Part shown: positions 1-64,000 of the stretch, one piece after another
Layout of the letters: each line of letters opens with the position of its first letter
Position numbering within the stretch: position 1 is the stretch's first letter
Origin: Bacteroidales bacterium
GTDB taxonomy: Bacteria > Bacteroidota > Bacteroidia > Bacteroidales > ML635J-15
Assembly: GCA_963676165.1 (NCBI GenBank)
Contig: OY781043.1
Location: forward strand, 294,364 to 358,363
DNA length: 64,000 nucleotides
Direction of reading: 5' to 3'
Program-made: the position numbers and the translations under genes
Notes under the pieces: generated by a model
The model's database searches: none
What the model was told of the DNA's origin: nothing
What the model saw: the letters and a program-made list of their open reading frames with translations, nothing else

Positions 1-1
1 G

Positions 2-55
2 AAACTTTACCCATTAGCTTTTGACAAATTAAAAGATTATATGAATGATTATTAA
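2..55 (+). CDS. 3' end of an unidentified ORF entering from the left edge (...KLYPLAFDKLKDYMNDY*)
   Basis: Frame 2 is open to the window edge, with TAA at 53-55. It is followed by an attC-like repeat, like the other cassette ORFs. Confidence 0.3.
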   Translation, partial: KLYPLAFDKLKDYMNDY

Positions 56-70
56 TGAATAAAGCCCGAA

Positions 71-203
71 CACACAACAATGGCTCATAGGCAATAGCGG
101 GTAAATGCTCATTTCGTAGCTTTGTAACCCGCCCGAGCATTTTCTCAATTTGAAAAGGAAGACGCACGCAAACCGCTACTGCCCATAGCCGAGACCGTTG
201 AAA
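71..203 (+). repeat. attC-like imperfect inverted repeat, site A
   Basis: The left arm CACACAACAATGGCTCATAGGCAATAGCGG (71-100) is imperfectly complementary to the right arm CCGCTACTGCCCATAGCCGAGACCGTTGAAA (173-203). GTTGAAA lies 26 nt before the ATG at 223. Confidence 0.5.
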
Positions 204-222
204 CCAAGAAAAATTCTATAAT

Positions 223-1323
223 ATGAAACAACTAATTGGGATCCTAATTATTCTCAGCTTTATAAGTTGTAAACAACAGACAGAGTGTTCTTATACAATA
301 CCTGTTGATAAAAATGACGGATTGAAAGTTTCTATGCTGGAAGAACACAATCTGGACAGAAAAACTTTTGAAAAAGTCAATAAAGATATTTGTAATGGAG
401 TTTACGGTAATTTGCATAGTGTTCTGGTTATCCACGAAAATGAACTTGTAATCGAACAATATTATAATGGCTGGGATGCGAATCAGATTCATTTTTTAGC
501 ATCCACAACCAAAAGTTTCAGTGCGATAATGATAGGTATAGCAATAGAACAAGGGAAGATTAAAGATGAAAATGAAAAAATGCTTAATTTCTTTCCAGAC
601 TATTATTCTCAATCACATGACACACTTAAAGAAAAAATAACAATTAAGCATCTATTGACTAATACATCTGGATTTGAATGGGACGAAGTTTCATTACCTG
701 TAGATGACCCTGATAATATGGGTTATGAAATGGATGAAGTTGACGATTTGTTTAAAGCTTCAATTGAGTTGCCTATGGATACTATGCCAGGACTTAAATA
801 TTCTTATAGTGGACCGAACAATATCATCATAGGAGAAATAATTAAAGCATCAACAGGGCAAAATGTGGCTGAATTTACTGAAGTAAATCTTTTTAAGCCA
901 CTTGGAATAAGTGATTATCAATGGTATTCAAAAAATGGAATTTATGATGTAGGAGGTGGACTAAAACTAAAATCAAGAGACATTGCGAAATACGGATTGC
1001 TACATTTGAATAAAGGGAAATGGAATGACAAACAAATTGTTTCGTCAGAATGGATGGACAAAATCTTTGAACCATACATTGAAATAAAACATCCTTTATA
1101 TAGTTGCTGCCAATGGCAAATGGTGAAAACGGAATACGGATTTAATTCTTGGTTTATTCCCGGTAATGGTGGACAAATTATAAATGTGGTACCTGACTTA
1201 GATTTGGTAATTGTAATAAATGCGGACAATAGAAAGATTCCAAAAGAAAAGCGAAAACCTTTGGAGTTTTTAATTAAAGATTTGACTAAAATACATCCGA
1301 AAATTAGAAACAACAATACCTGA
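223..1323 (+). CDS. Serine hydrolase, beta-lactamase/transpeptidase-like family, probable lipoprotein
   Basis: 366-aa ORF with a signal peptide plus Cys (ILSFISC). It has the SxxK motif STTKSF and a YSGPNN region typical of class C beta-lactamase-like hydrolases. Confidence 0.75.
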   Translation: MKQLIGILIILSFISCKQQTECSYTIPVDKNDGLKVSMLEEHNLDRKTFEKVNKDICNGVYGNLHSVLVIHENELVIEQYYNGWDANQIHFLASTTKSFSAIMIGIAIEQGKIKDENEKMLNFFPDYYSQSHDTLKEKITIKHLLTNTSGFEWDEVSLPVDDPDNMGYEMDEVDDLFKASIELPMDTMPGLKYSYSGPNNIIIGEIIKASTGQNVAEFTEVNLFKPLGISDYQWYSKNGIYDVGGGLKLKSRDIAKYGLLHLNKGKWNDKQIVSSEWMDKIFEPYIEIKHPLYSCCQWQMVKTEYGFNSWFIPGNGGQIINVVPDLDLVIVINADNRKIPKEKRKPLEFLIKDLTKIHPKIRNNNT

Positions 1324-1373
1324 CACGCGGTATACTTAATTGATGGGTGCCGTGCGTATTCGAGCCGTTAGCG
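1310..1373 (+). repeat. attC-like imperfect inverted repeat, site B (short form)
   Basis: ACAACAATACCTGACACGCGGTATAC overlaps the TGA at 1321-1323. The right arm is GCCGTGCGTATT-CGAGCC-GTTAGCG. AATAC/GTATT and CACGCGG/CCGTGCG pair, leaving CGAGCC unpaired. Confidence 0.55.
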
Positions 1374-1411
1374 GCAAGTTTGGAAGGCAATTGTAATAAA
1401 AAATAAGAATA

Positions 1412-2656
1412 ATGGGGAAAGTTATCATATTTATATTGTCAATTTTGAGCTTTTTGAATTTATCAGCTCAAAATAAAATAATAGGTTTTAAACCGGAGAT
1501 TGAACCATATATCAATTTCATCAAAGAACAACAAATTAGTCCAATAACTTACTTACTAGAAAAGTATAAAACCTATGATGTGATTGTATTTGGAGAGCGA
1601 GATCATAGAGATATAACGCAATATTATTTTTTGGAAAAACTGATAAATTCAGAAGATTTTTACAAACAGGTAAACATTATTTATACCGAGGTTGGATCTT
1701 CCAATTACAATGACACCCTTAATAAGATACTTCAGAATGATTTCTTAAGTGAAGCTGAAGTTGATCAAAAGCTTATAGAAATATATAGAGAAATCTCATA
1801 TCAAGCATTCTGGGATAAAAACAATTTTCTATATCTATGGAAAACAATTTATAAATTCAATCTATCACATCCAAATTATCCTATTACAATTAAAATGACT
1901 TCTCATCCATTTAATTGGCACGAGATATTAGATACGACCATTTGCAGAGTCAAAACACAAGAAGTTGAAGTCAATTATGATAAATCAATGGCTGAATACT
2001 TCCTGGAAAGTTTTGATGAAAACCAAAACAATAAAAGGAATAAAGCCTTTGTTATCATGAATTATCCTCATAGTTTACGAAAATGGACTTCAGATAAAGA
2101 AGTAACTTATTCCGATATGTTTGGTGCTTATGTCGAAAAAGTACTTGAAGGAAGAGTGTGTTACGTGATAGTAAATCCGTATCGAATTAATAGTTTACAG
2201 CCAGTTGCAAATGGAAAGTGGGATGCTGCATTCAAATATTGTGATTACAAAAATATTGGCTTTGATTTCAACAGTTCACCTTTTGGTAAAGATACGTTTG
2301 ATGTTTGGTCCGCTAATGGAATCCTGAGTTTTGAGAATCTCTATGATGGAATTATTTATGTTAGCCCAACATCACAATGTAAAAATATTATAGGAATTCC
2401 TGGCTTTATAGACAGGAAATTTGGAAAAGAATATTTGAGACGCATAAAATTACGTATGTATATTTATACAGGAAAAGAATATAAGACTAAGATTAAATGG
2501 GAAAGAGAGTCTTGCAATACGGTTAGAGTCAGAACGGTACAAGATGATAATGAATTTATGTATGGCGAAGATAAATCTAAATATTTTGATTCTATTGTAA
2601 ATAAGTGGTTAATATTTGAACAAAAACCAGCTAATAATAATGGCAATGGCCAATAG
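1412..2656 (+). CDS. Hypothetical secreted protein
   Basis: 414-aa ORF with an N-terminal signal peptide (FLNLSAQ). The motif VFGERDHRD is faintly reminiscent of the ChaN/erythromycin-esterase/Tiki superfamily. No firm family assignment. Confidence 0.55.
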   Translation: MGKVIIFILSILSFLNLSAQNKIIGFKPEIEPYINFIKEQQISPITYLLEKYKTYDVIVFGERDHRDITQYYFLEKLINSEDFYKQVNIIYTEVGSSNYNDTLNKILQNDFLSEAEVDQKLIEIYREISYQAFWDKNNFLYLWKTIYKFNLSHPNYPITIKMTSHPFNWHEILDTTICRVKTQEVEVNYDKSMAEYFLESFDENQNNKRNKAFVIMNYPHSLRKWTSDKEVTYSDMFGAYVEKVLEGRVCYVIVNPYRINSLQPVANGKWDAAFKYCDYKNIGFDFNSSPFGKDTFDVWSANGILSFENLYDGIIYVSPTSQCKNIIGIPGFIDRKFGKEYLRRIKLRMYIYTGKEYKTKIKWERESCNTVRVRTVQDDNEFMYGEDKSKYFDSIVNKWLIFEQKPANNNGNGQ

Positions 2657-2695
2657 AGTGTTAGAAGGAAAGATAAGCTTGGCTCCTTGTTGAAA
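2633..2695 (+). repeat. Weak attC-like repeat, site C
   Basis: AATAATAATGGCAATGGCCAATAG overlaps the stop at 2654-2656. The right side is AAGCTTGGCTCCTTGTTGAAA, with the same GTTGAAA core as site A. Arm complementarity is poor. Confidence 0.3.
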
Positions 2696-2750
2696 GGTCG
2701 CCAAATTTTAAAATCTTAATTTGGAGTGTAAAACTCCTAAAAGAGCCATT

Positions 2751-2800
2751 TGCAAATTAGCAAAGAAGATTTGATGAATGATCTGATTGAAAGTGAATAA
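2751..2800 (+). repeat. 50-bp exact copy of the 3' end of the TPR gene (matches 5929-5978)
   Basis: TGCAAATTAGCAAAGAAGATTTGATGAATGATCTGATTGAAAGTGAATAA occurs at both places. GTATCAAA follows both copies, after an extra 14 bp at the right copy. Confidence 0.9.
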
Positions 2801-3014
2801 GTATCAAATGTTAGAGTTTTGAGTGAATGTCTCAGGAAATATTATTGCTAATTCAAAGCGAAGACAGCAATCCAATATTGTTGCGCGGTTACAATATGAA
2901 GTTTGGTTCTTTCGAGCTAAATCTGAGCAATTACCTGGGCTTGACTTATGAATTCTAAGCCAAATTGTCTGCTTGTCGTGTGAGGATGATAGTTTTATGG
3001 TATAATGCTTCATT

Positions 3015-3160
3015 TTATCGAAATAAATTTGTACTTTTCGAAAAGAAACAAGCAAACTCGTTTATAAATGCTTACAAACAATTACAAATGCTTATTTCCG
3101 GATGGTAATCGATGGCTATTAAGTAGTTGTGAGAAGGGTGTGGTTATAAACGAGTTGTAA
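3015..3160 (+). repeat. Conserved ~150-bp non-coding element, copy A (hairpin CTCGTTTATAA...TTATAAACGAG ending GTTGTAA)
   Basis: It aligns by eye with 51813-51965. Shared parts are the leader TTATCGAAA..TTTCGA.AAGAAACAAGCA, 11-12 bp terminal inverted repeats, two internal AAATGCTTA(C) direct repeats, and a right end resembling the attC-like GTT core. Confidence 0.6.
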
Positions 3161-3204
3161 AACATTTGTCAGCCCATCTGCTAGTTATTGATAATTGAAA
3201 TATT

Positions 3205-3849
3205 ATGAGACTAAAACTTAATGGAAAAAAATATAGATATCGTCAGGAGTATTATAAGATTGAAGATGAACTGAAAGTAAAATTACCTTCTTATTCCATA
3301 AGTTATTCTGGCAAGGGTTTTTATAACGGTAAATGGCATCCATGTATTTTTCATTTCATAGATTCTTCAGGAAAAATGAAAATATTTATTTCTCCAGGAG
3401 GGGTATTTAAAGAAGGGATGTCTGACCTTGGCAAAGTGGATTCTCAGGGATTTGTAGATAAAATTGAGATTAAAGGTTTTAGGCGATTCCTTATTTTATT
3501 CTATGATTTTCTATTTCAAAAGAAACTTCAAATTTTAGGCATTATTGATAGAGCCAGCTTGATTAGGAAAAACTTAAGGTATATTTCCATTGCATTAATT
3601 GGTTCAATAATTTACTACCTGATTAATCACTTTTTGGATGGGTTCTTACAAGACTTGATAAATAAAAGTAACCTTGTTCAGTCTATAATAGTATTTCTCA
3701 GCTTATCAAGTATAGTTAATATATTCCACCCTTTTACTTTCCGTAAAGAGTTAAAGATTGAAGAAGTCGATGAACTGATTACAAAAAAGATACAGAAAGC
3801 TGAAAAAGAAGCAAAACGTAAGGAGGCAAATAAAAAATATTATCGATAA
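3205..3849 (+). CDS. Hypothetical membrane protein
   Basis: 214-aa ORF with hydrophobic segments (ISIALIGSIIYYLINHF, IIVFLSLSSIV) and a Lys-rich tail. Its stop lies 2 nt before the next ATG. Confidence 0.5.
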   Translation: MRLKLNGKKYRYRQEYYKIEDELKVKLPSYSISYSGKGFYNGKWHPCIFHFIDSSGKMKIFISPGGVFKEGMSDLGKVDSQGFVDKIEIKGFRRFLILFYDFLFQKKLQILGIIDRASLIRKNLRYISIALIGSIIYYLINHFLDGFLQDLINKSNLVQSIIVFLSLSSIVNIFHPFTFRKELKIEEVDELITKKIQKAEKEAKRKEANKKYYR

Positions 3850-3851
3850 TA

Positions 3852-4367
3852 ATGGAGAATGCGATAAAAAATAGAATACCGATTCATGTGGACTTAGAGC
3901 CAAATCGCGATGAAGTTTTTACAGGGATTTGTATAAAGGAAAATCATGAAGTCTTCATTTTTATTTGCTTCAATGAGGAGACAAAGGAATATGATGGATA
4001 CGCCATTTTGAGAAGTCAAGAAATAGAGCAGTATCGATATTGGGATAATGAGGAGCTAAGTGAGATTAAGACTGATAACCACATAGATTTCCTAAATAGA
4101 TTACCGCTGGATAAAATGAATTCATTCCATGAATGTTTAGTTGCATTAAGAGAAAAGGAATTGATTGCCATCTTTACATCAGACGATAATGATTCTTATT
4201 ATGTAGGAAGGATTAATAACCTATCTAATAGTAAGGTAACATTAAAGTTGCTGAGTGAATCTTCAGAGTGGCTGGATGAAAAGAAAATTGATATTGACAA
4301 TATTACGTACATTGGTTTTGATACCAGCTATGAGAAAGAGTTGATTAAAAACGTTTTACAACAATAA
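3852..4367 (+). CDS. Hypothetical cytoplasmic protein (probably co-transcribed with 3205-3849)
   Basis: 171-aa ORF, tightly coupled to the upstream ORF. Its stop codon overlaps the attC-like left core ACAACAATAA. Confidence 0.5.
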   Translation: MENAIKNRIPIHVDLEPNRDEVFTGICIKENHEVFIFICFNEETKEYDGYAILRSQEIEQYRYWDNEELSEIKTDNHIDFLNRLPLDKMNSFHECLVALREKELIAIFTSDDNDSYYVGRINNLSNSKVTLKLLSESSEWLDEKKIDIDNITYIGFDTSYEKELIKNVLQQ

Positions 4368-4486
4368 ATATACGTAATGCGGGGCGATTTTCTAAATTTG
4401 AACTTTAAAGCATTTAATAAACAACTTAGCGGTTTGATAGTGAAGTGCCTTGAAATCCCGCACTACGCATATTCGAGCCGTTATGG
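4358..4486 (+). repeat. attC-like imperfect inverted repeat, site D
   Basis: The left arm ACAAC-AATAAATATACGTAATGCGGGG pairs with the right arm CCCGCACTACGCATATT-CGAGCC-GTTATGG. It has the central motif CGGTTTGATAG. GTT lies 18 nt before the ATG at 4498. Confidence 0.6.
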
Positions 4487-4497
4487 GCATTTGAAAA

Positions 4498-4950
4498 ATG
4501 AGATATTTAATACTTACAATAAGTCTAATATTGAATTTGGGTTTGTTTGCTCAGATAAATGATTCTACCCATTCTTTTGAACTTGACTCAAATGGGATTA
4601 GAATTTATCATTCTGCGGATAAAATGCCTGAAATGTCAATATCTCAAGCTGAATTTATGAGCATATTAAGTTCAAAATTGAATTGGCCAGAGGTTGACAC
4701 AAACTGTTGGTTTGACAAAGTTTGTTTTGGAATAATAGTTTATGCAGATGGAAGTATTAAAACAAATTCATTGAGAATAGTTGGATCAATATGCAATGAT
4801 GATGAAAGAATAGATAAATTGAAAAAGCAATTAAGAACGAATTTAGATGAGATATTTAGTGATTTACCTAAATGGGTGTCAGGAGAAATAAATAATAAGA
4901 AAGTAGCAGTTATGTTAACAATACCTATTCATGTAAATCTTGAGTTATAA
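4498..4950 (+). CDS. Secreted protein with a TonB-C-terminal-like domain
   Basis: 150-aa ORF with a signal peptide (LGLFAQ). The C-terminal KWVSGEINNKKVAVMLTIPIHV resembles the TonB_C motif (W.PG..nGk.V.v...lPi.F). Confidence 0.5.
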   Translation: MRYLILTISLILNLGLFAQINDSTHSFELDSNGIRIYHSADKMPEMSISQAEFMSILSSKLNWPEVDTNCWFDKVCFGIIVYADGSIKTNSLRIVGSICNDDERIDKLKKQLRTNLDEIFSDLPKWVSGEINNKKVAVMLTIPIHVNLEL

Positions 4951-5093
4951 AGAAAAACGCAATTGTTTCAATCACAACAGTCCTCATGATGCTTTATCTA
5001 ATGAAAAATGTCTACTATAACACTGTTTTAAAAAGGAGAAGCCTACATACAAACACAAAAAAAACAACGCGAAAAGTACAAAACATGAACGGT

Positions 5094-5172
5094 ATAACAA
5101 TTAATAAAAGGCTTAGGCTTGATAGATTCTTGCTTCAAAATGCGCAACGTTTTGTACAGCCATCCGTTGGCA
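5094..5172 (+). repeat. Degenerate attC-like repeat, site E
   Basis: ATAACAAT...GGCTTGATAG...CCATCCGTTGGCA keeps the left core, central motif and right core of the family. The arms pair poorly. Confidence 0.3.
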
Positions 5173-5342
5173 TTCATTTTGGAAAAAACATCAAAAGAAG
5201 TATTCATAAAATACTGGACAGACTTTTTAACCAAGCTCTGATGATGTCACACTGATTTATGAGAAAACAAATTGGGTAATGTTTTACCGACATTTTGAAG
5301 TCGCTAATATTTGGAAAAGAACTTAAAGATTAAGCACGCCTT

Positions 5343-5978
5343 ATGAACAGCACAACTTTAATAAGAGGAAAGAGAATGGGAAAAGTAATTTTTCGAAGTT
5401 TGTTGATGATATCTGTTTTGTTGAACAGTATTCAATGTACTAGGAGCCAACAAAACAGAAGTAAAGCAGTTGAATTGAATAACCAGGCTGTGGAATTTCA
5501 ACACCTAGGTCAAGAAGATAAAGCCATGGAATATTATGATAAGGCAATTAAAGCGGATGAAACATACTACATGCCTCATGCAAACAAGGTCGAAATCTAT
5601 TTGTCTCGTAATGAATATGAAAAAGCACTAAGCGAAAGTGAAATAGTGATCAAGAAAAAAACAGATTTGGCAGAGGGTTGGTTCTTTGCAGGTTTATTGC
5701 ACGACTACCTCGGAAATTCAAAAAAAGCACAATCTTATTATCTTCATAGTGTTAAAATCTATGATCAAAGAATAAGCAATACAGATGAGGAGGATAAGAT
5801 TGTAGCAAATAAGTTGAATCGAGCTATTGCCCTGATTTTTATCCTTGGTCGAGAGGGTGAAGGGAAAGCTGAGCTTGAGAAATTGAAAGAATCGGAGAGT
5901 ATTAGTAATGATTTTATTGATTATTTTATGCAAATTAGCAAAGAAGATTTGATGAATGATCTGATTGAAAGTGAATAA
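5343..5978 (+). CDS. TPR-repeat lipoprotein (alternative start 5376)
   Basis: 211-aa ORF. MGKVIFRSLLMISVLLNSIQC is a lipoprotein signal. TPR-like repeats are visible (AMEYYDKAIKADETYYMPHANK, AQSYYLHSVKIYD). Confidence 0.65.
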   Translation: MNSTTLIRGKRMGKVIFRSLLMISVLLNSIQCTRSQQNRSKAVELNNQAVEFQHLGQEDKAMEYYDKAIKADETYYMPHANKVEIYLSRNEYEKALSESEIVIKKKTDLAEGWFFAGLLHDYLGNSKKAQSYYLHSVKIYDQRISNTDEEDKIVANKLNRAIALIFILGREGEGKAELEKLKESESISNDFIDYFMQISKEDLMNDLIESE

Positions 5979-5991
5979 ATATTAAATATTA

Positions 5992-6287
5992 TTGTATCAA
6001 ACTGAAGACGGACAAACAAAAATTGATGTTCGATTAGAAGACGAAACCGTTTGGCTTACAATTAACCAAATGAGTGAATTGTTTCAGAAATCTCGTTCAA
6101 CCATAAATGAGCATATTATTAATATTTTTAATGAAGGTGAGCTCGAAAAAGAACAATCAATGAGAAAAATCGGAATTTCCGATTTTTCTACAAAGCCAAC
6201 CAATATTTATAATCTTGATGTGATTATTTCAGTTGGATATAGGGTTAAAAGCCATCAAGGAACAAAGTTTCGGCAGTGGGCAACTTC
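5992..6287 (+). pseudogene. rhuM-family gene, N-terminal fragment (interrupted)
   Basis: YQTEDGQTKIDVRLEDETVWLTINQMSELFQ...VGYRVKSHQGTKFRQWATS matches the RhuM N-terminus. The frame breaks at the insertion at 6288. Confidence 0.75.
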
Positions 6288-6469
6288 GGATCAAGCAAAA
6301 AAGTTGGGGGACATTGAATGTTTATTATGACCTATATTCTCAAATATTTGGATGGGCTATTTTTTTTGACAGTTCAGCTTATCATTACCAAAATCTGCGC
6401 TAGTCTAGTACTAGCCGCTTTTCGTAAAACTATAGATAGGTATCTGGTAATAATCTAGATACGAGTTTT

Positions 6470-8179
6470 GGCGCCAGACTGTCTAATAACCTTAATAAGT
6501 TTGTTAATAAAGATTTTGCATGAATTCATGTTAAAGGAAAGGATATTAGTACCTTACAATATGAAATTTATAAAAGGAGAAAGTAGGTATTTAAAAAGTC
6601 TATTCCCAGTATCTTTAGAAGAAAGCATTGGTGAGGATAATGAAATTCGCATTATTGACGCATTTGTTGATAATTTAAACTTTTCTGAATTGGGATTTAG
6701 AACACATTACAGAGAAACAGGTCGTCCGGCCTATCACCCCAAAGATTTACTAAAGCTATATATTTATGGATATATGAATAGCATTAGATCATCACGTCGG
6801 TTAGAAAAAGAATGCAAACGAAATATTGAATTGATGTGGCTTTTAAATAATTTGTCACCAGATCATAATACTATATCGAATTTCAGAAAGGACAATTCCA
6901 AATCAATAAAGAAAGTTTTCAGAGAGACGGTTAAGTTATCTCAGTATTTTGAACTTATTGGAGGCGAATTGGTTGCAGGAGACAGCACAAAGCTTAGAGC
7001 CCAGAATAGCAAAAAGAATAATTTCAATCAGAAAAAGATAGAGCGACATCAAGAATATATCGAAAGAAAAATAGAAGAATACGAACAAGAATTAAGTAAT
7101 AACGATGGTGATAATCAGGAAATATTAAAAAAGATTGAGAACAAAAAAGAACTTAAATCAAAGTACGACCGCATGTCTGAGGAATTAACTAGAGATAAAG
7201 AAACACAAATATCAACTAGTGATCCAGATAGTCGAAATATGACTCTTCGAAATAATATATCGGAAGTCGCTTACTGTGTTCAAAGTATGGTTGACGCTAA
7301 GCACAACCTGCTGCTGGACTTTATTGTGACGAACAAAGGTGATAAAAACGCAATGGGAAATATGTTGCAACGTACTAAGTCTATTTTACGTAATACTACT
7401 TTTACTGCTTTATTTGATACTGGATACCATTCAGGGAGAGAGCTAAAAAAAGCAGATGATTTAGGCATCAATGTTCTGGTAAATGTACCTTCTACACCAC
7501 ATGCAAACCAAATTCCTGACCCAAATTATTGTATAAGCAATTTTGTATATGACAAAGAAAATGACACATATACATGCCCAGAAGGTGAAATTTTAATAAC
7601 TAATGGGAATTGGTGTAACGCAAGAAATAAGAATGGAGAAGTTTATTACAGATTTAAAAACTATGGTACCGTTAAATGCAAAGAATGTCCCGTTAGGTCT
7701 AAGTGTACAATAAATAAAAAAGGTCGTAGAATAAAAAGAAGTGAATATGCCGAGAACATACAGTCTAACACGAAACGAATGATTGATTTAAAAGATAAAT
7801 ACCGGCAGCGGAAAAGCATAGTAGAACATCCATTTGGAACAATGAAACGACAATGGGGATACGACCACATAATAACGAAAAAATACATTAAACGAGCAAC
7901 AGCAGATGTTGGGTTGATTTTTTCATGCTATAATATCAAGCGATTAATAAATATTCTGGGAATTGATGCACTAATCGAATCTTTCAATAAGGGAAAGAGG
8001 TTTTGTGCTCAAATATTAACCAGATATGGAATCAAATTAAGACTTTTAAGACCTCTAAATTATTTACACAAACAAGGCTGCACAAAATCAATCCCTAATT
8101 ATTACTACTTATTTAGCAACTATAGGCTTATGAGGGCATGAATTTTTAGAAAATCTTAATTATCAGACAGTCTGGCGCC
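6470..8179 (+). mobile_element. IS1182-family insertion sequence
   Basis: The terminal inverted repeats GGCGCCAGACTGTCTAATAA (6470-) and TTATCAGACAGTCTGGCGCC (-8179) have one mismatch. They enclose a single DDE transposase ORF in 1710 bp. Confidence 0.8.
6561..8141 (+). CDS. IS1182-family (IS5/IS4-like DDE) transposase
   Basis: MKFIKGESRY...RIIDAFVD...TGRPAYHPKDLLKLYIYGY...SSRRLEKEC is the typical IS1182 N-terminus, and HPFGTMKRQWGY the typical C-terminal motif. The upstream TTG-started extension is probably not translated. Confidence 0.8.
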   Translation: MKFIKGESRYLKSLFPVSLEESIGEDNEIRIIDAFVDNLNFSELGFRTHYRETGRPAYHPKDLLKLYIYGYMNSIRSSRRLEKECKRNIELMWLLNNLSPDHNTISNFRKDNSKSIKKVFRETVKLSQYFELIGGELVAGDSTKLRAQNSKKNNFNQKKIERHQEYIERKIEEYEQELSNNDGDNQEILKKIENKKELKSKYDRMSEELTRDKETQISTSDPDSRNMTLRNNISEVAYCVQSMVDAKHNLLLDFIVTNKGDKNAMGNMLQRTKSILRNTTFTALFDTGYHSGRELKKADDLGINVLVNVPSTPHANQIPDPNYCISNFVYDKENDTYTCPEGEILITNGNWCNARNKNGEVYYRFKNYGTVKCKECPVRSKCTINKKGRRIKRSEYAENIQSNTKRMIDLKDKYRQRKSIVEHPFGTMKRQWGYDHIITKKYIKRATADVGLIFSCYNIKRLINILGIDALIESFNKGKRFCAQILTRYGIKLRLLRPLNYLHKQGCTKSIPNYYYLFSNYRLMRA

Positions 8180-8426
8180 TTCGCGTATTTTCTGTGATTT
8201 ATTGAGATGTGTTTGGAGTTTTTGAGCCGCGCATGCGAGCCTGTTTGCCATACTTGGCCGCTAAACAAAACGAGCTTTCTGCGGGTCACGGAAAACATAT
8301 CCAATAAATAAGAAAATTCGGGTCAGCGCCTGATTTTCTTTGCTAGCTTTCTTTCATCAGGAAAGAAAGCGAAGTTGAAAAATGTTAGGTATTAGTGGTT
8401 TGCCCCACAGGAATATTGCTTGATCC

Positions 8427-8840
8427 GCAACTTCTCGGTTAAAAGAATACATCGTTAAAGGATTTACCATGAACGATGATTTACTCAAACAGGCTGGTGG
8501 AGGTAATTACTTTGACGAATTACTAGCTCGTATCAGGGATATTCATTCATCAGAAAAAGTGTTTTGGAGAAAAGTTCTTGACATATATGCTACAAGTATT
8601 GATTATGACCCATCATTGGAGATGTCTGTAATGTTCTTCAAAACAGCTCAAAATAAAATGCACTGGGCAGCGCATGGGCACACAGCAGCTGAGATAATTT
8701 ATAATCGAGTGGACTCAGGGAAACCAAATATAGGACTGAGTAGCTTTAAAGGAAAGAATCCAACTAAACAGGAAACAGAGATTGTTAAAAAAAAGCGCCA
8801 ATTCCCCTTTCTGAAAATCAACGCTTTTTTGCTAATGTAA
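8427..8840 (+). pseudogene. rhuM-family gene, central fragment (3'-truncated)
   Basis: (S)RLKEYIVKGFTMNDDLLKQAGGGNYFDELLARIRDIHSSEKVFWRKVLDIYATSIDYD is RhuM-like. Similarity ends near 8795 (EIVKK), where a hairpin AAAAGCG...CGCTTTT follows. Confidence 0.7.
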
Positions 8841-8929
8841 AAGTATTCATAAATTGTGAAATACCAAAGAACAGGTCTGTCGCATTTTAAAAAATCGTAA
8901 CTTTATACCCTCAAAAAAATGCCCGACTT

Positions 8930-11314
8930 ATGACCAATATGGATGATTATCAGTTTAAAGGAAAACGCGTTTTAATTCGTGTCGATTTCAATGTCCCTTT
9001 GAATGAAAATGGTGAAATAACCGACGATACACGAATTGTAACAGCCGTGCCTACAATTCAAAAAGTGCTTACTGAAGGCGGTTCTGTCATCATCATGACA
9101 CATCTTGGCCGTCCGAAAGGACAATTTAATGAGGCTTTAAGTGTAAAACGCATCTCTGATTATGTGTCCGGAATGCTAGGTCGTGAAATTATTGTTGCGG
9201 AAGATTGCATAGGCAAGGAAACGGAAAAACTGGCAGCATCACTCAAAAAAGGACAGGTGCTCATGTTGGAAAATCTTCGTTTTTATAACGAGGAAACTGC
9301 CGGCGATGAGGAATTTGCGAAAAAATTGGCCAAACTTGGTGATGCTTATATCAATAATGCCTTTGGAACTGCCCATCGTGCGCACGCATCCACCTACACC
9401 ATCGCGAAATTTTTCCCTTACGACAAAATGTTGGGATATTTGGTGGAGTCTGAAGTGAAAAACATTGATAAACTCCTGAAAAAAGCCAAATCACCCTTTA
9501 CTGCAATCATTGGAGGAGCAAAAATTTCCACAAAAATTGACATCATCGAAGCCTTGATGGAGAAAGTGGATAATTTAATCATTGGTGGGGGTATTGTCTT
9601 TACCTTTCTGAAAGCCAAAGGACTAGAAGTTGGAAATTCTTTGGTTGATGATGATTATATTGAGGTGGCAAAACGTATTCTTGACACAGCTCGTGAACGA
9701 AATGTCAAAGTGTATCTCTCAGAAGATGTGTTGATTGCAGATAATTTTAGCAATGAAGCCCAGATAGAGCATGTTCCTGTTTCTGCCATCAAACCCGGTT
9801 GGATGGGAATGGATATTGGTGTAAAATCTGCTGAATTGTTTGAGCAGGTCATTGAAAATTCTGAAAGCATTTTGTGGAATGGTCCTATGGGCGTCTTTGA
9901 AATGCCTCACTTTGCTTATGGTACGCTGAAAACAGGTTTGTCTGTGGCACGTGCTACCGATAAAGGTTCTTACTCTTTGGTTGGTGGAGGTGATTCCATT
10001 GCTGCCTTAAAAAAGTATGCATTGGAACATAAAATTTCTTATGTCTCAACTGCAGGTGGAGCCTTACTGGAGTATATTGAAGGGAAAAAATTGCCAAGTT
10101 TACGCGCAATTAGGGAAACTCACAGCATGGATGATTACGATTTCCGTGGAAAACGTGCTCTTGTTCGTGTGGATTTCAATGTCCCTATGGATGAGAATTT
10201 CAAGATTACCGATGATACACGTATCCGTACTGCGATTCCAACGCTTCGGAAAATTCTTGCAGAAGGAGGATCTATCATTCTTTTAACTCACATTGGCCGT
10301 CCGAAAGGTCAGCGAATGGATAAATATTCTGTTCGACATATTATTCCTTATGTTTCGGATTTGCTTGGTACCGAAGTGCAATTTGCAGATCGTTGTCGTG
10401 GCGATAATACTGAGAAAATTGCAAAACAGCTTAAGCCTGGCGAAGTGCTGATGCTTGAGAACCTCCGCTTTACCAATGAAGAAATTGAGGGAAGTGAAAG
10501 TTTTGCTGAAGAATTAAGTCGTCTTGGGGATGTGTACATCAATAATGCCTTTGGTACAGCGCATCGTGCACATGCTTCAACATATACCATTGCAAAATTC
10601 TTCCCTGAAGATAAAATGCTTGGATATCTGATTGAAAATGAAATTAACAACATCAATCGCATATTGTACAAAGCTGAGCGTCCGTTTACCACTGTCATTG
10701 GGGGATCAAAAATCTCAACTAAAATCAATATCATTCGTGCTTTGATGGATAAAGCCGATAATGTGATTATTGGTGGCGGGATTGCCTTTACCTTTATCAA
10801 AGCCATGGGTGGAAATATTGGAGATTCTCTCGTTGAGGAGGATTCATTGGATGTGGCACGTGAAATACTTGATTATGCTGCACGTAGCTCAGTGAAATTG
10901 TATCTTCCAACAGATTGTTTGATTGCCGATGCATTTGAGAAAAACCCAAAAATTCGTCATGCCAAAGCAAACAATATTCCTGACGGATGGAGGGGTTTAG
11001 ATATCGGTGTGAAAACAGCGGAAACCTATACGAAAGTGATAGAAAACTCCAACGCTATTCTTTGGAATGGTCCGATGGGAGTATTTGAAATGCCGTATTT
11101 TAGTAACGGAACAATCAAAATATCTCTGGCAACAGCGCGTGCAACCGATATGGGAGCGTTTTCACTTGTTGGTGGTGGAGATTCTATTGCAGCACTAAAA
11201 CGCTATGGTATGAGTCATAAAATTTCGTATATTTCAACTGCGGGAGGTGCTTTGCTTGAGTACATTGAAGGAAAAGAATTACCAAGTTTAAAAGCAATAC
11301 GCACAAAGATATAA
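8930..11314 (+). CDS. pgk: Tandem-fused phosphoglycerate kinase (two complete PGK modules: residues 1-399 and 400-794)
   Basis: Both halves carry VRVDFNVP, TH(L/I)GRPKG, ENLRF, NNAFGTAHRAHAS, GG(A/S)KISTKI, WNGPMGVFE, GGGDS and STAGGA. There is no stop between IRETHS and the MDDYDF at 10127. Confidence 0.85.
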   Translation: MTNMDDYQFKGKRVLIRVDFNVPLNENGEITDDTRIVTAVPTIQKVLTEGGSVIIMTHLGRPKGQFNEALSVKRISDYVSGMLGREIIVAEDCIGKETEKLAASLKKGQVLMLENLRFYNEETAGDEEFAKKLAKLGDAYINNAFGTAHRAHASTYTIAKFFPYDKMLGYLVESEVKNIDKLLKKAKSPFTAIIGGAKISTKIDIIEALMEKVDNLIIGGGIVFTFLKAKGLEVGNSLVDDDYIEVAKRILDTARERNVKVYLSEDVLIADNFSNEAQIEHVPVSAIKPGWMGMDIGVKSAELFEQVIENSESILWNGPMGVFEMPHFAYGTLKTGLSVARATDKGSYSLVGGGDSIAALKKYALEHKISYVSTAGGALLEYIEGKKLPSLRAIRETHSMDDYDFRGKRALVRVDFNVPMDENFKITDDTRIRTAIPTLRKILAEGGSIILLTHIGRPKGQRMDKYSVRHIIPYVSDLLGTEVQFADRCRGDNTEKIAKQLKPGEVLMLENLRFTNEEIEGSESFAEELSRLGDVYINNAFGTAHRAHASTYTIAKFFPEDKMLGYLIENEINNINRILYKAERPFTTVIGGSKISTKINIIRALMDKADNVIIGGGIAFTFIKAMGGNIGDSLVEEDSLDVAREILDYAARSSVKLYLPTDCLIADAFEKNPKIRHAKANNIPDGWRGLDIGVKTAETYTKVIENSNAILWNGPMGVFEMPYFSNGTIKISLATARATDMGAFSLVGGGDSIAALKRYGMSHKISYISTAGGALLEYIEGKELPSLKAIRTKI

Positions 11315-11334
11315 TGCAAATAAACTAAGCTATT

Positions 11335-12633
11335 ATGGAAATTAATTTGCCGAAAATTCAAGATGCTGACCTGAATGGAAAAGTTGTCCTTGTTCGTGTC
11401 GATCACAATGTGGTGAAAAAGGGTGTGATTCACGATCCTTACCGTATTGACGCAACGATTGGAACCCTGTATCATATCAATGCAAAGGGCGGGAAAATCA
11501 TTTTAATGACACACGTGGGAAGACCGCGTGACAAAAAGGACAATAGCATTCATATTAGTGATGATACTTCGGTAAAACCCATTGTCGATTACTTAAACAA
11601 CAAATTGCATATCAATATTCAGATACCGGAATTTGTACCGCATGGCGATCAAGGATATTTGGGCTTGGAGACTTCCATTAACCACATGATTCGTGAACTT
11701 CGAAATGGCGATATCGATGGAATTTACTTACCAAATACACGTTGGTTTGCCGGTGAAGAAGCAGATGGCGATGTGTCAGATCGTTTTGGATTGCAGCTAG
11801 CTGGTTTAGCAGATGTGTTTGTCAACGATGCATTTGGATCATGGCAACCTCACACTTCAACGGTGAAAGTCAACGATTATTTGCCTTCTTATGCAGGATA
11901 TCTCATGCAAAAGGAAATTGCTAATTTAGAGCGTATTTATAAAGCTGAGCATCCTTTTGTGGCAGTGGTTGCAGGGAGTAAAATGGACACGAAAATTGAG
12001 TCCCTTTATGCGCTTTTAAAAATTGCTGATAAATTGGTTTTGGGCGGTGTCATTTACAATGCCTATTTGTGCGCAAAATATGGAATTCGAATCAAAGGAG
12101 TTGATGAGGGGAACTTGGCACTTGCAAAAGAGTTTGTGAAATATGCTGAGGATTATTCTGATAAGATTTTGGAGCTGGAATACATCATTGAATCTGATAT
12201 TTTGGAAGGCAAAGAAAATGGAAAATACAGAATGCATCACATTCAGGACTTAAAAGAGGATCAGGAATTGAACTATGTGTTGGATGTTGCTCCAGAGTCC
12301 TTTCATCAAGAAAATGTTTGTCAGGTATTTAAAAATGCTAAGACAATTTTTATCAATGCAGTTATGGGTTTTACTCCGCATTTTAATGATGGAACCATTG
12401 CATTGGATGAGCTAACAGATTCAAATTTGGATGCTGTGAAGTTATACGGTGGTGGAGATACCATGCAAGAGTTAAAACGTTTACTCCCAGGTTTGTATAT
12501 TGTCGCTTTGGACAATCCAAAATACTACATTTTCACCGGTGGTGGTGCAGTGCTAAAAGCCATACAAGAAGGAACCTATGCAGGCTTAGAGCCCGTAAAG
12601 GCTTTGGTTGAAAACCAGAAAAAGAATCTGTAA
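11335..12633 (+). CDS. Divergent phosphoglycerate-kinase-like paralogue
   Basis: It keeps VRVDHNV, THVGRP, NTRW, VNDAFGS, AGSKMDTKI, GGGDT and TGGGA. It has SWQPHTS in place of AHRAHAS and INAVMGFTP in place of WNGPMGVFE. It starts 20 nt after the fused pgk. Confidence 0.7.
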   Translation: MEINLPKIQDADLNGKVVLVRVDHNVVKKGVIHDPYRIDATIGTLYHINAKGGKIILMTHVGRPRDKKDNSIHISDDTSVKPIVDYLNNKLHINIQIPEFVPHGDQGYLGLETSINHMIRELRNGDIDGIYLPNTRWFAGEEADGDVSDRFGLQLAGLADVFVNDAFGSWQPHTSTVKVNDYLPSYAGYLMQKEIANLERIYKAEHPFVAVVAGSKMDTKIESLYALLKIADKLVLGGVIYNAYLCAKYGIRIKGVDEGNLALAKEFVKYAEDYSDKILELEYIIESDILEGKENGKYRMHHIQDLKEDQELNYVLDVAPESFHQENVCQVFKNAKTIFINAVMGFTPHFNDGTIALDELTDSNLDAVKLYGGGDTMQELKRLLPGLYIVALDNPKYYIFTGGGAVLKAIQEGTYAGLEPVKALVENQKKNL

Positions 12634-12640
12634 AGAAGTT

Positions 12641-12691
12641 CCGCTTTTGGACATGATTTTTGCAAAAAAAGCAAAAACTCACGCCAAAAGC
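12641..12691. repeat. REP-like palindromic intergenic repeat, copy 1
   Basis: CCGCTTTTGGACATGATTTTTGCAAAAAAAGCAAAAACTCACGCCAAAAGC. The same family occurs at 38732-38786 (inverted) and 50919-50983. Confidence 0.8.
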
Positions 12692-13246
12692 TTGACATGC
12701 ATATGATGCATTTCGGCGTTGTCACCATAACATCTACGGTGATATTACTAGTAATTTTTTGCGCCAGCTTAGTACTTTCTGACAATTGTAAAACTACAGA
12801 TAAATATTTGAGATTACCCAAAATGGGAGGTTGCCTTCTATTCTTAGTGGGGAAACAGCAAGGCTTTATTTTTGAAAATACCTTTGTACATGACCTAAAT
12901 AATCTATTTCAAGTATTGAATTATAACAAATTGCTCAAGCCCTGTAGGGGCTTAATTTTTGTAACCCCGGACAAGAATTTATTCGTAGTCCGGGGATGAC
13001 AAACATAGGTGAATGTGTTTTTGGCGTATATCTTTGCAATAACCGAGGGACGAAGGTATGCAAAGATTATGACAAAAAGTTTTGTCATGTAATAACGGGA
13101 AATACTTTAAATTAAACATCAGTTTTCATCCTGAAAACTAAAATTAATTCCATTGATTCAATATCAGGATAGAAAGCGGAGTTAATAAGCCCTATACATA
13201 TTGGTTTATCCAACACCAATGGTGTTTCACGCCAAAAGCTACAGCT

Positions 13247-15760
13247 TTAGAACTCTGCCTTAAACTGAAACGATACAGCCCTTGGAGGTAGCATATTTCC
13301 AGGACGCTCAATGTATTCCCGGTTAAATAGATTCTGAACAACTAAAGAGGCTTTAATCGCATCGTTTATTTGCCATCCAAAATGCACATCGTAGGTTAAC
13401 ATTGGCTTGTATTTATTGTATGCGTAATAATCCGCAAACCCATTTAATACCAAATTGTTGAAAGTTTGGAATTCCGGGTCTTGAGATACAAAAATATTGT
13501 CTAGTGCAAGCATAGGTGAGTGGTAAATCATAGATACACCTGCCGAAATTACTTTGTAATCAATGATAATATTTCCTTTCAATGAATGTTTATAGCGATA
13601 CTTCAAATAATCAGTATCTCGATTTTTTGTGGCGATAATAATATCCCTTTCCTCTTCAGTATCGTAGAGGTTAATGGCATCCATGTGTGTGTATCCTGCA
13701 AAAAGAGTAGCATCGATATCATCCGTAATACTTCCTTTGGCAGAAACAGAAAGATCCACGCCTATGACTCTTACATCTCCAATGTTTTGTGATTGGAAAC
13801 CCATATTGTCCATGGTAGGCATAATGCTGTCTGCAAGTGGGAGGTAGGTTTCTGTGTCAAACAAACCAAATCCAAATTCCATCATGTTATTGTAGCGAGA
13901 GTAGAATGCAGCTGCATCAGCAAAACCCATCCAGCCTTTCCCAATTTTAAATCCTTGGTGAGCTCCAACTTCAACATTCCAGCCAGTTTCACTTTCTAAA
14001 TTAGGATTTGGAAAAACGTTTAATAAACCAGCAAAGGCTGTGGCAGTATATTTCTCAGCAACACTTGGGAAACGATACCCTTGACCAAAACTTGCGCGTA
14101 AGTTTGTGTATTCAAACAAACGGTAATTTGCACCTGCACGGAACACTGGTTTCACAGGCACTTCAATTGTATTTTTGTCGAGTTCAATGTCTATCATGGA
14201 TTCAGTTTGTGTTGTATCCACACGATAATACTCAGCACGAAGCCCTACCGAAGTTTTCAAACGTCCGAAATTATTATCCACTTGCACATAGCCTGCTAAA
14301 TTGTTGCTAAAGTGGTTTCCAAAAAGATTTGAGAATATCTCAGAATATGAATTGACAAAACCAGCAGCAAGTTTTGTTTTTTCTCCTATGTCAGTTTGAT
14401 ATCTGTATTCACCATAGAAAATCCGGCTTTTGCTGTTTTTTGATGTGTCAATCGGAATACGATTATCCACCAAAAAGTAGCGGGTTCTTACGCTGTATCT
14501 CGATCCGTTTTCTTTGTAGTAATAAATGAAAGGATCGATGTTGATGCGGTATCCTTCAATCACGTTAACGGCGCCTGGCATGGCTTCTAAAGGACGGATA
14601 ACAATTGAGTCAGCACCATTTACATCGTTGAGTGTTTCAGATGTCCAAAGCAGAAAATCAGATTTTGCTTGTCCCATAAAGTTTGCGTTGACACCATAAG
14701 CAAGACCTTCTACTCGTTTACTACGGAAACGCAGGTTGGTATTTATGCGTGTGCGTTTGTCAAAATTGTCAGTGCGATATCCTTCATCCACAAATTGATT
14801 TCCTGCAATCACAAAGTCAAAATTTCCAAACTGTTGCATATGCATGAAGTTCAAACCGCTAAACATAGGTTTAGAAACCCAGTAAAATGTGTTTTCCCTT
14901 AGCATGATGGATGCAGGAGTATTTCCGTCTTGATAAAAATTATTGTCAGTGTAAAGATTGCTATCCCAAGTTTTTCCATTAATGTACTGGATAGGATTTT
15001 TCGGCTCATTGTAGAAACCTACATTGTAAATAATTTTTGTTTTTGATTTTTCTGTCGGATAGGCAGTACGGATATTGATGACACCGTTCATTGCAGATGA
15101 TCCGTACAATACCGATGATGCACCTTTAAGGACTTCCACCTGAGAAACATTTTCGATTGGAAGGTAATCCCATTTCACGTTTCCGGCATCTGCAGCGATA
15201 ATTGGCAACTCATCCACTAAGACAAGCACGCGACTACCAGCGCCATAGGACCAGCCACTACCTCCACGTATGCTGGGTTGTCCATCGTTGACATCCACAC
15301 CAGGAATTTTTGTGATGGCGCTCTCCATGCTATTTGTGTTGGTATTTTCTATCATCTGAGGTTTGATAACCTCCATCGAAACGGTTACTTCAGATAGTTT
15401 TTGTTCGTATTTTGATGCTGAGACAACGATCTCTTCAATGATTTCAGCATTTTCTTCAAGCACAATGTCTAGTTGAATAAATTCATTATCTTTAATTGTG
15501 ATGTCTTTTTCAATTTTCTTGTAGCCAACGTATTGGTAGCTAAGATGATAATCTCCAGCTTTTAGTTCGATGGAATAGTTGCCATCGAAATCAGAGATTG
15601 TTCCAGAGTTAAAGTCTGTATTTGCTTGTGTAATTACGACATTCACACCATAAAGACCTTCATTATTGGTGTCAACAATATGTCCTTTAATTCCGCTTTG
15701 GGCAAACAAACTCAAGCTGCTTACCAAGCCAAAAATGACAAGTAGTACGTGATTTTTCAT
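13247..15760 (-). CDS. TonB-dependent receptor with an N-terminal carboxypeptidase-regulatory-like domain
   Basis: 837-aa ORF with a signal peptide and an N-terminal CarboxypepD_reg-like segment (GIKGHIVDTNNEGLYGVNVV). A plug region (IPGVDVNDGQPSIRGGSG) and a C-terminal beta-barrel ending in F are present. Confidence 0.85.
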   Translation of the reverse strand: MKNHVLLVIFGLVSSLSLFAQSGIKGHIVDTNNEGLYGVNVVITQANTDFNSGTISDFDGNYSIELKAGDYHLSYQYVGYKKIEKDITIKDNEFIQLDIVLEENAEIIEEIVVSASKYEQKLSEVTVSMEVIKPQMIENTNTNSMESAITKIPGVDVNDGQPSIRGGSGWSYGAGSRVLVLVDELPIIAADAGNVKWDYLPIENVSQVEVLKGASSVLYGSSAMNGVINIRTAYPTEKSKTKIIYNVGFYNEPKNPIQYINGKTWDSNLYTDNNFYQDGNTPASIMLRENTFYWVSKPMFSGLNFMHMQQFGNFDFVIAGNQFVDEGYRTDNFDKRTRINTNLRFRSKRVEGLAYGVNANFMGQAKSDFLLWTSETLNDVNGADSIVIRPLEAMPGAVNVIEGYRINIDPFIYYYKENGSRYSVRTRYFLVDNRIPIDTSKNSKSRIFYGEYRYQTDIGEKTKLAAGFVNSYSEIFSNLFGNHFSNNLAGYVQVDNNFGRLKTSVGLRAEYYRVDTTQTESMIDIELDKNTIEVPVKPVFRAGANYRLFEYTNLRASFGQGYRFPSVAEKYTATAFAGLLNVFPNPNLESETGWNVEVGAHQGFKIGKGWMGFADAAAFYSRYNNMMEFGFGLFDTETYLPLADSIMPTMDNMGFQSQNIGDVRVIGVDLSVSAKGSITDDIDATLFAGYTHMDAINLYDTEEERDIIIATKNRDTDYLKYRYKHSLKGNIIIDYKVISAGVSMIYHSPMLALDNIFVSQDPEFQTFNNLVLNGFADYYAYNKYKPMLTYDVHFGWQINDAIKASLVVQNLFNREYIERPGNMLPPRAVSFQFKAEF

Positions 15761-15829
15761 GTCCCCGAAATTCTAGTTTCTTAACAAATGTAATAATATT
15801 TCTGAAAAATGCTGTGTGGAATGCTGAAC

Positions 15830-15862
15830 AAAGAAAAAGGCTACCTGAACTTAGATAGCCTT
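15830..15862 (-). terminator. Rho-independent terminator after the giant adhesin gene
   Basis: The minus strand reads AAGGCTA-TCTAAGTTCAGG-TAGCCTT followed by TTTTCTTT. Confidence 0.55.
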
Positions 15863-15884
15863 CTCATATATAATTGATTGGTTT

Positions 15885-18800
15885 TTAACGTATCAGAGTA
15901 AAATGCCCTGATTGCGTATAGGTGTTTCCATAATAATCATCGAACTCAAGATACCAACTGTAAACTCCTTCAGGAGAGTTGATGTTATTGGTTGTGCCAT
16001 CCCATCCAATATCTTGGTCATCTGTCTTGAAGAGAATTTCTCCCCAACGGTTATAGATTTCCATGTGGTATGAGTTCATGTCAATTCCTGTGACAACAAT
16101 ATTGTATGTTTCATTGGTTTCATCATGGTTCGGTGTAAATGCGGTTGGTGCATATATCATGACCTCTCCTGATACAGTCATATTGACAGTTGCAGTATCC
16201 ACACATCCAAAGAGTGATTCCGCAGTTAATAATACAGTGTATTTACCTGGCTGTCCAAAGGAGTGTTGAGGACTTTCTTCATCGGTAATTCCACCATCGC
16301 CAAAATTCCATTCATAGAAATAACCTCCGGCAGTATAATTTGTAAACTCAACCAATGGATCTGTTATTAGCACATTGGTTTTTGAGGCTTCAAATTCTGC
16401 ATCAGGTTTTGGATGAACAGTAATTGCAATGGTACTGTCTCTGCGACATCCGTCCGTTGATTCAACCATCAAATTCACATGATAAGTTGTTGCATTGTGG
16501 AAGGTGTGTGTTGGTTGTTTGTCGAATGAAAGATTTTCTACGTCCCCATCGTCAAAGTCCCAAATATAACGTTGTCCAATATGAGGGCTACCTTCATTGA
16601 AATGCACTGTTAATGGTTGACAGCCTTCAGTGATATCAGCATTGATTAGAGTTTGCGGTAATGGATAAGTATAAATCGGGTATTCCACATAAATACTATC
16701 AAAATGGCAAGCATCCCAGGCTGTAAAAGCAAAGACAGAATCTGTCCAAGGTTTTACATAGATCATATCGCCGTAAATCAGGCTATCATGTAAATAGACT
16801 TCGTATGGTTGACCTGCGCTACCACTCAAATTCAAATCAAATCGTACGGTTTCATAAGGACAAACAGTATCAATATTCGCCATGAGATCAAATTCCAGTG
16901 GGTCGTGAACGGTTACTGTGAAATATGATGTGTCTGACATGCAATTGATATCATCCATGACAAATGCACCATATTCAGTTGTTCCTTCTGGAGCGACCTC
17001 TATGCTTTCGCCTTGCAGTCCGTGATGTGTCCAGAAAACGGTATATGGTGGAACACCGCCGGTAATCATGCTGTAACCAATAGTTGTTGTTTGTCCCCAG
17101 CAAATGGTTTGATCGTCAAGTGTCATTAGCTCAATAGGTTCCGGCTCACGGACTGAGTCGCCAATAACAAAGTGGCAGTAGTGATCATCTGTCACTGTGA
17201 CGGAATAATAACCGGCACCAACCCCAATTTGATCTTCTTCCCAAGATCCATTGCTCCAATTATAATGGTAAGGGGGCGTTCCTCCAAAGGCAGTAATTTG
17301 TACTGTCCCGTCTGTATAGTTTCCACACGAAGCGTCTGTTGCTGTAATGCTTGCTCCTAATGGTGCATCTGGTTGAATGATTTCTACCGTGTCGTAAGCC
17401 AAACAGCTATGATTGTCAGTAATTGTTACAGAGTAAATTCCTGGTGGTAAAGAATCAATACTTTGACCAATTTCCCCATTTGACCATGAGTAGAAATATG
17501 GTTCAGTTCCACCAAATACGTTCACTGATGCCCATCCATTATCTTCCCCAAAGCAACGTACATCTTCATGTTCAATTGTTGCTGTCAATGGGAAGTCTGG
17601 TTGATCAATTTGAACGTATGCATAAGTCTGACAGTCATTATTATCTGTTACCGTGACAATATAAATACCAGCAGGAATATTTTGTTGATCTTCCGTTGTA
17701 ACACTGTTATTCCATTGGTAGTTGTATGGAGGTGTTCCTCCAGTTACGGTTAAATCAATATAGCCATTGCTAGCATCAAAACAGGATACGTCATTGCTGT
17801 GAATGTTCGCTACAAGTGGCTCAGGTTCAATGATTACCATGGTGTGAGACAAGTCGCATCCATTGGCATCAGTAATGCTTATGGTGTAATCTCCGGCAGG
17901 AATGTTCATTAAGTCCTGAGTATTCATACCATTGCTCCACTCATAATAATATGGAGGAGTTCCTCCTGCAGGTGTAACATCAAGTTCCCCATCATATCCA
18001 CCATAACAAGATACATTGATGAAGGTGTAGGTCATGCTAAGTGGTGCATCTGGTTCATCCACATAGATACTGTCTTCATAGGTGCAGCCAACAGAATCTG
18101 TCACGGTGACATAATGCATTCCAGCAAAAACTCCAACTGGATTTTGTTCGTCACTGTTTGCAGGTTCCCACCAATACGTATGTGATCCGGCACCTCCGCC
18201 AGAAGTAACATAAAGGTTACCTGTTGCTTCTCCATGACACAGGACATCGTCTTCATGTAAAGTTGCCCACATTGGTGGATATAGGTTGGAAATATTCATT
18301 TCTCCTGTCACCTCACATCCATAAACATCGCTGACTGTGACATAATAATAGCCCGCAGGAACAATGATGCTATCAATTGGTGAAATGTGTGTATTCACCA
18401 TGCCATTGGAGTATTCAAAAGTGTATGGTCCTGTGGAGTTAAGTGCCGTTACAGTAACAACTCCTGAAGTGTCACCAAAGCATAAAATGTCATTCCCGTC
18501 AATTTCAAAATCTAGCTCAGGAAGTGGTATAATATTCACTTGATCGTGAATAGTATCGTCGTCCTCATAAAAACCATCCATATCCCAAGTTTGGTTAAAC
18601 CAGTTGATAGGAATGTAGCCTAATGGAACAGAACCTTCCAATAGCGGTCCTATTTCAAAAGGTCCTATGGTGATATCTTTGCTTCCATTTCTGCTTTCAT
18701 CATACATGGAAACATAATCATCCTTAGCCAGATAATCACTTAAATCAATTTCAGGTGTAGTGTATCCAGGTGTAGATATGTTATTATACACTCTTTCTCC

Positions 18801-20183
18801 AGTTTCAGGATCTGTATAACTTATCGGAATGTCAAATTGTGGGATTTCATTTGCCTTAAATGGGGTTTCCAGAATAATTTCGATAGAGGCATAAACCACG
18901 GAATATAAAAAGTCAAAGGTTAATGAGTCCCAAGTATGATTTGTAAATGTCGGGCTAATGTCGTACTCTACACTGATATCCATAGAATCCCAATCATGAC
19001 AAGGGTAAGTGACATTTAAATCGTTATTTACGGCAAAGGTAATGGTGTCGGAATCTCCAGCATTAATCAATGCGTTGCCATCGTTGGGGTCAGTTTCAGT
19101 ATATGGCATCGAGATAGGGAATCCTAAAGTAGCCCAAATGGTAGGACAGAAGGAGAATTCTTGAGTCATATAGCTGTTCATGTCGAAACTGATCTGCAGA
19201 ATATAATAGTCGATAACTGCAGTTACCGGACTGATATCGTAAGTAATTGTTCCACCATCAATGATGTCAATGACATTGGCAATTGCGGGTCCTGTTGGTG
19301 GAGGAATGAGGTTGGCGATTGCACTTAAAAATGTTAGGACGTTAAGATTGAAATGTATCCAGTTGTCTTGTCCGTATGCTTCAAGACATTGCGTGTTTGG
19401 ATCTAGCCAATCGTCGGTTTCAACATAAGGCAAATCAATTTCACCAGTTAATCCGATGCCAAACCAGTCAGGGATGATAATAGGCAAAATGTCGTCGTTA
19501 CAAATGTTTGGTAAACCTGTTACAGGATCAAGGCAAGGATAAACAACTTCGCCTGTTTCACCATTTAGATAAAAAACTGCAATGGAGTCGTGAGGTAAAG
19601 GTTGTCCTGGAACGGGTTCGGATGGAATGTTAAAACTAGGGACAAGTGGAATTGTTGTTGTTCCAAAGAGTTCAACCACTAAGTCCATATGAAGTCCAAG
19701 TCCAAATTCCAAATCGAGAGCTATAACCCCGGCAGTTGGAAAGTGGGAGTCGAGATAGTAACCATCTAACACATCGTACCAAGAATTGATGGTGATGGTT
19801 TCTCCATGATCAAAGCTGTAGTCGTCCGGGAAATCAAGCGTGATTTCTACCGGATAGTTAATATCAATGCTTCCTAAAGTAAATCCATGAATGCTGAATG
19901 TTGAACGAATAACTCCCCAGAAACCATAGTCAAGACCCATGCCAAAGGTTTCTCCGAAAATCTCAGTATATGAACCCACATTGTCAGATTCATTCCATTC
20001 AATATTAATGATATCGTAATCAAAATCGAGGCTAAAAGCTCCACCAGGACCCCACATGTCTTGGTCCTCGGTATGATAGAGGATATTATGAATTAATACG
20101 TTGGTGGGGTCTTGCGCCAAGCTCTTTTGTGTGCCTGACACGCCAACGATTAATAATGAGATTAACAACAGTTTTAGTTTCAT
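15885..20183 (-). CDS. Giant secreted adhesin-like protein with SprB-type repeats, PKD domains and a T9SS type B C-terminal sorting domain
   Basis: 1432-aa ORF with a signal peptide. It has repeated C.G...G...VT..GGT.PY.Y.WSNG units and PKD-like segments. The C-terminus (PTAFTPNHDETNETY...NRWGEILF...GWDGT) is typical of the gliding-motility-associated CTD. Confidence 0.8.
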   Translation of the reverse strand: MKLKLLLISLLIVGVSGTQKSLAQDPTNVLIHNILYHTEDQDMWGPGGAFSLDFDYDIINIEWNESDNVGSYTEIFGETFGMGLDYGFWGVIRSTFSIHGFTLGSIDINYPVEITLDFPDDYSFDHGETITINSWYDVLDGYYLDSHFPTAGVIALDLEFGLGLHMDLVVELFGTTTIPLVPSFNIPSEPVPGQPLPHDSIAVFYLNGETGEVVYPCLDPVTGLPNICNDDILPIIIPDWFGIGLTGEIDLPYVETDDWLDPNTQCLEAYGQDNWIHFNLNVLTFLSAIANLIPPPTGPAIANVIDIIDGGTITYDISPVTAVIDYYILQISFDMNSYMTQEFSFCPTIWATLGFPISMPYTETDPNDGNALINAGDSDTITFAVNNDLNVTYPCHDWDSMDISVEYDISPTFTNHTWDSLTFDFLYSVVYASIEIILETPFKANEIPQFDIPISYTDPETGERVYNNISTPGYTTPEIDLSDYLAKDDYVSMYDESRNGSKDITIGPFEIGPLLEGSVPLGYIPINWFNQTWDMDGFYEDDDTIHDQVNIIPLPELDFEIDGNDILCFGDTSGVVTVTALNSTGPYTFEYSNGMVNTHISPIDSIIVPAGYYYVTVSDVYGCEVTGEMNISNLYPPMWATLHEDDVLCHGEATGNLYVTSGGGAGSHTYWWEPANSDEQNPVGVFAGMHYVTVTDSVGCTYEDSIYVDEPDAPLSMTYTFINVSCYGGYDGELDVTPAGGTPPYYYEWSNGMNTQDLMNIPAGDYTISITDANGCDLSHTMVIIEPEPLVANIHSNDVSCFDASNGYIDLTVTGGTPPYNYQWNNSVTTEDQQNIPAGIYIVTVTDNNDCQTYAYVQIDQPDFPLTATIEHEDVRCFGEDNGWASVNVFGGTEPYFYSWSNGEIGQSIDSLPPGIYSVTITDNHSCLAYDTVEIIQPDAPLGASITATDASCGNYTDGTVQITAFGGTPPYHYNWSNGSWEEDQIGVGAGYYSVTVTDDHYCHFVIGDSVREPEPIELMTLDDQTICWGQTTTIGYSMITGGVPPYTVFWTHHGLQGESIEVAPEGTTEYGAFVMDDINCMSDTSYFTVTVHDPLEFDLMANIDTVCPYETVRFDLNLSGSAGQPYEVYLHDSLIYGDMIYVKPWTDSVFAFTAWDACHFDSIYVEYPIYTYPLPQTLINADITEGCQPLTVHFNEGSPHIGQRYIWDFDDGDVENLSFDKQPTHTFHNATTYHVNLMVESTDGCRRDSTIAITVHPKPDAEFEASKTNVLITDPLVEFTNYTAGGYFYEWNFGDGGITDEESPQHSFGQPGKYTVLLTAESLFGCVDTATVNMTVSGEVMIYAPTAFTPNHDETNETYNIVVTGIDMNSYHMEIYNRWGEILFKTDDQDIGWDGTTNNINSPEGVYSWYLEFDDYYGNTYTQSGHFTLIR

Positions 20184-20185
20184 GG

Positions 20186-20734
20186 TTATTTTATTAATTC
20201 AGCTGACATTAAACAGTTAATGATAGGTTTAAATACGGTTTTCTTTACCATCACTGGATAATTTGCATTAATCCAGATGGTGTTATTATAATCTCCAGTA
20301 AATAGCATTAGGCGCTCAAATTTTACGCCTTTTGCATCAAACTCAACGGTGTAAATGACTCCGCTATGGCCGGATTTTAGTTCAACTTCTTGACGGTTGA
20401 GGAATTTTACCCCTTGGGATGTGAAATGTTCAGGAGTCATGACTTTGTCAATGATGGGCCAGCTCGTTCCGTTCACTTCCTTAATCTGGATACTGGCACT
20501 GGTTCCTGGGTGTATATATCCAGGAATGTTTTTGGCAAAAATGAAGTGTTCAGGAGGAATCATTGCAATATTTTTCCCCGGAACAGTGTCCAATAATGAT
20601 CTGTTATACGGAATTTCTTCAATATTCCGTATAAAATAGTCGCTGATATCAGGTGCAGAATCTGCGGCGGTTTCCTGTCCAAAAACCAGTCCTGACAGCA
20701 GAACTAACCCAAAAACAATTAGTCCTTTTTTCAT
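20186..20734 (-). CDS. Hypothetical secreted protein
   Basis: 182-aa ORF with a signal peptide. It ends 2 nt before the adhesin gene start, so it is probably co-transcribed. Confidence 0.5.
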   Translation of the reverse strand: MKKGLIVFGLVLLSGLVFGQETAADSAPDISDYFIRNIEEIPYNRSLLDTVPGKNIAMIPPEHFIFAKNIPGYIHPGTSASIQIKEVNGTSWPIIDKVMTPEHFTSQGVKFLNRQEVELKSGHSGVIYTVEFDAKGVKFERLMLFTGDYNNTIWINANYPVMVKKTVFKPIINCLMSAELIK

Positions 20735-20854
20735 AACATATCCCCAACGCTCTAAAGTACTAAAAAAAAATTGTATCTACAAGTCTGATTTTAGGACGTA
20801 GTTAAGTATTAAAGGTTGTCTTAGAAAAATGAAAATTGTAATTGTAAAGAGAAT

Positions 20855-21562
20855 TTAATTTTCAGTAGGGATATCAGCTTCTTTTTCATTTGTTTCCACA
20901 GGAACTTCTTCGGCTTTTTCAGTCTTTGGAAATGCTCGTTTATAGAAAAGGATGAGGAAAATAACGCCTGAAGTGATGCTCGCATCAGCAATGTTAAAAA
21001 CAGGCTGAAAGAATGTGAAGGATTGACCTCCAATTCCAGGAAACCATTGTGGATAAGTTCCGTTGATGATAGGGAAATAAAACATGTCCACTACCTTGCC
21101 ATGAAGGAAATTTCCATAGCCTCCACCTTCAGGCATAAAACTCGCTACCTGATGTAAGCTGTGGTCGAAAATTATTCCGTAAAAAGCTGAGTCAATCAGG
21201 TTTCCTAATGCTCCAGCTAAAATGAGAGAAAGCGCAACAATGAAGTACATGTTTTCGCCTTTTTTGAGCGAACGTATGAGGTACCAGAACATGGCTCCAA
21301 TTGCTAATATGCGGAATAAACTCAAAAATAGTTTGCCATAATTGCCGCCAAATTCCATCCCAAATGCCATGCCCGGATTTTCAGTGAAGTGAATAATAAA
21401 CCAATTGGCAACTTTCACCTCTTCACCTAGCATGAAGTGAGTTTTGATATAAAACTTCAGAATCTGATCAACAAGTAAAATGAAAATCATGATCCCAAAC
21501 GCGATTATGACTCGTTTGTTTTTCACGTAGTAAAAATAGTAAAATTCCCATAGGACATACAA
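20855..21562 (-). CDS. lspA: Lipoprotein signal peptidase II (true start probably internal, near 21526)
   Basis: Four TM segments are present. The motifs NPGMAFG, GALGNLIDS and DMFYF/FNIADASI are typical of LspA. The gene sits downstream of ileS-dksA, as in many Bacteroidota. Confidence 0.85.
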   Translation of the reverse strand: MYVLWEFYYFYYVKNKRVIIAFGIMIFILLVDQILKFYIKTHFMLGEEVKVANWFIIHFTENPGMAFGMEFGGNYGKLFLSLFRILAIGAMFWYLIRSLKKGENMYFIVALSLILAGALGNLIDSAFYGIIFDHSLHQVASFMPEGGGYGNFLHGKVVDMFYFPIINGTYPQWFPGIGGQSFTFFQPVFNIADASITSGVIFLILFYKRAFPKTEKAEEVPVETNEKEADIPTEN

Positions 21563-21585
21563 AGATTCCTATGGGAATTTTCAAA

Positions 21586-21972
21586 TTATTTCTGATTGTT
21601 TTTCGCGTCGATGCTTAGTGTTGCATGAGGAACTGCTCTTAGGCGTTCTTTTGCAATTAGCTTTCCGGTTTCACGGCAAATGCCGTAAGTCCCATTTTCA
21701 ATACGTACTAATGCAGCATTCAAATGTTGGATGAATTTTGCTTGACGTTGCGCTAATCTTCCAGCTTCCTCTTTGGACAAAACAGTTGCTCCTTCTTCCA
21801 AAACTTTAAAGGTTGGTGAAGTGTCTGCTGTGTCATTAGAGTCATCATTATTCAATGCTGATTTGTACAATTCGTAATCACGTTTTGCTTTTTCCAGCTT
21901 CTTAAGGATAATTTCTTTGAACTCCTGGAGTTCTTCCTTATTGTATCGTTTTTTGTTTTCTTGTTCGCTCAT
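21586..21972 (-). CDS. TraR/DksA-family zinc-finger protein
   Basis: 128-aa ORF. The C-terminal GTYGICRETGKLIAKERLRAVPHATLSIDAK is DksA/TraR-like. Confidence 0.75.
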   Translation of the reverse strand: MSEQENKKRYNKEELQEFKEIILKKLEKAKRDYELYKSALNNDDSNDTADTSPTFKVLEEGATVLSKEEAGRLAQRQAKFIQHLNAALVRIENGTYGICRETGKLIAKERLRAVPHATLSIDAKNNQK

Positions 21973-21992
21973 AGTTGATTTGATTAATGTAT

Positions 21993-24900
21993 TTAAACAC
22001 GTTCAATGAACAATTTCGTTTCGAGATTATCCAATTTTACGTCTTCGGTTTCGTTTTGTTCCAGTTTTTCTAAACTTTTTATTGACACTCCTAAAGTTTG
22101 TGCACAAATATAGTCCCCATGTTTGTTTATTGCTGCGTCAATTTCTTCATTTGACTCTAGTTGAATCTGAATTTTATCTGTGACATCAAAATCTTTGTCT
22201 TTTCTTAAATTTTGGATTCTATTAATGAGTTCTCGAGCAATTCCTTCTTGTTTGAGCTCTTCAGTAATTTGAATGTCAAGGGCAACGGTTAAATGCGCCT
22301 GATTGCTTACCAACCATCCTGGAATGTCTTCAGAAATGATTTCTACATCTTCAAGGCTCAACGCAACGTCAGTATCGCTTACATTTAAGTGATATTCTCC
22401 TGTTTGCTCAAATTGTGCAATCTGCTCTTGGGATAATCCCATGATAACAGGAGCAAGTTGCTTCATGATTTTGCCATATTTTGGACCAAGAGTTTTGAAG
22501 TTAGGCTTGATCTTTTTCACCAATACTCCAGATGCATCGTCAAGGTACTCAACTTCTTTGATGTTGGTTTCTGTACGGATGATATCTTCAACCTTTTCTA
22601 ACTGTGCTTTCATGGTATCATCTTTCACAGGAATCATAATTTTCTGCAATGGTTGACGTACTTTGATGTTGACTTTTCGACGCAAAGCAAGGATCATACT
22701 GGAAATACTTTGAGCCATATGCATACGCTCTTCTAGCTCAGCATCAATTCTAGAAGCATCCCAAGTAGGGAAATCTTCATGATGAATTGATGTTTTTGCT
22801 TTGTTGTTTGTTAAGTCGCGATACAATACATCACTGTAGAATGGAGCAATTGGACTCATTAATTTTGAAATTTCTAAGAGACATGTGTACAATGTCTGGT
22901 ATGCAGAAATTTTGTCATCGTCCATGCTTCCACCCCAATAACGTTTTCTTCCTAAACGCACATACCAATTACTCAAGTGGTCATTCACAAAATTCTGAAT
23001 CATACGTCCGGCACGAGTTGGTTCGTAGTTTTCCATTGATTGCTCAACGTCGCGGATGAGTGAATTCAACTGTGAGATAATCCATTGATCAAGAATTGGT
23101 TGGGTTTCATTGCTTACTTTATGTTTTTCAGGATCAAAACCATCAATGTTTGCGTAAAGTGCAAAGAAACTGTATGTGTTGTAAAGTGTTCCGAAGAATT
23201 TGCGTTTCACTTCTTCAACACCTTGTTCGTCAAACTTCAAGTTGTCCCATGGTTGGGAGTTGGTGGTCATATACCAGCGCAAAGCATCTGCACCAAATTT
23301 GTCCATGGTGTCAAATGGATTGACTGCATTTCCTAAACGTTTGGACATTTTGTTTCCATGTTTGTCCAAAACTAATCCATTGGAAATGATATTTTTAAAT
23401 GCTACGTCATCGCTAATCATTGTTGCGATAGCATGCAAGGTAAAGAACCATCCACGAGTTTGATCTACTCCTTCAGCAATGAAATCTGCAGGAATTCTTT
23501 CTTCGAAACCTGCTTTGTTTTCAAATGGATAATGCCATTGTGCATAAGGCATTGCTCCGGAGTCAAACCAAACATCAATTAAGTCAGCTTCACGGTGTAA
23601 AGGTTCTCCGTTTTCACCTTTTAACACAATGCGGTCAACGTATGGTCTGTGTAAATCAATTTTATCGTAATTGGCTTTTGAGAAGTCTCCAGGGACAAAA
23701 TCTTTGTATGGATTTTCTTCCATCAAGCCAGCTTTAATTGCTATGTTAATTTCGTTAACTAACTCTTTTGCTGAGCCGATGCATTTTCTTTCGCTTCCAT
23801 CTTCACTGCTCCAAATTGGTAAAGGAGTTCCCCAATATCTAGATCTGCTTAAGTTCCAGTCAACGAGGTTTTCTAACCACTTTCCGAAACGTCCTTCGCC
23901 AGTGCTTTTGGGTTTCCAGTTAATGGTTTTGTTTAGCTCTATCATTCTGTCTTTAACTGCAGTGGTTTTGATGAACCAACTGTCCAGTGGATAATAAAGC
24001 ACCGGCTTGTCAGTACGCCAGCAATGTGGGTAATTATGTTCGTGCTTTTCTACACGGAAAGCCAAGTCGTTTTTCTTCATCATCACTGCAATGTCAACAT
24101 CTAGAGAAGCATCTTTTTCAGTGAGATTTTCATCGTAATCGTTTTTGACAAAACGGCCTGCAAATTCACCATACGCTTCAGTATCCACATACTGAGCAAC
24201 AAAATCTGAATCTAAATTTTCAATTGGGAAGAAGCGTCCTTGTTTGTCAACCATAGGAACACGAGTGCCTTCTTTGTCGATAAGTACCAATGGAGGAATG
24301 CCTGCTTTTTTCGCAACTCTATCATCATCTGCACCAAAAGTAGGAGCGATGTGAACAATACCTGTACCATCTTCTGTGGTTACGTAATCGCCCTCAATAA
24401 TGCGAAATGCTTCACTCATTGGTTTTACCCATGGAATAATCTGTTCGTATGACATGCCAGCAAGTTCTTTCCCTTTGAATTCAGCAACTTTTTGCCATGG
24501 AATTTTTTTACTGCCAGTTTTGAAATCTTCAAAAGCTCCATTTTCTTGTTCTGCATTGAAATACGCTGAAAGTCTGTCTTTTGCCAAAACAACATGTGCT
24601 GGATTTCCAGAATAAGGATTCAGCGTTTTAACAAGTACATATTCAATGCCAGGACCTACTGCTAAGGCTGTGTTTGAAGGCAAAGTCCAAGGTGTGGTTG
24701 TCCATGCCATAAAGTACAATGGAGAGTCGCACTTTTCTAATAGTGCTTGATTCTCATCTTTCTCAGGAATGCGAAACATCCCAACTGCTGTTGTATCTTT
24801 TACATCACGGTAACAGCCTGGTTGATTCAGCTCATGTGTACTCAAACCTGTTCCTGCAGCAGGAGAATATGGTTGTATCGTGTATCCTTTGTAAAGCATT

Positions 24901-25415
24901 CCTTTGTTGAAAAGAGTGCTAAGCAAATTCCACAAGGTTTCAATATAACGGTTGTCGTAAGTAATATATGGATCATCCATATTGACCCAATATCCCATTT
25001 GACGTGTGAGTTTTTCCCACATGTCTGTGTACTTCATTACCTCTTCACGACAAGTTTGATTGTATTTTTCAACAGTAATAGATTTTCCAATATCTTCTTT
25101 GGTGATACCTAGCGTTTTTTCAACGGAAAGCTCTACAGGTAAACCATGAGTGTCCCATCCTGCTTTACGTTTAACCTGAAAGCCTTTAAGTGTTTTGTAA
25201 CGACAAATGCTATCCTTAATCCCTCTAGCCATGACATGGTGAATGCCTGGTTTGCCATTGGCTGACGGTGGACCTTCGTGGAAAATGAAACTGGGTTTTC
25301 CTTCACGGATTTCGAGAGATTTCTCAAAACTCTTTTCTTCTTCCCACTTTGCTTGCATGTCGCGGTTGATCTTTGCTAGATCAAGCGCTTGATATTCAGG
25401 AAATCGTTTTTGCAT
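21993..25415 (-). CDS. ileS: Isoleucine--tRNA ligase
   Basis: 1140-aa ORF. It has the HIGH-type motif (PSANGKPGIHH), KMSKRLGN, and class I editing-domain architecture. Confidence 0.95.
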   Translation of the reverse strand: MQKRFPEYQALDLAKINRDMQAKWEEEKSFEKSLEIREGKPSFIFHEGPPSANGKPGIHHVMARGIKDSICRYKTLKGFQVKRKAGWDTHGLPVELSVEKTLGITKEDIGKSITVEKYNQTCREEVMKYTDMWEKLTRQMGYWVNMDDPYITYDNRYIETLWNLLSTLFNKGMLYKGYTIQPYSPAAGTGLSTHELNQPGCYRDVKDTTAVGMFRIPEKDENQALLEKCDSPLYFMAWTTTPWTLPSNTALAVGPGIEYVLVKTLNPYSGNPAHVVLAKDRLSAYFNAEQENGAFEDFKTGSKKIPWQKVAEFKGKELAGMSYEQIIPWVKPMSEAFRIIEGDYVTTEDGTGIVHIAPTFGADDDRVAKKAGIPPLVLIDKEGTRVPMVDKQGRFFPIENLDSDFVAQYVDTEAYGEFAGRFVKNDYDENLTEKDASLDVDIAVMMKKNDLAFRVEKHEHNYPHCWRTDKPVLYYPLDSWFIKTTAVKDRMIELNKTINWKPKSTGEGRFGKWLENLVDWNLSRSRYWGTPLPIWSSEDGSERKCIGSAKELVNEINIAIKAGLMEENPYKDFVPGDFSKANYDKIDLHRPYVDRIVLKGENGEPLHREADLIDVWFDSGAMPYAQWHYPFENKAGFEERIPADFIAEGVDQTRGWFFTLHAIATMISDDVAFKNIISNGLVLDKHGNKMSKRLGNAVNPFDTMDKFGADALRWYMTTNSQPWDNLKFDEQGVEEVKRKFFGTLYNTYSFFALYANIDGFDPEKHKVSNETQPILDQWIISQLNSLIRDVEQSMENYEPTRAGRMIQNFVNDHLSNWYVRLGRKRYWGGSMDDDKISAYQTLYTCLLEISKLMSPIAPFYSDVLYRDLTNNKAKTSIHHEDFPTWDASRIDAELEERMHMAQSISSMILALRRKVNIKVRQPLQKIMIPVKDDTMKAQLEKVEDIIRTETNIKEVEYLDDASGVLVKKIKPNFKTLGPKYGKIMKQLAPVIMGLSQEQIAQFEQTGEYHLNVSDTDVALSLEDVEIISEDIPGWLVSNQAHLTVALDIQITEELKQEGIARELINRIQNLRKDKDFDVTDKIQIQLESNEEIDAAINKHGDYICAQTLGVSIKSLEKLEQNETEDVKLDNLETKLFIERV

Positions 25416-25504
25416 TTTACTTATTTCTTAAAAATTAGCAATCTGCAAATATACTGTGTGAATGCGTAGTTTCCAAATGGGAATTTTGCCTTGTTATTAA
25501 GCTT

Positions 25505-28500
25505 TTATTCTTCGGATTTTTCAGTTCCCTCTTCCTTGTCTTCTTCCTCGTTTTTCTTGGTAATTGGAGCGAAGTAGCGTTGTAGTAATTCTTTGATTGT
25601 GTTGAAAGATTCTGTGTAGAAAATACCAACTCCTTGGGTGTATGGTCCGTAATCGAAATCTAGTTGCGATTGTGAGTTTGCTCGTGTAAATCCTTTTACC
25701 CTCAAATTCCCCGATTTATTGATCTTTACTTGCACTTCAACATCACCAACAATATCTGAGGATGTGTTTTCGTGCTCGCCAACTCCAACATTTCCATTGA
25801 TGAGGACTCTGTCGTTAAGAATTTGAGTTGAAAGTGCCACCTCTAGCTCTTGCGATGTAATTTCATCTCCAGGTCGATAATTTACACCAATGTCAAAGTC
25901 GTCAGAAATTTGAGAAAGCCAATTGCTAAGCTGGTTCGAAAGTAATTCAAACGATGTGACACCTGCAAGATTTGAGCTGCGGTTTTCACCTGCCATTTGC
26001 ATGTCGTCTGGCGTATAAAAACGATTCAGGACAAGTAAGGTTAGCACTTGTTTGTTAATTTCATCGTCGGATAAGCTTGCCACACGTGTTTTGGCTTTTT
26101 CGTCGGCATTAGGAACTTCTATGCTGAATTTTATATCGGGATTTAGAAGGTCGCCAGTCATGTTCATGAAACAGGAAACATCTGTACGACGTTTGTACAC
26201 ATCGCTAGTATCTATGCCGACCATAATGTCGTAAAGCGGAGCTTTTAATTTATACGCAGCACGTAAATCGAGTTTCCCTTCCGTTGGATTTCCATCCCAG
26301 GAAATCATACCGCCTTCTTCAATCACAAACCGTTTGTTTATGATGTTCTGCAAAGTAAAAAGGTAATCTCCTGATTTTACTTCCAGTTCCCCTTTCATGG
26401 AGAAATCTCCGTCTGGATACACTTCAATACTCAGGTCTCCTAGTGCGTTGGCGCGAATCATATCTCCAACTTTCGGATCAAATACTAACCGGGCTTCTGC
26501 ATCAGGGGTAACGGATAAGTTCATCAAAAATGTTACGTCAAAAGGGGTCTCAGGGATTAAATCTTCAAGATGTTGTTCTGCTGCTGAATCTTTGATAAAT
26601 GTAATCCATGGTTCTTCATCTGCTTCGTAGCTATTTCCCATAGGGAGAACGAAAACGGTATTTTTTTCAGTGACTGCTTCTGGAATTTCAATAACAATGT
26701 CTTGTGTGCTGCCTCGGATGTTTGCACTTGCAGTGGCAAATGCGGATCCATAATATTGAGAATTATCAACCTCTGTAGTATTCATGATATGATAATTCTG
26801 CAGATCAATATCAAAATTGTAAGTAATATCTTGGAACATATTATGAGATAAATTTCCACGAATGACTCCGGTACCACCTTTTTCATCGGTGATCAAGAAG
26901 TTTTTAAAGACAAGAGAATCAGTATACACAAAAATTGAATCGTTTATATTGAATCTTGCCATCAATATGTCAAAAGTTAGTCCGGCACGATTGAAATCCA
27001 AAGCGCCTTGAATTTCAGGATCGCTGATTTTTCCTGTCACATCAATGCTTCCGTCGATATTACCATTGATGTCTAATAAGCCTGCATTAATCATGTACGG
27101 TGAGAGGACTGACAGTCCAAAATTATTGATGTTTAATGTTAAATCGAGGCTGTCAGAGCTCGGGTTAATTCCTCCGCGGAAATCAATGTATTGACTGTTT
27201 CCATCAAGTCGGAGAGCATTTGACAAATAATCCCAAGTGGCATTAATTTGGAGTCTGCCAAACTCTTCTTCATTGACAAATAAATCGTTTAACTCAATAA
27301 ACGACCGGAAATTTATGTCGGAGTATGCGTCGGATAAGCGTCCATTGCTATTGAAAACCCCTGTAAGCTGATAACCACTCTTAGCAAGAAAGCGGTTGAG
27401 CAAACTAATATCAAAATTCTGAATGTAATATCTGAAATCTTTCGAAGGGTCATTGGAAAGGTATCCTACCAAACGTAGTTTTTGATTTTCATTGTGGAAA
27501 TTAATGGATCCCAGATTGATTTCGCTGGTATCAATGCGTATTCTTGTCTCATCAAGCATCCAACTTTGATTGTTCAAAATAAAATCAGAATTGTAAAGAT
27601 GAGTTTCTATTGCAATATTGTCATTAAGTGATGGTTCAAATAATACAGATGCATAAAAATTTCCTGCATAACGAATGCTATCGTTTTCATTATCCCACGA
27701 TAAATCCAGTTGTACAGAATCCTCTTGAGATGTTGTGTTGATTGCTAGATTATCAAAGATTTCATTTCCTTTGAAATTAATTCTGTCTGAGAAAAATTTA
27801 ATATCCATTGCATCATTGTCAGAGTTCAGATCAAGTTTAAGGTTTTTGACAATGATGGTGTCAAATTGAAGCTCTGGGGCTTCAAGGCTAATGGTATAAA
27901 TGTCCTTGTTTGCATCCAATTTTGCATCCAGAGACATATTCTCAGGAATGTCAAGTTGAGGTAAAAAGAAATGCGTTAGAGAATTGAGGTTGTGGAATTT
28001 CGCATCAATATTCAAAATGCCGGGATTGTCAGCGAGATAGTTTTCTTCTTTTTCTTCTGATTTATCCAGAATTGGGAAATACTGATATGCAAGTTTTCCT
28101 AGTGCGGTAAAAAACTCTCCTGTGTTGTAATGTCCGTTTGTATTGATATCAAAATAATCGCTTCGGATGGATAAAACTTGTTCGTCAAGTATGTTAAGGC
28201 TGTTAACAATGAGTTGGTTAATTTTTGCAGTATCTTTTTCTTTACGATAATAAATATTGGACAGTTGAACTTCTCCAATTGCATTGTCGAGTTTATTTCC
28301 TTTGACATCGGCAATGAGTAGCAGTCCGGCTTCAGAATCGATAGTGTCAAGTTGAAGTTCATCCAGATTTCCTTTTATGTCTGCACGGAAATCCATATTT
28401 GGGACATTGTTTTCCATTTCATAACCACCCATGAATTCAACTTTGAAATTTGGATCATCAACCATGATTTCTCCATTGAAAGATTCATTGGTTAATCGCC

Positions 28501-29959
28501 CTGCAAAATTGATTTTTGAGTATGGATAGGTTTGAAAATCTACTCTTGAGATATCCGCACTCATACTCATGTCGTATTGTCCTAAAGAATCAATTCCTCC
28601 ATTAAGGTTTGCAGTCATGCTAAGGTCGCCAAGCATGGGTTCTCTATTCAGAATTTCACCAATTCTTAGTGATTCTATATCAACCTCACCTTTAAAATCG
28701 TATGCTTTATTTTGAAAGTCAGAAATTACTGCGAGGTCAGTAGAGATGCTTCCATAATTGGTTGTGAAACGTCCGTTAGCCACAAGGTCATTAAACATTC
28801 CGACAAGATCTCCTTGGAAATTTACAGTCCCGAGTTTTTGTATGTCATCAGGAAGTGCTAAAGTTTGTTTGTCTTTAAAGGGAGGGACATAAATACTTTG
28901 CGCATCGCGCACTGAGCTGGATAGTTGTTTAACTTCTCCAAAAATAAAGGCTTCATCAAGCACGGGTAAGCCGTTTATGCTAATGTCTGCAATAAAGCGT
29001 GTGTCTTTTCCGTAGGCAAGGCTGAAATTTTTCAATTTAATGTCAGATAATGAGCCTGAGAGGTCAGCACGTAATCTGATTTTTTGATCGAGACCCTGTA
29101 GGTCAGGAGAAAAGTATCCTGCATCAGCAGCACCTAAAAGACTGGAGTCTATTTGAATGTTAAATTCAACATCTTTAAAAATATCATTCATGCTACTATC
29201 GACAATTGCAAGTTCCATAATTGGAGCGTGCAGCATGGAGTTTCCAGTTTTAACAAACAGATTATTGACTTGGTAAAGGGTGTCCGATAAGCGGATAAAA
29301 CCAGAAAGGTTTTCCAGTGAGATTCCAGATTTTTCTTTGAATGACAATTCTTGAAGTGCAAGCTCAATATTGTTTTCATGCATTTGGAAATCATTAATTC
29401 GAATAGTAAACCCATCCACCAATAAATCATTAGAATTGAAGCTGCCTGGTGTTTCCGAAAACGGATTGTGTTGCATTTTTAACGAGGCTTTGTCAATCAG
29501 AAAACTTTCACAGAACACATCGAAACTTTCATTGGACGAGTTGTCTTTAGCTTTGTCGGAATCAAATTTTTCAAGAATATACTCAAAATTGTATCTTCCG
29601 CTACTGTCAGAAAGGACAGATATTTTGGGTTTTTCCAGCAATACTTCACTGATGTAGATTCGCCTTTTCTTAATTTTGAGAGCAGAAACTTTCGCTAGAA
29701 TTGTTTCGGAATAAACTAAGGTGTCATTGTTTTCATCAGGAATGTAAACTTCGTTTAAGATGATTCTGTTGGGCAGTTTAATGTCCATTTCTTCCATTTG
29801 AATTTCCAAATCGTAGCGATTTGACATGTAAGAAATGACACGTTCGGTCATCCAAGTTTGTATCCCAGAAGAATTTAATACAATAAAAAAGATTGCCAGC
29901 AGTCTTAAAAACCACAGCAGAATAAAAAGCAGTATGCGATATATTCTTTTTCTTAGCAC
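25505..29959 (-). CDS. TamB-like translocation and assembly module protein (DUF490 C-terminus)
   Basis: 1484-aa ORF with an N-terminal TM anchor, a long beta-rich body and a C-terminal TamB/DUF490-like region. Confidence 0.75.
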   Translation of the reverse strand: MLRKRIYRILLFILLWFLRLLAIFFIVLNSSGIQTWMTERVISYMSNRYDLEIQMEEMDIKLPNRIILNEVYIPDENNDTLVYSETILAKVSALKIKKRRIYISEVLLEKPKISVLSDSSGRYNFEYILEKFDSDKAKDNSSNESFDVFCESFLIDKASLKMQHNPFSETPGSFNSNDLLVDGFTIRINDFQMHENNIELALQELSFKEKSGISLENLSGFIRLSDTLYQVNNLFVKTGNSMLHAPIMELAIVDSSMNDIFKDVEFNIQIDSSLLGAADAGYFSPDLQGLDQKIRLRADLSGSLSDIKLKNFSLAYGKDTRFIADISINGLPVLDEAFIFGEVKQLSSSVRDAQSIYVPPFKDKQTLALPDDIQKLGTVNFQGDLVGMFNDLVANGRFTTNYGSISTDLAVISDFQNKAYDFKGEVDIESLRIGEILNREPMLGDLSMTANLNGGIDSLGQYDMSMSADISRVDFQTYPYSKINFAGRLTNESFNGEIMVDDPNFKVEFMGGYEMENNVPNMDFRADIKGNLDELQLDTIDSEAGLLLIADVKGNKLDNAIGEVQLSNIYYRKEKDTAKINQLIVNSLNILDEQVLSIRSDYFDINTNGHYNTGEFFTALGKLAYQYFPILDKSEEKEENYLADNPGILNIDAKFHNLNSLTHFFLPQLDIPENMSLDAKLDANKDIYTISLEAPELQFDTIIVKNLKLDLNSDNDAMDIKFFSDRINFKGNEIFDNLAINTTSQEDSVQLDLSWDNENDSIRYAGNFYASVLFEPSLNDNIAIETHLYNSDFILNNQSWMLDETRIRIDTSEINLGSINFHNENQKLRLVGYLSNDPSKDFRYYIQNFDISLLNRFLAKSGYQLTGVFNSNGRLSDAYSDINFRSFIELNDLFVNEEEFGRLQINATWDYLSNALRLDGNSQYIDFRGGINPSSDSLDLTLNINNFGLSVLSPYMINAGLLDINGNIDGSIDVTGKISDPEIQGALDFNRAGLTFDILMARFNINDSIFVYTDSLVFKNFLITDEKGGTGVIRGNLSHNMFQDITYNFDIDLQNYHIMNTTEVDNSQYYGSAFATASANIRGSTQDIVIEIPEAVTEKNTVFVLPMGNSYEADEEPWITFIKDSAAEQHLEDLIPETPFDVTFLMNLSVTPDAEARLVFDPKVGDMIRANALGDLSIEVYPDGDFSMKGELEVKSGDYLFTLQNIINKRFVIEEGGMISWDGNPTEGKLDLRAAYKLKAPLYDIMVGIDTSDVYKRRTDVSCFMNMTGDLLNPDIKFSIEVPNADEKAKTRVASLSDDEINKQVLTLLVLNRFYTPDDMQMAGENRSSNLAGVTSFELLSNQLSNWLSQISDDFDIGVNYRPGDEITSQELEVALSTQILNDRVLINGNVGVGEHENTSSDIVGDVEVQVKINKSGNLRVKGFTRANSQSQLDFDYGPYTQGVGIFYTESFNTIKELLQRYFAPITKKNEEEDKEEGTEKSEE

Positions 29960-30058
29960 AATCCGTTATTTGATACAAAAGTAACAAAGGTGGGCATATT
30001 TTGCCACCATATGTAAGCAAAAAACGTGCAAATATTTAACTTTGTAAAAAATGCAAAC

Positions 30059-31084
30059 ATGTCAAAACTTATTTTAGGAATAGAATCCTCTTGCGATGAC
30101 ACCTCTGCAGCGGTTTTGTGGGGCGAAGAGGTTTTAAGTAATGTGGTTGCTGGTCAGGCTGTTCACGAGAAGTATGGTGGTGTTGTGCCAGAGTTGGCGT
30201 CACGTGCACATGAGCAAAATATCATCCCTGTTGTTGATACCGCATTAAAAGAAGCTGGGATTACTGTAAATGATTTGGATGCAATTGCTTACACACGAGG
30301 TCCAGGTTTGCTTGGAAGCTTGTTGGTAGGAAGCAGTTTTGTGAAAGGTTTGAGCCTTTCTGCAAATATCCCAATGATAGAAGTTAACCATTTGCACGGG
30401 CATATTTTTGCTCACTTTTTGCGTGATCAGGAGAATATAAACGAGTCCCAACCGCAATTTCCATTTTTAAATTTGCTGATTTCCGGAGGTCATACTCAAA
30501 TTATTCTTGTTAAAGATTATATGGCGTTTGAGATTCTGGGTGGCACTATTGACGATGCTGCGGGTGAGGCATTTGATAAATGTGCAAAAGTGATGAATTT
30601 AGGATATCCTGGTGGTCCGGTTATTGACAAATTAGCGAAGAAAGGCGATCCTCAAGCATTTCACTTTACCAAACCACGTATTCCCGATTTGGATTTTAGT
30701 TTTAGTGGATTGAAAACGTCATTTTTATATCTAATCAGAGATCATTTGAAAGAGGATCCTGACTTTTTGACAAAACGAACAGAAGATTTAGCGGCTTCTA
30801 TACAGTCAACCATAATCGACATATTGAATGATAAGCTTGTAAGGGCATCTCATGAGACAGGAATTAAGCATGTGGCAGCATCTGGAGGGGTTTCAGCAAA
30901 CTCTCACTTGAAAGAGGTTTTGACTGAAACAAGCAAAAAAGAAGGTTGGAATTTGCACCTGCCACCTTTACGATATACAACAGATAATGCAGCAATGATT
31001 GCAATTATCGGATATTATAAATACCTTCGCTCTGAATTTGCAAGTCACGAGATGGTTCCCATGGCTAGAATGAAGGTCAAGTAA
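30059..31084 (+). CDS. tsaD: tRNA N6-adenosine threonylcarbamoyltransferase
   Basis: MSKLILGIESSCDDTSAAV, NHLHGH and SGGVSAN are TsaD/Kae1 hallmarks. The ATG at 30059 is preferred over the upstream GTG at 30026. Confidence 0.9.
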   Translation: MSKLILGIESSCDDTSAAVLWGEEVLSNVVAGQAVHEKYGGVVPELASRAHEQNIIPVVDTALKEAGITVNDLDAIAYTRGPGLLGSLLVGSSFVKGLSLSANIPMIEVNHLHGHIFAHFLRDQENINESQPQFPFLNLLISGGHTQIILVKDYMAFEILGGTIDDAAGEAFDKCAKVMNLGYPGGPVIDKLAKKGDPQAFHFTKPRIPDLDFSFSGLKTSFLYLIRDHLKEDPDFLTKRTEDLAASIQSTIIDILNDKLVRASHETGIKHVAASGGVSANSHLKEVLTETSKKEGWNLHLPPLRYTTDNAAMIAIIGYYKYLRSEFASHEMVPMARMKVK

Positions 31085-31212
31085 ATCTTTTTTTTAATTC
31101 AGGCAACGAATTTTGAAAAAAATGGTCTGATAATTGTAAATTGAGAGAATTGTATTGAAATAGTGAAAGCAATTTTAATATTTTTGTTAAATACTAATTA
31201 AAAAATCATATT

Positions 31213-32322
31213 ATGAAACGAGTTTTAAGTATAAGCCTTGCTTTGGTAATGTTTTTTGGTTTGAGTGCAAGTGCTCAACAAAAAGGAGCAGCAATTTCTT
31301 GGGATAAAACATCTCATGATTTCGGAACTTTTAAAGAAGAAGCCGGAAAGCAAACAGCGACATTTATATTCAAAAACACTGGGAATGAGAATTTGGTGAT
31401 TACGAATGTTCGTTCATCTTGTGGTTGTACTTCTCCTGATTGGACAAAAACTCCTGTTAAACCGGGTGAAGAAGGGTATGTTAAAGCTACTTACGATCCA
31501 AGAAACCGTCCTAACAAATTCAATAAATCAGTGACTGTTACTACCAATGCAAACCCACCAACAACAATTTTAAGAATTACAGGAAATGTAACTCCTCGCG
31601 AGAAAACTGTTGAGGATATTTATCCAAAAGTATTTGGTGATTTGCGTTTGAAAACTTCTCATGTTGCTTTTGTGAAAATCACAAACAACGATGTGAAAAC
31701 TGAAAAACTTGAAGTGGTAAACATGGGCGTAAAACCAGTTACCCTTGATTTCTCAAACGTTCCTTCTCACATTAAAATTGAAGCCAATCCAAAAACATTG
31801 CAGGGAATGAAGGAAGGTGAAAAACATGGTGAAAAAGGTGTTATTACTATTACTTATGATGCAAAAGCAAAAGGCGATTACGGTTTCGTGATTGACAGAC
31901 TTTATTTGCTTCTTAACGGAGAAAAAAACTATTCAAACAGATTGTCTGTTAGTGCAACAATTGAAGAAGATTTCTCTCACCTCTCACCTGAAGAGTTAGC
32001 AAATGCACCAAAAGTTGAATTCAAAACTTCTGATTTTGATTTTGGTACAATCAAACAAAAAGAAAAAGTAAATCATCGTTATGAATTTACAAATACTGGT
32101 AAATCTGATTTGATCATTCGTAAAATCAAAGCAAGTTGTGGTTGTACAGCAACTAACCCTGAAAAAGACGTAATTAAACCAGGGGAATCATCTTACATTG
32201 ATGTAACCTTTAACTCTGCTGGTAAACGTGGAAAACAAAGAAAAACAATTACTGTGATCACTAACGATCCTAAAGAGTCAACAACACGTTTGACAATCAC
32301 AGGTACTGTAGAAGTTGAATAA
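31213..32322 (+). CDS. DUF1573 domain-containing secreted protein (two repeats)
   Basis: It has two copies of F.F.N.G...L.I..V..SCGCT.P.W. Confidence 0.8.
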   Translation: MKRVLSISLALVMFFGLSASAQQKGAAISWDKTSHDFGTFKEEAGKQTATFIFKNTGNENLVITNVRSSCGCTSPDWTKTPVKPGEEGYVKATYDPRNRPNKFNKSVTVTTNANPPTTILRITGNVTPREKTVEDIYPKVFGDLRLKTSHVAFVKITNNDVKTEKLEVVNMGVKPVTLDFSNVPSHIKIEANPKTLQGMKEGEKHGEKGVITITYDAKAKGDYGFVIDRLYLLLNGEKNYSNRLSVSATIEEDFSHLSPEELANAPKVEFKTSDFDFGTIKQKEKVNHRYEFTNTGKSDLIIRKIKASCGCTATNPEKDVIKPGESSYIDVTFNSAGKRGKQRKTITVITNDPKESTTRLTITGTVEVE

Positions 32323-32344
32323 ATTGACAATACATATTTTAGAA

Positions 32345-32373
32345 AAACCTTCGGAATGCCCGGAGGTTTTTTT
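32345..32373 (+). terminator. Rho-independent terminator
   Basis: AACCTTCGG-AATGC-CCGGAGGTT followed by TTTTTTT. Confidence 0.65.
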
Positions 32374-32423
32374 ATTTCTTATAACATAATTTTGTATATT
32401 GCATTGTCACAAAATTTTAAAAC

Positions 32424-35183
32424 ATGCGATTCCTAAAGCTTGCTCTTAGTTCAATTTTTGTCCTTTGTACTTACTTGTTTGCATTCTCTCAAGTCGTTCA
32501 GAAACCAACTCAGGTTCCAGGTTTGATTGTTGTGAGAATGAATGATAGTCAGGCAAAGGTTGATGACCTTTCAGAACTTCTTTTGCAGTTTAATGTCAAA
32601 TATGCAAAAGCTTTGTTTCCGATGGCAGAAAAGCCTGTTCGTGAGTTTAAGAATGGACATAAAACGATAGATCTAACACGCTATATTGAAATTCAACTTG
32701 CCGATGATGCGCAAAAATCACAATGCATATTGGCTTTAAATAAATCTGGTTTTGTGGAATACGCAGAACCAAGATACATTCCCGAATTACTTTATATACC
32801 AGATGATCCACAACATAGCAATCAGTATTACCTTCAAAATGTTATGGCTTACGATGGCTGGGATATTCATAAAGGAGACAGTGCAACTGTGATTGCCATT
32901 GTTGATACAGGTTTGGATATGGATCATGAAGATTTGATTTATACAATAGCATACAATTACGACGATCCTATTGATGGTATTGACAATGATAATGATGGTT
33001 TTGTTGATAATTTCAGAGGTTGGGATATGGGGGATAATGACAACTTCCCTCAAAATGAAATGAATGAGCATGGTACACTCTGTGCTGGAATGGCTGCTGC
33101 CGATTCCGATAACGGACTTGGAGTGGTTGGTACTGGATTTGATTGCAGTATTTTGCCAGTAAAAGTGCAAGATGAGGATAGCTTGTTATCTCGCGCGTAC
33201 GAAGGAATTATTTATGCTGCAGATCAAGGTGCAGACGTTATAAATTGCTCGTGGGGAAACACCTACTTTGCCCAATTTGAGCAAGATGTTGTTCAATATG
33301 CAGCGATTAATCGCGATGCGCTTGTTGTTGCATCTGCCGGAAATGATCATAATGATGTGAATTTTTATCCAGCAAGCTATGATTTTGTACTTTCCGTTGC
33401 CGGGACAACTTCCACAGACGAAAAATGGACTCCTGAAAATGGAAATTCCAGTGGGGGTTCAAGTTATGGATATTTTGTGGATGTAGCTGCACCTGCAATT
33501 CGGATCATGACAACCTCTGATGGTGGTGATTATCGTCAAGCCTATGCTGGTACGTCTTTTTCAGGACCTATTGTGGCAGGTGTTGCTGGCATTGTGAGGA
33601 GTTATTATCCTCAGATGTCTGCATTGCAGGCCATAGAGCATTTGAAAAATAGTACAGATGTGATTGATACCATCCCGTTTAATCAGGAGTGGAAAGGACT
33701 TTTGGGAACTGGACGGATTAATATGTTGAAAGCCCTCAGTGAGCCAATAAAGCCAGGTCTTGTGTTTCAAAATATTACGATTTTTGACGATAGAGTGGAT
33801 GATTATCAAAATACTCGCATGGTTGAAATTACTGGTGACCTATTTAACTACCTTAGAGATGCAAGCAATGTAACAATTCAAGCGAATGTTTTGTCAAATA
33901 ATGCGTCCGTAATTACTCCAACAATTGATTTGGGTTCGGTTGATAGTTTGCAAGCTGTTTCGGTTGAGTCTGGAAACTTGCAGTTAGAGTTGGATGATCC
34001 GGTTGCTTACGATGATAAGGTAATTGTTGAATTGGAAATTACAGCCGATGATTTTAGTCGAATACAATATGTGGTTTTCTATACCAGGCCAAGTTACCGA
34101 GATATTTCAAATGGAGACATGCACTTAAGTGTCCCATCTAATGGAATGTTTGGCTTCGTTGATTACTCAAGGCAAATTGGTAATGGGTTGAACTATTTAG
34201 AATTTAGAGATCTTTTTTATGATGCTGCTTGGGTAATGGGGACATCTGAAGACGCTCTTCTTGATGCTTTTCGCGTGGATAACTCTTTTAGCGTTTTGCA
34301 AACCACACAGCAAGAAGATCATCCATTAGCAGACGAATTTGTGTATGGTGAATTTAGAGCTTACAATATTGAAGCTGCTATTAATCTAAATGTGCAACAG
34401 AAAGTGTATGCGTGGAACGATTTACCAAATCTTTTCCTTATTGATCTTGCTTTTGTGAATCAAAACATGGTGGATCTTAACGATTTTTATGCTTCATTGT
34501 TTGTCGATTGGGATTTATTCAAATCAAGTCGTAATCGTATTATCTGGGATGATGTGAAAGACTTTGCTTATGCAGAACACACAGGAGATGTCAATCTTTT
34601 CGGTGGATTTAAACTTTTGTCTGATGTTCCATTGAAGCATTATGCAATGGATCAGTTAGTCAATGGAGATGGGCTGGTTGATTTGACTAACGGTTTGTCT
34701 TCTGAAGAGAAATTCTATTGCATGACACATACCAATCATTCCGCGGGAGCAACTGGAGATGGAAGCGATATTGTGCAGTCCTTTGGATTTGGTCCAATCA
34801 ATTTGCCGACCGAGGATACTGTCCACATTGTGTTGGGTATGTTGGTAGGGCAGAGTTTTTATGAAATGCAAACAGCTGTTGATAGTTTGCAGGCAAGATA
34901 TGCTTTGTTGTATCCTGACGAGTCTGGGATTTCAATTTCGGGAAATGCGTTAATTGATTGTTTTCCGAATCCAAGCAATGGAATGATTACTGTTTCAATA
35001 AGGCAATCAGGAACACAATCAGGAACACTGCACATATATAATATGTATGGTGGTTTGGTGTATCAAGCTGAAGTGATATCAGGTGAAAAACTTATGCTTC
35101 CTCTGGAGAATGGTGTTTATCACATGAGTTTTGAAAACAATCAAGTTTCAATTATGCGAAAACTGGTAATTTCTAAGCCTTAG
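32424..35183 (+). CDS. S8-family subtilisin-like serine peptidase with a T9SS C-terminal sorting domain
   Basis: The catalytic triad contexts are VDTGLD, HGTLCAG and GTSFSGP. The C-terminal CFPNPSNGMITVS... is a Por secretion tail. Confidence 0.85.
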   Translation: MRFLKLALSSIFVLCTYLFAFSQVVQKPTQVPGLIVVRMNDSQAKVDDLSELLLQFNVKYAKALFPMAEKPVREFKNGHKTIDLTRYIEIQLADDAQKSQCILALNKSGFVEYAEPRYIPELLYIPDDPQHSNQYYLQNVMAYDGWDIHKGDSATVIAIVDTGLDMDHEDLIYTIAYNYDDPIDGIDNDNDGFVDNFRGWDMGDNDNFPQNEMNEHGTLCAGMAAADSDNGLGVVGTGFDCSILPVKVQDEDSLLSRAYEGIIYAADQGADVINCSWGNTYFAQFEQDVVQYAAINRDALVVASAGNDHNDVNFYPASYDFVLSVAGTTSTDEKWTPENGNSSGGSSYGYFVDVAAPAIRIMTTSDGGDYRQAYAGTSFSGPIVAGVAGIVRSYYPQMSALQAIEHLKNSTDVIDTIPFNQEWKGLLGTGRINMLKALSEPIKPGLVFQNITIFDDRVDDYQNTRMVEITGDLFNYLRDASNVTIQANVLSNNASVITPTIDLGSVDSLQAVSVESGNLQLELDDPVAYDDKVIVELEITADDFSRIQYVVFYTRPSYRDISNGDMHLSVPSNGMFGFVDYSRQIGNGLNYLEFRDLFYDAAWVMGTSEDALLDAFRVDNSFSVLQTTQQEDHPLADEFVYGEFRAYNIEAAINLNVQQKVYAWNDLPNLFLIDLAFVNQNMVDLNDFYASLFVDWDLFKSSRNRIIWDDVKDFAYAEHTGDVNLFGGFKLLSDVPLKHYAMDQLVNGDGLVDLTNGLSSEEKFYCMTHTNHSAGATGDGSDIVQSFGFGPINLPTEDTVHIVLGMLVGQSFYEMQTAVDSLQARYALLYPDESGISISGNALIDCFPNPSNGMITVSIRQSGTQSGTLHIYNMYGGLVYQAEVISGEKLMLPLENGVYHMSFENNQVSIMRKLVISKP

Positions 35184-35884
35184 TGTTTGAGGAGGTGAGG
35201 GTTAAGTTTTTCGAATTCTTTGATGAGGAGCTCTGGTTTTTTAAGGCTCTTTATCATCCATTCCAGTTTTAAATTCTTTTTGCGTTCTTCTGGTAGTTGC
35301 CAATCAATCTCGGATTGGTGTAATCTCCATGTTAAATGGTGCATGCTTATTGCTGCAGAAACAGAAATATTAAATGACTCTGTAAATCCATGCATGGGAA
35401 TTTTCATGTATTCATCTGCTTCTTGCATAACATCATTCGTGATGCCTGGTACTTCAGACCCAAAGACTAGAGCGAATTTACCTTTGTTAAGATCAAAAGC
35501 TTCTAGATCAACATCGTTTTTATGTGGTGTGGTTGCTACAATGCGATAGCCTTCTTTTTTTAGATTTCTTAGTGCTGCAATTGTATTGTTTTCTTCTTGG
35601 TCATGAAAATGAATATCTAACCATTTGTCTGCACCCATGGCAACATCTGGGTTCACTTTGTAGTTATAATTGTTTTCAATAATATGGACATCTTGAATTC
35701 CGAAACAATCACAAGTTCTCAAGACAGCACTTGCATTTTGAGCTTGATAAATATCTTCGAGAACGATAGTCATATAATCTGTGCGCTTTGATAGTATGTC
35801 ATCGAAGAGTTCAAAGCGTCTTTCCAGCATAAACTGAGCAAGATAGTTAATGAGTTGGTCTCTGTATGAAGCTTTCATAGGCAT
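35180..35884 (-). CDS. TrmH/SpoU-family RNA 2'-O-methyltransferase
   Basis: NASAVLRTCDCFGIQDVHII, LVFGSEVPGIT and MHGFTESFNISVSAAI are SpoU methylase motifs. Confidence 0.8.
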   Translation of the reverse strand: MPMKASYRDQLINYLAQFMLERRFELFDDILSKRTDYMTIVLEDIYQAQNASAVLRTCDCFGIQDVHIIENNYNYKVNPDVAMGADKWLDIHFHDQEENNTIAALRNLKKEGYRIVATTPHKNDVDLEAFDLNKGKFALVFGSEVPGITNDVMQEADEYMKIPMHGFTESFNISVSAAISMHHLTWRLHQSEIDWQLPEERKKNLKLEWMIKSLKKPELLIKEFEKLNPHLLKH

Positions 35885-35888
35885 AAAC

Positions 35889-35918
35889 GAAAAAAAAGGA
35901 GCATTTGCTCCTTTTTTA
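35889..35918 (-). terminator. Rho-independent terminator of the HU gene
   Basis: GGAGCA-TT-TGCTCC hairpin, followed on the minus strand by a T-run. Confidence 0.65.
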
Positions 35919-35937
35919 ACATCTTAAGTAATCTGAA

Positions 35938-36213
35938 TTATTTTACAGAATCTTTTAATTCGCTACCAGCTGAAAATTTAACAACTTTTTTAGCAGGAAT
36001 ATTAATTACTTCATTAGGTTTTTGTGGGTTTCTACCTTTACGAGCAGCTCTTTCAGAAACTGAGAAAGAACCAAAACCTACTAATGCTACACGTTCTCCT
36101 TTTTTCAAAGAATCAGTAGTTGCTCCGATAAATCCATCAAGTGCTTTTTTTGCGTCTGCTTTAGTTAGACCAGCTTTTTCAGCCATTGCATCAATTAATT
36201 GTGCTTTGTTCAT
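35938..36213 (-). CDS. HU-family DNA-binding protein
   Basis: 91-aa ORF with MNKAQLIDAMAEKAGLTKADAKKALD...GFGSFSV..RAARKGRNPQ. Confidence 0.9.
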   Translation of the reverse strand: MNKAQLIDAMAEKAGLTKADAKKALDGFIGATTDSLKKGERVALVGFGSFSVSERAARKGRNPQKPNEVINIPAKKVVKFSAGSELKDSVK

Positions 36214-36536
36214 AATACTAAGGTTTTAAGGTTAATTAAACTTTTAATTCTTATGAATGCAAATATATGCTATTGTCTCATTTTTGCAAGTTTATGCATA
36301 AAAAAAATAAAATTTGTTAATAAATACGTCCGGATTGTTAATAAACCCACCTCTATTAGAGGGTTTTGGAGGATTTTGTGAGGTTTTATTCAAAATAAAA
36401 GTATAATCATAGAATGTTAAAAGCGATGAAAAGTGAAATGATTTACAATCTGATGGATTGTTCAATTTTTTTTGACAAAAAGTGGTAATTATTTTTGATT
36501 GTTTAAAAATGATATTATTTTTGCACTCCATTCTCA

Positions 36537-36623
36537 GGAGAGATGGCAGAGTGGTCGAATGCGGTGGTCTTGAAAACCATTGACCGTGCGAGCGGTCCGG
36601 GGGTTCGAATCCCTCTCTCTCCG
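36537..36623 (+). tRNA. tRNA-Ser (anticodon TGA)
   Basis: The acceptor stem GGAGAGA/TCTCTCC closes correctly. The anticodon loop is CTTGAAA. There is a long variable arm and a GGTTCGAATCC T-loop. CCA is not encoded. Confidence 0.9.
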
Positions 36624-36653
36624 CAGAAAAATAAACCTTGGCGTTAGTCAGGG

Positions 36654-36711
36654 TTTTTTCATTCATGCCAAGCATGAGAACGAGTTCTCATGCTTGGCAT
36701 GAATGAAAAAA
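36654..36711. repeat. Perfect 58-bp palindrome (27-bp arms, 4-nt loop)
   Basis: TTTTTTCATTCATGCCAAGCATGAGAA-CGAG-TTCTCATGCTTGGCATGAATGAAAAAA, starting 30 nt after the tRNA-Ser. Confidence 0.95.
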
Positions 36712-37059
36712 GCATCGGGATGCGATAGTAGACCGGGTTTGTTTTTCTGAAACACCCCACACGGGATCACGCAAGGCGTTAGCCGAAGCAGTTTGAGTCC
36801 CGATATGCATATTAAACAAATCGAATCGGGACAATTCAACCATCGTTATTTACTGCACTATTGTTTGTAAATATTGGGTTTCATTCATTTGAGTAATGAC
36901 GAAAAATCAAAATAACTTTGTCTGAGGGGGTTTTGTAATCTGAAGAAAATCAGAAGGTAAGAGTCTTTTAATACTCTCTTAACAAGAAAAAACTTTAGTT
37001 GCCTGTAACAAAATTGAAACCTTGTCCGTCACACCCTTGAAAACAAAAAACAAAAGAAA

Positions 37060-37584
37060 ATGAAAACAAATGCTTTAATGATTCCACTCGCGCTTCTTAT
37101 CATGCGCCTCCTCCATACTATGGGTTTCGCAATGACACCTCCTCAGAATAAACTTTTTATTGAAGAGGAAAGTTATGTAAACTCATTGGATAATATGGAG
37201 CGTGAAACTTATCCTTTTTTGAGTACAAAAGATTATGAATATGAGTCAGTCGACAATATGGTTCTGGCTAAAGATCTGATTGTATTTGATATGCATAATT
37301 ATGCAACAATCTATATTCATATTGATGAGAATGGAAATTATTCAAAACGTGTTGAATATTATGCTAGTGTTGAAAAAAGCGATGTGTCTGAAGTGGTTCA
37401 AGAACCTGAAAAAACAAATGTGTTTGAAAGTATGCGAAGCATGAGTAGAGATTTATTGCGTCAAGCATCCGATTACTTTTTCCATAAATCAGAGCCAAGC
37501 GAAGAAGTTGAAATCGTTGAGCCTACACAAAACGATAAAAAATATTTTAAATCAGATTATAGAGAAGAAATCCCAAAATATTAA
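37060..37584 (+). CDS. Hypothetical secreted protein
   Basis: 174-aa ORF with a hydrophobic N-terminus. No recognisable motifs. Confidence 0.45.
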   Translation: MKTNALMIPLALLIMRLLHTMGFAMTPPQNKLFIEEESYVNSLDNMERETYPFLSTKDYEYESVDNMVLAKDLIVFDMHNYATIYIHIDENGNYSKRVEYYASVEKSDVSEVVQEPEKTNVFESMRSMSRDLLRQASDYFFHKSEPSEEVEIVEPTQNDKKYFKSDYREEIPKY

Positions 37585-37602
37585 CGATAAAAATTTACAA
37601 TT

Positions 37603-38637
37603 ATGAAAGCTATGAAATTATTTACAATCCTGAGCCTTTCCGCTGTAATATTTGCAGGTACAGCTTTTGCAAATCCAATGATGGAAAAAGATACATTGAA
37701 AGTTATTGTTGACGGAGAATTGAAAGCAGCTGTCAATTTGGAAAATCTTGACGAACTTGAAGAGCTTGACATCAACCTTGATAGTATTATGATGGAAGTT
37801 GAAAAAGCGTTGGAAGAAATTGATGAAAATCTTCAAGACATTGAAATCATTGAAAAAGAAGATGAAAAAGTAATCATCATTAAAGATAAAGATGGTGAAG
37901 TTGTTGAAACCGTAGAGCTGGAGAGTTATAGCGATGATGATGATGAGTTTGAAGTCAAATTTGAGAAAAGTAGAGAAGATAAAAACTTACATCCTTATAT
38001 GGTCTACGAAATTGGATCAAACAATTATCTCGAAAATCAAAAATTTCCATCAGGAGACGTGCCTTACCTTGTAAAACCATTTGGATCATGGAGTTTCTCT
38101 TTGGGAGGCGGAATGCGTGCGTATGCTACAAGCTGGTTGAGTTTTGATTTCGGGGCTGATCTTTTATGGTACAACTTCAAAATGGAAGACAAAGCAATTG
38201 ATATTACTGAAAGCGAAAATCCATCAGAGATTATGTTCACTTCCAATGACTTTTATAATCTTGGAGAAAATGATGCAATCCGCTCAAAACTTCGCGTGAG
38301 TTATGTAAATGCTAATTTAATGCCTGTTTTCCATATTGGTAAAAAAACAGGAGGATTTAATCGTAGAACATTCCGTATTGGAGTTGGCGGTTACGCTGGA
38401 TACAGAATTGGTAGCATGACGAAAAATGTTTACGACGAAGATGGTCAAAAACGTAAGCTTAAAAACCATGACAATTTTTACCTCAACAGTTTCCGTTATG
38501 GTGCAAAAGCAATGATTGGAATCAAAGAAGTTAATATCTTTTTAAACTACGATTTAAATACACTTTTCGAAGAAGGAAAAGGTCCTGACGGGAAAAATCA
38601 AAATGCATTTTCATTCGGATTGAATTTTACAATCTAG
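37603..38637 (+). CDS. Putative outer-membrane beta-barrel protein with an acidic N-terminal region
   Basis: It has a signal peptide (AGTAFA) and a D/E-rich linker. The C-terminal half shows an alternating hydrophobic pattern and ends FSFGLNFTI. Confidence 0.5.
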   Translation: MKAMKLFTILSLSAVIFAGTAFANPMMEKDTLKVIVDGELKAAVNLENLDELEELDINLDSIMMEVEKALEEIDENLQDIEIIEKEDEKVIIIKDKDGEVVETVELESYSDDDDEFEVKFEKSREDKNLHPYMVYEIGSNNYLENQKFPSGDVPYLVKPFGSWSFSLGGGMRAYATSWLSFDFGADLLWYNFKMEDKAIDITESENPSEIMFTSNDFYNLGENDAIRSKLRVSYVNANLMPVFHIGKKTGGFNRRTFRIGVGGYAGYRIGSMTKNVYDEDGQKRKLKNHDNFYLNSFRYGAKAMIGIKEVNIFLNYDLNTLFEEGKGPDGKNQNAFSFGLNFTI

Positions 38638-38731
38638 ACTTTACACATACACCTTAACCCAAATCACCGCCTGGTGGAGCCGTTTCTAACACGAAGCGGC
38701 TTTTTCTTTTTGTTTGTTTGCAGAGTTTTGC

Positions 38732-38786
38732 GCCGCTTTTGGCATGAATTTTTGCTTTTATTTTGCAAAAATCATGTCCAAAAGCG
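38732..38786. repeat. REP-like palindromic intergenic repeat, copy 2 (inverted orientation)
   Basis: GCCGCTTTTGGCATGAATTTTTGCTTTTATTTTGCAAAAATCATGTCCAAAAGCG. Confidence 0.8.
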
Positions 38787-38869
38787 TTCCCATATTATCA
38801 AAGCATATCAAAACAAAGTCAGATTTGACGTGCTTTTTTGTACATTTACAATTGAAAAAGATTGAATAT

Positions 38870-40294
38870 ATGAGACATCTCTTCATCCTTTTATTCGCTC
38901 TGATTTTTGCTAGTACACAGAGTTTTGCACATAAAAAAGCGTCATGGAATATCATTCTTGATACCGATGGGGCTGCCGATGATTTTCGAATGTTGCAGCT
39001 TGTCTTATCATCTCCGGATTTTAATCTTAATGCTGTATGCACCTCAGATGGTGTGCTGTCTACTGATCAAGCTGCCGCCAAAATTAAGGGCATGCTTAAT
39101 GAATTTTACCATGAAGGAGTGCCAGTAGCTGCAGGAAAATCACTTGACAAACCTTTTATACATCGTGAATTTGCAAATTCACTTTTGTGGCCAGGAAAAT
39201 TGTCTGACGATTATAGCCATAACACCAGTGATTTAATCTTGGAAAGTCTGAAAATGCATACTAGGAAAAATGTAATTGTTGTGGCAGGTCCTATGACAAA
39301 TGTAGCAGACTTACTGAGAGAGCATCCGGAAGCATTGAATCATATTCATCGTATTGTGTGGTATCATCAACCTGAAAATCCCGGGATGAATTATTTGCGA
39401 GATTCTGCTTCTGCGAAATTTGTCATCCAGCAGTTTCCTGCCATAGAATTTGTTAATGTTGGCAAGGAGAAAATTTTTCTCGACACAGAATTTCTCAGTT
39501 ATTTACAAGGTATAAACAATCAATATAGCAACTCGCTATTTGCATTCATGAGTCAAAAATCGCTTAAAAATCATGCATATTTAGGTCAATATCCTGTGTG
39601 GGACGAATGTCTGCCTCTGTATATTTTGTTCCCTCAAATGTTTGAATTCGATGGGAAATCCTATCAGTTAAATCAATCAAACATAACTGCGAGTATTTTA
39701 GCGGTTTTGCATGTCAATAAGCCTGTGCAAGGAGTGGTATGGCAAAAAAATGCTGTCGGGAAAGCTTGGTTGCGTGACGATATTTTTAATGTGTCCGAAA
39801 GCATTATTCAGAAATATGGATACACGGAATTTCAAGTTGTTGCGATGACGAGTGAGTTTCATGGACATTTGGGCATATACTCCATTGTAGGGGCCAAAAT
39901 GGGATTGCGTGCAATGCAGTATTTTTCGGTAGGATTGGATGAACTGGAAGTGTATTCTTGGGCAGGAAGCCGACCTCCCTTAAGTTGCATGAATGATGGT
40001 TTGCAGTTTAGCACTGGTGCATCTTTGGGTTATGGAACTATTCATGTGGTTGAGGACAGCTTGTATCTTCCCAAAGCGATTTTTGATTACAATGGACGTG
40101 TGATTGAGATGAGTTTAAAAGCAAAGTATCAAAAGCAATTTCGGGAAGATGTAAAAGAAAGCATTGACAATTATGGGTTGCTAACCGATGCATATTGGGA
40201 TGCAATTCGTCGAATAGGCATTGAGTATTGGAAAGATTTAAACAAGCTAGAGCTTTTTGATATTAAGGAAATCAAAAACTTTGAAAATAATTAG
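38870..40294 (+). CDS. Secreted fusion protein: inosine-uridine nucleoside hydrolase-like N-domain plus FmdE-like C-domain
   Basis: The start MRHLFILLFALIFASTQSFA is a signal peptide. ILDTDGAADDFRML matches the IUNH DxDxxxDD motif. The C-terminal EFHGHLGIYSIVGAKMGLRA is FmdE-like. The upstream extension from 38714 runs through the REP element and is discounted. Confidence 0.55.
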   Translation: MRHLFILLFALIFASTQSFAHKKASWNIILDTDGAADDFRMLQLVLSSPDFNLNAVCTSDGVLSTDQAAAKIKGMLNEFYHEGVPVAAGKSLDKPFIHREFANSLLWPGKLSDDYSHNTSDLILESLKMHTRKNVIVVAGPMTNVADLLREHPEALNHIHRIVWYHQPENPGMNYLRDSASAKFVIQQFPAIEFVNVGKEKIFLDTEFLSYLQGINNQYSNSLFAFMSQKSLKNHAYLGQYPVWDECLPLYILFPQMFEFDGKSYQLNQSNITASILAVLHVNKPVQGVVWQKNAVGKAWLRDDIFNVSESIIQKYGYTEFQVVAMTSEFHGHLGIYSIVGAKMGLRAMQYFSVGLDELEVYSWAGSRPPLSCMNDGLQFSTGASLGYGTIHVVEDSLYLPKAIFDYNGRVIEMSLKAKYQKQFREDVKESIDNYGLLTDAYWDAIRRIGIEYWKDLNKLELFDIKEIKNFENN

Positions 40295-40340
40295 GACTTA
40301 GTGTAACTTTTTTTGACATCATCCGTCATACGGTAGAATT

Positions 40341-40829
40341 ATGACAGTTAAGGAGTATAATAAAAGCGTAGAAGAGTTCTCGGACAATGTGTTCCGCTTC
40401 ATTCTGAGCAATATCAGAAATGAAGAAATGGCACAAGATATTGTTCAGGATGCTTTCGAAAGATTGTGGCGAAATCACGAAAAAGTGGATGCTGCAAAAG
40501 TTCGCTCCTACCTTTTTACCACTGCGCATAATCGAATGATTGACATGATACGAAAAGGAAAATATGAGCAACAAATGGATGAGGCGCCGGAGCGCAGATC
40601 ACATTATCATGACGATCAATACAACGACCTGAAAGAAATACTCGAGGATGCATTGCAAAAACTTCCCGAAGTTCAGCGTTCGCTAATTTTGTTGAGAGAT
40701 TATGAAAGCTATTCCTACAAAGAAATTGCGGAAATTGCAGATCTCACAGAATCTCAGGTTAAAGTGTATATTTTTAGAGCAAGACAGAGTTTGAAAATGA
40801 CAATAGGAAATTTAGAAGCAGTATTATAA
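40341..40829 (+). CDS. ECF-type sigma-70 family RNA polymerase sigma factor
   Basis: Region 2 (DIVQDAFERLW...AHNRMIDMIRK) and region 4 (LLRDYESYSYKEIAEIADLTESQVKVYIFRARQSL) are both present. Confidence 0.85.
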   Translation: MTVKEYNKSVEEFSDNVFRFILSNIRNEEMAQDIVQDAFERLWRNHEKVDAAKVRSYLFTTAHNRMIDMIRKGKYEQQMDEAPERRSHYHDDQYNDLKEILEDALQKLPEVQRSLILLRDYESYSYKEIAEIADLTESQVKVYIFRARQSLKMTIGNLEAVL

Positions 40830-41851
40830 TGTCAGAAATTAATTTACATAATTACGAAGCTTATCTGCTGGATTTCATGGAAGGAAATCTCAGTGCCGAG
40901 GATGCAAAGGCGCTGCAGAGCTTTCTGGAATCCCACCCGGAAATAGATGCAGATATTTTTGAAATGGATGATGTGACTCTCGTACCTGAAGATTGCCATT
41001 TTGATGCAAAACTTAGCCTACAGCGTGATGAGAACATGCCTGAATTGTCAAAACAGGACGCTTTGCTTATTGGATTACTTGAAAACACACTGACTTCTGA
41101 CGAAAAAACAATGACTGAAGCATTAATCCGGGAAAATGCTGATGTTGCCAAAGAATTTGAACTATACAAGAAAACTAGGTTGTCTGCAAATGCAGCACTA
41201 ACATATCAAAACAAAGGAAATCTGAAAAAACAAGCTCGTATTTTCCCTATGCATGTAAGTCGTTATGTTGCAATGGCTGCAGTGTTTGCTGGTTTGTTAT
41301 TTCTTGTGTTGGGGTCTTTAAATAAGGGAGAATTTACTTACAATCCTTCGGATAAAGCTTTGGCTGACAATGTGATTTATTTTGACGATGAGGCAACAAG
41401 TCACCCTGAAACTCCTGAGTTTATTCATATAGGTGAAAGCTCAACTGAAAATCATTTGGCGTATCAGCATCAAAATACTTCCGATGTTGAGGTACAAACA
41501 CATGCTAACGATGAGGAAATTCGTGCAGCAGTAGTGGAGTATGTACATTTCCAGCATATTCCAAATTTGAAAGCGCAAAAAATTCAAGCGTATCATCCAA
41601 ATTACAAGGAACAACTAGTGTATCAGCCAAATGAGAAAAAGCTTGATTGGAAAAATATGAATATTACTTACGTGAAAGAAACACAGCTTGCCAATCAGCC
41701 AGAGAAATTAAAATTTCCAAAGTCCATTGATGAGTTGGATGAAACCATAGAGGAATTAGACAAGCGCTATAATCCTATCATTAAGCTCCGTGAAGCCAAA
41801 GAAGAACTTTTTGCTTCTAATGTGGACGATTTATTTAAGCGTGATCGTTAA
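40829..41851 (+). CDS. Putative anti-sigma factor (single-pass membrane protein)
   Basis: Its start overlaps the sigma gene stop. There is one TM segment (YVAMAAVFAGLLFLVLGSL). The call rests on positional inference. Confidence 0.5.
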   Translation: MSEINLHNYEAYLLDFMEGNLSAEDAKALQSFLESHPEIDADIFEMDDVTLVPEDCHFDAKLSLQRDENMPELSKQDALLIGLLENTLTSDEKTMTEALIRENADVAKEFELYKKTRLSANAALTYQNKGNLKKQARIFPMHVSRYVAMAAVFAGLLFLVLGSLNKGEFTYNPSDKALADNVIYFDDEATSHPETPEFIHIGESSTENHLAYQHQNTSDVEVQTHANDEEIRAAVVEYVHFQHIPNLKAQKIQAYHPNYKEQLVYQPNEKKLDWKNMNITYVKETQLANQPEKLKFPKSIDELDETIEELDKRYNPIIKLREAKEELFASNVDDLFKRDR

Positions 41852-41883
41852 GCTTGTTTGCTGATATCTTATTCAAGCTGTAC

Positions 41884-41963
41884 CTTATTTAAGAAAATGG
41901 CAAAATATTTAATTAGTGAAATCCTTAATTAAAAAAATCGGGTATTTCTTAATTAAGGAGTTT
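41884..41963 (+). repeat. ~80-bp AT-rich direct repeat R1 (partner 45275-45356)
   Basis: CTTATTTAAGAAAATGGCAAAATATTTAATTAGTGAAATCCTTAATTAAAAAAATCGGGTATTTCTTAATTAAGGAGTTT. By eye it is about three-quarters identical to R2. Each copy is itself two ~40-bp half units. Confidence 0.75.
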
Positions 41964-42050
41964 TGTATTTAATGTTTATTGTAGGAAACGTGTTTTAGAG
42001 TAAGCATCTCCGCGATAACGTTGCAATGTTGATAGGCTATTGAAAGTCTA

Positions 42051-43487
42051 TTATTCCTCTGCCCACTTGTCCGGTAGCAGTTCTCTCAATTTCTCGTTGG
42101 TCATTTGTTGATTTTCGGCTAAACGCTGTATTACGTCTTTGAAGTAAGAAAAAGTATTTACATTGTTCAGACGGCATGATATGGCGATAGAATACAGCGT
42201 AGCAGTTCTCTCTGCCCCGTTGTTTGAGCCACAGAAAAGTGAATTGCGACGGCTGATGCTAATGTAACGCATGGGGCGTTCAATCGTATTGTTGTCCAAG
42301 TCGTAATCGGAAGATATTATAATGTTGTAAATCGATTCCAGTTCATTGAGACAATATGCAGTAGCCTTGCTCAAAATAGTATTGCCCAACGTGTCGGAAT
42401 CCTGTTCTATCTTTCTGAGTTCTTTTTCCAAAGCATTGTAAACTTTCAGTGATTCTTCTTTCCACTTCTCTTTGGGCTTTTTCTTTCGGATAATGTAAAG
42501 TTGGTTGTACAGATCGATAATCACTTCTGCTTTTGGTTGCTCTTTGATTTCAATAAACTTTCGTTTGCAATGTTGCACACAACCTAAGCGTATTGCTTTG
42601 GGGTAATTCCATCCTTCCAGTACTTTGTATGAGCTGTACCCATCAGTTTGAACAGCACCATTATAAGTTTCAGGTAAGTAATTTGTCAATACGTTTTTGC
42701 TCCGTGAACCATTTTCGTAAATAAATTGGATCAAATTATTTTGGTGAGATAACACACTCCAAAAATAACCTTTACGACTTCCGTTGTCACCACCTAATAT
42801 GGTGTGATAAGTTTCATCAAAATGGATGTAAGCATCTGAAAGAATAGCATCTTTGAGAACAGGTGTTAACTTATCGAGCAGTGCTGCCGATTTTTCTATC
42901 AACCCATGAAGCGTTGCTTTGGGAATATCAATCCCCATTTCATTCAGATACTTCATTGTCCGTTCAACAGGCATTCCATAAACATACCGTTGTTGAATCA
43001 GGTAGGCTAAAAATGAAGCATCAAAGTTAGAATTTAGAAATGGAGCGATGGGAGCTTTCCCCTCAAAAAAAACATCGCCCATCCTGTATTTTTTACACCG
43101 ATAAATATGTTTTATCAGGCGTGGGGGGATATACTCATACCTTATCACATCTTTGTGAAACAGGAAAACAGCAACCTTTTCGTCAAATTCGGCATCAGAA
43201 GGCAAAACATCATCAATAACTTCTTCTATATTGTCATAAGCCTTTCTTTTTGCACCATTGTTGCCGCGTTTTTTTGGCGTGGGAGCCGGATGTTTTTCCT
43301 TTCCCTTGCGTTTTTCAGTCTTTTTAGGGAGATTGACGCTTGCAAACTGCTTCATCTTTTCAGCGTTTTTATCCTTCTCCAAGAGTGCCGCCTTTAAAGA
43401 TGCCACCTCTTGAGATAGAGAGGTAATTGTAGCAGTCAATGCTGAAACTTGTTGTTGTAAAAATATCACTAACTCCCTGTCTGTCAT
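42051..43487 (-). CDS. IS66-family transposase (TnpC)
   Basis: 478-aa ORF with an N-terminal coiled coil/leucine zipper. The DDE core contains HFDETYH, QTDGYSSY and CVQHCKRKF. Confidence 0.85.
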   Translation of the reverse strand: MTDRELVIFLQQQVSALTATITSLSQEVASLKAALLEKDKNAEKMKQFASVNLPKKTEKRKGKEKHPAPTPKKRGNNGAKRKAYDNIEEVIDDVLPSDAEFDEKVAVFLFHKDVIRYEYIPPRLIKHIYRCKKYRMGDVFFEGKAPIAPFLNSNFDASFLAYLIQQRYVYGMPVERTMKYLNEMGIDIPKATLHGLIEKSAALLDKLTPVLKDAILSDAYIHFDETYHTILGGDNGSRKGYFWSVLSHQNNLIQFIYENGSRSKNVLTNYLPETYNGAVQTDGYSSYKVLEGWNYPKAIRLGCVQHCKRKFIEIKEQPKAEVIIDLYNQLYIIRKKKPKEKWKEESLKVYNALEKELRKIEQDSDTLGNTILSKATAYCLNELESIYNIIISSDYDLDNNTIERPMRYISISRRNSLFCGSNNGAERTATLYSIAISCRLNNVNTFSYFKDVIQRLAENQQMTNEKLRELLPDKWAEE

Positions 43488-43561
43488 AGCTTAAAGATAC
43501 AAAAATAATATGGTTTTACTATGGAAAAAACATATTATTTTTGCATCTTTTTTACTCTTTT

Positions 43562-43924
43562 TCAGATACTTAGCATGACTTTCAGACGAAGCTCATTTGA
43601 ATTGCTTTTTTGTTTTATCGCATTGACGATCTGGTCAAGAAGACCTCTCTCTACCTCAAAGAAGGGGGTATCTCCTACCTGTCGAGGCAGGGTATAACGA
43701 CCCAGTTCCAATTTTTTGTTGTAAAGCACGAATCCTTCTTTTTGCCATCGTAATACCTTTAACGATTTACGTGTCCTACCAATAAAAACATAACCATCGC
43801 CAGTGAGCGCATCCATATTACCTGTTGTTTTTACCAAATGATATAACGAATGGATTCCTTTTCGCATATCAACTGGCTCTCTGTAGAAATAAAAACGGGT
43901 AGTGTCATTAAAGTTAAAAATCAT
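43562..43924 (-). CDS. IS66 Orf2-like accessory protein (TnpB)
   Basis: REPVDMRKGIHSLYHLV...FIGRTRKSLKVLRWQKEGFVLYNKKLE is the typical IS66 Orf2 signature. Confidence 0.85.
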   Translation of the reverse strand: MIFNFNDTTRFYFYREPVDMRKGIHSLYHLVKTTGNMDALTGDGYVFIGRTRKSLKVLRWQKEGFVLYNKKLELGRYTLPRQVGDTPFFEVERGLLDQIVNAIKQKSNSNELRLKVMLSI

Positions 43925-44120
43925 AGTACATCCTTTTTGAAAATTATGGATGTAAAAATCGAAAGTTTTATCCCGTAAAACTATACGTCATCGTGGAGAC
44001 GGATACGTTTTAGAGGAGCCTTTTGGCAATCTGTAAGGTTCAGGGATGAGCTTTTTGTTTTAATGTGGACGATTTAGCTAAGCGGGACGAGATGGAGGAA
44101 ATGTCAAAAAGAAAAATAAC

Positions 44121-45245
44121 TTAATCAAATAATTCCAGATATTCTCTAAAAACGAATAACTTCCCTCTTTTTCCACCTGTAATTTCCTCAAGAATTTTTA
44201 ATTCTTCGAGCTCGTTAATTGTTTTATAAACTGAAGGAAGGGATAGTTTTGTTATTTGTTTAGCTATTTGTGCGTTAATTATTGGTTTTTGAAATAAATG
44301 GTTGATTATTTGCATTGCATTGTTTGAGCGATTTCCTAAGCTTTGTATCTTAGTTTCTATTTCTTTCTGCAACTTTAAAATGCCATCAAATGTTTTAATA
44401 CTATTTTGAGCCGTTTCAATTACTCCAACTAAAAAGAATTTAAACCATTGTATAATATCATCTTTCTCTCTGACTCGCATTAAGTTATCGTAATATAAAG
44501 TTCTGTTTCTTTCGAAAAAATCTGAAAGGTATAATATAGGCTTTTTAAGTATCCCTTTTTCAACCAAATATAAAGTAATCATCAAACGTCCAACCCTTCC
44601 ATTACCATCTAAGAAAGGATGAATTGTTTCAAATTGATAATGAATAAGTGCAATTTTTAATATGTCAGGGAAATAAAATTCCTCCGAGTGTGCGAACTTT
44701 TCAATATCACTCATGTAATCATTGACTGTGTCAAATGATGGCGGAATAAATGTTGCATCACTTATTGTCGCTCCACCAATCCAGTTTTGACTCGTTCTGA
44801 AACAACCTGGCAATTTATATTTTCCTCTTACACCAGCTAATAGAGTTTTATGAGTTTCTTTGATCAACCTTGATGAAAATGGTAGTTTTTTTAGATTCTC
44901 AATAGCAGAGTTTAATGCAATTATATAATTTTGAACTTCTTCCCAATCATTTCTTTTTTCTTCATTAACGTCTTCTTTGTCAAGCAATGCATCTTCAATA
45001 TTTGTTTTTGTTCCTTCAATTTTGTTTGATTTTGTTGCTTCTTTTGCAATGTGCATGCTAATAAACAAATCAATATTGGGAATGTATTCAGAATACATGT
45101 CTAATCGTCCAAGTTGTCTGTCAGCTTTACTTAACAGATTAATTAATTCCATGTTTTCCAATACCCATTGTTTATTAATTTTTTCAGGTTGGAAACTTTT
45201 ATAAGTCCCTTGGTTTATATAACGACCTGCTTTGAAATTTTTCAT
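44121..45245 (-). CDS. Fic-family protein (AMPylase-type) with a C-terminal wHTH
   Basis: It has the Fic motif HPFLDGNGRVGRLM. At 374 aa it has the usual Fic/DOC N-terminal helical region. Confidence 0.85.
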   Translation of the reverse strand: MKNFKAGRYINQGTYKSFQPEKINKQWVLENMELINLLSKADRQLGRLDMYSEYIPNIDLFISMHIAKEATKSNKIEGTKTNIEDALLDKEDVNEEKRNDWEEVQNYIIALNSAIENLKKLPFSSRLIKETHKTLLAGVRGKYKLPGCFRTSQNWIGGATISDATFIPPSFDTVNDYMSDIEKFAHSEEFYFPDILKIALIHYQFETIHPFLDGNGRVGRLMITLYLVEKGILKKPILYLSDFFERNRTLYYDNLMRVREKDDIIQWFKFFLVGVIETAQNSIKTFDGILKLQKEIETKIQSLGNRSNNAMQIINHLFQKPIINAQIAKQITKLSLPSVYKTINELEELKILEEITGGKRGKLFVFREYLELFD

Positions 45246-45274
45246 TTTACTACATTTTCTTAACCAAAGATAAG

Positions 45275-45356
45275 CTTTATTTAAGAAAATAGCAAATAAA
45301 TTAATTAGCGAAGTTGTTTATTTAAGAAAAATGCGAATTTATTAATTAAGGGGTTT
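45275..45356 (+). repeat. ~80-bp AT-rich direct repeat R2 (partner 41884-41963)
   Basis: CTTTATTTAAGAAAATAGCAAATAAATTAATTAGCGAAGTTGTTTATTTAAGAAAAATGCGAATTTATTAATTAAGGGGTTT. It lies immediately upstream of fic on that gene's strand. Confidence 0.75.
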
Positions 45357-45381
45357 CTTGTTTAAAGCATTCTGATTTGCT

Positions 45382-45747
45382 CTATTCTCCTTTTTCCAGT
45401 GCTTCCAGCTCTGTTTTTAATTTTTTTGTGAGTTTGCTGCGAATTAAGTCGTAGGAATGATCGATTAATTCGATTAGAAAAGCATCACTTAAACTTCCAT
45501 CAACCGAAATTGTGTTCCAGTGTTGCTTGTTTAAATGCCAGCCGGGTTGTATTGCAGGGTATGCTTCTCTCAGCTCAATGGCGCGTTCCGGATCACATTT
45601 CAATGCAATTTTAAAATCGTTCTCAGTGTCAGTAATGGCAAACATCTTATCCATAAGCTTAAAGACTAAAGTGGTTTCGTCAAATGGAAATCCTTCACTT
45701 ACACCTGCTCTTGATAAGCAATATTCTCTGAAACTTTCAGTATTCAT
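45382..45747 (-). CDS. MmcQ/YjbR-family protein
   Basis: MNTESFREYCLSRAGVSEGFPFDETTLVFK...KCDPERAIELRE...PGWHLNKQHWNT. The upstream part of the listed ORF looks non-coding. Confidence 0.75.
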   Translation of the reverse strand: MNTESFREYCLSRAGVSEGFPFDETTLVFKLMDKMFAITDTENDFKIALKCDPERAIELREAYPAIQPGWHLNKQHWNTISVDGSLSDAFLIELIDHSYDLIRSKLTKKLKTELEALEKGE

Positions 45748-45919
45748 GTTGTCGTTTTTTACAAAGATAAGGATTTGTAAGTAGGTAATTGCTAATTGTA
45801 AATAATAATTGATTATAGAAAATTCAACAATCAACTGCGAATGAAATGAGTAACAATTGACAATTAGCAATTGACATCCACCTTCCCACATAAAAAACTA
45901 TCTTTACAAAAAATTTTAT

Positions 45920-46795
45920 ATGATGCACAAAGCAGGTTTTGTAAATATCATTGGAAATCCGAACGTTGGAAAGTCCACATTAATGAATCAAATGGTGGGC
46001 GAAAAGATTTCCATTATCACCTCCAAATCACAAACAACACGTCATCGGATTATGGGTATTGTCAATGGTGACGATTTTCAAATTGTCTATTCCGATACGC
46101 CTGGAATTATTAATCCGGCATACCGCATGCAAGAAAGCATGATGAACTTTGTCAGTACTGCTTTTGAGGATGCTGATGTTTTGGTTTATATGACTGATGT
46201 TGTTGAAACACGGGATAAAAATCTGAAATACTTGGATCGTTTGAAAGACACAAAAACGCCTGTGATTCTGCTGATCAATAAAATGGATATTGCAAAACCA
46301 GAAGAGGTTATTGCACTCAAAGAAGCATGGGAAGCTGAGATACCAAATGCATCTGTGTTTTTTATTTCTGCACTGAAAAACTACAATGTCGATTTGGTGT
46401 TTGAAGAGATATTGAAACATCTGCCTGAAAATCCACCTTATTTCCCTAAAGATCAGTTGACCGATAAAACAGAGCGCTTCATTGTTTCTGAGATTATCCG
46501 TGAAAAGATACTGAAAAATTACAAACAGGAAATCCCTTACTCTGTTGAGGTTCAGGTTGATTCATTTAAAGAAGACGAAAAAATTATTCGCATCGAGGCG
46601 ACTATTTATGTTGCTAGAGACAGTCAAAAAGGAATCATTATTGGGAAGAAAGGTGCTGCACTTAAACGAGTTGGTCAGCATGCTCGTCAAGACGCAGAAG
46701 ACTTTTTTGGAAAACAAATTTACCTTGGCTTGTATGTACGCGTGAAAAAAGACTGGCGAAATGACACAAGTCTGCTGCGTCAGTTTGGCTATTAA
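45920..46795 (+). CDS. era: GTPase Era
   Basis: G1 is GNPNVGKST, followed by DTPG and NKMD. There is a C-terminal KH domain (VARDSQKGIIIGKKGAALKRVG). Confidence 0.9.
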   Translation: MMHKAGFVNIIGNPNVGKSTLMNQMVGEKISIITSKSQTTRHRIMGIVNGDDFQIVYSDTPGIINPAYRMQESMMNFVSTAFEDADVLVYMTDVVETRDKNLKYLDRLKDTKTPVILLINKMDIAKPEEVIALKEAWEAEIPNASVFFISALKNYNVDLVFEEILKHLPENPPYFPKDQLTDKTERFIVSEIIREKILKNYKQEIPYSVEVQVDSFKEDEKIIRIEATIYVARDSQKGIIIGKKGAALKRVGQHARQDAEDFFGKQIYLGLYVRVKKDWRNDTSLLRQFGY

Positions 46796-46828
46796 TTTTT
46801 ATATTTGCAAGCTAATAATCAGAGAGAT

Positions 46829-48142
46829 ATGACATCAAGTACAATAGTAGCAATAGTGGGAAGACCGAATGTTGGTAAATCAACACTTTTTAACCGCCTT
46901 ACCGAGCAACGTACGGCAATTGTTGATGACTACAGCGGCGTGACAAGAGATAGATTGTATGGTCAATCTGTATGGAATGGCAGAACTTTCTCTGTGATTG
47001 ATACCGGAGGGTATGTCGAAAACCCAGAGGATGTTTTTGAATCAGAAATAAAGAAACAGGTTTTGCTAGCTATTGATGAGGCAGATGCAATTCTTTTTGT
47101 TTTGGATGTAGAAACCGGAATCACCAATTTGGATGATGAAGTGGCTAATTTGCTTCGAAAAACAGAAAAGCCAGTAATTATTGTCATCAATAAGGTGGAT
47201 AATACCAAGCGTTATGAAGAGATTTATGAATTTTATAATCTCGGTTTAGGCGATCCTATGCCGGTATCATCCATCAATGGAAGTGGGACTGGAGAAATGC
47301 TCGATAAGCTTGTGGAGGTGCTTCCTGAGAAAGAAGACGAAGAAAGAGAAGAAGAAATTCCTCATTTTGCCATTATTGGTCGTCCGAATGTTGGTAAATC
47401 ATCCATGATAAACACTTTGATTGGAGAAGAAAGAAATCTTGTGACTGATATCGCAGGAACTACGCGGGATTCTGTAAATACAAAGTACAATAAATTTGGA
47501 TTTGATTTTGTGTTGACTGATACAGCCGGATTGCGCCGAAAAGACAGAGTGAGAGAAAATCTTGAGTTTTATTCTGTCATGCGCTCAATTCGAGCTATTG
47601 AAAATTCCGATGTGTGTATTTTAATGATAGATGCACAGAATGGCATGGAAGCTCAGGATATGAATATCTTCCGTTTGGCTCAGCGAAATTCAAAAGGAGT
47701 GGTAATAGTGGTTAACAAATGGGACTTGGTTGAAAAAGAGACCAATACCGTGAAAGAAATGACCAAAGCAATTCATGAGCGACTTGCACCATTCACTGAT
47801 GTGCCAATTATTTTCACCTCCGTGTTAAACAAACAACGTATTCATAAAGTGCTTCAGGAAGCCATTCATGTGTACGAAAATCGTAAGCGCAGAATTGGAA
47901 CCGGAGAGTTGAATCGTATGTTACAAGAAGCAGTTGAGGCATATCATCCACCAGCAGTGCGAGGAGCCTACATCAAAATTAAATACGCATCACAATTGCC
48001 ATCTTATGCACCGGCTTTTGCTTTCTTCTGTAATTTACCCAAAGAAATTAAAGATCCATATCGCAGATATCTCGAAAATCAATTGCGAAAGAAATACGAC
48101 TTTACAGGCGTGCCACTTAAGCTTTTTTTTAGAAAGAAGTAG
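46829..48142 (+). CDS. der: Ribosome-biogenesis GTPase Der (EngA)
   Basis: It has two tandem GTPase domains (GRPNVGKST.. and GRPNVGKSS..) plus a C-terminal KH-like domain. Confidence 0.9.
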
Positions 48143-48409
48143 GTGAGGTTTCCGTTTTCACTGCGTTACGTCGGACAAGTTTAGTTTGTAGTGTCCTAAA
48201 AACTGATAATCAGGGAATTTGAGATTTTGAAATTGATTTTTAGAGCTTGTCAGTCTGAGACTGCTTGTCCAACTGCTGGCGGAGACAAGTTTTGGGATTT
48301 GTAATTTGTTACCTGCTAGCCGACAGGTTGGGTTGTGATTTATTACTTGTCCTTTCTTCTCTCAGCATTTTTTTTTTAACTTTATGCTTGAAAATAAAAA
48401 TTCATTGAT

Positions 48410-49801
48410 ATGTTTAAAAAAGAAGTTTACATAAACCGTAGAGAGCGTCTGAAAAAGATAGTAAACGACGGAATTATTTTGATCTTGGGAAACAACGAAT
48501 CTCCGATGAATTATCCGGCAAACGGATATCATTTTCGTCAGGATTCAGATTTCCTTTATTTCTTTGGTCACGATCACGATGGTATGGCCGGTGTAATGGA
48601 TGTTGATAATGGTGATGATATTTTATTCGCAAATGATGTGAGTATGGATGATATCATTTGGATGGGTCCACAACCTAGCGTAAAATCGCTTGCAAATGAG
48701 GTAGGAATGGAAAAAACTGCACCATTTGGCGATTTGGCTGATTACTTGGTGAAAGCTGCTGATGCAGGTCGTAAAATTCACATTTTGCCTCAGTACCGTC
48801 ACGATAACATGATTTATTTGAATCAAGTACTGGGGATTCCTTTTGCACAAATGAAAGAAGCTGCATCGGTTGAGTTAATCAAAGCGGTTGTGAGTTTACG
48901 TAGCATTAAGGATGAATTTGAAATTGCAGAAATTGATAAAGCATGTGATATTGGATATCTTATGCATACATCTGCAATGAAAAAAGCTGCTCCTGGTGTT
49001 GTTGAGCGTGAAGTTGCTGGTTTAATGGAGGGGATTTCCCTTTCACATGGTGGAGTTCCATCTTTCCCAATTATTTTATCTGTGAATGGACAAACCTTGC
49101 ATAATCATTATCATGGCAATGTCATGAAAGATGGCGATTTGATGTTGGCTGATGCAGGTTGTGAAACCATTTTGCATTATGCTTCTGACAATACGCGTAC
49201 CAGCCCGGTAAGTGGGAAATTCACTACCAAGCAGCGTGAAGTTTACGAGATAGTAATGAATGCTAACAATCATGTAATGTCCTTAATAAAACCGGGAATT
49301 ACATACCGTGAAGTGCATTTGGCTGCAGCAAAAGTTTTGGCAACGGGATTAACAGAATTGGGTATTATGAAAGGAAATCCGGATGATGCTGTTCGTGAAG
49401 GAGCACATGCATTATTCCAACCTCATGGTTTAGGTCATATGATGGGACTTGATGTGCATGATATGGAAGGTTTAGGCGAAGATTTTGTCGGTTATGATGA
49501 TAAGATTAAACGTTCAAGCCAATTTGGACTTTCAGGTTTGCGATTAGGTCGAGAATTGCAAGCTGGTTTTGTTTTGACGAATGAACCAGGCTGTTATTTT
49601 ATTCCTGAGTTGATTGCAGCGTGGAAATCTGAAAACAAACATATGGATTTTATTAATTATCAGAAACTTGAATCGTATCTTGATTTTGGTGGTATTCGTT
49701 TGGAAGATGATATTCTCGTTACTCCTGACGGACATCGTTTATTGGGAAGTAAACGCATTCCTATTACACCAGAAGAAGTTGAAGAGTGTATGAGATCGTA
49801 A
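48410..49801 (+). CDS. Xaa-Pro aminopeptidase (M24B family)
   Basis: HGLGHMMGLDVHD, the EPG motif (LTNEPGCY) and IRLEDD are metal-ligand contexts of aminopeptidase P. Confidence 0.8.
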   Translation: MFKKEVYINRRERLKKIVNDGIILILGNNESPMNYPANGYHFRQDSDFLYFFGHDHDGMAGVMDVDNGDDILFANDVSMDDIIWMGPQPSVKSLANEVGMEKTAPFGDLADYLVKAADAGRKIHILPQYRHDNMIYLNQVLGIPFAQMKEAASVELIKAVVSLRSIKDEFEIAEIDKACDIGYLMHTSAMKKAAPGVVEREVAGLMEGISLSHGGVPSFPIILSVNGQTLHNHYHGNVMKDGDLMLADAGCETILHYASDNTRTSPVSGKFTTKQREVYEIVMNANNHVMSLIKPGITYREVHLAAAKVLATGLTELGIMKGNPDDAVREGAHALFQPHGLGHMMGLDVHDMEGLGEDFVGYDDKIKRSSQFGLSGLRLGRELQAGFVLTNEPGCYFIPELIAAWKSENKHMDFINYQKLESYLDFGGIRLEDDILVTPDGHRLLGSKRIPITPEEVEECMRS

Positions 49802-49830
49802 ATGAATTTTGATATGACATAAAAAAGATA

Positions 49831-49866
49831 CTGTCCAAAAGTAAAATTGGACAGCCTCTTTTTTTA
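49831..49866 (+). terminator. Rho-independent terminator
   Basis: CTGTCCAA-AAGTAAAA-TTGGACAG followed by CCTCTTTTTTT. Confidence 0.7.
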
Positions 49867-50149
49867 TATCAATTCGAGTTATTTTAACGTGAGTTCGACA
49901 TAAGAAAAGGCCTAATAAACTTGTTAAAGAGCAAGGTCATGATTATATTTAAGTAGTTGTAATTTACATATATATAAACTTAGAATCCTGAGTTGTGAAA
50001 ACAAAATTACTGAAATATTTTGTTTTGTTGATGAATTTTGCAAAGAATTTGATCAGGTTAAAGAAGGGCATATTTTAACTGACAATAATTTAAAAAAGTC
50101 GGTTTCATTTGTTTAACGCTGTTTTTTTTTACGTTAAATTATGTGAGAT

Positions 50150-50818
50150 TTAAGCAATGCTTTCATTGACAATTTCATTCAAATATTGATTGAAATTGTA
50201 TTGTACTTTAAACGCTTCTGTAATTTTTGTAACAAGTTCAGGATTTTGCCAAATATTTTCATCCAGAGGACTCACAATTGAATAATGCTTGTGATTCAGC
50301 AAGTCAATATGTTCAAAATCTTTCGGATAACCTTGAGGAGCTGTCTTTAATTTTTCGCCATAAATCTCAGGATACATAGCTTTGAAGGATTTCTCATTAA
50401 TCAATTGTAAAAATTCGTTTGGATCAGCGAATATTTGCTTGCGAACGGCTTTGAGAATATTTGGTTGAGGCATGTGTAATCCGCCTCCTACAAAGGATGA
50501 TCCGGGTTCCATATGAATGTAATATCCGGCATACGGACTTTTGTGTCCTCCTTTTGCAATATAAGCACCAAAATGCGTTTTGTACGGTTCCTTATTTTTG
50601 GAGAAACGTACATCCCGATAAATGCGGAATGTACATTGCTTGGCTTCCAATGCACCAATTTCAGGATCAAAGCCTCGAATTTCGTTAATCAGTATATCAA
50701 CAAAGACTTCAAAGCTTGATTTGGCGTCTTTATACCTCGCTTCGTGTTGTTTGAACCAATCCCTTTGATTATTTTCCTGAAGGTCTTTAAAGTAATCTAA
50801 AATCTCATGTAGTGTCAT
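50150..50818 (-). CDS. DUF2461 (TIGR02453) family protein
   Basis: L..N..RDWF..H...Y and RIYRDVRFSKNKEPYKTH are typical of the family. Confidence 0.75.
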   Translation of the reverse strand: MTLHEILDYFKDLQENNQRDWFKQHEARYKDAKSSFEVFVDILINEIRGFDPEIGALEAKQCTFRIYRDVRFSKNKEPYKTHFGAYIAKGGHKSPYAGYYIHMEPGSSFVGGGLHMPQPNILKAVRKQIFADPNEFLQLINEKSFKAMYPEIYGEKLKTAPQGYPKDFEHIDLLNHKHYSIVSPLDENIWQNPELVTKITEAFKVQYNFNQYLNEIVNESIA

Positions 50819-50918
50819 AATGACAAATATACAAATGTAGAGTGTAAGTTGTTCATGGGATGTGCAACTTTATATGTCAGTGATAAGGAATTGATGTGAG
50901 TTTAATTTGCATGGTTTT

Positions 50919-50983
50919 GGGGTGCCGCTTTTGGACATGATTTTTGCACTAAAAAGCAAAAATTCATGCCAAAAGCGGCACCC
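50919..50983. repeat. REP-like palindromic intergenic repeat, copy 3 (most complete)
   Basis: GGGGTGCCGCTTTTGGACATGATTTTTGCACTAAAAAGCAAAAATTCATGCCAAAAGCGGCACCC. Confidence 0.85.
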
Positions 50984-50999
50984 TGGTTTTTGTTCTGCT

Positions 51000-51614
51000 T
51001 TATATTGGCTGGTAGGAAATATAATCCGACCAGAAAGGTCCTTTTCCAATGCTTCCTTTACGGATGGGTGCATGTTGAATACATGTTTTGAATTCCTTAT
51101 AGCTAAATGATTTTTTGAGTTTTGGAGCAATGCGAGCAAGAGTTCCTCTGCGCAAATCGGTTAAAATAATGATGCCCTCTGGTTTACATACACGCTCTAA
51201 TTCGGCGAGCATTTTTTCCGGGTTTTCTACAATGTGAAGCACAAAGCTACTGACAACACAATCGAAACTATTGTCAGGAAAGGCAGAAAGATTTTCTACA
51301 TTTGCTATGGATAAATCGATACGAGATTGCATATTTTGCGCCTGGACAAATTTGTTTCCCAGATCAATTAATGGCTCAGAGAGATCGACAGCATGGATGT
51401 GAATTTCGGGACAGTATTTGGCTATTTGCATGCTTACCCCAGCAAATCCACAACCGGCATCCAGCACTTTTATGCCGTTAAAATTGTGTTGTTTAAGTAT
51501 TCTGCAAATACGTTTTCCCACTTTGCGGTTATTCTTTTTGTTACGCTCATAATAGCCCATTGCCCATGTACTATCGTTAAATACTCTCGGATGATTTAAA
51601 GGGTTTCTTTTCAT
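51000..51614 (-). CDS. Class I SAM-dependent methyltransferase
   Basis: Motif I is VLDAGCGFAG, followed by a post-I acidic residue (HAVDLS) and then FDCVVSSFVLHIV. Confidence 0.8.
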   Translation of the reverse strand: MKRNPLNHPRVFNDSTWAMGYYERNKKNNRKVGKRICRILKQHNFNGIKVLDAGCGFAGVSMQIAKYCPEIHIHAVDLSEPLIDLGNKFVQAQNMQSRIDLSIANVENLSAFPDNSFDCVVSSFVLHIVENPEKMLAELERVCKPEGIIILTDLRRGTLARIAPKLKKSFSYKEFKTCIQHAPIRKGSIGKGPFWSDYISYQPI

Positions 51615-51812
51615 GATTTTTTATTTCAAAAGTACCGGTGGGAGGCATTTTATGCTAGTGTTTTTCGGTGAAAGCTGTGGAAATCTCGGTAAAACAGCGA
51701 AATAGCACTGCAATACTCAAAAGCAAAAAATTGACTCTTGAAAACCTGTTTTCTGACAGCTTATCAAACAATAATCATAAAGGTTTGACAAGTTTTCCAT
51801 GTTTTTTGTGAT

Positions 51813-51965
51813 TTATCGAAAATATCTCTACCTTTCGAGAAGAAACAAGCACAAGCACGCTCGTTTATAAATGATTACATTTATTTATAAATACTTACCA
51901 TGCAGTTGATATTGATTGATTGTTAGGTGTTTGTGAAAGGAGTTGTGGATATAAACGAGTTATGC
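51813..51965 (+). repeat. Conserved ~150-bp non-coding element, copy B (hairpin CTCGTTTATAA...ATATAAACGAG ending GTTATGC)
   Basis: It is homologous by eye to 3015-3160. Its right end GTTATGC is identical to the right core of attC-like site F. It sits at the left border of array 2. Confidence 0.6.
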
Positions 51966-52064
51966 ACAAGTAAAGAGAATTACTGCAAAAAGGTATGAAT
52001 TGTTAAAATTGAATTGATTTCGGCTGTAATGAAAAAAAGCGTAAATTTGTAAAAAGAGATAATC

Positions 52065-52286
52065 ATGGATATCCAAACAAAGAAATATCATTTGATAGAG
52101 TGGATTACGCAAATAAGGGATTCGCAGCTTCTCGACAAGTTGATGCGGCTTGCTACAGAAAATGATTGGTGGGAAGAAATAAGTCAGTCAGAGCGAGATG
52201 CCATAGAAGAAGGTTTGCGAGATTTGTCAAAAGGGAATTTACATGATCATTCAGAAGTGAAGAAGCTTTATGAAAGATATCACTAG
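52065..52286 (+). CDS. Putative antitoxin (addiction-module component)
   Basis: 73-aa acidic ORF that overlaps the following RelE/ParE toxin ORF by 17 nt. Confidence 0.6.
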   Translation: MDIQTKKYHLIEWITQIRDSQLLDKLMRLATENDWWEEISQSERDAIEEGLRDLSKGNLHDHSEVKKLYERYH

Positions 52287-52569
52287 GGTTGTATGGTCAG
52301 ATCGGGCTGTCTCTGATTTGAAAAATATCATTAATTACCTTGAAGACAATTGGACGCAAAAAGAGATAAATAAATTTACGCTAAAACTTGAAAAACAAAT
52401 TTCAATAATAAAGGAGCATCCGAAAGCTTTTGTTGCTACTAATCACAATAATGTTAGAAGAGCAGTAATGACAAAACAAGTAACACTTTATTATGATTTA
52501 GAAGAATCGACAATTAGAATCGTAACATTATTTGATACACGTCAAAGTCCGACCGAATTGCAATTCTAA
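52270..52569 (+). CDS. Type II toxin, RelE/ParE family
   Basis: 99-aa ORF. W..RA..DL..I..Y and the C-terminal IRIVTLFDTRQSP are typical of ParE/RelE-like toxins. Confidence 0.7.
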   Translation: MKDITRVVWSDRAVSDLKNIINYLEDNWTQKEINKFTLKLEKQISIIKEHPKAFVATNHNNVRRAVMTKQVTLYYDLEESTIRIVTLFDTRQSPTELQF

Positions 52570-52612
52570 AACATTTTGCAGATAATAAAAAACTTTTAGA
52601 AAGAATACCAGT

Positions 52613-52694
52613 GCATAACAATAAATATATATCAGCTGCGCGAGTTTGATACGCAATAGTGGCGCAGCCGCTACATATTTGCATACCGTTATGC
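52613..52694 (+). repeat. attC-like imperfect inverted repeat, site F
   Basis: GCATAAC (52613-52619) and GTTATGC (52688-52694) are perfect complements. The inner pairs are AAATAT/ATATTT and CTGCGC/GCGCAG. GCATACC is unpaired next to the right core. The central motif is GAGTTTGATAC. Confidence 0.65.
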
Positions 52695-52773
52695 CCTATG
52701 TAGGCTTGACAGACGAAAAAACAGAACTCAAACTATTTACAATTTAAACTTTAGTTTAAATCGGATTATTAAA

Positions 52774-53146
52774 ATGATTCATGAAATTGATATAAAGCCT
52801 ATTCATAAGAGGTTATTATTTAGCTTAGGTCATTTGGATATATTTTTCAATAGTTATTATTGCTTTAATAGCTTATGAGAAAGGACTTTTTGAAGCCATG
52901 ATTTTTTGCATTATTTGGCTAACACTACTCTTTGTGAAAATATTTTATGATTCTCGGTATTTTGTATCAAGAATATCATTTGATGAAAATATAACGGAGC
53001 ATCTACTAATGGAAGCGAAGGAAAATAGAACAAAAATTTGTGTTCTTCATGCTTCGAAAATGGGGGACCCAATTTATACAAAGCTTGGTTTTCAAAAATA
53101 TGGAGAAATTGAAACCTATAGAATATTGAAAGAAAAGAATAACTAA
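52774..53146 (+). pseudogene. Disrupted cassette ORF ending in a GNAT acetyltransferase C-terminal remnant
   Basis: A 33-codon ORF from 52774 stops, and reading resumes at 52898 in another frame. Only the last ~45 aa (ITEHLLMEAKENRTKICVLHASKMGDPIYTKLGFQKYGE) look GNAT-like. The N-terminal GNAT motifs are absent. Confidence 0.5.
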
Positions 53147-53262
53147 AGCTGACACTGTATATACAAGGTAGGCGGAATGGTAGTAAATTCAACGGTTGTA
53201 GCCCGCTTAAAATTATCTCGGTTTGATACATTTGAAGCCCGCAATCGCCTACATTTGCATAC
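53139..53262 (+). repeat. attC-like repeat, site G (left and central part; the right core is displaced to 54348-54360 by the intron)
   Basis: ATAAC overlaps the TAA stop. The sequence aligns along its length with site H (ACACTGTATAT..GTAGTAAATTCAA..TCGGTTTGATA..CGCAATCGC..CATTTG). It is broken after GCATAC. Confidence 0.65.
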
Positions 53263-54347
53263 GTGTGCCAAGAAGCAGTACATCGGCATTAAACAGTACT
53301 GCATGCTTTAATTGAGATGGTGGAATCCGTCAGTTGACGGATGATCCCCCCGAAGTCGATTTCCAGGAAAGGGCTTCAACCCACCTAAAGATGCTGTGTT
53401 GAAGAAGCATGGTATTGAGCGTTTAGGAAAATACAGTCCATGAGACTGTCAGGAATGTGTACAGGAGATGAACGAAAGAGAACCATTGATGAAGAGTCGA
53501 GAAAGTGGAATCCTCAGTCAAAATCCGTATAAGTATGAATGCGGTTATAAGTGCAACGGTTACCTGTTTATTGGTTGCACGATTGGCGTCATTTAGATGG
53601 CATGAACTGTACACAGGCTCAGTTAAGGAACTTGGGAATCTGATCGGGAATGTAAAGGGAAGCACAATAAAATCAATCTAGAGGCGAAATACCAAAAACC
53701 CGAATCAGAGACGGACTAACCCGTAGTAGTGATGAATTCCTGTAATGGGAATAGAGCAAAGGGGTTAGGTTATACAGAGTCATAACATTTAACAACTTGT
53801 AAGAGGATGAATTTATGGAATGAGACAAAATCAGTACCGATAAGTCGCCAAATGATTTGGCAGGCTTATAAGAAAGAGAAAGCCAACAAAGGAAGTGCAG
53901 GTGTCGATTCAGTAAGCATGGAGATATTCGATGCAAACAGAAGTAAACACTTGTATAAACTTTGGAATCGAATGATATCGGGGAGTTATTTCCCTCCACT
54001 AGTCAAAGAAGTTGAGATTCTTAAAAAAGACGGCAAAGTCCACAAGTTAGGTATTCTAACAATAGCAAATTTCGTGGATACGAACTGTCAAGAGTATTTT
54101 ATCTGCTACGATGTCGACTGGTACGCTGGGCACGAAAACGGTATAAACGCTACAGAATAAGTTTGACAAGAGTCTGTAAATTGTTATACAGGGTTAGGAA
54201 GCAATATCCTTATCTGTTTTATCACTGGCAATTAGGATTTTCAAATTAAAAGTAGCAGATTTGTATAACAAGAGCCGTATGACGGGAGACTATCACGTAC
54301 GGTTCTGTGAGAGGCTTAGGGTGAAACTCCCTTTACCTATTCGACAC
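53263..54347 (+). mobile_element. Group II intron, ORF-deleted derivative (bacterial class C-like)
   Basis: The 5' end is GTGTG. The RT N-terminus (53807-54070) reads SAGVDSVSMEIF...YFPPLVKEVEILKKDGKVHKLGI. The IEP C-terminal remnant is RWARKRYKRYR...YPYLFYHWQLGFSN* (about 54125-54250). Domain V is GAGCCGTATGACGGGAGACTATCACGTACGGTTC (54272-54305). A domain VI-like stem follows. The proposed 3' end ...CGACAC is inferred by alignment of the flanks to site H. Confidence 0.75.
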
Positions 54348-54395
54348 TTGTCCGTTGTAGTTAATGCAAAAGAGAGTTTCGTTCAAAATGAAACT

Positions 54396-54977
54396 ATGAA
54401 AAGATTAGTAGAAAATATTGAGACTTATATTAGCTTAAATCAGGAAGAATTGTCTTTGCTTGAAAAATTTTTGACAAAAAAAACTTATAATAAAAAGACT
54501 ACCTTTTTTGAAGAAGGAAAAATTGCTAATGAAATATATTTTGTTTCTAAAGGTTGTGTTCGCCTGTTTTATAATGTAGACGGTAACGATAAAACTGCCT
54601 TCTTTTATACAGAAGGACAATTTATATGTGCAGGAGAAAGCTATACTTTCAATACACCGGCCATAGAAAACTATCAAGCAATTGAAAATACTGACTTGAT
54701 AATATTCACAAAGTCAGACATTGAAAAGTTAACGCTACTGTTACCAAGAATAGAGGTAATTGCACGAGTTGCTGTGGAGAATGAATTAATAACTAGTCAA
54801 AAAGTGATTGCTTCATTTGTGACAAAATCGCCGGAAGAACGTTACCTTGACTTGTTAAATACTCAAAAAGAACTTTTCCAAAGAGTTCCACAACAGTATA
54901 TTGCATCGTTTCTTGGAGTTTCGCCGGAAACACTAAGTAGAATCAAAACAAGAGTTTACAAAAAAGAACGTTCTTGA
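54396..54977 (+). CDS. Crp/Fnr-family transcriptional regulator
   Basis: It has a cNMP-binding fold (FFEEGKIANEIYFVSKGCVRLFY) and a C-terminal HTH (QQYIASFLGVSPETLSRIK). The listed ORF start at 54261 lies inside the intron. Confidence 0.8.
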   Translation: MKRLVENIETYISLNQEELSLLEKFLTKKTYNKKTTFFEEGKIANEIYFVSKGCVRLFYNVDGNDKTAFFYTEGQFICAGESYTFNTPAIENYQAIENTDLIIFTKSDIEKLTLLLPRIEVIARVAVENELITSQKVIASFVTKSPEERYLDLLNTQKELFQRVPQQYIASFLGVSPETLSRIKTRVYKKERS

Positions 54978-55032
54978 TGATGGTCAAGAGAAAGTAGAAT
55001 TATATGCTATAACTTTGTTTTTAAAATAAATA

Positions 55033-55893
55033 ATGATGAAAAAAGTATTAGTAGCAGGAGCAACGGGATATTTAGGTCAGTACTTAGTTAAAGAGCTAAA
55101 GAAAAGAGGATTTTGGGTAAGAGTTTTAATTCGAAAAGAAGCTCAAAAGGAAAAATTTGAAACAGTTGACGATTTTTTCATTGGAGAAGTAACTAAACCT
55201 GTAAGTATTAAGGGGGTAACGAAAGATATTAATTGGGTCTTTTCAACGATTGGTATTACTCGACAAAAAGATGGAATGACATATATGGATGTTGATTATC
55301 AAGGCAATTCCAACTTATTAAAAGAAGCATTAATAGATAAAGTTGAATCATTTGAATATATATCAGCAATAAACGGAGAGAAACTTAGACATCTCAAAAT
55401 TTTTGAAGCTAAAGAGAAATTTGTAGATGAATTGAAAGATTCTGGAATTAATTATTGTGTTTTACGTCCAAATGGATTCTTTTCCGATATGAAAGACTTT
55501 CTAAATATGGCAAAAGCTGGTCGAGTATTTTTATTTGGAGCAGGAGTGTTGAAATTGAATCCAATTCACGGAGAGGATTTGGCAAAAGTATGCGTTGATA
55601 AAATTATTGAAGGTGTTAAAGAGGAGACGGCAGGAGGGATTGACATTTTAACTCAAAATGAATTAGCCGAATTAGCACTAAAAGCGTGGAATAAACCAAT
55701 TAAAATAAGTCATCTTCCAGATTGGACAAGGAGACTAACAATTTGGTTATTACGAACATTTACATCATCTAGAACTTATGGACCGATTGAGTTCTTTTTA
55801 ACTGCGATGGCATTTGATAATATTGCAAACCAATATGGAACGAATCGTCTTGAAGATTTTTTTAAATTAGAAGTGAAAAGAATGAAGGAATAA
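55033..55893 (+). CDS. NAD(P)H-binding atypical SDR / NmrA-like oxidoreductase
   Basis: VLVAGATGYLGQYLVKEL is a Rossmann motif. 286 aa. Confidence 0.75.
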   Translation: MMKKVLVAGATGYLGQYLVKELKKRGFWVRVLIRKEAQKEKFETVDDFFIGEVTKPVSIKGVTKDINWVFSTIGITRQKDGMTYMDVDYQGNSNLLKEALIDKVESFEYISAINGEKLRHLKIFEAKEKFVDELKDSGINYCVLRPNGFFSDMKDFLNMAKAGRVFLFGAGVLKLNPIHGEDLAKVCVDKIIEGVKEETAGGIDILTQNELAELALKAWNKPIKISHLPDWTRRLTIWLLRTFTSSRTYGPIEFFLTAMAFDNIANQYGTNRLEDFFKLEVKRMKE

Positions 55894-55936
55894 GCACTAG
55901 CTACAACAAAGAATTAAGGTAAAATCCAAGTAAAAA

Positions 55937-56336
55937 TTACGAAGGAGTCAAAGACGATTTTAAATTTGGATCATATGGATTTCCTAAATTTGCGATTGCA
56001 AAAGCTTGTTTTAAGAGTTTGTTTGTTACAACAATCAGGGCAAGTTTTTTTGATTTTCCCTTATCAACAATTCGGTTATAGATAGCCTTGCAATGAAGAT
56101 TATTTTTGCATGCTGTAAAGCTTACATAAAGAGGTAGTTTCTCATCAGAGCATTCCCTCTTTTGGAGATTCCAGAGTGACCTTTGACGTTAGATCCTGAC
56201 AAGTATTCAACAGGGGAGAGTCCAAAAACGCTGATAATTGTTTTGCATTATCAAAAGTCTCAAATGCATTTGTACAAACAATAAGAAAAAGAGCTGTCTT
56301 TTTACCGATGCCAGGTATTGATGTGATATTAGTAAG
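55937..56336 (-). pseudogene. IS110-family transposase, C-terminal remnant with frameshifts
   Basis: The minus strand reads LTNITSIPGIGKKTALFLIV...QLSAFL / GLSPVEYLSGSNVKGHSGISKRGNALMRNYLFM / AKNNLHCKAIYNRIVDKGKSKKLALIVVTNKLLKQAFAI in three frames. The N-terminal DEDD domain is missing. Confidence 0.7.
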
Positions 56337-56530
56337 GTCTTTTCTCTCTTTTTTGTTTGAAATTTGGTGTTTTTAAGATACCTTTAAGGCAAATAAACCA
56401 GAAAATAACGAAACCCATGATAAAACAGGAATTTTTAATCCGGGAGATAAATATTGACACTTTTTTACAAACTCCCTTATTAAAATGTAATTTTTAGATA
56501 GACTGCTGTTACCTGTTATTAAAAAAGACT

Positions 56531-57610
56531 ATGAGAATGAACTATGAATTCAAATATCTTATTGCAGGAATAATTATATTGATTTCATTAAATCAATCAT
56601 CTGGACAAGAAATTAAGATTTCTGAAAATCTTGTTTTGTACAAATTGTCAGAATGTTGTTATGAGCATACTCAAAAGGGTAATAACGGATTGGTTTACAT
56701 AAATAATGGAGAAGCTGTTATTGTTTCAACTCCCGATTCAGATACCGAAACTCAAAATTTAATAGATTGGGTTCGAAATGAACAACACGCTAAAATTGTT
56801 GCTTACGTAATTGACAGATGGCATCCCGATGCAATGCAGGGTTTAGATGTCGTTAAAAAAAATGACATAAAAAGCTATGCTTATGAATTAACCCGACAGA
56901 TAGCCAAAGAAAAAGGGTTGCCTGTTCCTGAATTTGGGTTTAATCCTAAAAAAGAGATAAAAGTTGGAAATCAAAAGATAATTTGTCATTTTCTGGGAGA
57001 GTCACATACACCGGATGGGATTGTTGTTTGGATTCCAAATGAACAAATACTCTTTGGCGGAAATGAAATTCGGAATTATAACGGTTGGGTTGGAAATATT
57101 GGCGATGCAAACCTTGAAAAATGGTCAGAAACAGCAAAAAACATTAAAAGAGAATATGGCTCTGCTAAAGTTGTAGTCCCGGGACACGGGGAATATGGTG
57201 GCTCTGAATTAATTGATTACACGATTGATTTGTTCAGCCTTCCCCAAAACGAATTGTTTATTGATAGTACTGAGACTGTTGTTGCTTTTAACAAAAAAAC
57301 AGAAGATGAATTTATTGTGAAAGCTGAATTTGATTCAATTCAAGACGGGAAACGTATTTTAAAAAATGCGACTGTAATAATTCAGGATAAAACAAAATTT
57401 ATAGAGATTGAATCTCCTCAGATTAATATTTCTATGGACAACACAAAAATTGATTCTGAAATTGGAAGAGTAAAAATTTATGACAAGAAAACAGACTGTG
57501 AAGAGTTAAGAACGGATGTGAATTATAGAAAACTAATCATTTATAAATATGACGAAGACACTGTTGGATTTGTAGTAATATTGAAGGGAATAGAAAATAA
57601 CAATCGTTAA
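56531..57610 (+). CDS. Subclass B1 metallo-beta-lactamase-like secreted protein with non-canonical metal ligands and a C-terminal extension
   Basis: GESHTPDGIVVWIPNEQILFGGNEI and VVPGHGEYG align with the B1 motifs GHT.DN.VVW.P....LFGGC..K and PGHG. The HxHxD position reads RWHPD, and the Cys of GGC is Asn. About 125 extra C-terminal residues follow. Confidence 0.6.
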   Translation: MRMNYEFKYLIAGIIILISLNQSSGQEIKISENLVLYKLSECCYEHTQKGNNGLVYINNGEAVIVSTPDSDTETQNLIDWVRNEQHAKIVAYVIDRWHPDAMQGLDVVKKNDIKSYAYELTRQIAKEKGLPVPEFGFNPKKEIKVGNQKIICHFLGESHTPDGIVVWIPNEQILFGGNEIRNYNGWVGNIGDANLEKWSETAKNIKREYGSAKVVVPGHGEYGGSELIDYTIDLFSLPQNELFIDSTETVVAFNKKTEDEFIVKAEFDSIQDGKRILKNATVIIQDKTKFIEIESPQINISMDNTKIDSEIGRVKIYDKKTDCEELRTDVNYRKLIIYKYDEDTVGFVVILKGIENNNR

Positions 57611-57735
57611 CACTGTATATGTAAAATAGATGGAATTGTAGTAAATTCAAGGAGCTTAGCTCGCTTTGAAGTTGTTTCGGTTTGATAGTTTTGTAGTCCG
57701 TAATCGCTCCATTTGTATATACTTGACCGTTACAA
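57597..57735 (+). repeat. attC-like imperfect inverted repeat, site H
   Basis: ATAACAAT overlaps the stop codon region. The arms are GTATATGTAAAATAGATGGAATTGTAG and TCCGTAATCGCTCCATTTGTATATAC. The central motif is TCGGTTTGATAG. The right end is TTGACC-GTTACAA, 21 nt before the ATG at 57750. Confidence 0.65.
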
Positions 57736-57749
57736 GTAACTCTAAAACC

Positions 57750-58328
57750 ATGAAAAGAAAGTTACACATATTTATTTGGTTCGTCGCATTGCTTTGTGCT
57801 TCTTGTTCTATTAATGGATCATTTCAGGGTTTGTTTAGCTATTATAACAAAACAAAAAATGAGTCTGAGATAACATTCAAGCGTATTAATTCGGTGGAAG
57901 ATTGTTTAAGCTTACATTCAGATTCTGCATCTGTTTTAATAGCCAATGGACTTCAAATAAGAAACTGCTTAAGTGAAATTCCGAGTGCTGTTGTATATAT
58001 TTGGACTCCTAGATGCAAAGGAAAATACTGTTATTCCCTCAATGTTTTGCAAGAAATCTGTCGTCAAAAAGGGTGCGAATTGTTTATCGTTGCTGAGTAT
58101 TTTGACAAGGTTCACATGAGTAAGTATTATCAAATATCGCATCCAATAATTGGTATTGATGTTAAGTACTATAGAACTAATTTTACATCAAAATATCTGT
58201 CGAAATTTATACTGGATTTAACAAATGGCATGTATGATTATGATGTGAAAAATGACAATTATTGTAACTTTTTAAATTTCAAAAATGGTGAGTTTAAACG
58301 GGCTTTTATGTCAATCGAAGAACTTTAA
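57750..58328 (+). CDS. Hypothetical lipoprotein (possibly thioredoxin-fold)
   Basis: MKRKLHIFIWFVALLCASC is a lipoprotein signal. VVYIWTPRCKGKYC loosely resembles a Trx-like W..C motif. The listed start at 57666 lies inside the repeat. Confidence 0.5.
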   Translation: MKRKLHIFIWFVALLCASCSINGSFQGLFSYYNKTKNESEITFKRINSVEDCLSLHSDSASVLIANGLQIRNCLSEIPSAVVYIWTPRCKGKYCYSLNVLQEICRQKGCELFIVAEYFDKVHMSKYYQISHPIIGIDVKYYRTNFTSKYLSKFILDLTNGMYDYDVKNDNYCNFLNFKNGEFKRAFMSIEEL

Positions 58329-58625
58329 TTGTATGTCAATAATATTCAAAGGGGAATATTGTGTGAAACAATACGGTGAAGTGCTAAACGTTTTTACATT
58401 ACATAGCCTTTGTCAGTTATCCCATTCAATCTTGATGGTCTGTTTATAATGAAAAACTAAAAATAAGCTAACTAAAAAACATAGAACAATGAAAAAAAGA
58501 TTAAACTACATTAAGTTTGCATCCATTCTATTCTGGTAATGCTTCAAAAAAGTTGATAGCGTAATTTTAAGCCCTTAAAACACTGGGAATCAATAAAAGA
58601 TAAAAATAAAATTTCTAAAGTAAGG

Positions 58626-59838
58626 CTAAGTACATGACAAAAATTTTTCAATGTGAATATCATCTTGACAAACAGGATTTAACAAAACTGAAGCAATATA
58701 TTTCAAACCATATTTAAACAAGCTCATTGCTTTTCTTCCATGCCTTTAGGTCTTGACTTTGTTCACATTGTAATGCAAAAATATTCCAACTTTATAACAC
58801 CAGACAAAAGCAATCATTACCAGTAAAATAAGGTTTTGTAAACGTGGAGTTTCACTGAGGTGAGTTTTTTCAATGTCAAATCCACTCGATTTCATAGCTT
58901 TAAAACAAGTTTCAATTTGCCAGCGTTTTTCATAAAAGAACTTAGCCTGATCTGGTTTGTTGAACGAAGCTATAATTAAGAAATCGTTCTTGCCATCCTT
59001 ACCTTTTATTTTACAACCAGAAATATAGCAAAGCTGATCACCAATTTTGACAAGTTTTGAATAACGCTTGAATTGACCAACATCAAGGGAGTTAAATAAC
59101 CAATTAGCTTTTACTTTCTTTGATTTGTACGGGAGGTATAACTTGAAGTTATTACGAATACGAATATAATACCGAATTTGATGCTCGTTTAGAAACTCAA
59201 GCCAGCGTTCCCCAACAAATTCACGATCAGCTACAAGGCAGTCAATACATTCTTGTCCAAACAGATTAATAAAACGCTTTACAAGATCTATCCGCTCTGA
59301 CGAATTTGAGTTACCTCTTTTATTAAGTAGTGAGAACATTACCGGGAAGGACAAACCTTTATATGCCACACCAAGCATGAAAATATTGATATTAGTTTTT
59401 CCAAACTTCCAGTTTGTTCGATCAATTGTAAGTACAAGTTTTTCTTTCTTTGGAAGTAAGTTGAATATCAAGCGAGCAACCAAATCAGGACATAGATTAT
59501 AGAGACCAATAAAGCGTTGAATCCGCCTATGACTACTACTTGCTTTAGCCCTGGAATTAAAAGCCGAAGACAGCTTCTCAAAATTAACTGTCTGAACTTT
59601 ACACAGGGCTACAATAAACAGTGACAGAAATTTAATTCTTGCCAAGTTCAATTTTCCTTGGAATTGTTCTTTTAAAATTGAAACTAATTCAGTACTTTTA
59701 TCTTCTACCTTGGTATTCTTATTCATTACAAAAGACTTAGGAATCCTTTGTAAGATACTGGATATCAAGGTATTTACCAAATTTTATAGCAGTTATTTTA
59801 CTGATTTTCAGCGAATTAATTTTTTGTCATGTACTAAG
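58626..59838 (-). mobile_element. IS4-family insertion sequence
   Basis: The 18-bp terminal IRs CTAAGTACATGACAAAAA (58626-58643) and TTTTTGTCATGTACTAAG (59821-59838) have one mismatch and enclose one DDE transposase. No unambiguous TSD was seen. Confidence 0.8.
58746..59780 (-). CDS. IS4-family DDE transposase
   Basis: LTIDRTNW, LVADREF and YEKRWQIETCFKAMKSSGF give the DDE triad with the Y-2-R-3-E-6-K signature. Confidence 0.85.
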   Translation of the reverse strand: MVNTLISSILQRIPKSFVMNKNTKVEDKSTELVSILKEQFQGKLNLARIKFLSLFIVALCKVQTVNFEKLSSAFNSRAKASSSHRRIQRFIGLYNLCPDLVARLIFNLLPKKEKLVLTIDRTNWKFGKTNINIFMLGVAYKGLSFPVMFSLLNKRGNSNSSERIDLVKRFINLFGQECIDCLVADREFVGERWLEFLNEHQIRYYIRIRNNFKLYLPYKSKKVKANWLFNSLDVGQFKRYSKLVKIGDQLCYISGCKIKGKDGKNDFLIIASFNKPDQAKFFYEKRWQIETCFKAMKSSGFDIEKTHLSETPRLQNLILLVMIAFVWCYKVGIFLHYNVNKVKT

Positions 59839-60057
59839 AAAATAAGGATGATCGTTTGCGCATCTTTACTATTTTTAAGTCTTCAAAACGGCTAAAATTG
59901 AGAAAATGGGGAGTTTGTGCTTCAAACGAGTTGGCTGATTGAGATGAAAGTCAGAAAGTTGAAAGTTGGAAAGCAAAGAGTCAAAAGTTTTGAAGCTAAG
60001 ACCTGTAAATTTTTTTTAGGAAGGGTTGGTTAGTGGAGTTTTATATAAGAGTATGTG

Positions 60058-60222
60058 ATGAGGAAAAGAATGAGTCGAAAGTCAAAAACCAAGTTGTTGA
60101 GGGTGCTGGTAACAATTGCTTGCTTAGCGGTTTCTTCAATCTATTATTTTGTTGACGAGTTTTGGGGATGGGTAATACCTGTAGCAATTATTGCTATTCT
60201 TGTCATTTCCGATTACGATTAA
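60058..60222 (+). CDS. Possible small membrane protein (54 aa)
   Basis: MRKRMSRKSKTKLLRVLVTIACLAVSSIYYFVDEFWGWVIPVAIIAILVISDYD* has a basic N-terminus plus two hydrophobic segments. It falls below the ORF-track size cut-off. Confidence 0.3.
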   Translation: MRKRMSRKSKTKLLRVLVTIACLAVSSIYYFVDEFWGWVIPVAIIAILVISDYD

Positions 60223-60256
60223 TGGTTTTTTGAGGTGGCTTATTCGAACCTGTCAC

Positions 60257-60291
60257 ACAAAAAAAGCGAGCCCCATAACGAACTCGCTTTA
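60257..60291 (-). terminator. Rho-independent terminator of the 60311-61651 gene
   Basis: The minus strand reads AAGCGAG-TTCGTTATGGGG-CTCGCTT followed by TTTTTTTG. Confidence 0.7.
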
Positions 60292-60310
60292 AAACTATTT
60301 GAAAGAGAAA

Positions 60311-61651
60311 TTATTTCAAGTTGTGTTTTTCAACAAAATCACCCAAGATACCTTCTAGGTTAGGTGAACCAATTTCCTGTAGATCATAATATACACGAGT
60401 GTTTGGTTTTTTGATGTCAATGATACGATTCAAGTCAATAGGAGTCCCAATAACTACTGAGTCACAATCCGTGTTGTTGATTGTAGTTTCAAGGTCTTTC
60501 AATTGTTGTGCACTGTATCCCATTGCAGGTAGTAAGGTACCAATGTTTGGATAGATTTCGTAAGTTTCAGCCAATTTACCAACAGCAAATGGGCGAGCAT
60601 CAACGAGTTCAGCACATCCAAATTTTTGAGCTGCAACAACACCAGCACCAATTTTCATTTCACCGTGTGTCAATGTTGGTCCGTCTTCCACAACAAGAAC
60701 GCGTTTCCCTTTGATAATTGAAGGATCATCCACCTTAATTGGTGAAGCGCCATCAATCACTTGTGCTTTAGGATTTACTTTCTCGATGCTTTCACGCACT
60801 GTTTGAATTCCTTCAGGAGCAGCAGAGTCCATTTTGTTGATTACAATAGCATCTGCAATGCGCATGTTTACTTCGCCAGGGTAGTATGATAACTCATGAC
60901 CAGGACGATGTGGGTCAGCAACAGTTACAACGAGGTCTGATTTGTAGAATGGGAAGTCATTATTTCCACCATCCCAAAGAATCACATCACATCCATCAGG
61001 ATCTTTTTCTGCTTCGCGAAGAATAGCTTCATAATCTACACCTGCATAAATCACGTTTCCGCGAACAACATGTGGTTCATACTCTTCCATTTCTTCCACT
61101 GTACATTTGTGTTTTTCCAAATCGGAAACATCAGCGAAACGTTGAACTTTTTGTGCATTCAAATCACCATAAGGCATAGGGTGACGGATAGCAACAACTT
61201 TCAATCCTTTTTCCATTAAGTACTCAATCACTTTACGTGATGTTTGTGATTTACCACAACCGGTACGTGTTGCAACAACAGCAATCACTGGTTTTTCAGA
61301 TTTAACCATAGTTTCTTCTGGTCCCAGTAGCATGAAATTAGCACCTGCAGCATTGACGCGAGCGCTCATATTCATAACACGGTTGTATGGTACATCACTA
61401 TAGGAGAAGACGCAATCCTGTACGTTGTACTCTTGAATTAGTTTTTCTAAATCATCTTCAGCAAAAATTGGGATTCCTTCAGGGTAAAGCTCACCGGCAA
61501 GTTCTTTTGGATATTTACGTCCATCAATGTCAGGAATTTGAGCAGCAGTAAAAGCAACAACATTGTATGCTTCGTTACCTCTGAAAAACGTGTTGAAGTT
61601 GTGAAAATCTCTTCCAGCAGCTCCAATAATAATTACATTTCTTTTTGCCAT
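60311..61651 (-). CDS. P-loop protein of the cyclic 2,3-diphosphoglycerate synthetase-like family (often annotated GTPase)
   Basis: 446-aa ORF. The N-terminal IIGAAGRDFHNFN, the P-loop TRTGCGKSQTS, RHPMPYGDL, WDGGNND and INK match my recollection of this family. The assignment comes from memory, not a search. Confidence 0.45.
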   Translation of the reverse strand: MAKRNVIIIGAAGRDFHNFNTFFRGNEAYNVVAFTAAQIPDIDGRKYPKELAGELYPEGIPIFAEDDLEKLIQEYNVQDCVFSYSDVPYNRVMNMSARVNAAGANFMLLGPEETMVKSEKPVIAVVATRTGCGKSQTSRKVIEYLMEKGLKVVAIRHPMPYGDLNAQKVQRFADVSDLEKHKCTVEEMEEYEPHVVRGNVIYAGVDYEAILREAEKDPDGCDVILWDGGNNDFPFYKSDLVVTVADPHRPGHELSYYPGEVNMRIADAIVINKMDSAAPEGIQTVRESIEKVNPKAQVIDGASPIKVDDPSIIKGKRVLVVEDGPTLTHGEMKIGAGVVAAQKFGCAELVDARPFAVGKLAETYEIYPNIGTLLPAMGYSAQQLKDLETTINNTDCDSVVIGTPIDLNRIIDIKKPNTRVYYDLQEIGSPNLEGILGDFVEKHNLK

Positions 61652-61847
61652 AAAAAGTTATTTATTTTGGTTAAACAATAGGTTGCTTGAGTGTCTTTTA
61701 CAAAATTAAAATTTTTAAGCAATTTTTCCTTATACTCGATTTTAATTTTCCAAATAAATCACCAAAATAATTAACTATAGTGCAAAATGAGAAAAATCAT
61801 GTGCTGGAAATCAAAATGATACAGCGAAAATATGTTAAGAAAAATAT

Positions 61848-62237
61848 TTAGCTTCCGAATTTTTGCATAAACTTTTCTTTGTCTATAATAAAGCGTTCAT
61901 GCGTGCCTTCGCCAATTTGTCCCTCTTCGTCTTTTGCAGAAACCCTGAAAACCAGACGATTGCGATCGATCTCTATGAGTTCTGATTCGCAAATGACTTT
62001 CATTCCCTTTGGTGTCGCTTTTGTGTGGGAAATATTCACTTTTGTTCCTACTGTGCTGTAGGCGTCTGATAGGTGAGGGGTCACAGATTCCAAACAGGTT
62101 TTTTCCATCATGGCAATCATGGCGGGGGTAGCAAAAACTTCCACTAAGCCACTGCCATATTCAGCTGCAGTTTGTGATTGTTCCACAACGAGTTCTGTTT
62201 TACCTTGTATTCCTGTGCTAAGTTGAATGTTTTCCAT
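61848..62237 (-). CDS. Hotdog-fold thioesterase (fluoroacetyl-CoA thioesterase-like family)
   Basis: 129-aa ORF with EYGSGLVEVFATPAMIAMME...H.KATP.G motifs. Confidence 0.65.
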   Translation of the reverse strand: MENIQLSTGIQGKTELVVEQSQTAAEYGSGLVEVFATPAMIAMMEKTCLESVTPHLSDAYSTVGTKVNISHTKATPKGMKVICESELIEIDRNRLVFRVSAKDEEGQIGEGTHERFIIDKEKFMQKFGS

Positions 62238-62238
62238 G

Positions 62239-62643
62239 CTAAAATTTCATTTTTATGTTTTGTTTGACATCAGGGTGAAGACTTAAAGCCACAGGACTAA
62301 TTGCAGGAATGGCTTTCAATATACGCTTTTGCTTGTCTGTAAGATTTAACATGCTAAAATCAAATTCAATGATGATTTCTGCAACCCGACGAGGATTTTC
62401 CGCCATAATTTTTGTCATTTCTGCTTTTGCGCCTTCTAAACTAAAACCCTCGTCTTTAGCTTTAATTCCCATAATGGTAATAATGCAATTTGCTAAAGAA
62501 GTTGACATAAGATCAGTTGGAGAAAATGCTTCACCTTTTCCTCGATTGTCAACAGGAGCGTCAGTAATCATTGTGTTTCCTGATCTGACATGTGTATTGT
62601 GCGTTCTTAAATCGCCAATGTATTCAATTTTACTTGTTACCAT
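62239..62643 (-). CDS. OsmC-family protein
   Basis: 134-aa ORF. FSPTDLMSTSLANCI contains the conserved Cys context. The OsmC-like C-terminal half is present. Confidence 0.75.
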   Translation of the reverse strand: MVTSKIEYIGDLRTHNTHVRSGNTMITDAPVDNRGKGEAFSPTDLMSTSLANCIITIMGIKAKDEGFSLEGAKAEMTKIMAENPRRVAEIIIEFDFSMLNLTDKQKRILKAIPAISPVALSLHPDVKQNIKMKF

Positions 62644-63478
62644 ATCTCAAATGTTTTATGTCAAAAAAACAAAAAATCCTGATTAAAGTTGTCAAAAAGA
62701 GCAAAAAATCATATGCTTTAATTCTTAATGTTAACAATGGGGCCTAACATATTTGTAAGTATTAGTTTATAGTTGCAGTTGTTTAATCAAAGTAGATCTG
62801 TGTTAATATGTAGAAGTTCTATAATCTAATTTTTCAGAAAATTACTTCTATTTTGCCAAGTTTTGTGATTGATAGGTTATGTGAAAAATGTTTATGGATT
62901 TTATCGGAAATTTTGTTTAAATATTTAGCATAAATAAAATAAATATAGTTTAAGATTGATATTAGGATTTGAAAAGATGCGCTCGAGAAGCCTTCTTTAA
63001 GAAGGCTATGCGCGTTGGGTATGGCAGACCACGAGTCAGGGTTGGACGTGAACCCGTCTGCCGGACGGGCAGGTGCTGAATTGCTCTAATAAAATCAAGA
63101 ATGGCGCTTTAGTCGTCCACATTCATGACTTTTATAGCATTTCAGCAGAGCGTTCAGGGAGGTTGGTGCTGCCTTGTCTTTTTTGTTCCTTTTTTTGACT
63201 TAAAAACACCCCAAATACACATAAGTTTTTATCCCGAAAGCTCAAAAAATAACATGCACTATTCGGGAAAGAAAAAAAGGAAGAGAAAGTTTATTTCAGA
63301 ATTAATTCGTTACAAAAATCAATTGGTCTTACTTTAAGAAGAGCGAGAACTGATCTTTAAGAAACTTTTAACAAAACAAAAATGAAAAATCATCGAAAAA
63401 ATACGCCCTTTACTTGCTTGATTAATATAGATTATCTAACTTTATCGAAACTAAGTCGTTAACCCAAAAATACAATTT

Positions 63479-64000
63479 ATGAAAGCACATTTTGCTCCTT
63501 TCTTGGTGTTTGTATTGCTTGCAAGCAGCTTGTTTGCACAGAATGATTGCACAACACCAGATGTTATTTCAAGCCTCCCTTATATTGCGGAGGGATTATC
63601 AACTACCGGAACTCTCGATGATTATGGTCCTGATGATGCATGTCTTAGTGTGTCAATGGAAAATGAAGATTATGTCTTTTCCTACACGCCTGCAAGTGCA
63701 CAAGTGGTCAATATTGCATTGTCAGAAACGGAAATTATTACCGATGCACCAGTGTTAATAGGTGCAACCATCGGATTGTTTGTGATGGATGGTATTCCAA
63801 CTGATCCTGCAACTTCATGTGTTGTAGTTCAAGATGGGGAAACTGCAAACCCTGAAATCCTGAATCTTTCTCTTGATGCTGGAACAACCTATTACATCAT
63901 CGTGTCTTCCTCTGATATCGATTATATTATTGAGACCTATGCATCCAATGTGAACTTCTCAATTTCCGTTAACGAAGTATATGCTGATGATGCTGGGATT
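63479..64000 (+). CDS. 5' part of a secreted protein (runs off the right edge)
   Basis: The ATG at 63479 opens a frame that stays open for 174 codons to the window end. The signal peptide is MKAHFAPFLVFVLLASSLFAQ. It is not in the ORF track because no stop is present. Confidence 0.6.
   Translation, partial: MKAHFAPFLVFVLLASSLFAQNDCTTPDVISSLPYIAEGLSTTGTLDDYGPDDACLSVSMENEDYVFSYTPASAQVVNIALSETEIITDAPVLIGATIGLFVMDGIPTDPATSCVVVQDGETANPEILNLSLDAGTTYYIIVSSSDIDYIIETYASNVNFSISVNEVYADDAGI

Follow-up and report, generated by a model that had tools for sequence, protein, structure and literature searches.

A probable orphan array of integron-like gene cassettes in a Bacteroidales genome

Genes and features of the locus

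The window, a 64-kb stretch of the Bacteroidales contig OY781043.1, carries at 51.8-58.3 kb a series of co-directional units in the order promoter/attI-like unit, ParE toxin pair, decayed cassette, Crp regulator with an SDR gene, B1-type metallo-beta-lactamase (MBL) homologue and lipoprotein. All genes lie on the + strand and GC is 0.31-0.40 over 52-58 kb. A cassette consists of one gene, or a few genes in the same direction, with an attC-like site after them. Five such sites lie on the + strand from 51.8 to 57.7 kb, and three of these are strong matches to our covariance model R1. The features are:

51809-51961, + strand: P unit (site E0), a promoter-like box followed by an attI-like site (arms CTCGTTTATAA / ATATAAACGAG), ending at the crossover GTT (51959-51961)
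51960-52688, + strand: cassette 1, antitoxin-like ORF and ParE-family toxin, ending in attC F
52065-52286, + strand: antitoxin-like small ORF, partner of the ParE toxin
52270-52569, + strand: ParE-family toxin (Pfam PF05016, E 3.6e-8)
52613-52694, + strand: attC F, short form of 82 nt, R'' GCATAAC, R' GTTATGC
52689-53146, + strand: decayed coding part of cassette 2; the sole ORF left is 82 aa (52898-53146)
53147-53262, + strand: 5' part of attC G (R'', 5' arm, loop, 3' arm), by homology and model R1
53263-54345, + strand: degenerate group II intron (GTGTG...GAC) in attC G (Rfam RF01999, 83 bits; RF00029, 62 bits)
53807-54160, within the intron: truncated reverse transcriptase (RT) ORF (TIGR04416, N-terminal 74 residues only)
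54346-54360, + strand: 3' part of attC G, spacer ACTTGTCC and R' GTTGTAG (54354-54360), aligning with H and with the site of related locus L087
54355-55907, + strand: cassette 3, Crp/Fnr-type regulator (54375-54977) and NmrA/SDR protein (55033-55893), both by Pfam, with its own R'' at 55901-55907
55910-56500, - strand: IS110-family remnant, a frameshifted C-terminal third of the transposase (three-frame translations)
56508-56514, + strand: R' of the split site (GTTACCT), where the MBL cassette begins
56509-57729, + strand: cassette 4, B1-type metallo-beta-lactamase homologue ("long type"), gene at 56531-57610
57605-57735, + strand: attC H, decayed, R'' CGTTAAC, R' GTTACAA at 57729-57735
57730-58328, + strand: cassette 5, lipoprotein-like ORF (57750-58328), no attC after it
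58626-59838, - strand: IS4-type insertion sequence at the right array edge (DDE_Tnp_1, 21-nt terminal inverted repeats)
72-5172, + strand: array 1, same system, cut off by the left end of the window; attC at 72-203, 4356-4486 and 5048-5172, P unit at 3013-3156
near 1315-1375, + strand: short decayed site of array 1

A previous sequence-only reading had described the toxin-antitoxin (TA) pair, the Crp/Fnr and SDR pair, the MBL-like protein and the lipoprotein as units of a cassette array, and these assignments hold, with profile matches for ParE (PF05016), the Crp/Fnr and SDR pair (Pfam) and the MBL homologue (NF041269). Its proposal of a broken ORF with a GNAT-type end in cassette 2 stands as far as decay is concerned, with stops in all three frames upstream of the 82-aa ORF, but the GNAT-like C-terminus is faint (Acetyltransf_10, E 0.15 only). 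Likewise, the proposed "resistance-type" fold is real as a B1-type family assignment: the MBL homologue scores 531 bits against the equivalog cut-off of 350 for NF041269 and has homologues in many Bacteroidota at 55-83% identity. The zinc ligands of B1 metallo-beta-lactamases are H116, H118 and H196, and D120, C221 and H263. The family instead has motifs RWHPD and GGN in place of HxHxD and GGC, invariant in six members (the window protein and five homologues). "Resistance-type" is therefore a family name only and beta-lactamase activity is putative, because R and N occupy what we take, from the B1 motifs and not from a structure, to be positions H116 and C221.

Structure of the attC-like sites

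Sites of this family are usually 130-134 nt long (128-134 nt across 17 sites) and share one plan: R'' (..YAAC), a 2-nt spacer, a stem of ~18 bp, a variable loop, a 4-6-nt spacer ending in CC, and R' (GTTRNNN). RNAalifold recovered from the 17 sites a 16-pair stem with covariation in 14 of the 16 pairs (covariation score 0.71 versus 0.15 in shuffles), and pairing was intact in 94% of cells versus 64% in shuffled alignments and 23-37% with slid partners, with 0 of 500 shuffles reaching 94%. AAC and GTT are near-invariant across the 17 sites and their pairs are kept in 98% of cases. Top-strand A.C mismatches, which are G.T pairs on the bottom strand, outnumber the reverse kind by 35 to 6 and cluster at two fixed stem positions (in 12 and 14 of 17 sites). 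The stem is thus kept by compensatory changes and is complete on the bottom strand only, a bias that stems from the fixed G.T positions together with variable bulges; the canonical extrahelical T/G bases are not evident in these sites, and none of them matched an Rfam attC family.

Model R1 found six sites in the window (72-203, 4356-4486, 5048-5172, 52613-52694, 53147-53273 and 57605-57735), all on the + strand and no other, so that both arrays carry repeats of one family, as the earlier reading had held. It matched twice in 1.24 Mb of unrelated loci, one of these matches being a real single cassette, and 22 times at cassette ends in the related loci L081-L100; the outcome in which matches fall mostly outside cassettes was not seen, every position found being a cassette position. 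The motif GGTTTGATA occurs exactly at 4431, 53220 and 57679, confirming the shared central motif that had been noticed, but its count alone is within chance, whereas the whole-site model is beyond it.

Individual sites vary in preservation. Site F lies outside the R1 training set, yet scores 46.8 bits (E 3.9e-10), folds better as bottom strand (-17.9 versus -13.8 kcal/mol for the top strand; bottom-strand z = -3.0), has the complementary GCATAAC/GTTATGC cores first reported for it, and has a homologue after a cassette in related locus L099. Site G scores 75 bits despite its insert and is 87% identical to the L087 site. Its proposed alignment with H holds (75-79% identity) with the bounds of G refined to 53147-53262 plus 54346-54360. 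Site H belongs to the training set, and its 97-bit score is therefore not independent; its arms pair poorly and it has ceased to fold (z = -0.15). The split site was also correctly recognized, though its R'' is at 55901-55907 and its R' (GTTACCT) at 56508-56514, not at 56515-56521. Past 58328 there was neither an R1 match nor a stable fold.

Cassette junctions, the P unit and cassette variation

Cassettes meet at G|TT crossover junctions, and many of them bear their own matching R''/R' pair. Cassette 1 starts with GTTATGCAC, which is its R'' GTGCATAAC in reverse complement; cassette 3 starts with GTTGTAG, the reverse complement of its R'' CTACAAC; and an array 1 cassette starts with GTTGTAAAAC, the reverse complement of its R'' GTTTTACAAC. 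Overall, 13 of 20 cassette starts matched their own R'' at six or more of seven positions, versus 7 of 380 non-own pairs. Three of the six window cassettes tested lack good complementarity (two of four in the 51.8-58.3 kb array), among them cassette 2 with 4/7. Homology to the MBL loci L081, L107 and L112 starts exactly at the GTTA of R' GTTACCT.

The P unit at E0 shares homology with 3013-3156 of array 1 as far as the GTT and no further. Besides these two window copies, the pattern recurs in 19 metagenome loci, each followed by a different gene; the unit is ORF-less, ~420 bp long, and flanked on either side by G|TT junctions in at least eight different contexts. It begins TTGAAC directly after the G of the preceding attC and contains ~75 nt enclosed by a perfect 13-bp inverted repeat, with a promoter-like box upstream. 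A likeness to the site after the recombinase gene of Persicobacter, seen in its right arm, spans only ~14 nt. This head unit thus recurs elsewhere with different cassettes after it, and it would supply a putative promoter and an attI-like entry site.

Variation at the level of single cassettes, which the sequence-only reading had named as a check, is seen between near-identical genomes. Loci L103 and L104, from 97%-identical genomes, differ by one cassette, the site of which no longer folds, and four contigs with identical recombinase and left flank diverge just past a palindrome plus GTTA.

Inserted elements and decay

Excising 53263-54345 regains a 131-nt site G. The nearest solved RTs to that of the inserted intron are of class IIC, and group IIC-attC introns likewise parasitize attC sites; these insert into the bottom strand of attC, at TTGT/T in R'', in an orientation opposite to the cassettes (PMC7923331). 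The window intron instead lies on the top strand in cassette orientation, between ...GCATAC and ACTTGTCC, and an insertion of the IIC-attC type was ruled out by this + strand orientation and by the insertion point 8 nt before R'.

The IS110-family remnant covers positions 222-339 of the 343 of NF033542 (E 6e-26) and is inserted 2 nt past the R'' of the split site. In related loci L107 and L113 the MBL gene is preceded, at the same position, by an intact IS110 element that has its end in common with the window. The IS1111-attC group of IS110-family elements parasitizes attC sites, and the remnant likewise lies within an attC, 2 nt after R''. Site E0 (51809-51961), the intron in G and the IS110 remnant in the split site had been overlooked by the sequence-only reading. 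The array is decaying: an intron interrupts G and an IS110 remnant the site after it, one cassette is pseudogenized, H is degraded, and the last cassette is not closed by a site.

The recombinase of related elements

The 64-kb window lacks a tyrosine recombinase altogether, in agreement with the previous observation that none sits beside either array, and the two arrays are indeed separated by core genes (IleRS, TamB, TsaD, Era, Der and PGK). In Persicobacter pPP2, Ancylomarina and four marine contigs, sites of this family come after a ~380-aa Xer-like recombinase in the same orientation, which answers the earlier demand for a plausible enzyme. On pPP2, ~124 R1 matches extend over ~100 kb, all on the coding strand, with a co-oriented 379-aa recombinase at the 5' end of the array; in Ancylomarina the recombinase is followed by four R1 matches. 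On a plasmid of a poultry pathogen, such sites also follow tet(X), estT and blaOXA. The relatives' recombinases score 192-210 bits against TIGR02249 (cut-off 265), matching in two stretches, the first ending at model position ~180. From this adjacency we infer that the ~380-aa Xer/IntI-related recombinase may be the enzyme for these sites, acting on the window array in trans or since lost. The family is very abundant, with 60-66% identity across orders, and a housekeeping Xer-type role is therefore possible. No recombinase was present in 114 related loci, and the source genome was absent among the recombinase homologues listed (120 of ~8,000 each time).

Nature of the array

Given a window without a recombinase and relatives whose Xer-like recombinase falls below the NCBI integron-integrase cut-off, we consider that the 51.8-58.3 kb region is probably an "orphan" array, lacking a recombinase, that belongs to an integron-like cassette system widespread in Bacteroidota. 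The claim that this is a cassette array of the integron kind agrees with site structure, junctions and model specificity; the array is a Bacteroidota integron analogue with rAID-1-like architecture, and membership among classical integrons is not proven. As the relatives' recombinase is not a canonical IntI, "integron" describes a mode of working and not a proven family membership. We propose that cassettes would travel as circles, with crossover by a tyrosine recombinase on the folded bottom strand, between the G and TT of R', and that the array would be stabilized by its ParE pair.

That the array is instead the remnant of a classical integron, with a canonical IntI bearing the IntI-specific insertion elsewhere or lost and the Xer-like recombinase incidental, is unlikely in our view. 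Integrons have been reported in Bacteroidota and integrase-only "In0" elements seen in Bacteroidetes, the relatives' recombinases match TIGR02249 partially, and the R''/R' consensus, G|TT junction, bottom-strand bias and TA cassette all fit canonical attC biology; yet the adjacent recombinase is below the cut-off, matched in two stretches and co-oriented in every complete element found, no IntI was seen in the window or the 114 related loci, spacers are asymmetric (2 versus 4-6 nt), and canonical extrahelical bases are not evident. A complete integron was rejected on the grounds that the window has no intI and the relatives' recombinase is below cut-off. Still less credible is the idea that E0/P is a conserved promoter with a 5' leader RNA, or an invertible switch before accessory operons, and no recombination site. 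The inverted repeat and promoter-like box would suit such a role, as would the + strand genes, many of them defence-like, that always follow the unit under a scan pattern that detects one orientation only; against it, conservation stops exactly at GTT, the unit starts right after the preceding attC's G, downstream cassettes' R'' boxes are complementary to the bases right past GTT, and E0/P matches no Rfam family. Least plausible, and already largely refuted, is a mere run of accessory genes with ordinary structured intergenic elements (terminators, REP-like or regulatory hairpins) that have no role in mobility. Sites do lie just past stop codons as terminators would, several in the window are degraded and no recombinase is nearby, but terminator-like sites are not in excess, cassette starts are complementary to their own R'', the repeated unit has exact G|TT ends in many contexts, cassettes are swapped between near-identical genomes, and one recombinase-headed array holds ~124 sites.

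Comparison with known systems

Integrase-less arrays (CALIN, as IntegronFinder terms them) are defined by at least two nearby attC sites in one orientation with no integron integrase within ~4 kb; the array has both the number and orientation of sites and the absence of integrase within that distance, its sites being called with our own R1 and not IntegronFinder's attC model. In common with CALIN and sedentary integrons (Vibrio superintegron, VCR), it has co-directional cassettes, RYYYAAC / GTTRRRY-like hairpin sites with a G|TT crossover, structure kept by covariation, bottom-strand favour, a homogeneous site family per lineage, TA cassettes and pseudogenes, and very large arrays occur in some hosts (pPP2). 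By GC skew, the bottom strands of the sites are the leading-strand template, the same orientation relative to replication as in sedentary integrons. Unlike in classical integrons, the relatives' recombinase is co-oriented with the cassettes, carries an extra N-terminus of ~105 aa and falls below the integrase cut-off, the two spacers differ in length, strand bias comes from two fixed G.T/A.C positions and not from extrahelical bases, and some cassettes hold several genes (reaching ~3 kb here and ~6 kb in related locus L122).

The rAID-1 elements of Bacteroidota, described in 2019, have a 5' XerD-like recombinase co-oriented with an array of short, low-GC genes and conserved intergenic repeats that were called reminiscent of integrons (bioRxiv 10.1101/471110; PMC12247911). 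They are defined by a recombinase at least 44% identical to BF9343_RS08045, at least two co-directional downstream genes of GC <=41%, and orphan immunity cargo. Gene direction and GC in the window array fall within this definition, whereas it has no recombinase, and instead of T6SS immunity genes it carries a TA pair, regulators and an MBL homologue, with no immunity-family match among the window cassettes. Related elements share with rAID-1 the phylum, the 5' recombinase architecture, intergenic repeats and immunity-type genes, the Persicobacter array bearing SUFU, DUF4272 and DUF4279. The likeness is one of architecture. ORF-less promoter cassettes (PMC6557892; bioRxiv 10.1101/2023.11.21.568050) resemble the P unit as gene-less, junction-bounded units between cassettes that could drive expression; the P unit differs from them as one highly repeated unit with a putative promoter and its own distinct site, which resembles that beside the recombinase gene.

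Gene content and repeat sites of the array

The stretch at 51.8-58.3 kb (array 2) had been proposed, in a sequence-only reading, as a second cassette array of the repeat family found at 72..5172 (array 1). Its genes all lie on the + strand, ORF and domain evidence bears out the units listed in that reading, and its repeat positions stand, save that R' of the split site is GTTACCT at 56508-56514. The broken, GNAT-ended ORF is indeed degenerate and proved to be stop-riddled, with an 82-aa remnant whose GNAT-like tail is only faint. To these we add three features: a group II intron in G, an IS110 remnant and E0.

Features of array 2 (window position, strand, description)
51809-51961: E0, a promoter-like and attI-like unit (P unit)
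+ strand: 73-aa ORF overlapping a ParE-family toxin gene (PF05016, toxin)
52613-52694: attC-like repeat F
+ strand: cassette 2, a stop-riddled stretch with an 82-aa ORF at its end (GNAT-like tail, E 0.15)
53139-53262 plus 54348-54360: attC-like repeat G
53263-54345: group II intron (GTGTG...GAC; Rfam, 83 and 62 bits) inserted in G
+ strand: Crp-type regulator and NmrA/SDR protein (domain matches)
55901-55907 and 56508-56514: split attC-like site; insert, minus strand, IS110-family transposase (C-terminal third, frameshifted)
56531-57610, + strand: B1 metallo-beta-lactamase (MBL) homologue (NCBI 'subclass B1 metallo-beta-lactamase, long type', 531 bits vs cut-off 350)
57597-57735: attC-like repeat H
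+ strand: lipoprotein-like ORF (ORF call)

The complementary cores GCATAAC/GTTATGC of F are present as described, and its bottom strand folds better than in 199 of 200 shuffles. G and H do align, at 75-79% identity across about 125 nt, and the motif GGTTTGATA is common to the two arrays, with exact copies at 4431, 53220 and 57679. Removal of 53263-54345 from G restores a 131-nt site, and the reverse transcriptase of the intron retains only its N-terminal 74 model positions. At two database loci (L107 and L113), an intact IS110 lies upstream of the MBL gene at the same spot as the window remnant. Scans by fold and by covariance model (R1, below) found no attC after the lipoprotein gene.

The cargo includes a B1-type MBL homologue, though to judge from its residues its activity is doubtful. 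Where B1 enzymes show HxHxD and GGC, this family has RWHPD and GGN, invariant in six of six aligned sequences (window 56531-57610, P0014, P0025, P0054, P0075 and P0110); at the positions that we take to be zinc ligands H116 and C221, all six have other residues.

A uniform site family that folds on the bottom strand

Metagenome loci recovered by the E0 pattern also contain relatives of every site type in the window, each directly 3' of the last ORF of its unit. An alignment of 17 sites, drawn from these loci and the window, shows a remarkably constant length (128-134 nt), and RNAalifold gives a 16-pair stem with compensatory changes in 14 of the 16 pairs. Pairing was observed in 94% of cells, against 64% in column shuffles and 23-37% with slid partners, and none of 500 shuffles reached the observed values. 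On the top strand, A stands opposite C at two fixed stem positions in 12/17 and 14/17 sites, and such cells number 35 overall vs 6 of the reverse kind; this excess means that the helix is complete only on the bottom strand, via G.T pairs, a strand asymmetry as expected for a site used single-stranded. The same wobble analysis led us to reject a mirrored polarity of the sites, which the top-strand intron and the longer 3' spacer had suggested. Rfam holds no family for either the attC-like sites or the P unit.

R1, the covariance model built from this family, was run on the window with filters off and matched only 72-203, 4356-4486, 5048-5172, 52613-52694, 53147-53273 and 57605-57735, all on the + strand and all inside the two arrays; F and 5048-5172 were outside its training set. 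In array-bearing loci it gave 22 matches, at cassette ends, and across unrelated loci (1.24 Mb, mostly from Bacteroidales) it gave two, one of them a true single cassette flanked by core genes. Because R1 matches are confined to cassette positions, with two in 1.24 Mb elsewhere, the model does not fall mostly on non-cassette locations, an outcome named beforehand as one that would speak against the arrays.

The single cassette (L029, 15792-17112) comprises a 389-aa ATPase-like ORF and an 80-bit attC with core genes on both sides; the orthologue of window gene 60311-61651 is about 5 kb away. In three loci (L105, L107 and L112), the histidine kinase and CN-hydrolase genes that follow the MBL gene were considered as core genes and rejected as such: each has an R1 site behind it, and these arrays are therefore longer than apparent.

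Cassette junctions and variation between genomes

Were a cassette circle to recombine at G|TT, the bases after its start G would derive from the cassette's own site, so that the start and the R'' of one cassette should be reverse complements of each other (the end boxes of a site being R'' and R'). In 13 of 20 cassettes the start matches its own R'' at six or more of the seven positions that follow GTT, frequently as an unbroken stretch of 9-10 nt, vs 7 of 380 mismatched pairs at the same level. Such matches occur in the window between E0 and F (GTTATGCAC / GTGCATAAC), between G and the split site (GTTGTAG / CTACAAC) and in array 1 (GTTGTAAAAC / GTTTTACAAC); they are absent from the decayed cassette 2, the MBL cassette and one array-1 cassette.

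Two loci that are 97% identical (L103 and L104) carry different first cassettes beside the same core flank. Behind the swapped cassette the site has lost its fold, and the swap may therefore have been homologous rather than site-specific. MBL homologues occur in several different contexts, and homology to the window starts at the R' sequence GTTA. A genome scan with the core gene 60311-61651 returned only distant relatives (best 89% identity), without synteny.

Within array 1, a 63-nt copy of the 3' end of a TPR cassette gene (2751-2813 vs 5929-5991, 95% identical) lies upstream of the P unit and is a trace of rearrangement in that array.

A gene-less unit at the head of the array

E0 is the first element of array 2 and is homologous to 3013-3156 of array 1, the homology ending at GTT. 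The metagenome scan recovered 19 loci, in which E0 is the 3' part of an ORF-less unit of about 420 bp that begins with TTGAACTACATC, directly after the G of the preceding attC, and ends in ...TATAAACGAG|TT. The unit has a promoter-like box, invariant arms and a variable interior, and the cassettes behind it differ between loci. Gene-less promoter cassettes are known from integrons (PMC6557892; bioRxiv 10.1101/2023.11.21.568050). That the P element is instead a leader RNA or an inverton we consider a minor alternative. Two P-site matches on viral contigs were discarded, as both lay within a phage ORF.

Many of the cassette proteins behind the P unit look like anti-phage defence proteins, as read from their translations: an OLD-type ATPase accompanied by a UvrD-like helicase, restriction-modification systems, a DUF262-like protein, a reverse transcriptase and a MotA/MotB-like pair. 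One cassette (L094) holds a DUF805 RNA motif at 233-302 (Rfam RF03081, 73.5 bits), upstream of an outer-membrane-protein-like ORF.

Recombinase-headed arrays of the same family

Neither the window nor 114 related loci yielded a tyrosine recombinase. Searches by phmmer with approximate IntI1 and XerD queries found none in 1.57 Mb of loci and did detect an origin-spanning gene in Persicobacter; among the matches listed in recombinase homologue searches, none came from the source chromosome.

Comparison of the sites with annotated plasmids (blastn) led to replicons of Persicobacter, Fulvitalea, Riemerella and Myroides. Persicobacter psychrovividus pPP2 carries a co-directional array of ~100 kb with about 124 R1 matches, all on the coding strand, and at its 5' end a co-oriented 379-aa tyrosine recombinase, whose gene spans the record origin and is hence missing from the gene table. 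About 165 nt past its stop codon lies ...GATATAAACAAGTT|GTTCCCAAT, which resembles the right arm of the window P site over only ~14 nt. The array (L115, L118, L119; record ~303.4-403.5 kb) is superintegron-sized, with >100 small co-directional genes, SUFU, DUF4272, DUF4279 and TNT-toxin-related genes among them, and its end adjoins a PAAR/gp25/baseplate cluster together with IS elements.

Ancylomarina sp. YFZ004 has a recombinase of 45% identity with four R1 sites behind it, and the first cassette there starts with a match to its own R''. On four marine contigs both the recombinase and the left flank are identical, and the sequences diverge right after a perfect palindrome and GTTA. The recombinases narrowly pass NF040815 ('site-specific tyrosine recombinase/integron integrase'; 222-230 bits, cut-off 220) and score below the cut-off of the integron-integrase model TIGR02249 (192-210 bits vs 265), to which they align in two stretches, of which the first stops at model position ~180; their N-terminus is extended by ~105 aa. 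At E below 1e-40, the family counts at least 7,968 members. The rAID-1 clusters of gut Bacteroidales, which are recombinase-headed immunity gene clusters, have the same architecture as these arrays (bioRxiv 10.1101/471110; PMC12247911).

A resistance cassette array on a plasmid

On the Riemerella anatipestifer plasmid NZ_CP072192.1 (L116), R1 sites stand directly after tet(X), estT, blaOXA and a DUF4197 gene, among others, and also flank erm(F)/ere(D) (2292-2424, 12644-12774, 13768-13901, 15343-15537, 16251-16383, 17259-17393 and 18484-18615). The estT cassette begins with GTTAGCGGG, a match to its own R'' CCCGCTAAC. No recombinase is listed on this plasmid, and the sites and genes together amount to a resistance cassette array; the sites behind tet(X), estT and blaOXA bear on the mobility of these resistance genes.

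A probable integron-like system in Bacteroidota

The stretch at 51.8-58.3 kb is best explained as a decaying orphan array that belongs to an integron-like system found in Bacteroidota. The system would work as integrons do, and the array, with sites called by our own model, fits the definition of a CALIN (an integron cassette array without an integrase, as IntegronFinder defines it); the results do not support placing it in the classical IntI integron family. Integron surveys have found almost no integrons in Bacteroidetes, and the site family ranges across Bacteroidales, Marinilabiliales, Cytophagales and Flavobacteriales. Standard tools may overlook a large cassette reservoir.

Tentatively, and with slightly less than an even chance of being right as a whole, we propose that Bacteroidota have their own widespread integron analogue. 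A Xer-like recombinase of ~380 aa, encoded in the same direction as the cassettes and without the IntI insertion, would recombine folded bottom-strand hairpins of ~131 nt at G|TT, and mobile promoter plus attI-like P units would seed recombinase-less arrays at several chromosomal loci, to be serviced in trans. The system would store defence, immunity and resistance genes and, on plasmids of Flavobacteriales, would supply the cassette setting in which tet(X), estT and blaOXA lie, and rAID-1 of gut Bacteroides would be one of its branches. The site model offers a concrete, testable mechanism for these 'integron-like' rAID-1 clusters.

Other observations in the window

At the right end of array 1, a RhuM-family gene is split by an IS1182-type element (DUF772 and DDE; 5992-6330, 6468-8141 and 8469-8840). 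An ORF of 794 aa (8930-11314) encodes two complete tandem phosphoglycerate kinase (PGK) domains (1188-nt repeat, ~72% identity); the third PGK gene, next in line (11335-12633), is more divergent. A 40-nt intergenic repeat (12638-12677 and 50922-50961, 85% identical), with no relation to the attC family, lies downstream of unrelated core genes, and AT-rich repeats of ~50 nt at 41885-41972 and 45277-45370 flank a region with an IS66 transposase and a Fic-domain gene.

Follow-up and report, generated by a model that had tools for sequence, protein, structure and literature searches.

An ORF-deleted, class-D-like group II intron in the L′ arm of an attC-like repeat of a Bacteroidales bacterium

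To our knowledge, no intron lineage other than IIC-attC is recognised as a specialist of integron attC sites, and IIC-attC introns read these sites as a folded bottom strand, in antisense. These class C introns, among them S.ma.I2 and Kl.pn.I3 of class 1 and other integrons, use a bulged stem-loop and a short IBS1 and enter at R″ (TTGT/T) of the bottom strand, in the orientation opposite to that of the cassettes (PMC3001079, PMC7923331). Other arrangements have been described. A IIC intron of an Enterobacter cloacae integron lies in the attC top strand in cassette sense, and as related in PMC7923331 it is a single class C intron rather than an attC-specialised lineage. UHB.I2, an intron of type IIB1/CL1 from a soda-lake metagenome, sits just downstream of an attC (PMC7923331). 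The class D (IIB3) introns of Sinorhizobium, RmInt1, RmInt2 and Sr.md.I1, home into insertion sequences of Alphaproteobacteria; their proteins carry the C-terminal motif LX3AX3PXLF[V/A]HW, and head-to-tail tandem insertions occur (PMC4615759).

The intron that we compare with these systems occupies positions 53263..54345 (+) of the window, by which we mean the whole 64,000-nucleotide stretch of DNA that was analysed. It is very likely a non-autonomous, endonuclease-less intron of IIB type and class-D-like affiliation that occupies the site to which its lineage naturally homes, namely the L′ arm, on the coding strand, of a Bacteroidota attC-like repeat of ~125-130 nt.

The element is 1083 nt long, starts with 5′ GUGUG and ends with 3′ …UUCGAC, as defined by Rfam matches and by boundary mapping against 28 relatives. 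The first-pass annotation had called it an ORF-deleted group II intron and proposed a check with group II covariance models; this search returned a domain I core (Rfam RF01999, group-II-D1D4-2; 53336..53454, +; 83.4 bits, gathering score 36) and a DV/DVI match (RF00029, Intron_gpII; 54270-54345, +; 62 bits). The ribozyme hallmarks of group II introns in general (DV/DVI, GUGYG/AY ends and EBS1 pairing) are present. Some 545 nt of ribozyme sequence precede the ORF. Domain V (54272..54305, +) has its AGC triad and AC bulge in the Rfam RF00029 alignment. Its earlier description as a textbook domain V holds for the location and for these elements but not for the distal stem, which contains a C·A mismatch (GACGG/CUAUC) at a pair that is U-A or C-G in 28/28 relatives. 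Domain VI (54308..54345, +), is delimited by the Rfam alignment and by 3′-end comparison; 7 nt separate its bulged A from the 3′ end. Two of its pairs are Watson-Crick in the relatives but C·A and G·U in the window copy.

The 5′ exon ends in …CATTTGCATAC and the intron opens with GTGTGCC at 53263, inside repeat G as first annotated; the junction is fixed by the EBS1-IBS1 pairing. The 3′ boundary had been placed at 54347. The …GAC at 54345 is a canonical AY end, the Rfam alignment stops at the same position, and 28/28 relatives end in …CTCGA[CT] (27 in …CTCGAC, one in …CTCGAT). With the boundary at 54345 the rejoined repeat G (…GCATAC|ACTTGTCCGTT) aligns to repeat H gap-free, with 19/22 positions identical. 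On these alignments the true 3′ end is most likely 54345, 2 nt earlier than annotated, and the insertion point consequently lies 8 nt, not 6 nt, 5′ of GTT.

Domain IV of the window copy encodes no intact RT/maturase, and we therefore regard this copy as an ORF-deleted derivative. The full-length relatives encode a protein of 416-419 aa (TIGR04416, 414 bits) that ends shortly after the maturase domain and lacks D/En domains. In the window copy the two ends of this protein survive in different frames, corresponding to the RT N-terminus of ~85 aa and the C-terminal tail that had been noticed from the sequence. The first is the beginning of a 117-aa remnant ORF (53807..54160, +), in which RT0-RT2 take up the first ~85 aa and the remainder is out-of-frame read-through; in its N-terminal part it shares 70-86 % identity with numerous group II RT fragments from Bacteroidota. 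The second (54067..54249, +; KFRGYELSRV…RWARKRYKRY…L-YRV-R-KQY-P-Y-LFYHW…), identified by translation against the protein of the full-length copy L034, includes a class-D-like motif, retains the last ~60 aa and ends in …YPYLFYHWQLGFSN followed by the stop codon. Compared with full-length copies there is one internal deletion of ~825 nt, a length that is not a multiple of 3. Its junction maps to 54062..54072 (+) by BLAST against L034, L033 of Salinimicrobium marinum KCTC 12719, and L003 and by comparison of the junction sequence; intron positions 1-801 correspond to L034 1-817, and 814-1083 to L034 1641-1909. What is missing begins at RT motif 2 and reaches the far end of the thumb/X domain. 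The absence of the RT core had been noticed from the sequence; motifs 3-7 are gone, together with most of the thumb.

The host of the intron is a repeat that it divides in two. The 5′ part of repeat G (53147..53262, +) consists of a degenerate R″ AGCTGAC (53147-53153), which directly follows the upstream ORF's stop codon at 53144-53146, the 5′ arm, the central region and the L′ arm as far as the insertion point; it matches the repeat profile at 53152-53262 (E 8e-14) and can be aligned to repeat H. The 3′ part (54346..54360, +) is ACTTGTCC and then the R′ core GTTGTAG, with GTT at 54354-54356. Removing the intron restores a hairpin repeat of ~130 nt that aligns to H, which bears out the initial view of an intron inside an attC-like hairpin repeat. 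H itself (57605..57735, +; CGTTAAC … GTTACAA) is intact and closes a metallo-beta-lactamase cassette (profile match 57608-57731, E 1.5e-16). Repeat F (52613..52694, +), read from the sequence after a toxin-antitoxin-like ORF pair, is a short 82-nt variant (GCATAAC … GTTATGC) with fully complementary ends and a weak profile match (E 38 at 52616-52640). Two members in a cassette-like cluster at the left of the window match profile columns 1-125, the distant one at 75..199 (+; E 2.6e-13) and another at 4359..4482 (+; E 3.4e-13).

An iterated profile collected 81 repeat copies in arrays, 80/81 on the intron strand. The repeat is ~80-150 nt long (~125-130 nt in the intron-hosting type), and its ends fit RYYYAAC…GTTRRRY and are often mutually complementary (GGCTAAC/GTTAGCG, TATTAAC/GTTAATC, GCATAAC/GTTATGC). 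In ~50 copies YAAC (columns 1-4) and GTT (columns 123-125) are invariant or nearly so; in the copies scored, columns 2-4 and columns 124-125 are always paired, and the partner of column 123 is a C or T in column 1. The stem covaries along one anti-diagonal, with 71 % of positions paired; shifting the register lowers this to 27-42 %, and shuffling to 45±1.5 % (~50 copies). Mismatches at columns 14 (A) and 110 (C) and at columns 19 (A) and 105 (A) are conserved, and an asymmetric spacer places A opposite NACC. These statistics come from the profile alignment with explicit column-pair scoring, which replaced RNAalifold; a MAFFT alignment of 13 rejoined repeats given to RNAalifold had yielded no structure, with the arms out of register. 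Single-sequence DNA folding of G and H gave unremarkable z-scores of -0.3 to -2.0, uninformative alone. The intron had also been taken as support for hairpin formation by the repeats. The argument from the intron itself is weak; the hairpin is established independently by the covariation in the ~50 copies.

We call these repeats attC-like rather than attC because we found no bona fide integron integrase. None is encoded within the window. The recombinase of locus L007, beside a related array, passes the cut-off of the generic model NF040815 alone and misses that of TIGR02249, and it resembles XerA/XerC-like proteins more closely than VchIntIA; against TIGR02249, the recombinases of L007, L012 and L046 all give split matches that stay under the cut-off. 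The repeat has no match in Rfam at relaxed thresholds, and conservation of its central region is unusual for attC. (Rfam DUF805b matches in L003 were dismissed as not attC-like.) This would fit some other structured intergenic repeat, for example a Xer-like recombinase site or a REP-like element, into which the intron homes as RmInt1 does into insertion sequences. We think this unlikely, since the family has inverted core sites at both ends (the R″ of G being degenerate), often complementary, and an imperfect, covarying hairpin of attC-like length that is conserved by structure and keeps its unpaired features. The repeats also form co-oriented arrays with one site at each cassette 3′ end, spaced 0.6-1.5 kb, between short co-oriented ORFs that include toxin-antitoxin, GNAT and beta-lactamase genes. 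Within the window, ORFs end at R″ with their stop codons inside it, and the next ORF begins 20-45 nt past R′. Integrons are, moreover, known from Bacteroidota (PMC8618304). Not all cassettes are single-gene, as the three ORFs between G and H show.

About 28 relatives from other Bacteroidota genomes occupy the identical repeat position, and we therefore take this position to be the homing site of the lineage. The interrupted repeat copies all end at profile column 112-115, and the insertion lies between columns 113/114, in the L′ arm; downstream of the intron the relatives read N7-10 and then (C)CGTTRRRY, that is, they are inserted in the stem 7-10 nt before GTT. In a sister subfamily (L042/L043) the insertion is 10 nt after GTT, nearer to the placement of UHB.I2. 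UHB.I2 resembles the lineage in being non-IIC, cassette-sense and attC-associated, but it is one case, of class CL1, and follows the attC, whereas the lineage lies inside the repeat.

How this position is recognised can be read from the exon pairings. In the 5′ exon of the window copy, IBS2 CATTT (53252-53256, +) and IBS1 CATAC (53258-53262, +) are complementary to EBS2 and EBS1, as also indicated by covariation in the family. EBS1 (GUAUGA; 53533..53538, +) forms five pairs with the exon CAUAC; in an unbiased column scan, exon positions -1…-6 paired with consecutive antiparallel columns in 85-100 % of cases, with 3-6 pair types each. EBS2 (AAGUG; 53503..53507, +) lies in the loop between GAGAA[AG] and CUGUCAAAAG and pairs with exon positions -11…-7 in the window. 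It was found by a loop-anchored search, the first column scan having missed the loop owing to indels; in the relatives this loop covaries with exon positions -8…-13 (AGGGGU/GCCCCU, AGUUGCC/GGCAACU). When own exons were permuted against those of other copies, 0/5000 permutations reached the observed value, for EBS1 and for EBS2. Between them, EBS1 and EBS2 span the L′ (3′) side of the stem, and the intron in effect takes the place that the 5′ arm of the repeat otherwise has in pairing with L′. Two scans for EBS3 gave no column with more than 74 % pairing with position +1.

The intron lies in the same orientation as the cassettes, as annotated: in the window it shares its strand with the ORFs, and across loci 79.1 kb of flanking ORFs run with the intron and 10.9 kb against it. 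Strand and position had already been said to differ from the IIC-attC pattern, and they do, the lineage being inserted in sense, in the L′ of the top strand and 7-10 nt before the GTT of R′, rather than in antisense into the bottom strand at R″ (TTGT/T; PMC3001079, PMC7923331). The Enterobacter cloacae intron shares this top-strand, cassette-sense arrangement.

The first-pass annotation had discussed the intron in terms of class C and its IIC-attC subgroup. On that view it would be a class C intron reading a folded attC hairpin and a short IBS1, merely in an unusual orientation. There are points of likeness: IIC-attC introns and the lineage both prefer attC or attC-like sites in cassette arrays, both lack an endonuclease domain and, viewed along the intron strand, both insert near the 3′ side of a folded hairpin. 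Among solved structures in the PDB the best matches to the protein are also IIC RTs (GsI-IIC, 1e-50, 176 bits; E.r., 6e-48), ahead of LtrA (1e-34). None of the PDB matches listed is labelled class D, so this ranking is uninformative on class, and the class C assignment that it suggested was abandoned in view of a class D relative. The full-length protein of the relatives is 45 % identical, with 2 gaps, to a Sinorhizobium class D protein of matching length (419 aa) that bears the exact class D motif (399 bits, a value on a different scoring scheme from the 176 bits for GsI-IIC). RF01999 also matches the Sinorhizobium class D intron (114 bits). The window copy and its relatives have the motif L-x3-R-x3-P-x-L-F-Y-H-W, with 9/11 fixed features of the class D motif and the changes A→R and V/A→Y. 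Whereas class C introns have no EBS2 and rely on a hairpin and a short IBS1, EBS2 covaries here. Together with the ~545 nt of ribozyme 5′ of the ORF and the insertion in the 3′ arm of the coding-strand stem, this makes membership in class C highly improbable. Intron proteins from Klebsiella and Serratia plasmids, among the matches listed, are ~32 % identical over part of their length, and none belongs to a known IIC-attC intron; one Serratia match (H20), considered as S.ma.I2, lies in the plasmid backbone.

By sequence, then, the intron appears to be of IIB type, class-D-like and endonuclease-less, and it may belong to class D itself. With RmInt1, RmInt2 and Sr.md.I1 the lineage has in common the size and D/En-less make-up of the protein, the PxLFxHW motif and the RF01999 match, the use of EBS1 and EBS2 to read ~13 nt of 5′ exon, homing into a repeated genetic element, and head-to-tail tandem insertions (PMC4615759 for the Sinorhizobium introns). 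It differs from them in host and target, namely Bacteroidota and hairpin repeats between cassettes instead of Alphaproteobacteria and insertion sequences. The two substituted motif residues and the EBS3 that was not found in the scans count against a firm assignment to class D.

By analogy with RmInt1-type class D introns, the intron RNA would reverse-splice into the L′ strand, probably while this is single-stranded at the replication fork, and the RT would copy the intron from a nascent lagging-strand primer. GC skew was rejected as a proxy for the replication strand, being confounded by coding-strand bias. Its sense orientation would allow the intron to be spliced from cassette read-through transcripts, with …GCAUAC|ACUUGUCC as the expected ligated exons. 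At the DNA level, insertion parts L′ from R′ and should disable the recombination site.

These comparisons point to a second intron class that reaches attC-like targets, through bipartite pairing to one hairpin arm and coding-strand insertion. We judge it evenly balanced whether a Bacteroidota class-D-like (IIB-type) lineage has independently specialised on the recombination sites of cassette arrays, with EBS1/EBS2 directed at the L′ arm, insertion in sense, a sister branch just after R′ and repeated formation of ORF-less derivatives; we found no earlier description of the lineage in the literature searched. If so, targeting of attC by retroelements would have a second, mechanistically different origin. 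Introns that are spliced from cassette transcripts yet disable the recombination site could lock or fuse cassettes, and sense introns would suit models of intron-mediated cassette formation better than the antisense IIC-attC introns. The lineage thus bears on the co-evolution of retroelements and cassette arrays, on control of cassette excision by introns that split L′ from R′, on the tolerance of cassette transcripts to insertions through splicing, and on the hypothesis of a role for group II introns in the building of cassettes. With its covarying EBS/IBS pairs at many natural sites, it also offers a natural data set on intron retargeting.

The window copy itself is probably a degraded relic, of modest importance alone. 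It is non-autonomous and probably decaying: with RT motifs 3-7 and the greater part of the thumb gone, it depends at best on a protein supplied in trans. Protein-binding DIVa normally lies within the 5′ part of the ORF region, and the copy retains DI-DIII, the start of DIV with the 5′ 255 nt of the ORF, DV and DVI, while its EBS1 and EBS2 still fit its own exon. It might accordingly still be spliced and be mobilised in trans by a full-length copy elsewhere, which we regard as rather unlikely. The C·A in DV and the C·A and G·U in DVI stand where all relatives pair. Repeat F, ~600 nt upstream, carries the IBS1 of G in its 3′ arm (…TTTGCATAC) and is without an intron; the mispairs and this empty matching site suggest that the copy is now an immobile, decaying relic. 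An Rfam search gave no second intron copy within the window, and the deletion junction is absent from the metagenome contigs searched. At 252 conserved ribozyme positions the copy has 18 private changes, against a family median of ~6. This excess may merely reflect its phylogenetic distance from the sampled copies. In the metagenome contigs, a search with the 5′ 24-mer of the intron led to a single further contig, where the intron is another ORF-less relative. Such ORF-less relatives, which favour continued function in trans, are frequent, and some adjoin full-length copies (L027, L040, L049).

Rfam group II models, run at gathering thresholds, matched the plus strand twice: group-II-D1D4-2 at 53336–53454 (+, 83.4 bits) and the DV/DVI model at 54270–54345 (+, 62 bits), as expected for the group II intron proposed in the first-pass annotation. 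The 5′ junction, 53262/53263, reads …CATTTGCATAC followed by the intron's GTGTGCC. The 3′ end, previously put at 54347, had to be moved. The Rfam alignment stops at 54345 (…UUCGAC), every one of the 28 mapped relatives terminates in …CTCGA[CT] (27 …CTCGAC, one …CTCGAT), and with this end the rejoined site G, the attC-like repeat split by the intron (…GCATAC joined to ACTTGTCCGTT), aligns gap-free to the uninterrupted site H at 19 of 22 positions. We therefore place the intron at 53263–54345, 8 nt before the GTT and not 6 nt as first given. Taking it out restores a repeat that can be aligned with the second copy at 57605–57735, so that the flanks do rebuild the repeat as claimed. Inside the intron, a remnant ORF (53807–54160, +; MNLWNETKSVP…KLGILTI) covers RT motifs 0–2 and is out of frame thereafter, and a C-terminal tail in a different frame (…RWARKRYKRY…YPYLFYHWQLGFSN, then a stop codon) ends at 54249, 22 nt before DV. 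The RT core is indeed missing: BLAST against full-length relatives revealed a single clean internal deletion of ~ 825 nt, with intron positions 1–801 matching 1–817 and 814–1083 matching 1641–1909 of the relative L034.

A protein search with both remnants as queries matched hundreds of Bacteroidota group II RT fragments, among them the window's own ORF and several differently deleted versions. Scanning genomes gave 57 loci, mostly in Prolixibacteraceae, Marinilabiliales and other Bacteroidales but also in the flavobacteria Salinimicrobium and Salegentibacter; both intron ends could be mapped in 28 copies. Full-length introns are 1.83–2.04 kb long, start with GTG[TC]GCC and end with CTCGA[CT]. 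The mapped copies have 5′-flank motifs in common with site G, and almost all have a 3′ flank of 7–10 nt followed by (C)CGTTRRRY. Insertion at this position is thus characteristic of the lineage and no chance event in the window. In a sister subfamily (L043 3307–3440 and L042 486–620; protein ~ 61–64 % identical), the intron begins 10 nt downstream of the GTT in a complete repeat (cgttAGCGGCAAGC followed by GTGTGC), which means that the broader clade inserts at two or more points around the same repeats.

The rejoined targets are 106–153 nt long. Their 5′ ends are RYYYAAC-like and their 3′ ends GTTRRRY, and the two are often mutually complementary. An iterated profile detected 81 repeat copies in the window and the loci, 80 of them on the intron strand, in arrays spaced 0.6–1.5 kb (seven copies in L033, five in L014, four each in L007, L022 and L043). 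When 50 distinct copies, complete or nearly so, were aligned over 125 columns, pairing fell on one anti-diagonal (i + j = 124), where columns 13–17/107–111 and 21–24/100–103 were 75–98 % paired with up to five pair types per position. In this register 71 % of the cells were paired, compared with 27–42 % in shifted registers and 45 ± 1.5 % (maximum 51 %) when 3′ arms were shuffled among repeats. The stem has conserved mismatches (A14/C110, A19/A105) and an asymmetric spacer beside AAC/GTT. Interrupted copies all end at profile column 112–115, which places the intron within the stem, between columns 113 and 114.

How the intron recognizes this stem emerged from the domain I alignment. The hairpin loop at 53533–53538 (GUAUGA) varies in step with the last nucleotides of the 5′ exon, as in the loop/exon pairs UACACG/CGUGUA, UAAGUU/AACUUA, GUAAAAA/UUUUUAU and UGCCUG/CAGGUA. 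In an unbiased scan of every domain I alignment column against every exon position, exon positions −1 to −6 were matched by consecutive antiparallel columns, 85–100 % paired with three to six pair types each. This is the EBS1–IBS1 interaction. A second loop, EBS2 (53503–53507, AAGUG), pairs and covaries with the exon around −8 to −13 (AGGGGU/GCCCCU, AGUUGCC/GGCAACU, AGUGC/GCACU, AGUAGC/GCUACU, GGGCG/CGCCC). Both loops fit their own exon better than the exons of other introns, and the observed mean was reached in 0 of 5000 permutations for each loop, a figure that is not a strict probability because the copies are phylogenetically related. No EBS3 was identified in two column scans of the relatives' alignment against the exon. 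IBS1 corresponds to repeat columns 108–113 and IBS2 to ~ 100–106, together the 3′ (L′) strand of the repeat, and the EBS loops in effect mimic the repeat's own 5′ arm.

The intron had initially been framed as class C, and the nearest solved structures to the full-length protein of L033 (419 aa) are IIC reverse transcriptases, although this PDB ranking says little about class because no PDB match is annotated as class D. Three features speak against class C: the intron has an EBS2, its 5′ ribozyme is ~ 545 nt long and the DV triad is AGC. The DV triad of IIC introns is typically CGC. The best non-Bacteroidota relative in a plasmid collection was a multi-copy Sinorhizobium meliloti intron, which encodes a 419-aa protein with an exact match to the class D C-terminal motif LX3AX3PXLF[V/A]HW (for motif and protein size, see PMC4615759). 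This protein is 45 % identical to that of L033 over 405 residues with two gaps, the S. meliloti intron and the present lineage both match the Rfam domain-I model RF01999, and the tail in the window (L-YRV-R-KQY-P-Y-LFYHW) is the class D motif with two substitutions. From these sequence comparisons we call the lineage class-D-like (IIB-type) and leave strict class D membership to a reference phylogeny.

The orientation noted at first held up. The upstream ORF ends at 53146 and abuts the end box R″ (53147–53153), the next ORF begins at 54396, 36–40 nt past R′ of site G, and at site H the stop codon of the upstream ORF lies inside R″. Across 28 loci, flanking ORFs amount to 79.1 kb on the intron strand versus 10.9 kb on the opposite strand. 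The intron strand is the top strand by the usual convention, and the intron is sense to the cassettes. In contrast, published IIC-attC introns lie antisense to the cassettes, at R″ (TTGT/T) of the bottom strand (PMC3001079; PMC7923331), in agreement with the difference from that pattern already pointed out. Only two sense exceptions appear in PMC7923331, one unusual IIC intron and one CL1/IIB intron just after an attC. Searches of the full-text literature, with incomplete coverage, turned up no account of an attC-homing lineage that is class D or sense-strand, nor of these introns in Bacteroidota arrays, which is absence of evidence. The lineage joins a known kind, group II introns that target cassette recombination sites, and the window copy is a degraded member.

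The alignments show that EBS/IBS pairing to the L′ strand is bipartite, that the insertion point is fixed and that the intron lies sense to the cassettes. By analogy with class D biology (PMC4615759), the intron would reverse splice into the strand templating lagging-strand synthesis and be primed at the replication fork. It would splice out of read-through cassette transcripts, and the split recombination site would be inactivated. In the window and in 19 of 20 loci, the intron strand shows positive GC skew, which fits the lagging-strand step but is confounded by coding-strand composition.

The window copy itself is most likely a non-autonomous relic. Because the deletion shifts the reading frame, this copy cannot encode a maturase. 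DV contains a C·A mismatch (GACGG/CUAUC) at a pair that is U-A or C-G in relatives, and DVI contains one C·A and one G·U where relatives have Watson–Crick pairs. Private changes affect 18 of 252 otherwise conserved 5′-ribozyme positions (family median ~ 6), part of which could be explained by phylogenetic isolation. Rfam found no second intron copy in the window, and the deletion junction was absent from metagenome contigs. Site F, 600 nt upstream, has the same IBS1 (GCATAC) in its 3′ arm as site G, yet is intron-free.

ORF loss recurs in the lineage, with three separate deletions in L053. At L027 7211–7581, a 371-nt stub retains only the first 166 nt and last 198 nt of an intron; it sits in its own repeat, and the same array contains, 2 kb upstream, a full-length intron whose ends match those of the stub at 95 % and 88 % identity. 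In L040 (5349–5969) and L049 (5351 to the contig end), a 621-nt ORF-less intron that has a GTGTG start, domain I, DV and DVI of its own directly follows a full-length one, head-to-tail and within one repeat, whose 3′ end resumes only after the shorter intron (cataaaCCGTTACATG). A 719-nt ORF-less relative on metagenome contig Ga0224514_10003949 (L060, reverse strand 2606–3324) has exactly the first 24 nt of the window intron, an apparent ~ 60-nt insertion in the terminal loop of DV, and a GTT only 26 nt downstream in its 3′ flank. Four database matches (P0001, P0003, P0004, P0039) have different in-frame internal deletions of the intron protein; all keep the N-terminal RT0–2 region and the C-terminal ~ 50 aa, which may reflect RNA elements overlapping the ORF ends.

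In sequence, structure and array arrangement, the repeats match attC sites; we keep the term attC-like because neither the window nor the related arrays yielded a bona fide integron integrase. No tyrosine recombinase was found within the window. Recombinases adjoin three related arrays; all were under the cut-off of the integron-integrase model, one exceeded only that of a generic "tyrosine recombinase/integron integrase" model, and that of L007 is closer to XerA/XerC-like structures than to VchIntIA. Integrons are reported from Bacteroidota (PMC8618304).

Sites F, G and H are all on the plus strand. Site F (52613–52694) is a short 82-nt variant with fully complementary ends (GCATAAC…GTTATGC) and follows a small overlapping, toxin–antitoxin-like ORF pair (52065–52569). 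The intron-split site G surrounds 53263–54345, and site H (57605–57735) ends a metallo-beta-lactamase cassette. Cassette-like genes here comprise the toxin–antitoxin-like pair, a small GNAT-like fragment, a Crp-like regulator, an NmrA-like protein, a long-type B1 metallo-beta-lactamase and a lipoprotein, before an IS4 transposase. Within the G–H interval, the stretch from 55.9 to 56.5 kb lacks a long ORF. The metallo-beta-lactamase ORF (56531–57610, +; subclass B1, 'long type', NF041269, 531 bits against a cut-off of 350) has its stop codon within R″ of site H; a cassette-like B1 enzyme on a Bacteroidota chromosome may be relevant to how integron-borne metallo-beta-lactamases arose. The IS4-family transposase (58746–59780, −; NF033591, 238 bits) directly follows the final cassette-like ORF and may cut the array short.

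A second cassette-like cluster, with repeats at 75–199 and 4359–4482 (+), a partial match at 5116–5168 and ORFs all on the plus strand (223–8141), occupies the left window end ~ 44 kb from G and H, separated by apparently ordinary genes and a tRNA (36537–36623). A ~ 75-nt sequence at 3022–3094 is 81–82 % identical to 51819–51897; each copy sits in front of a series of cassette-like ORFs (upstream of 3205 and 52065, respectively), and the sequence may be a leader or promoter element common to both clusters. In the cassette-like array of L003, Rfam DUF805b (RF02914) matched intergenic sequences at 1362–1396 and 2848–2882, barely over threshold and with no AAC…GTT ends. Three tandem paralogous segments at window positions 8939–12479, spaced 1188 nt and about 70–80 % identical, suggest a tandem gene triplication.
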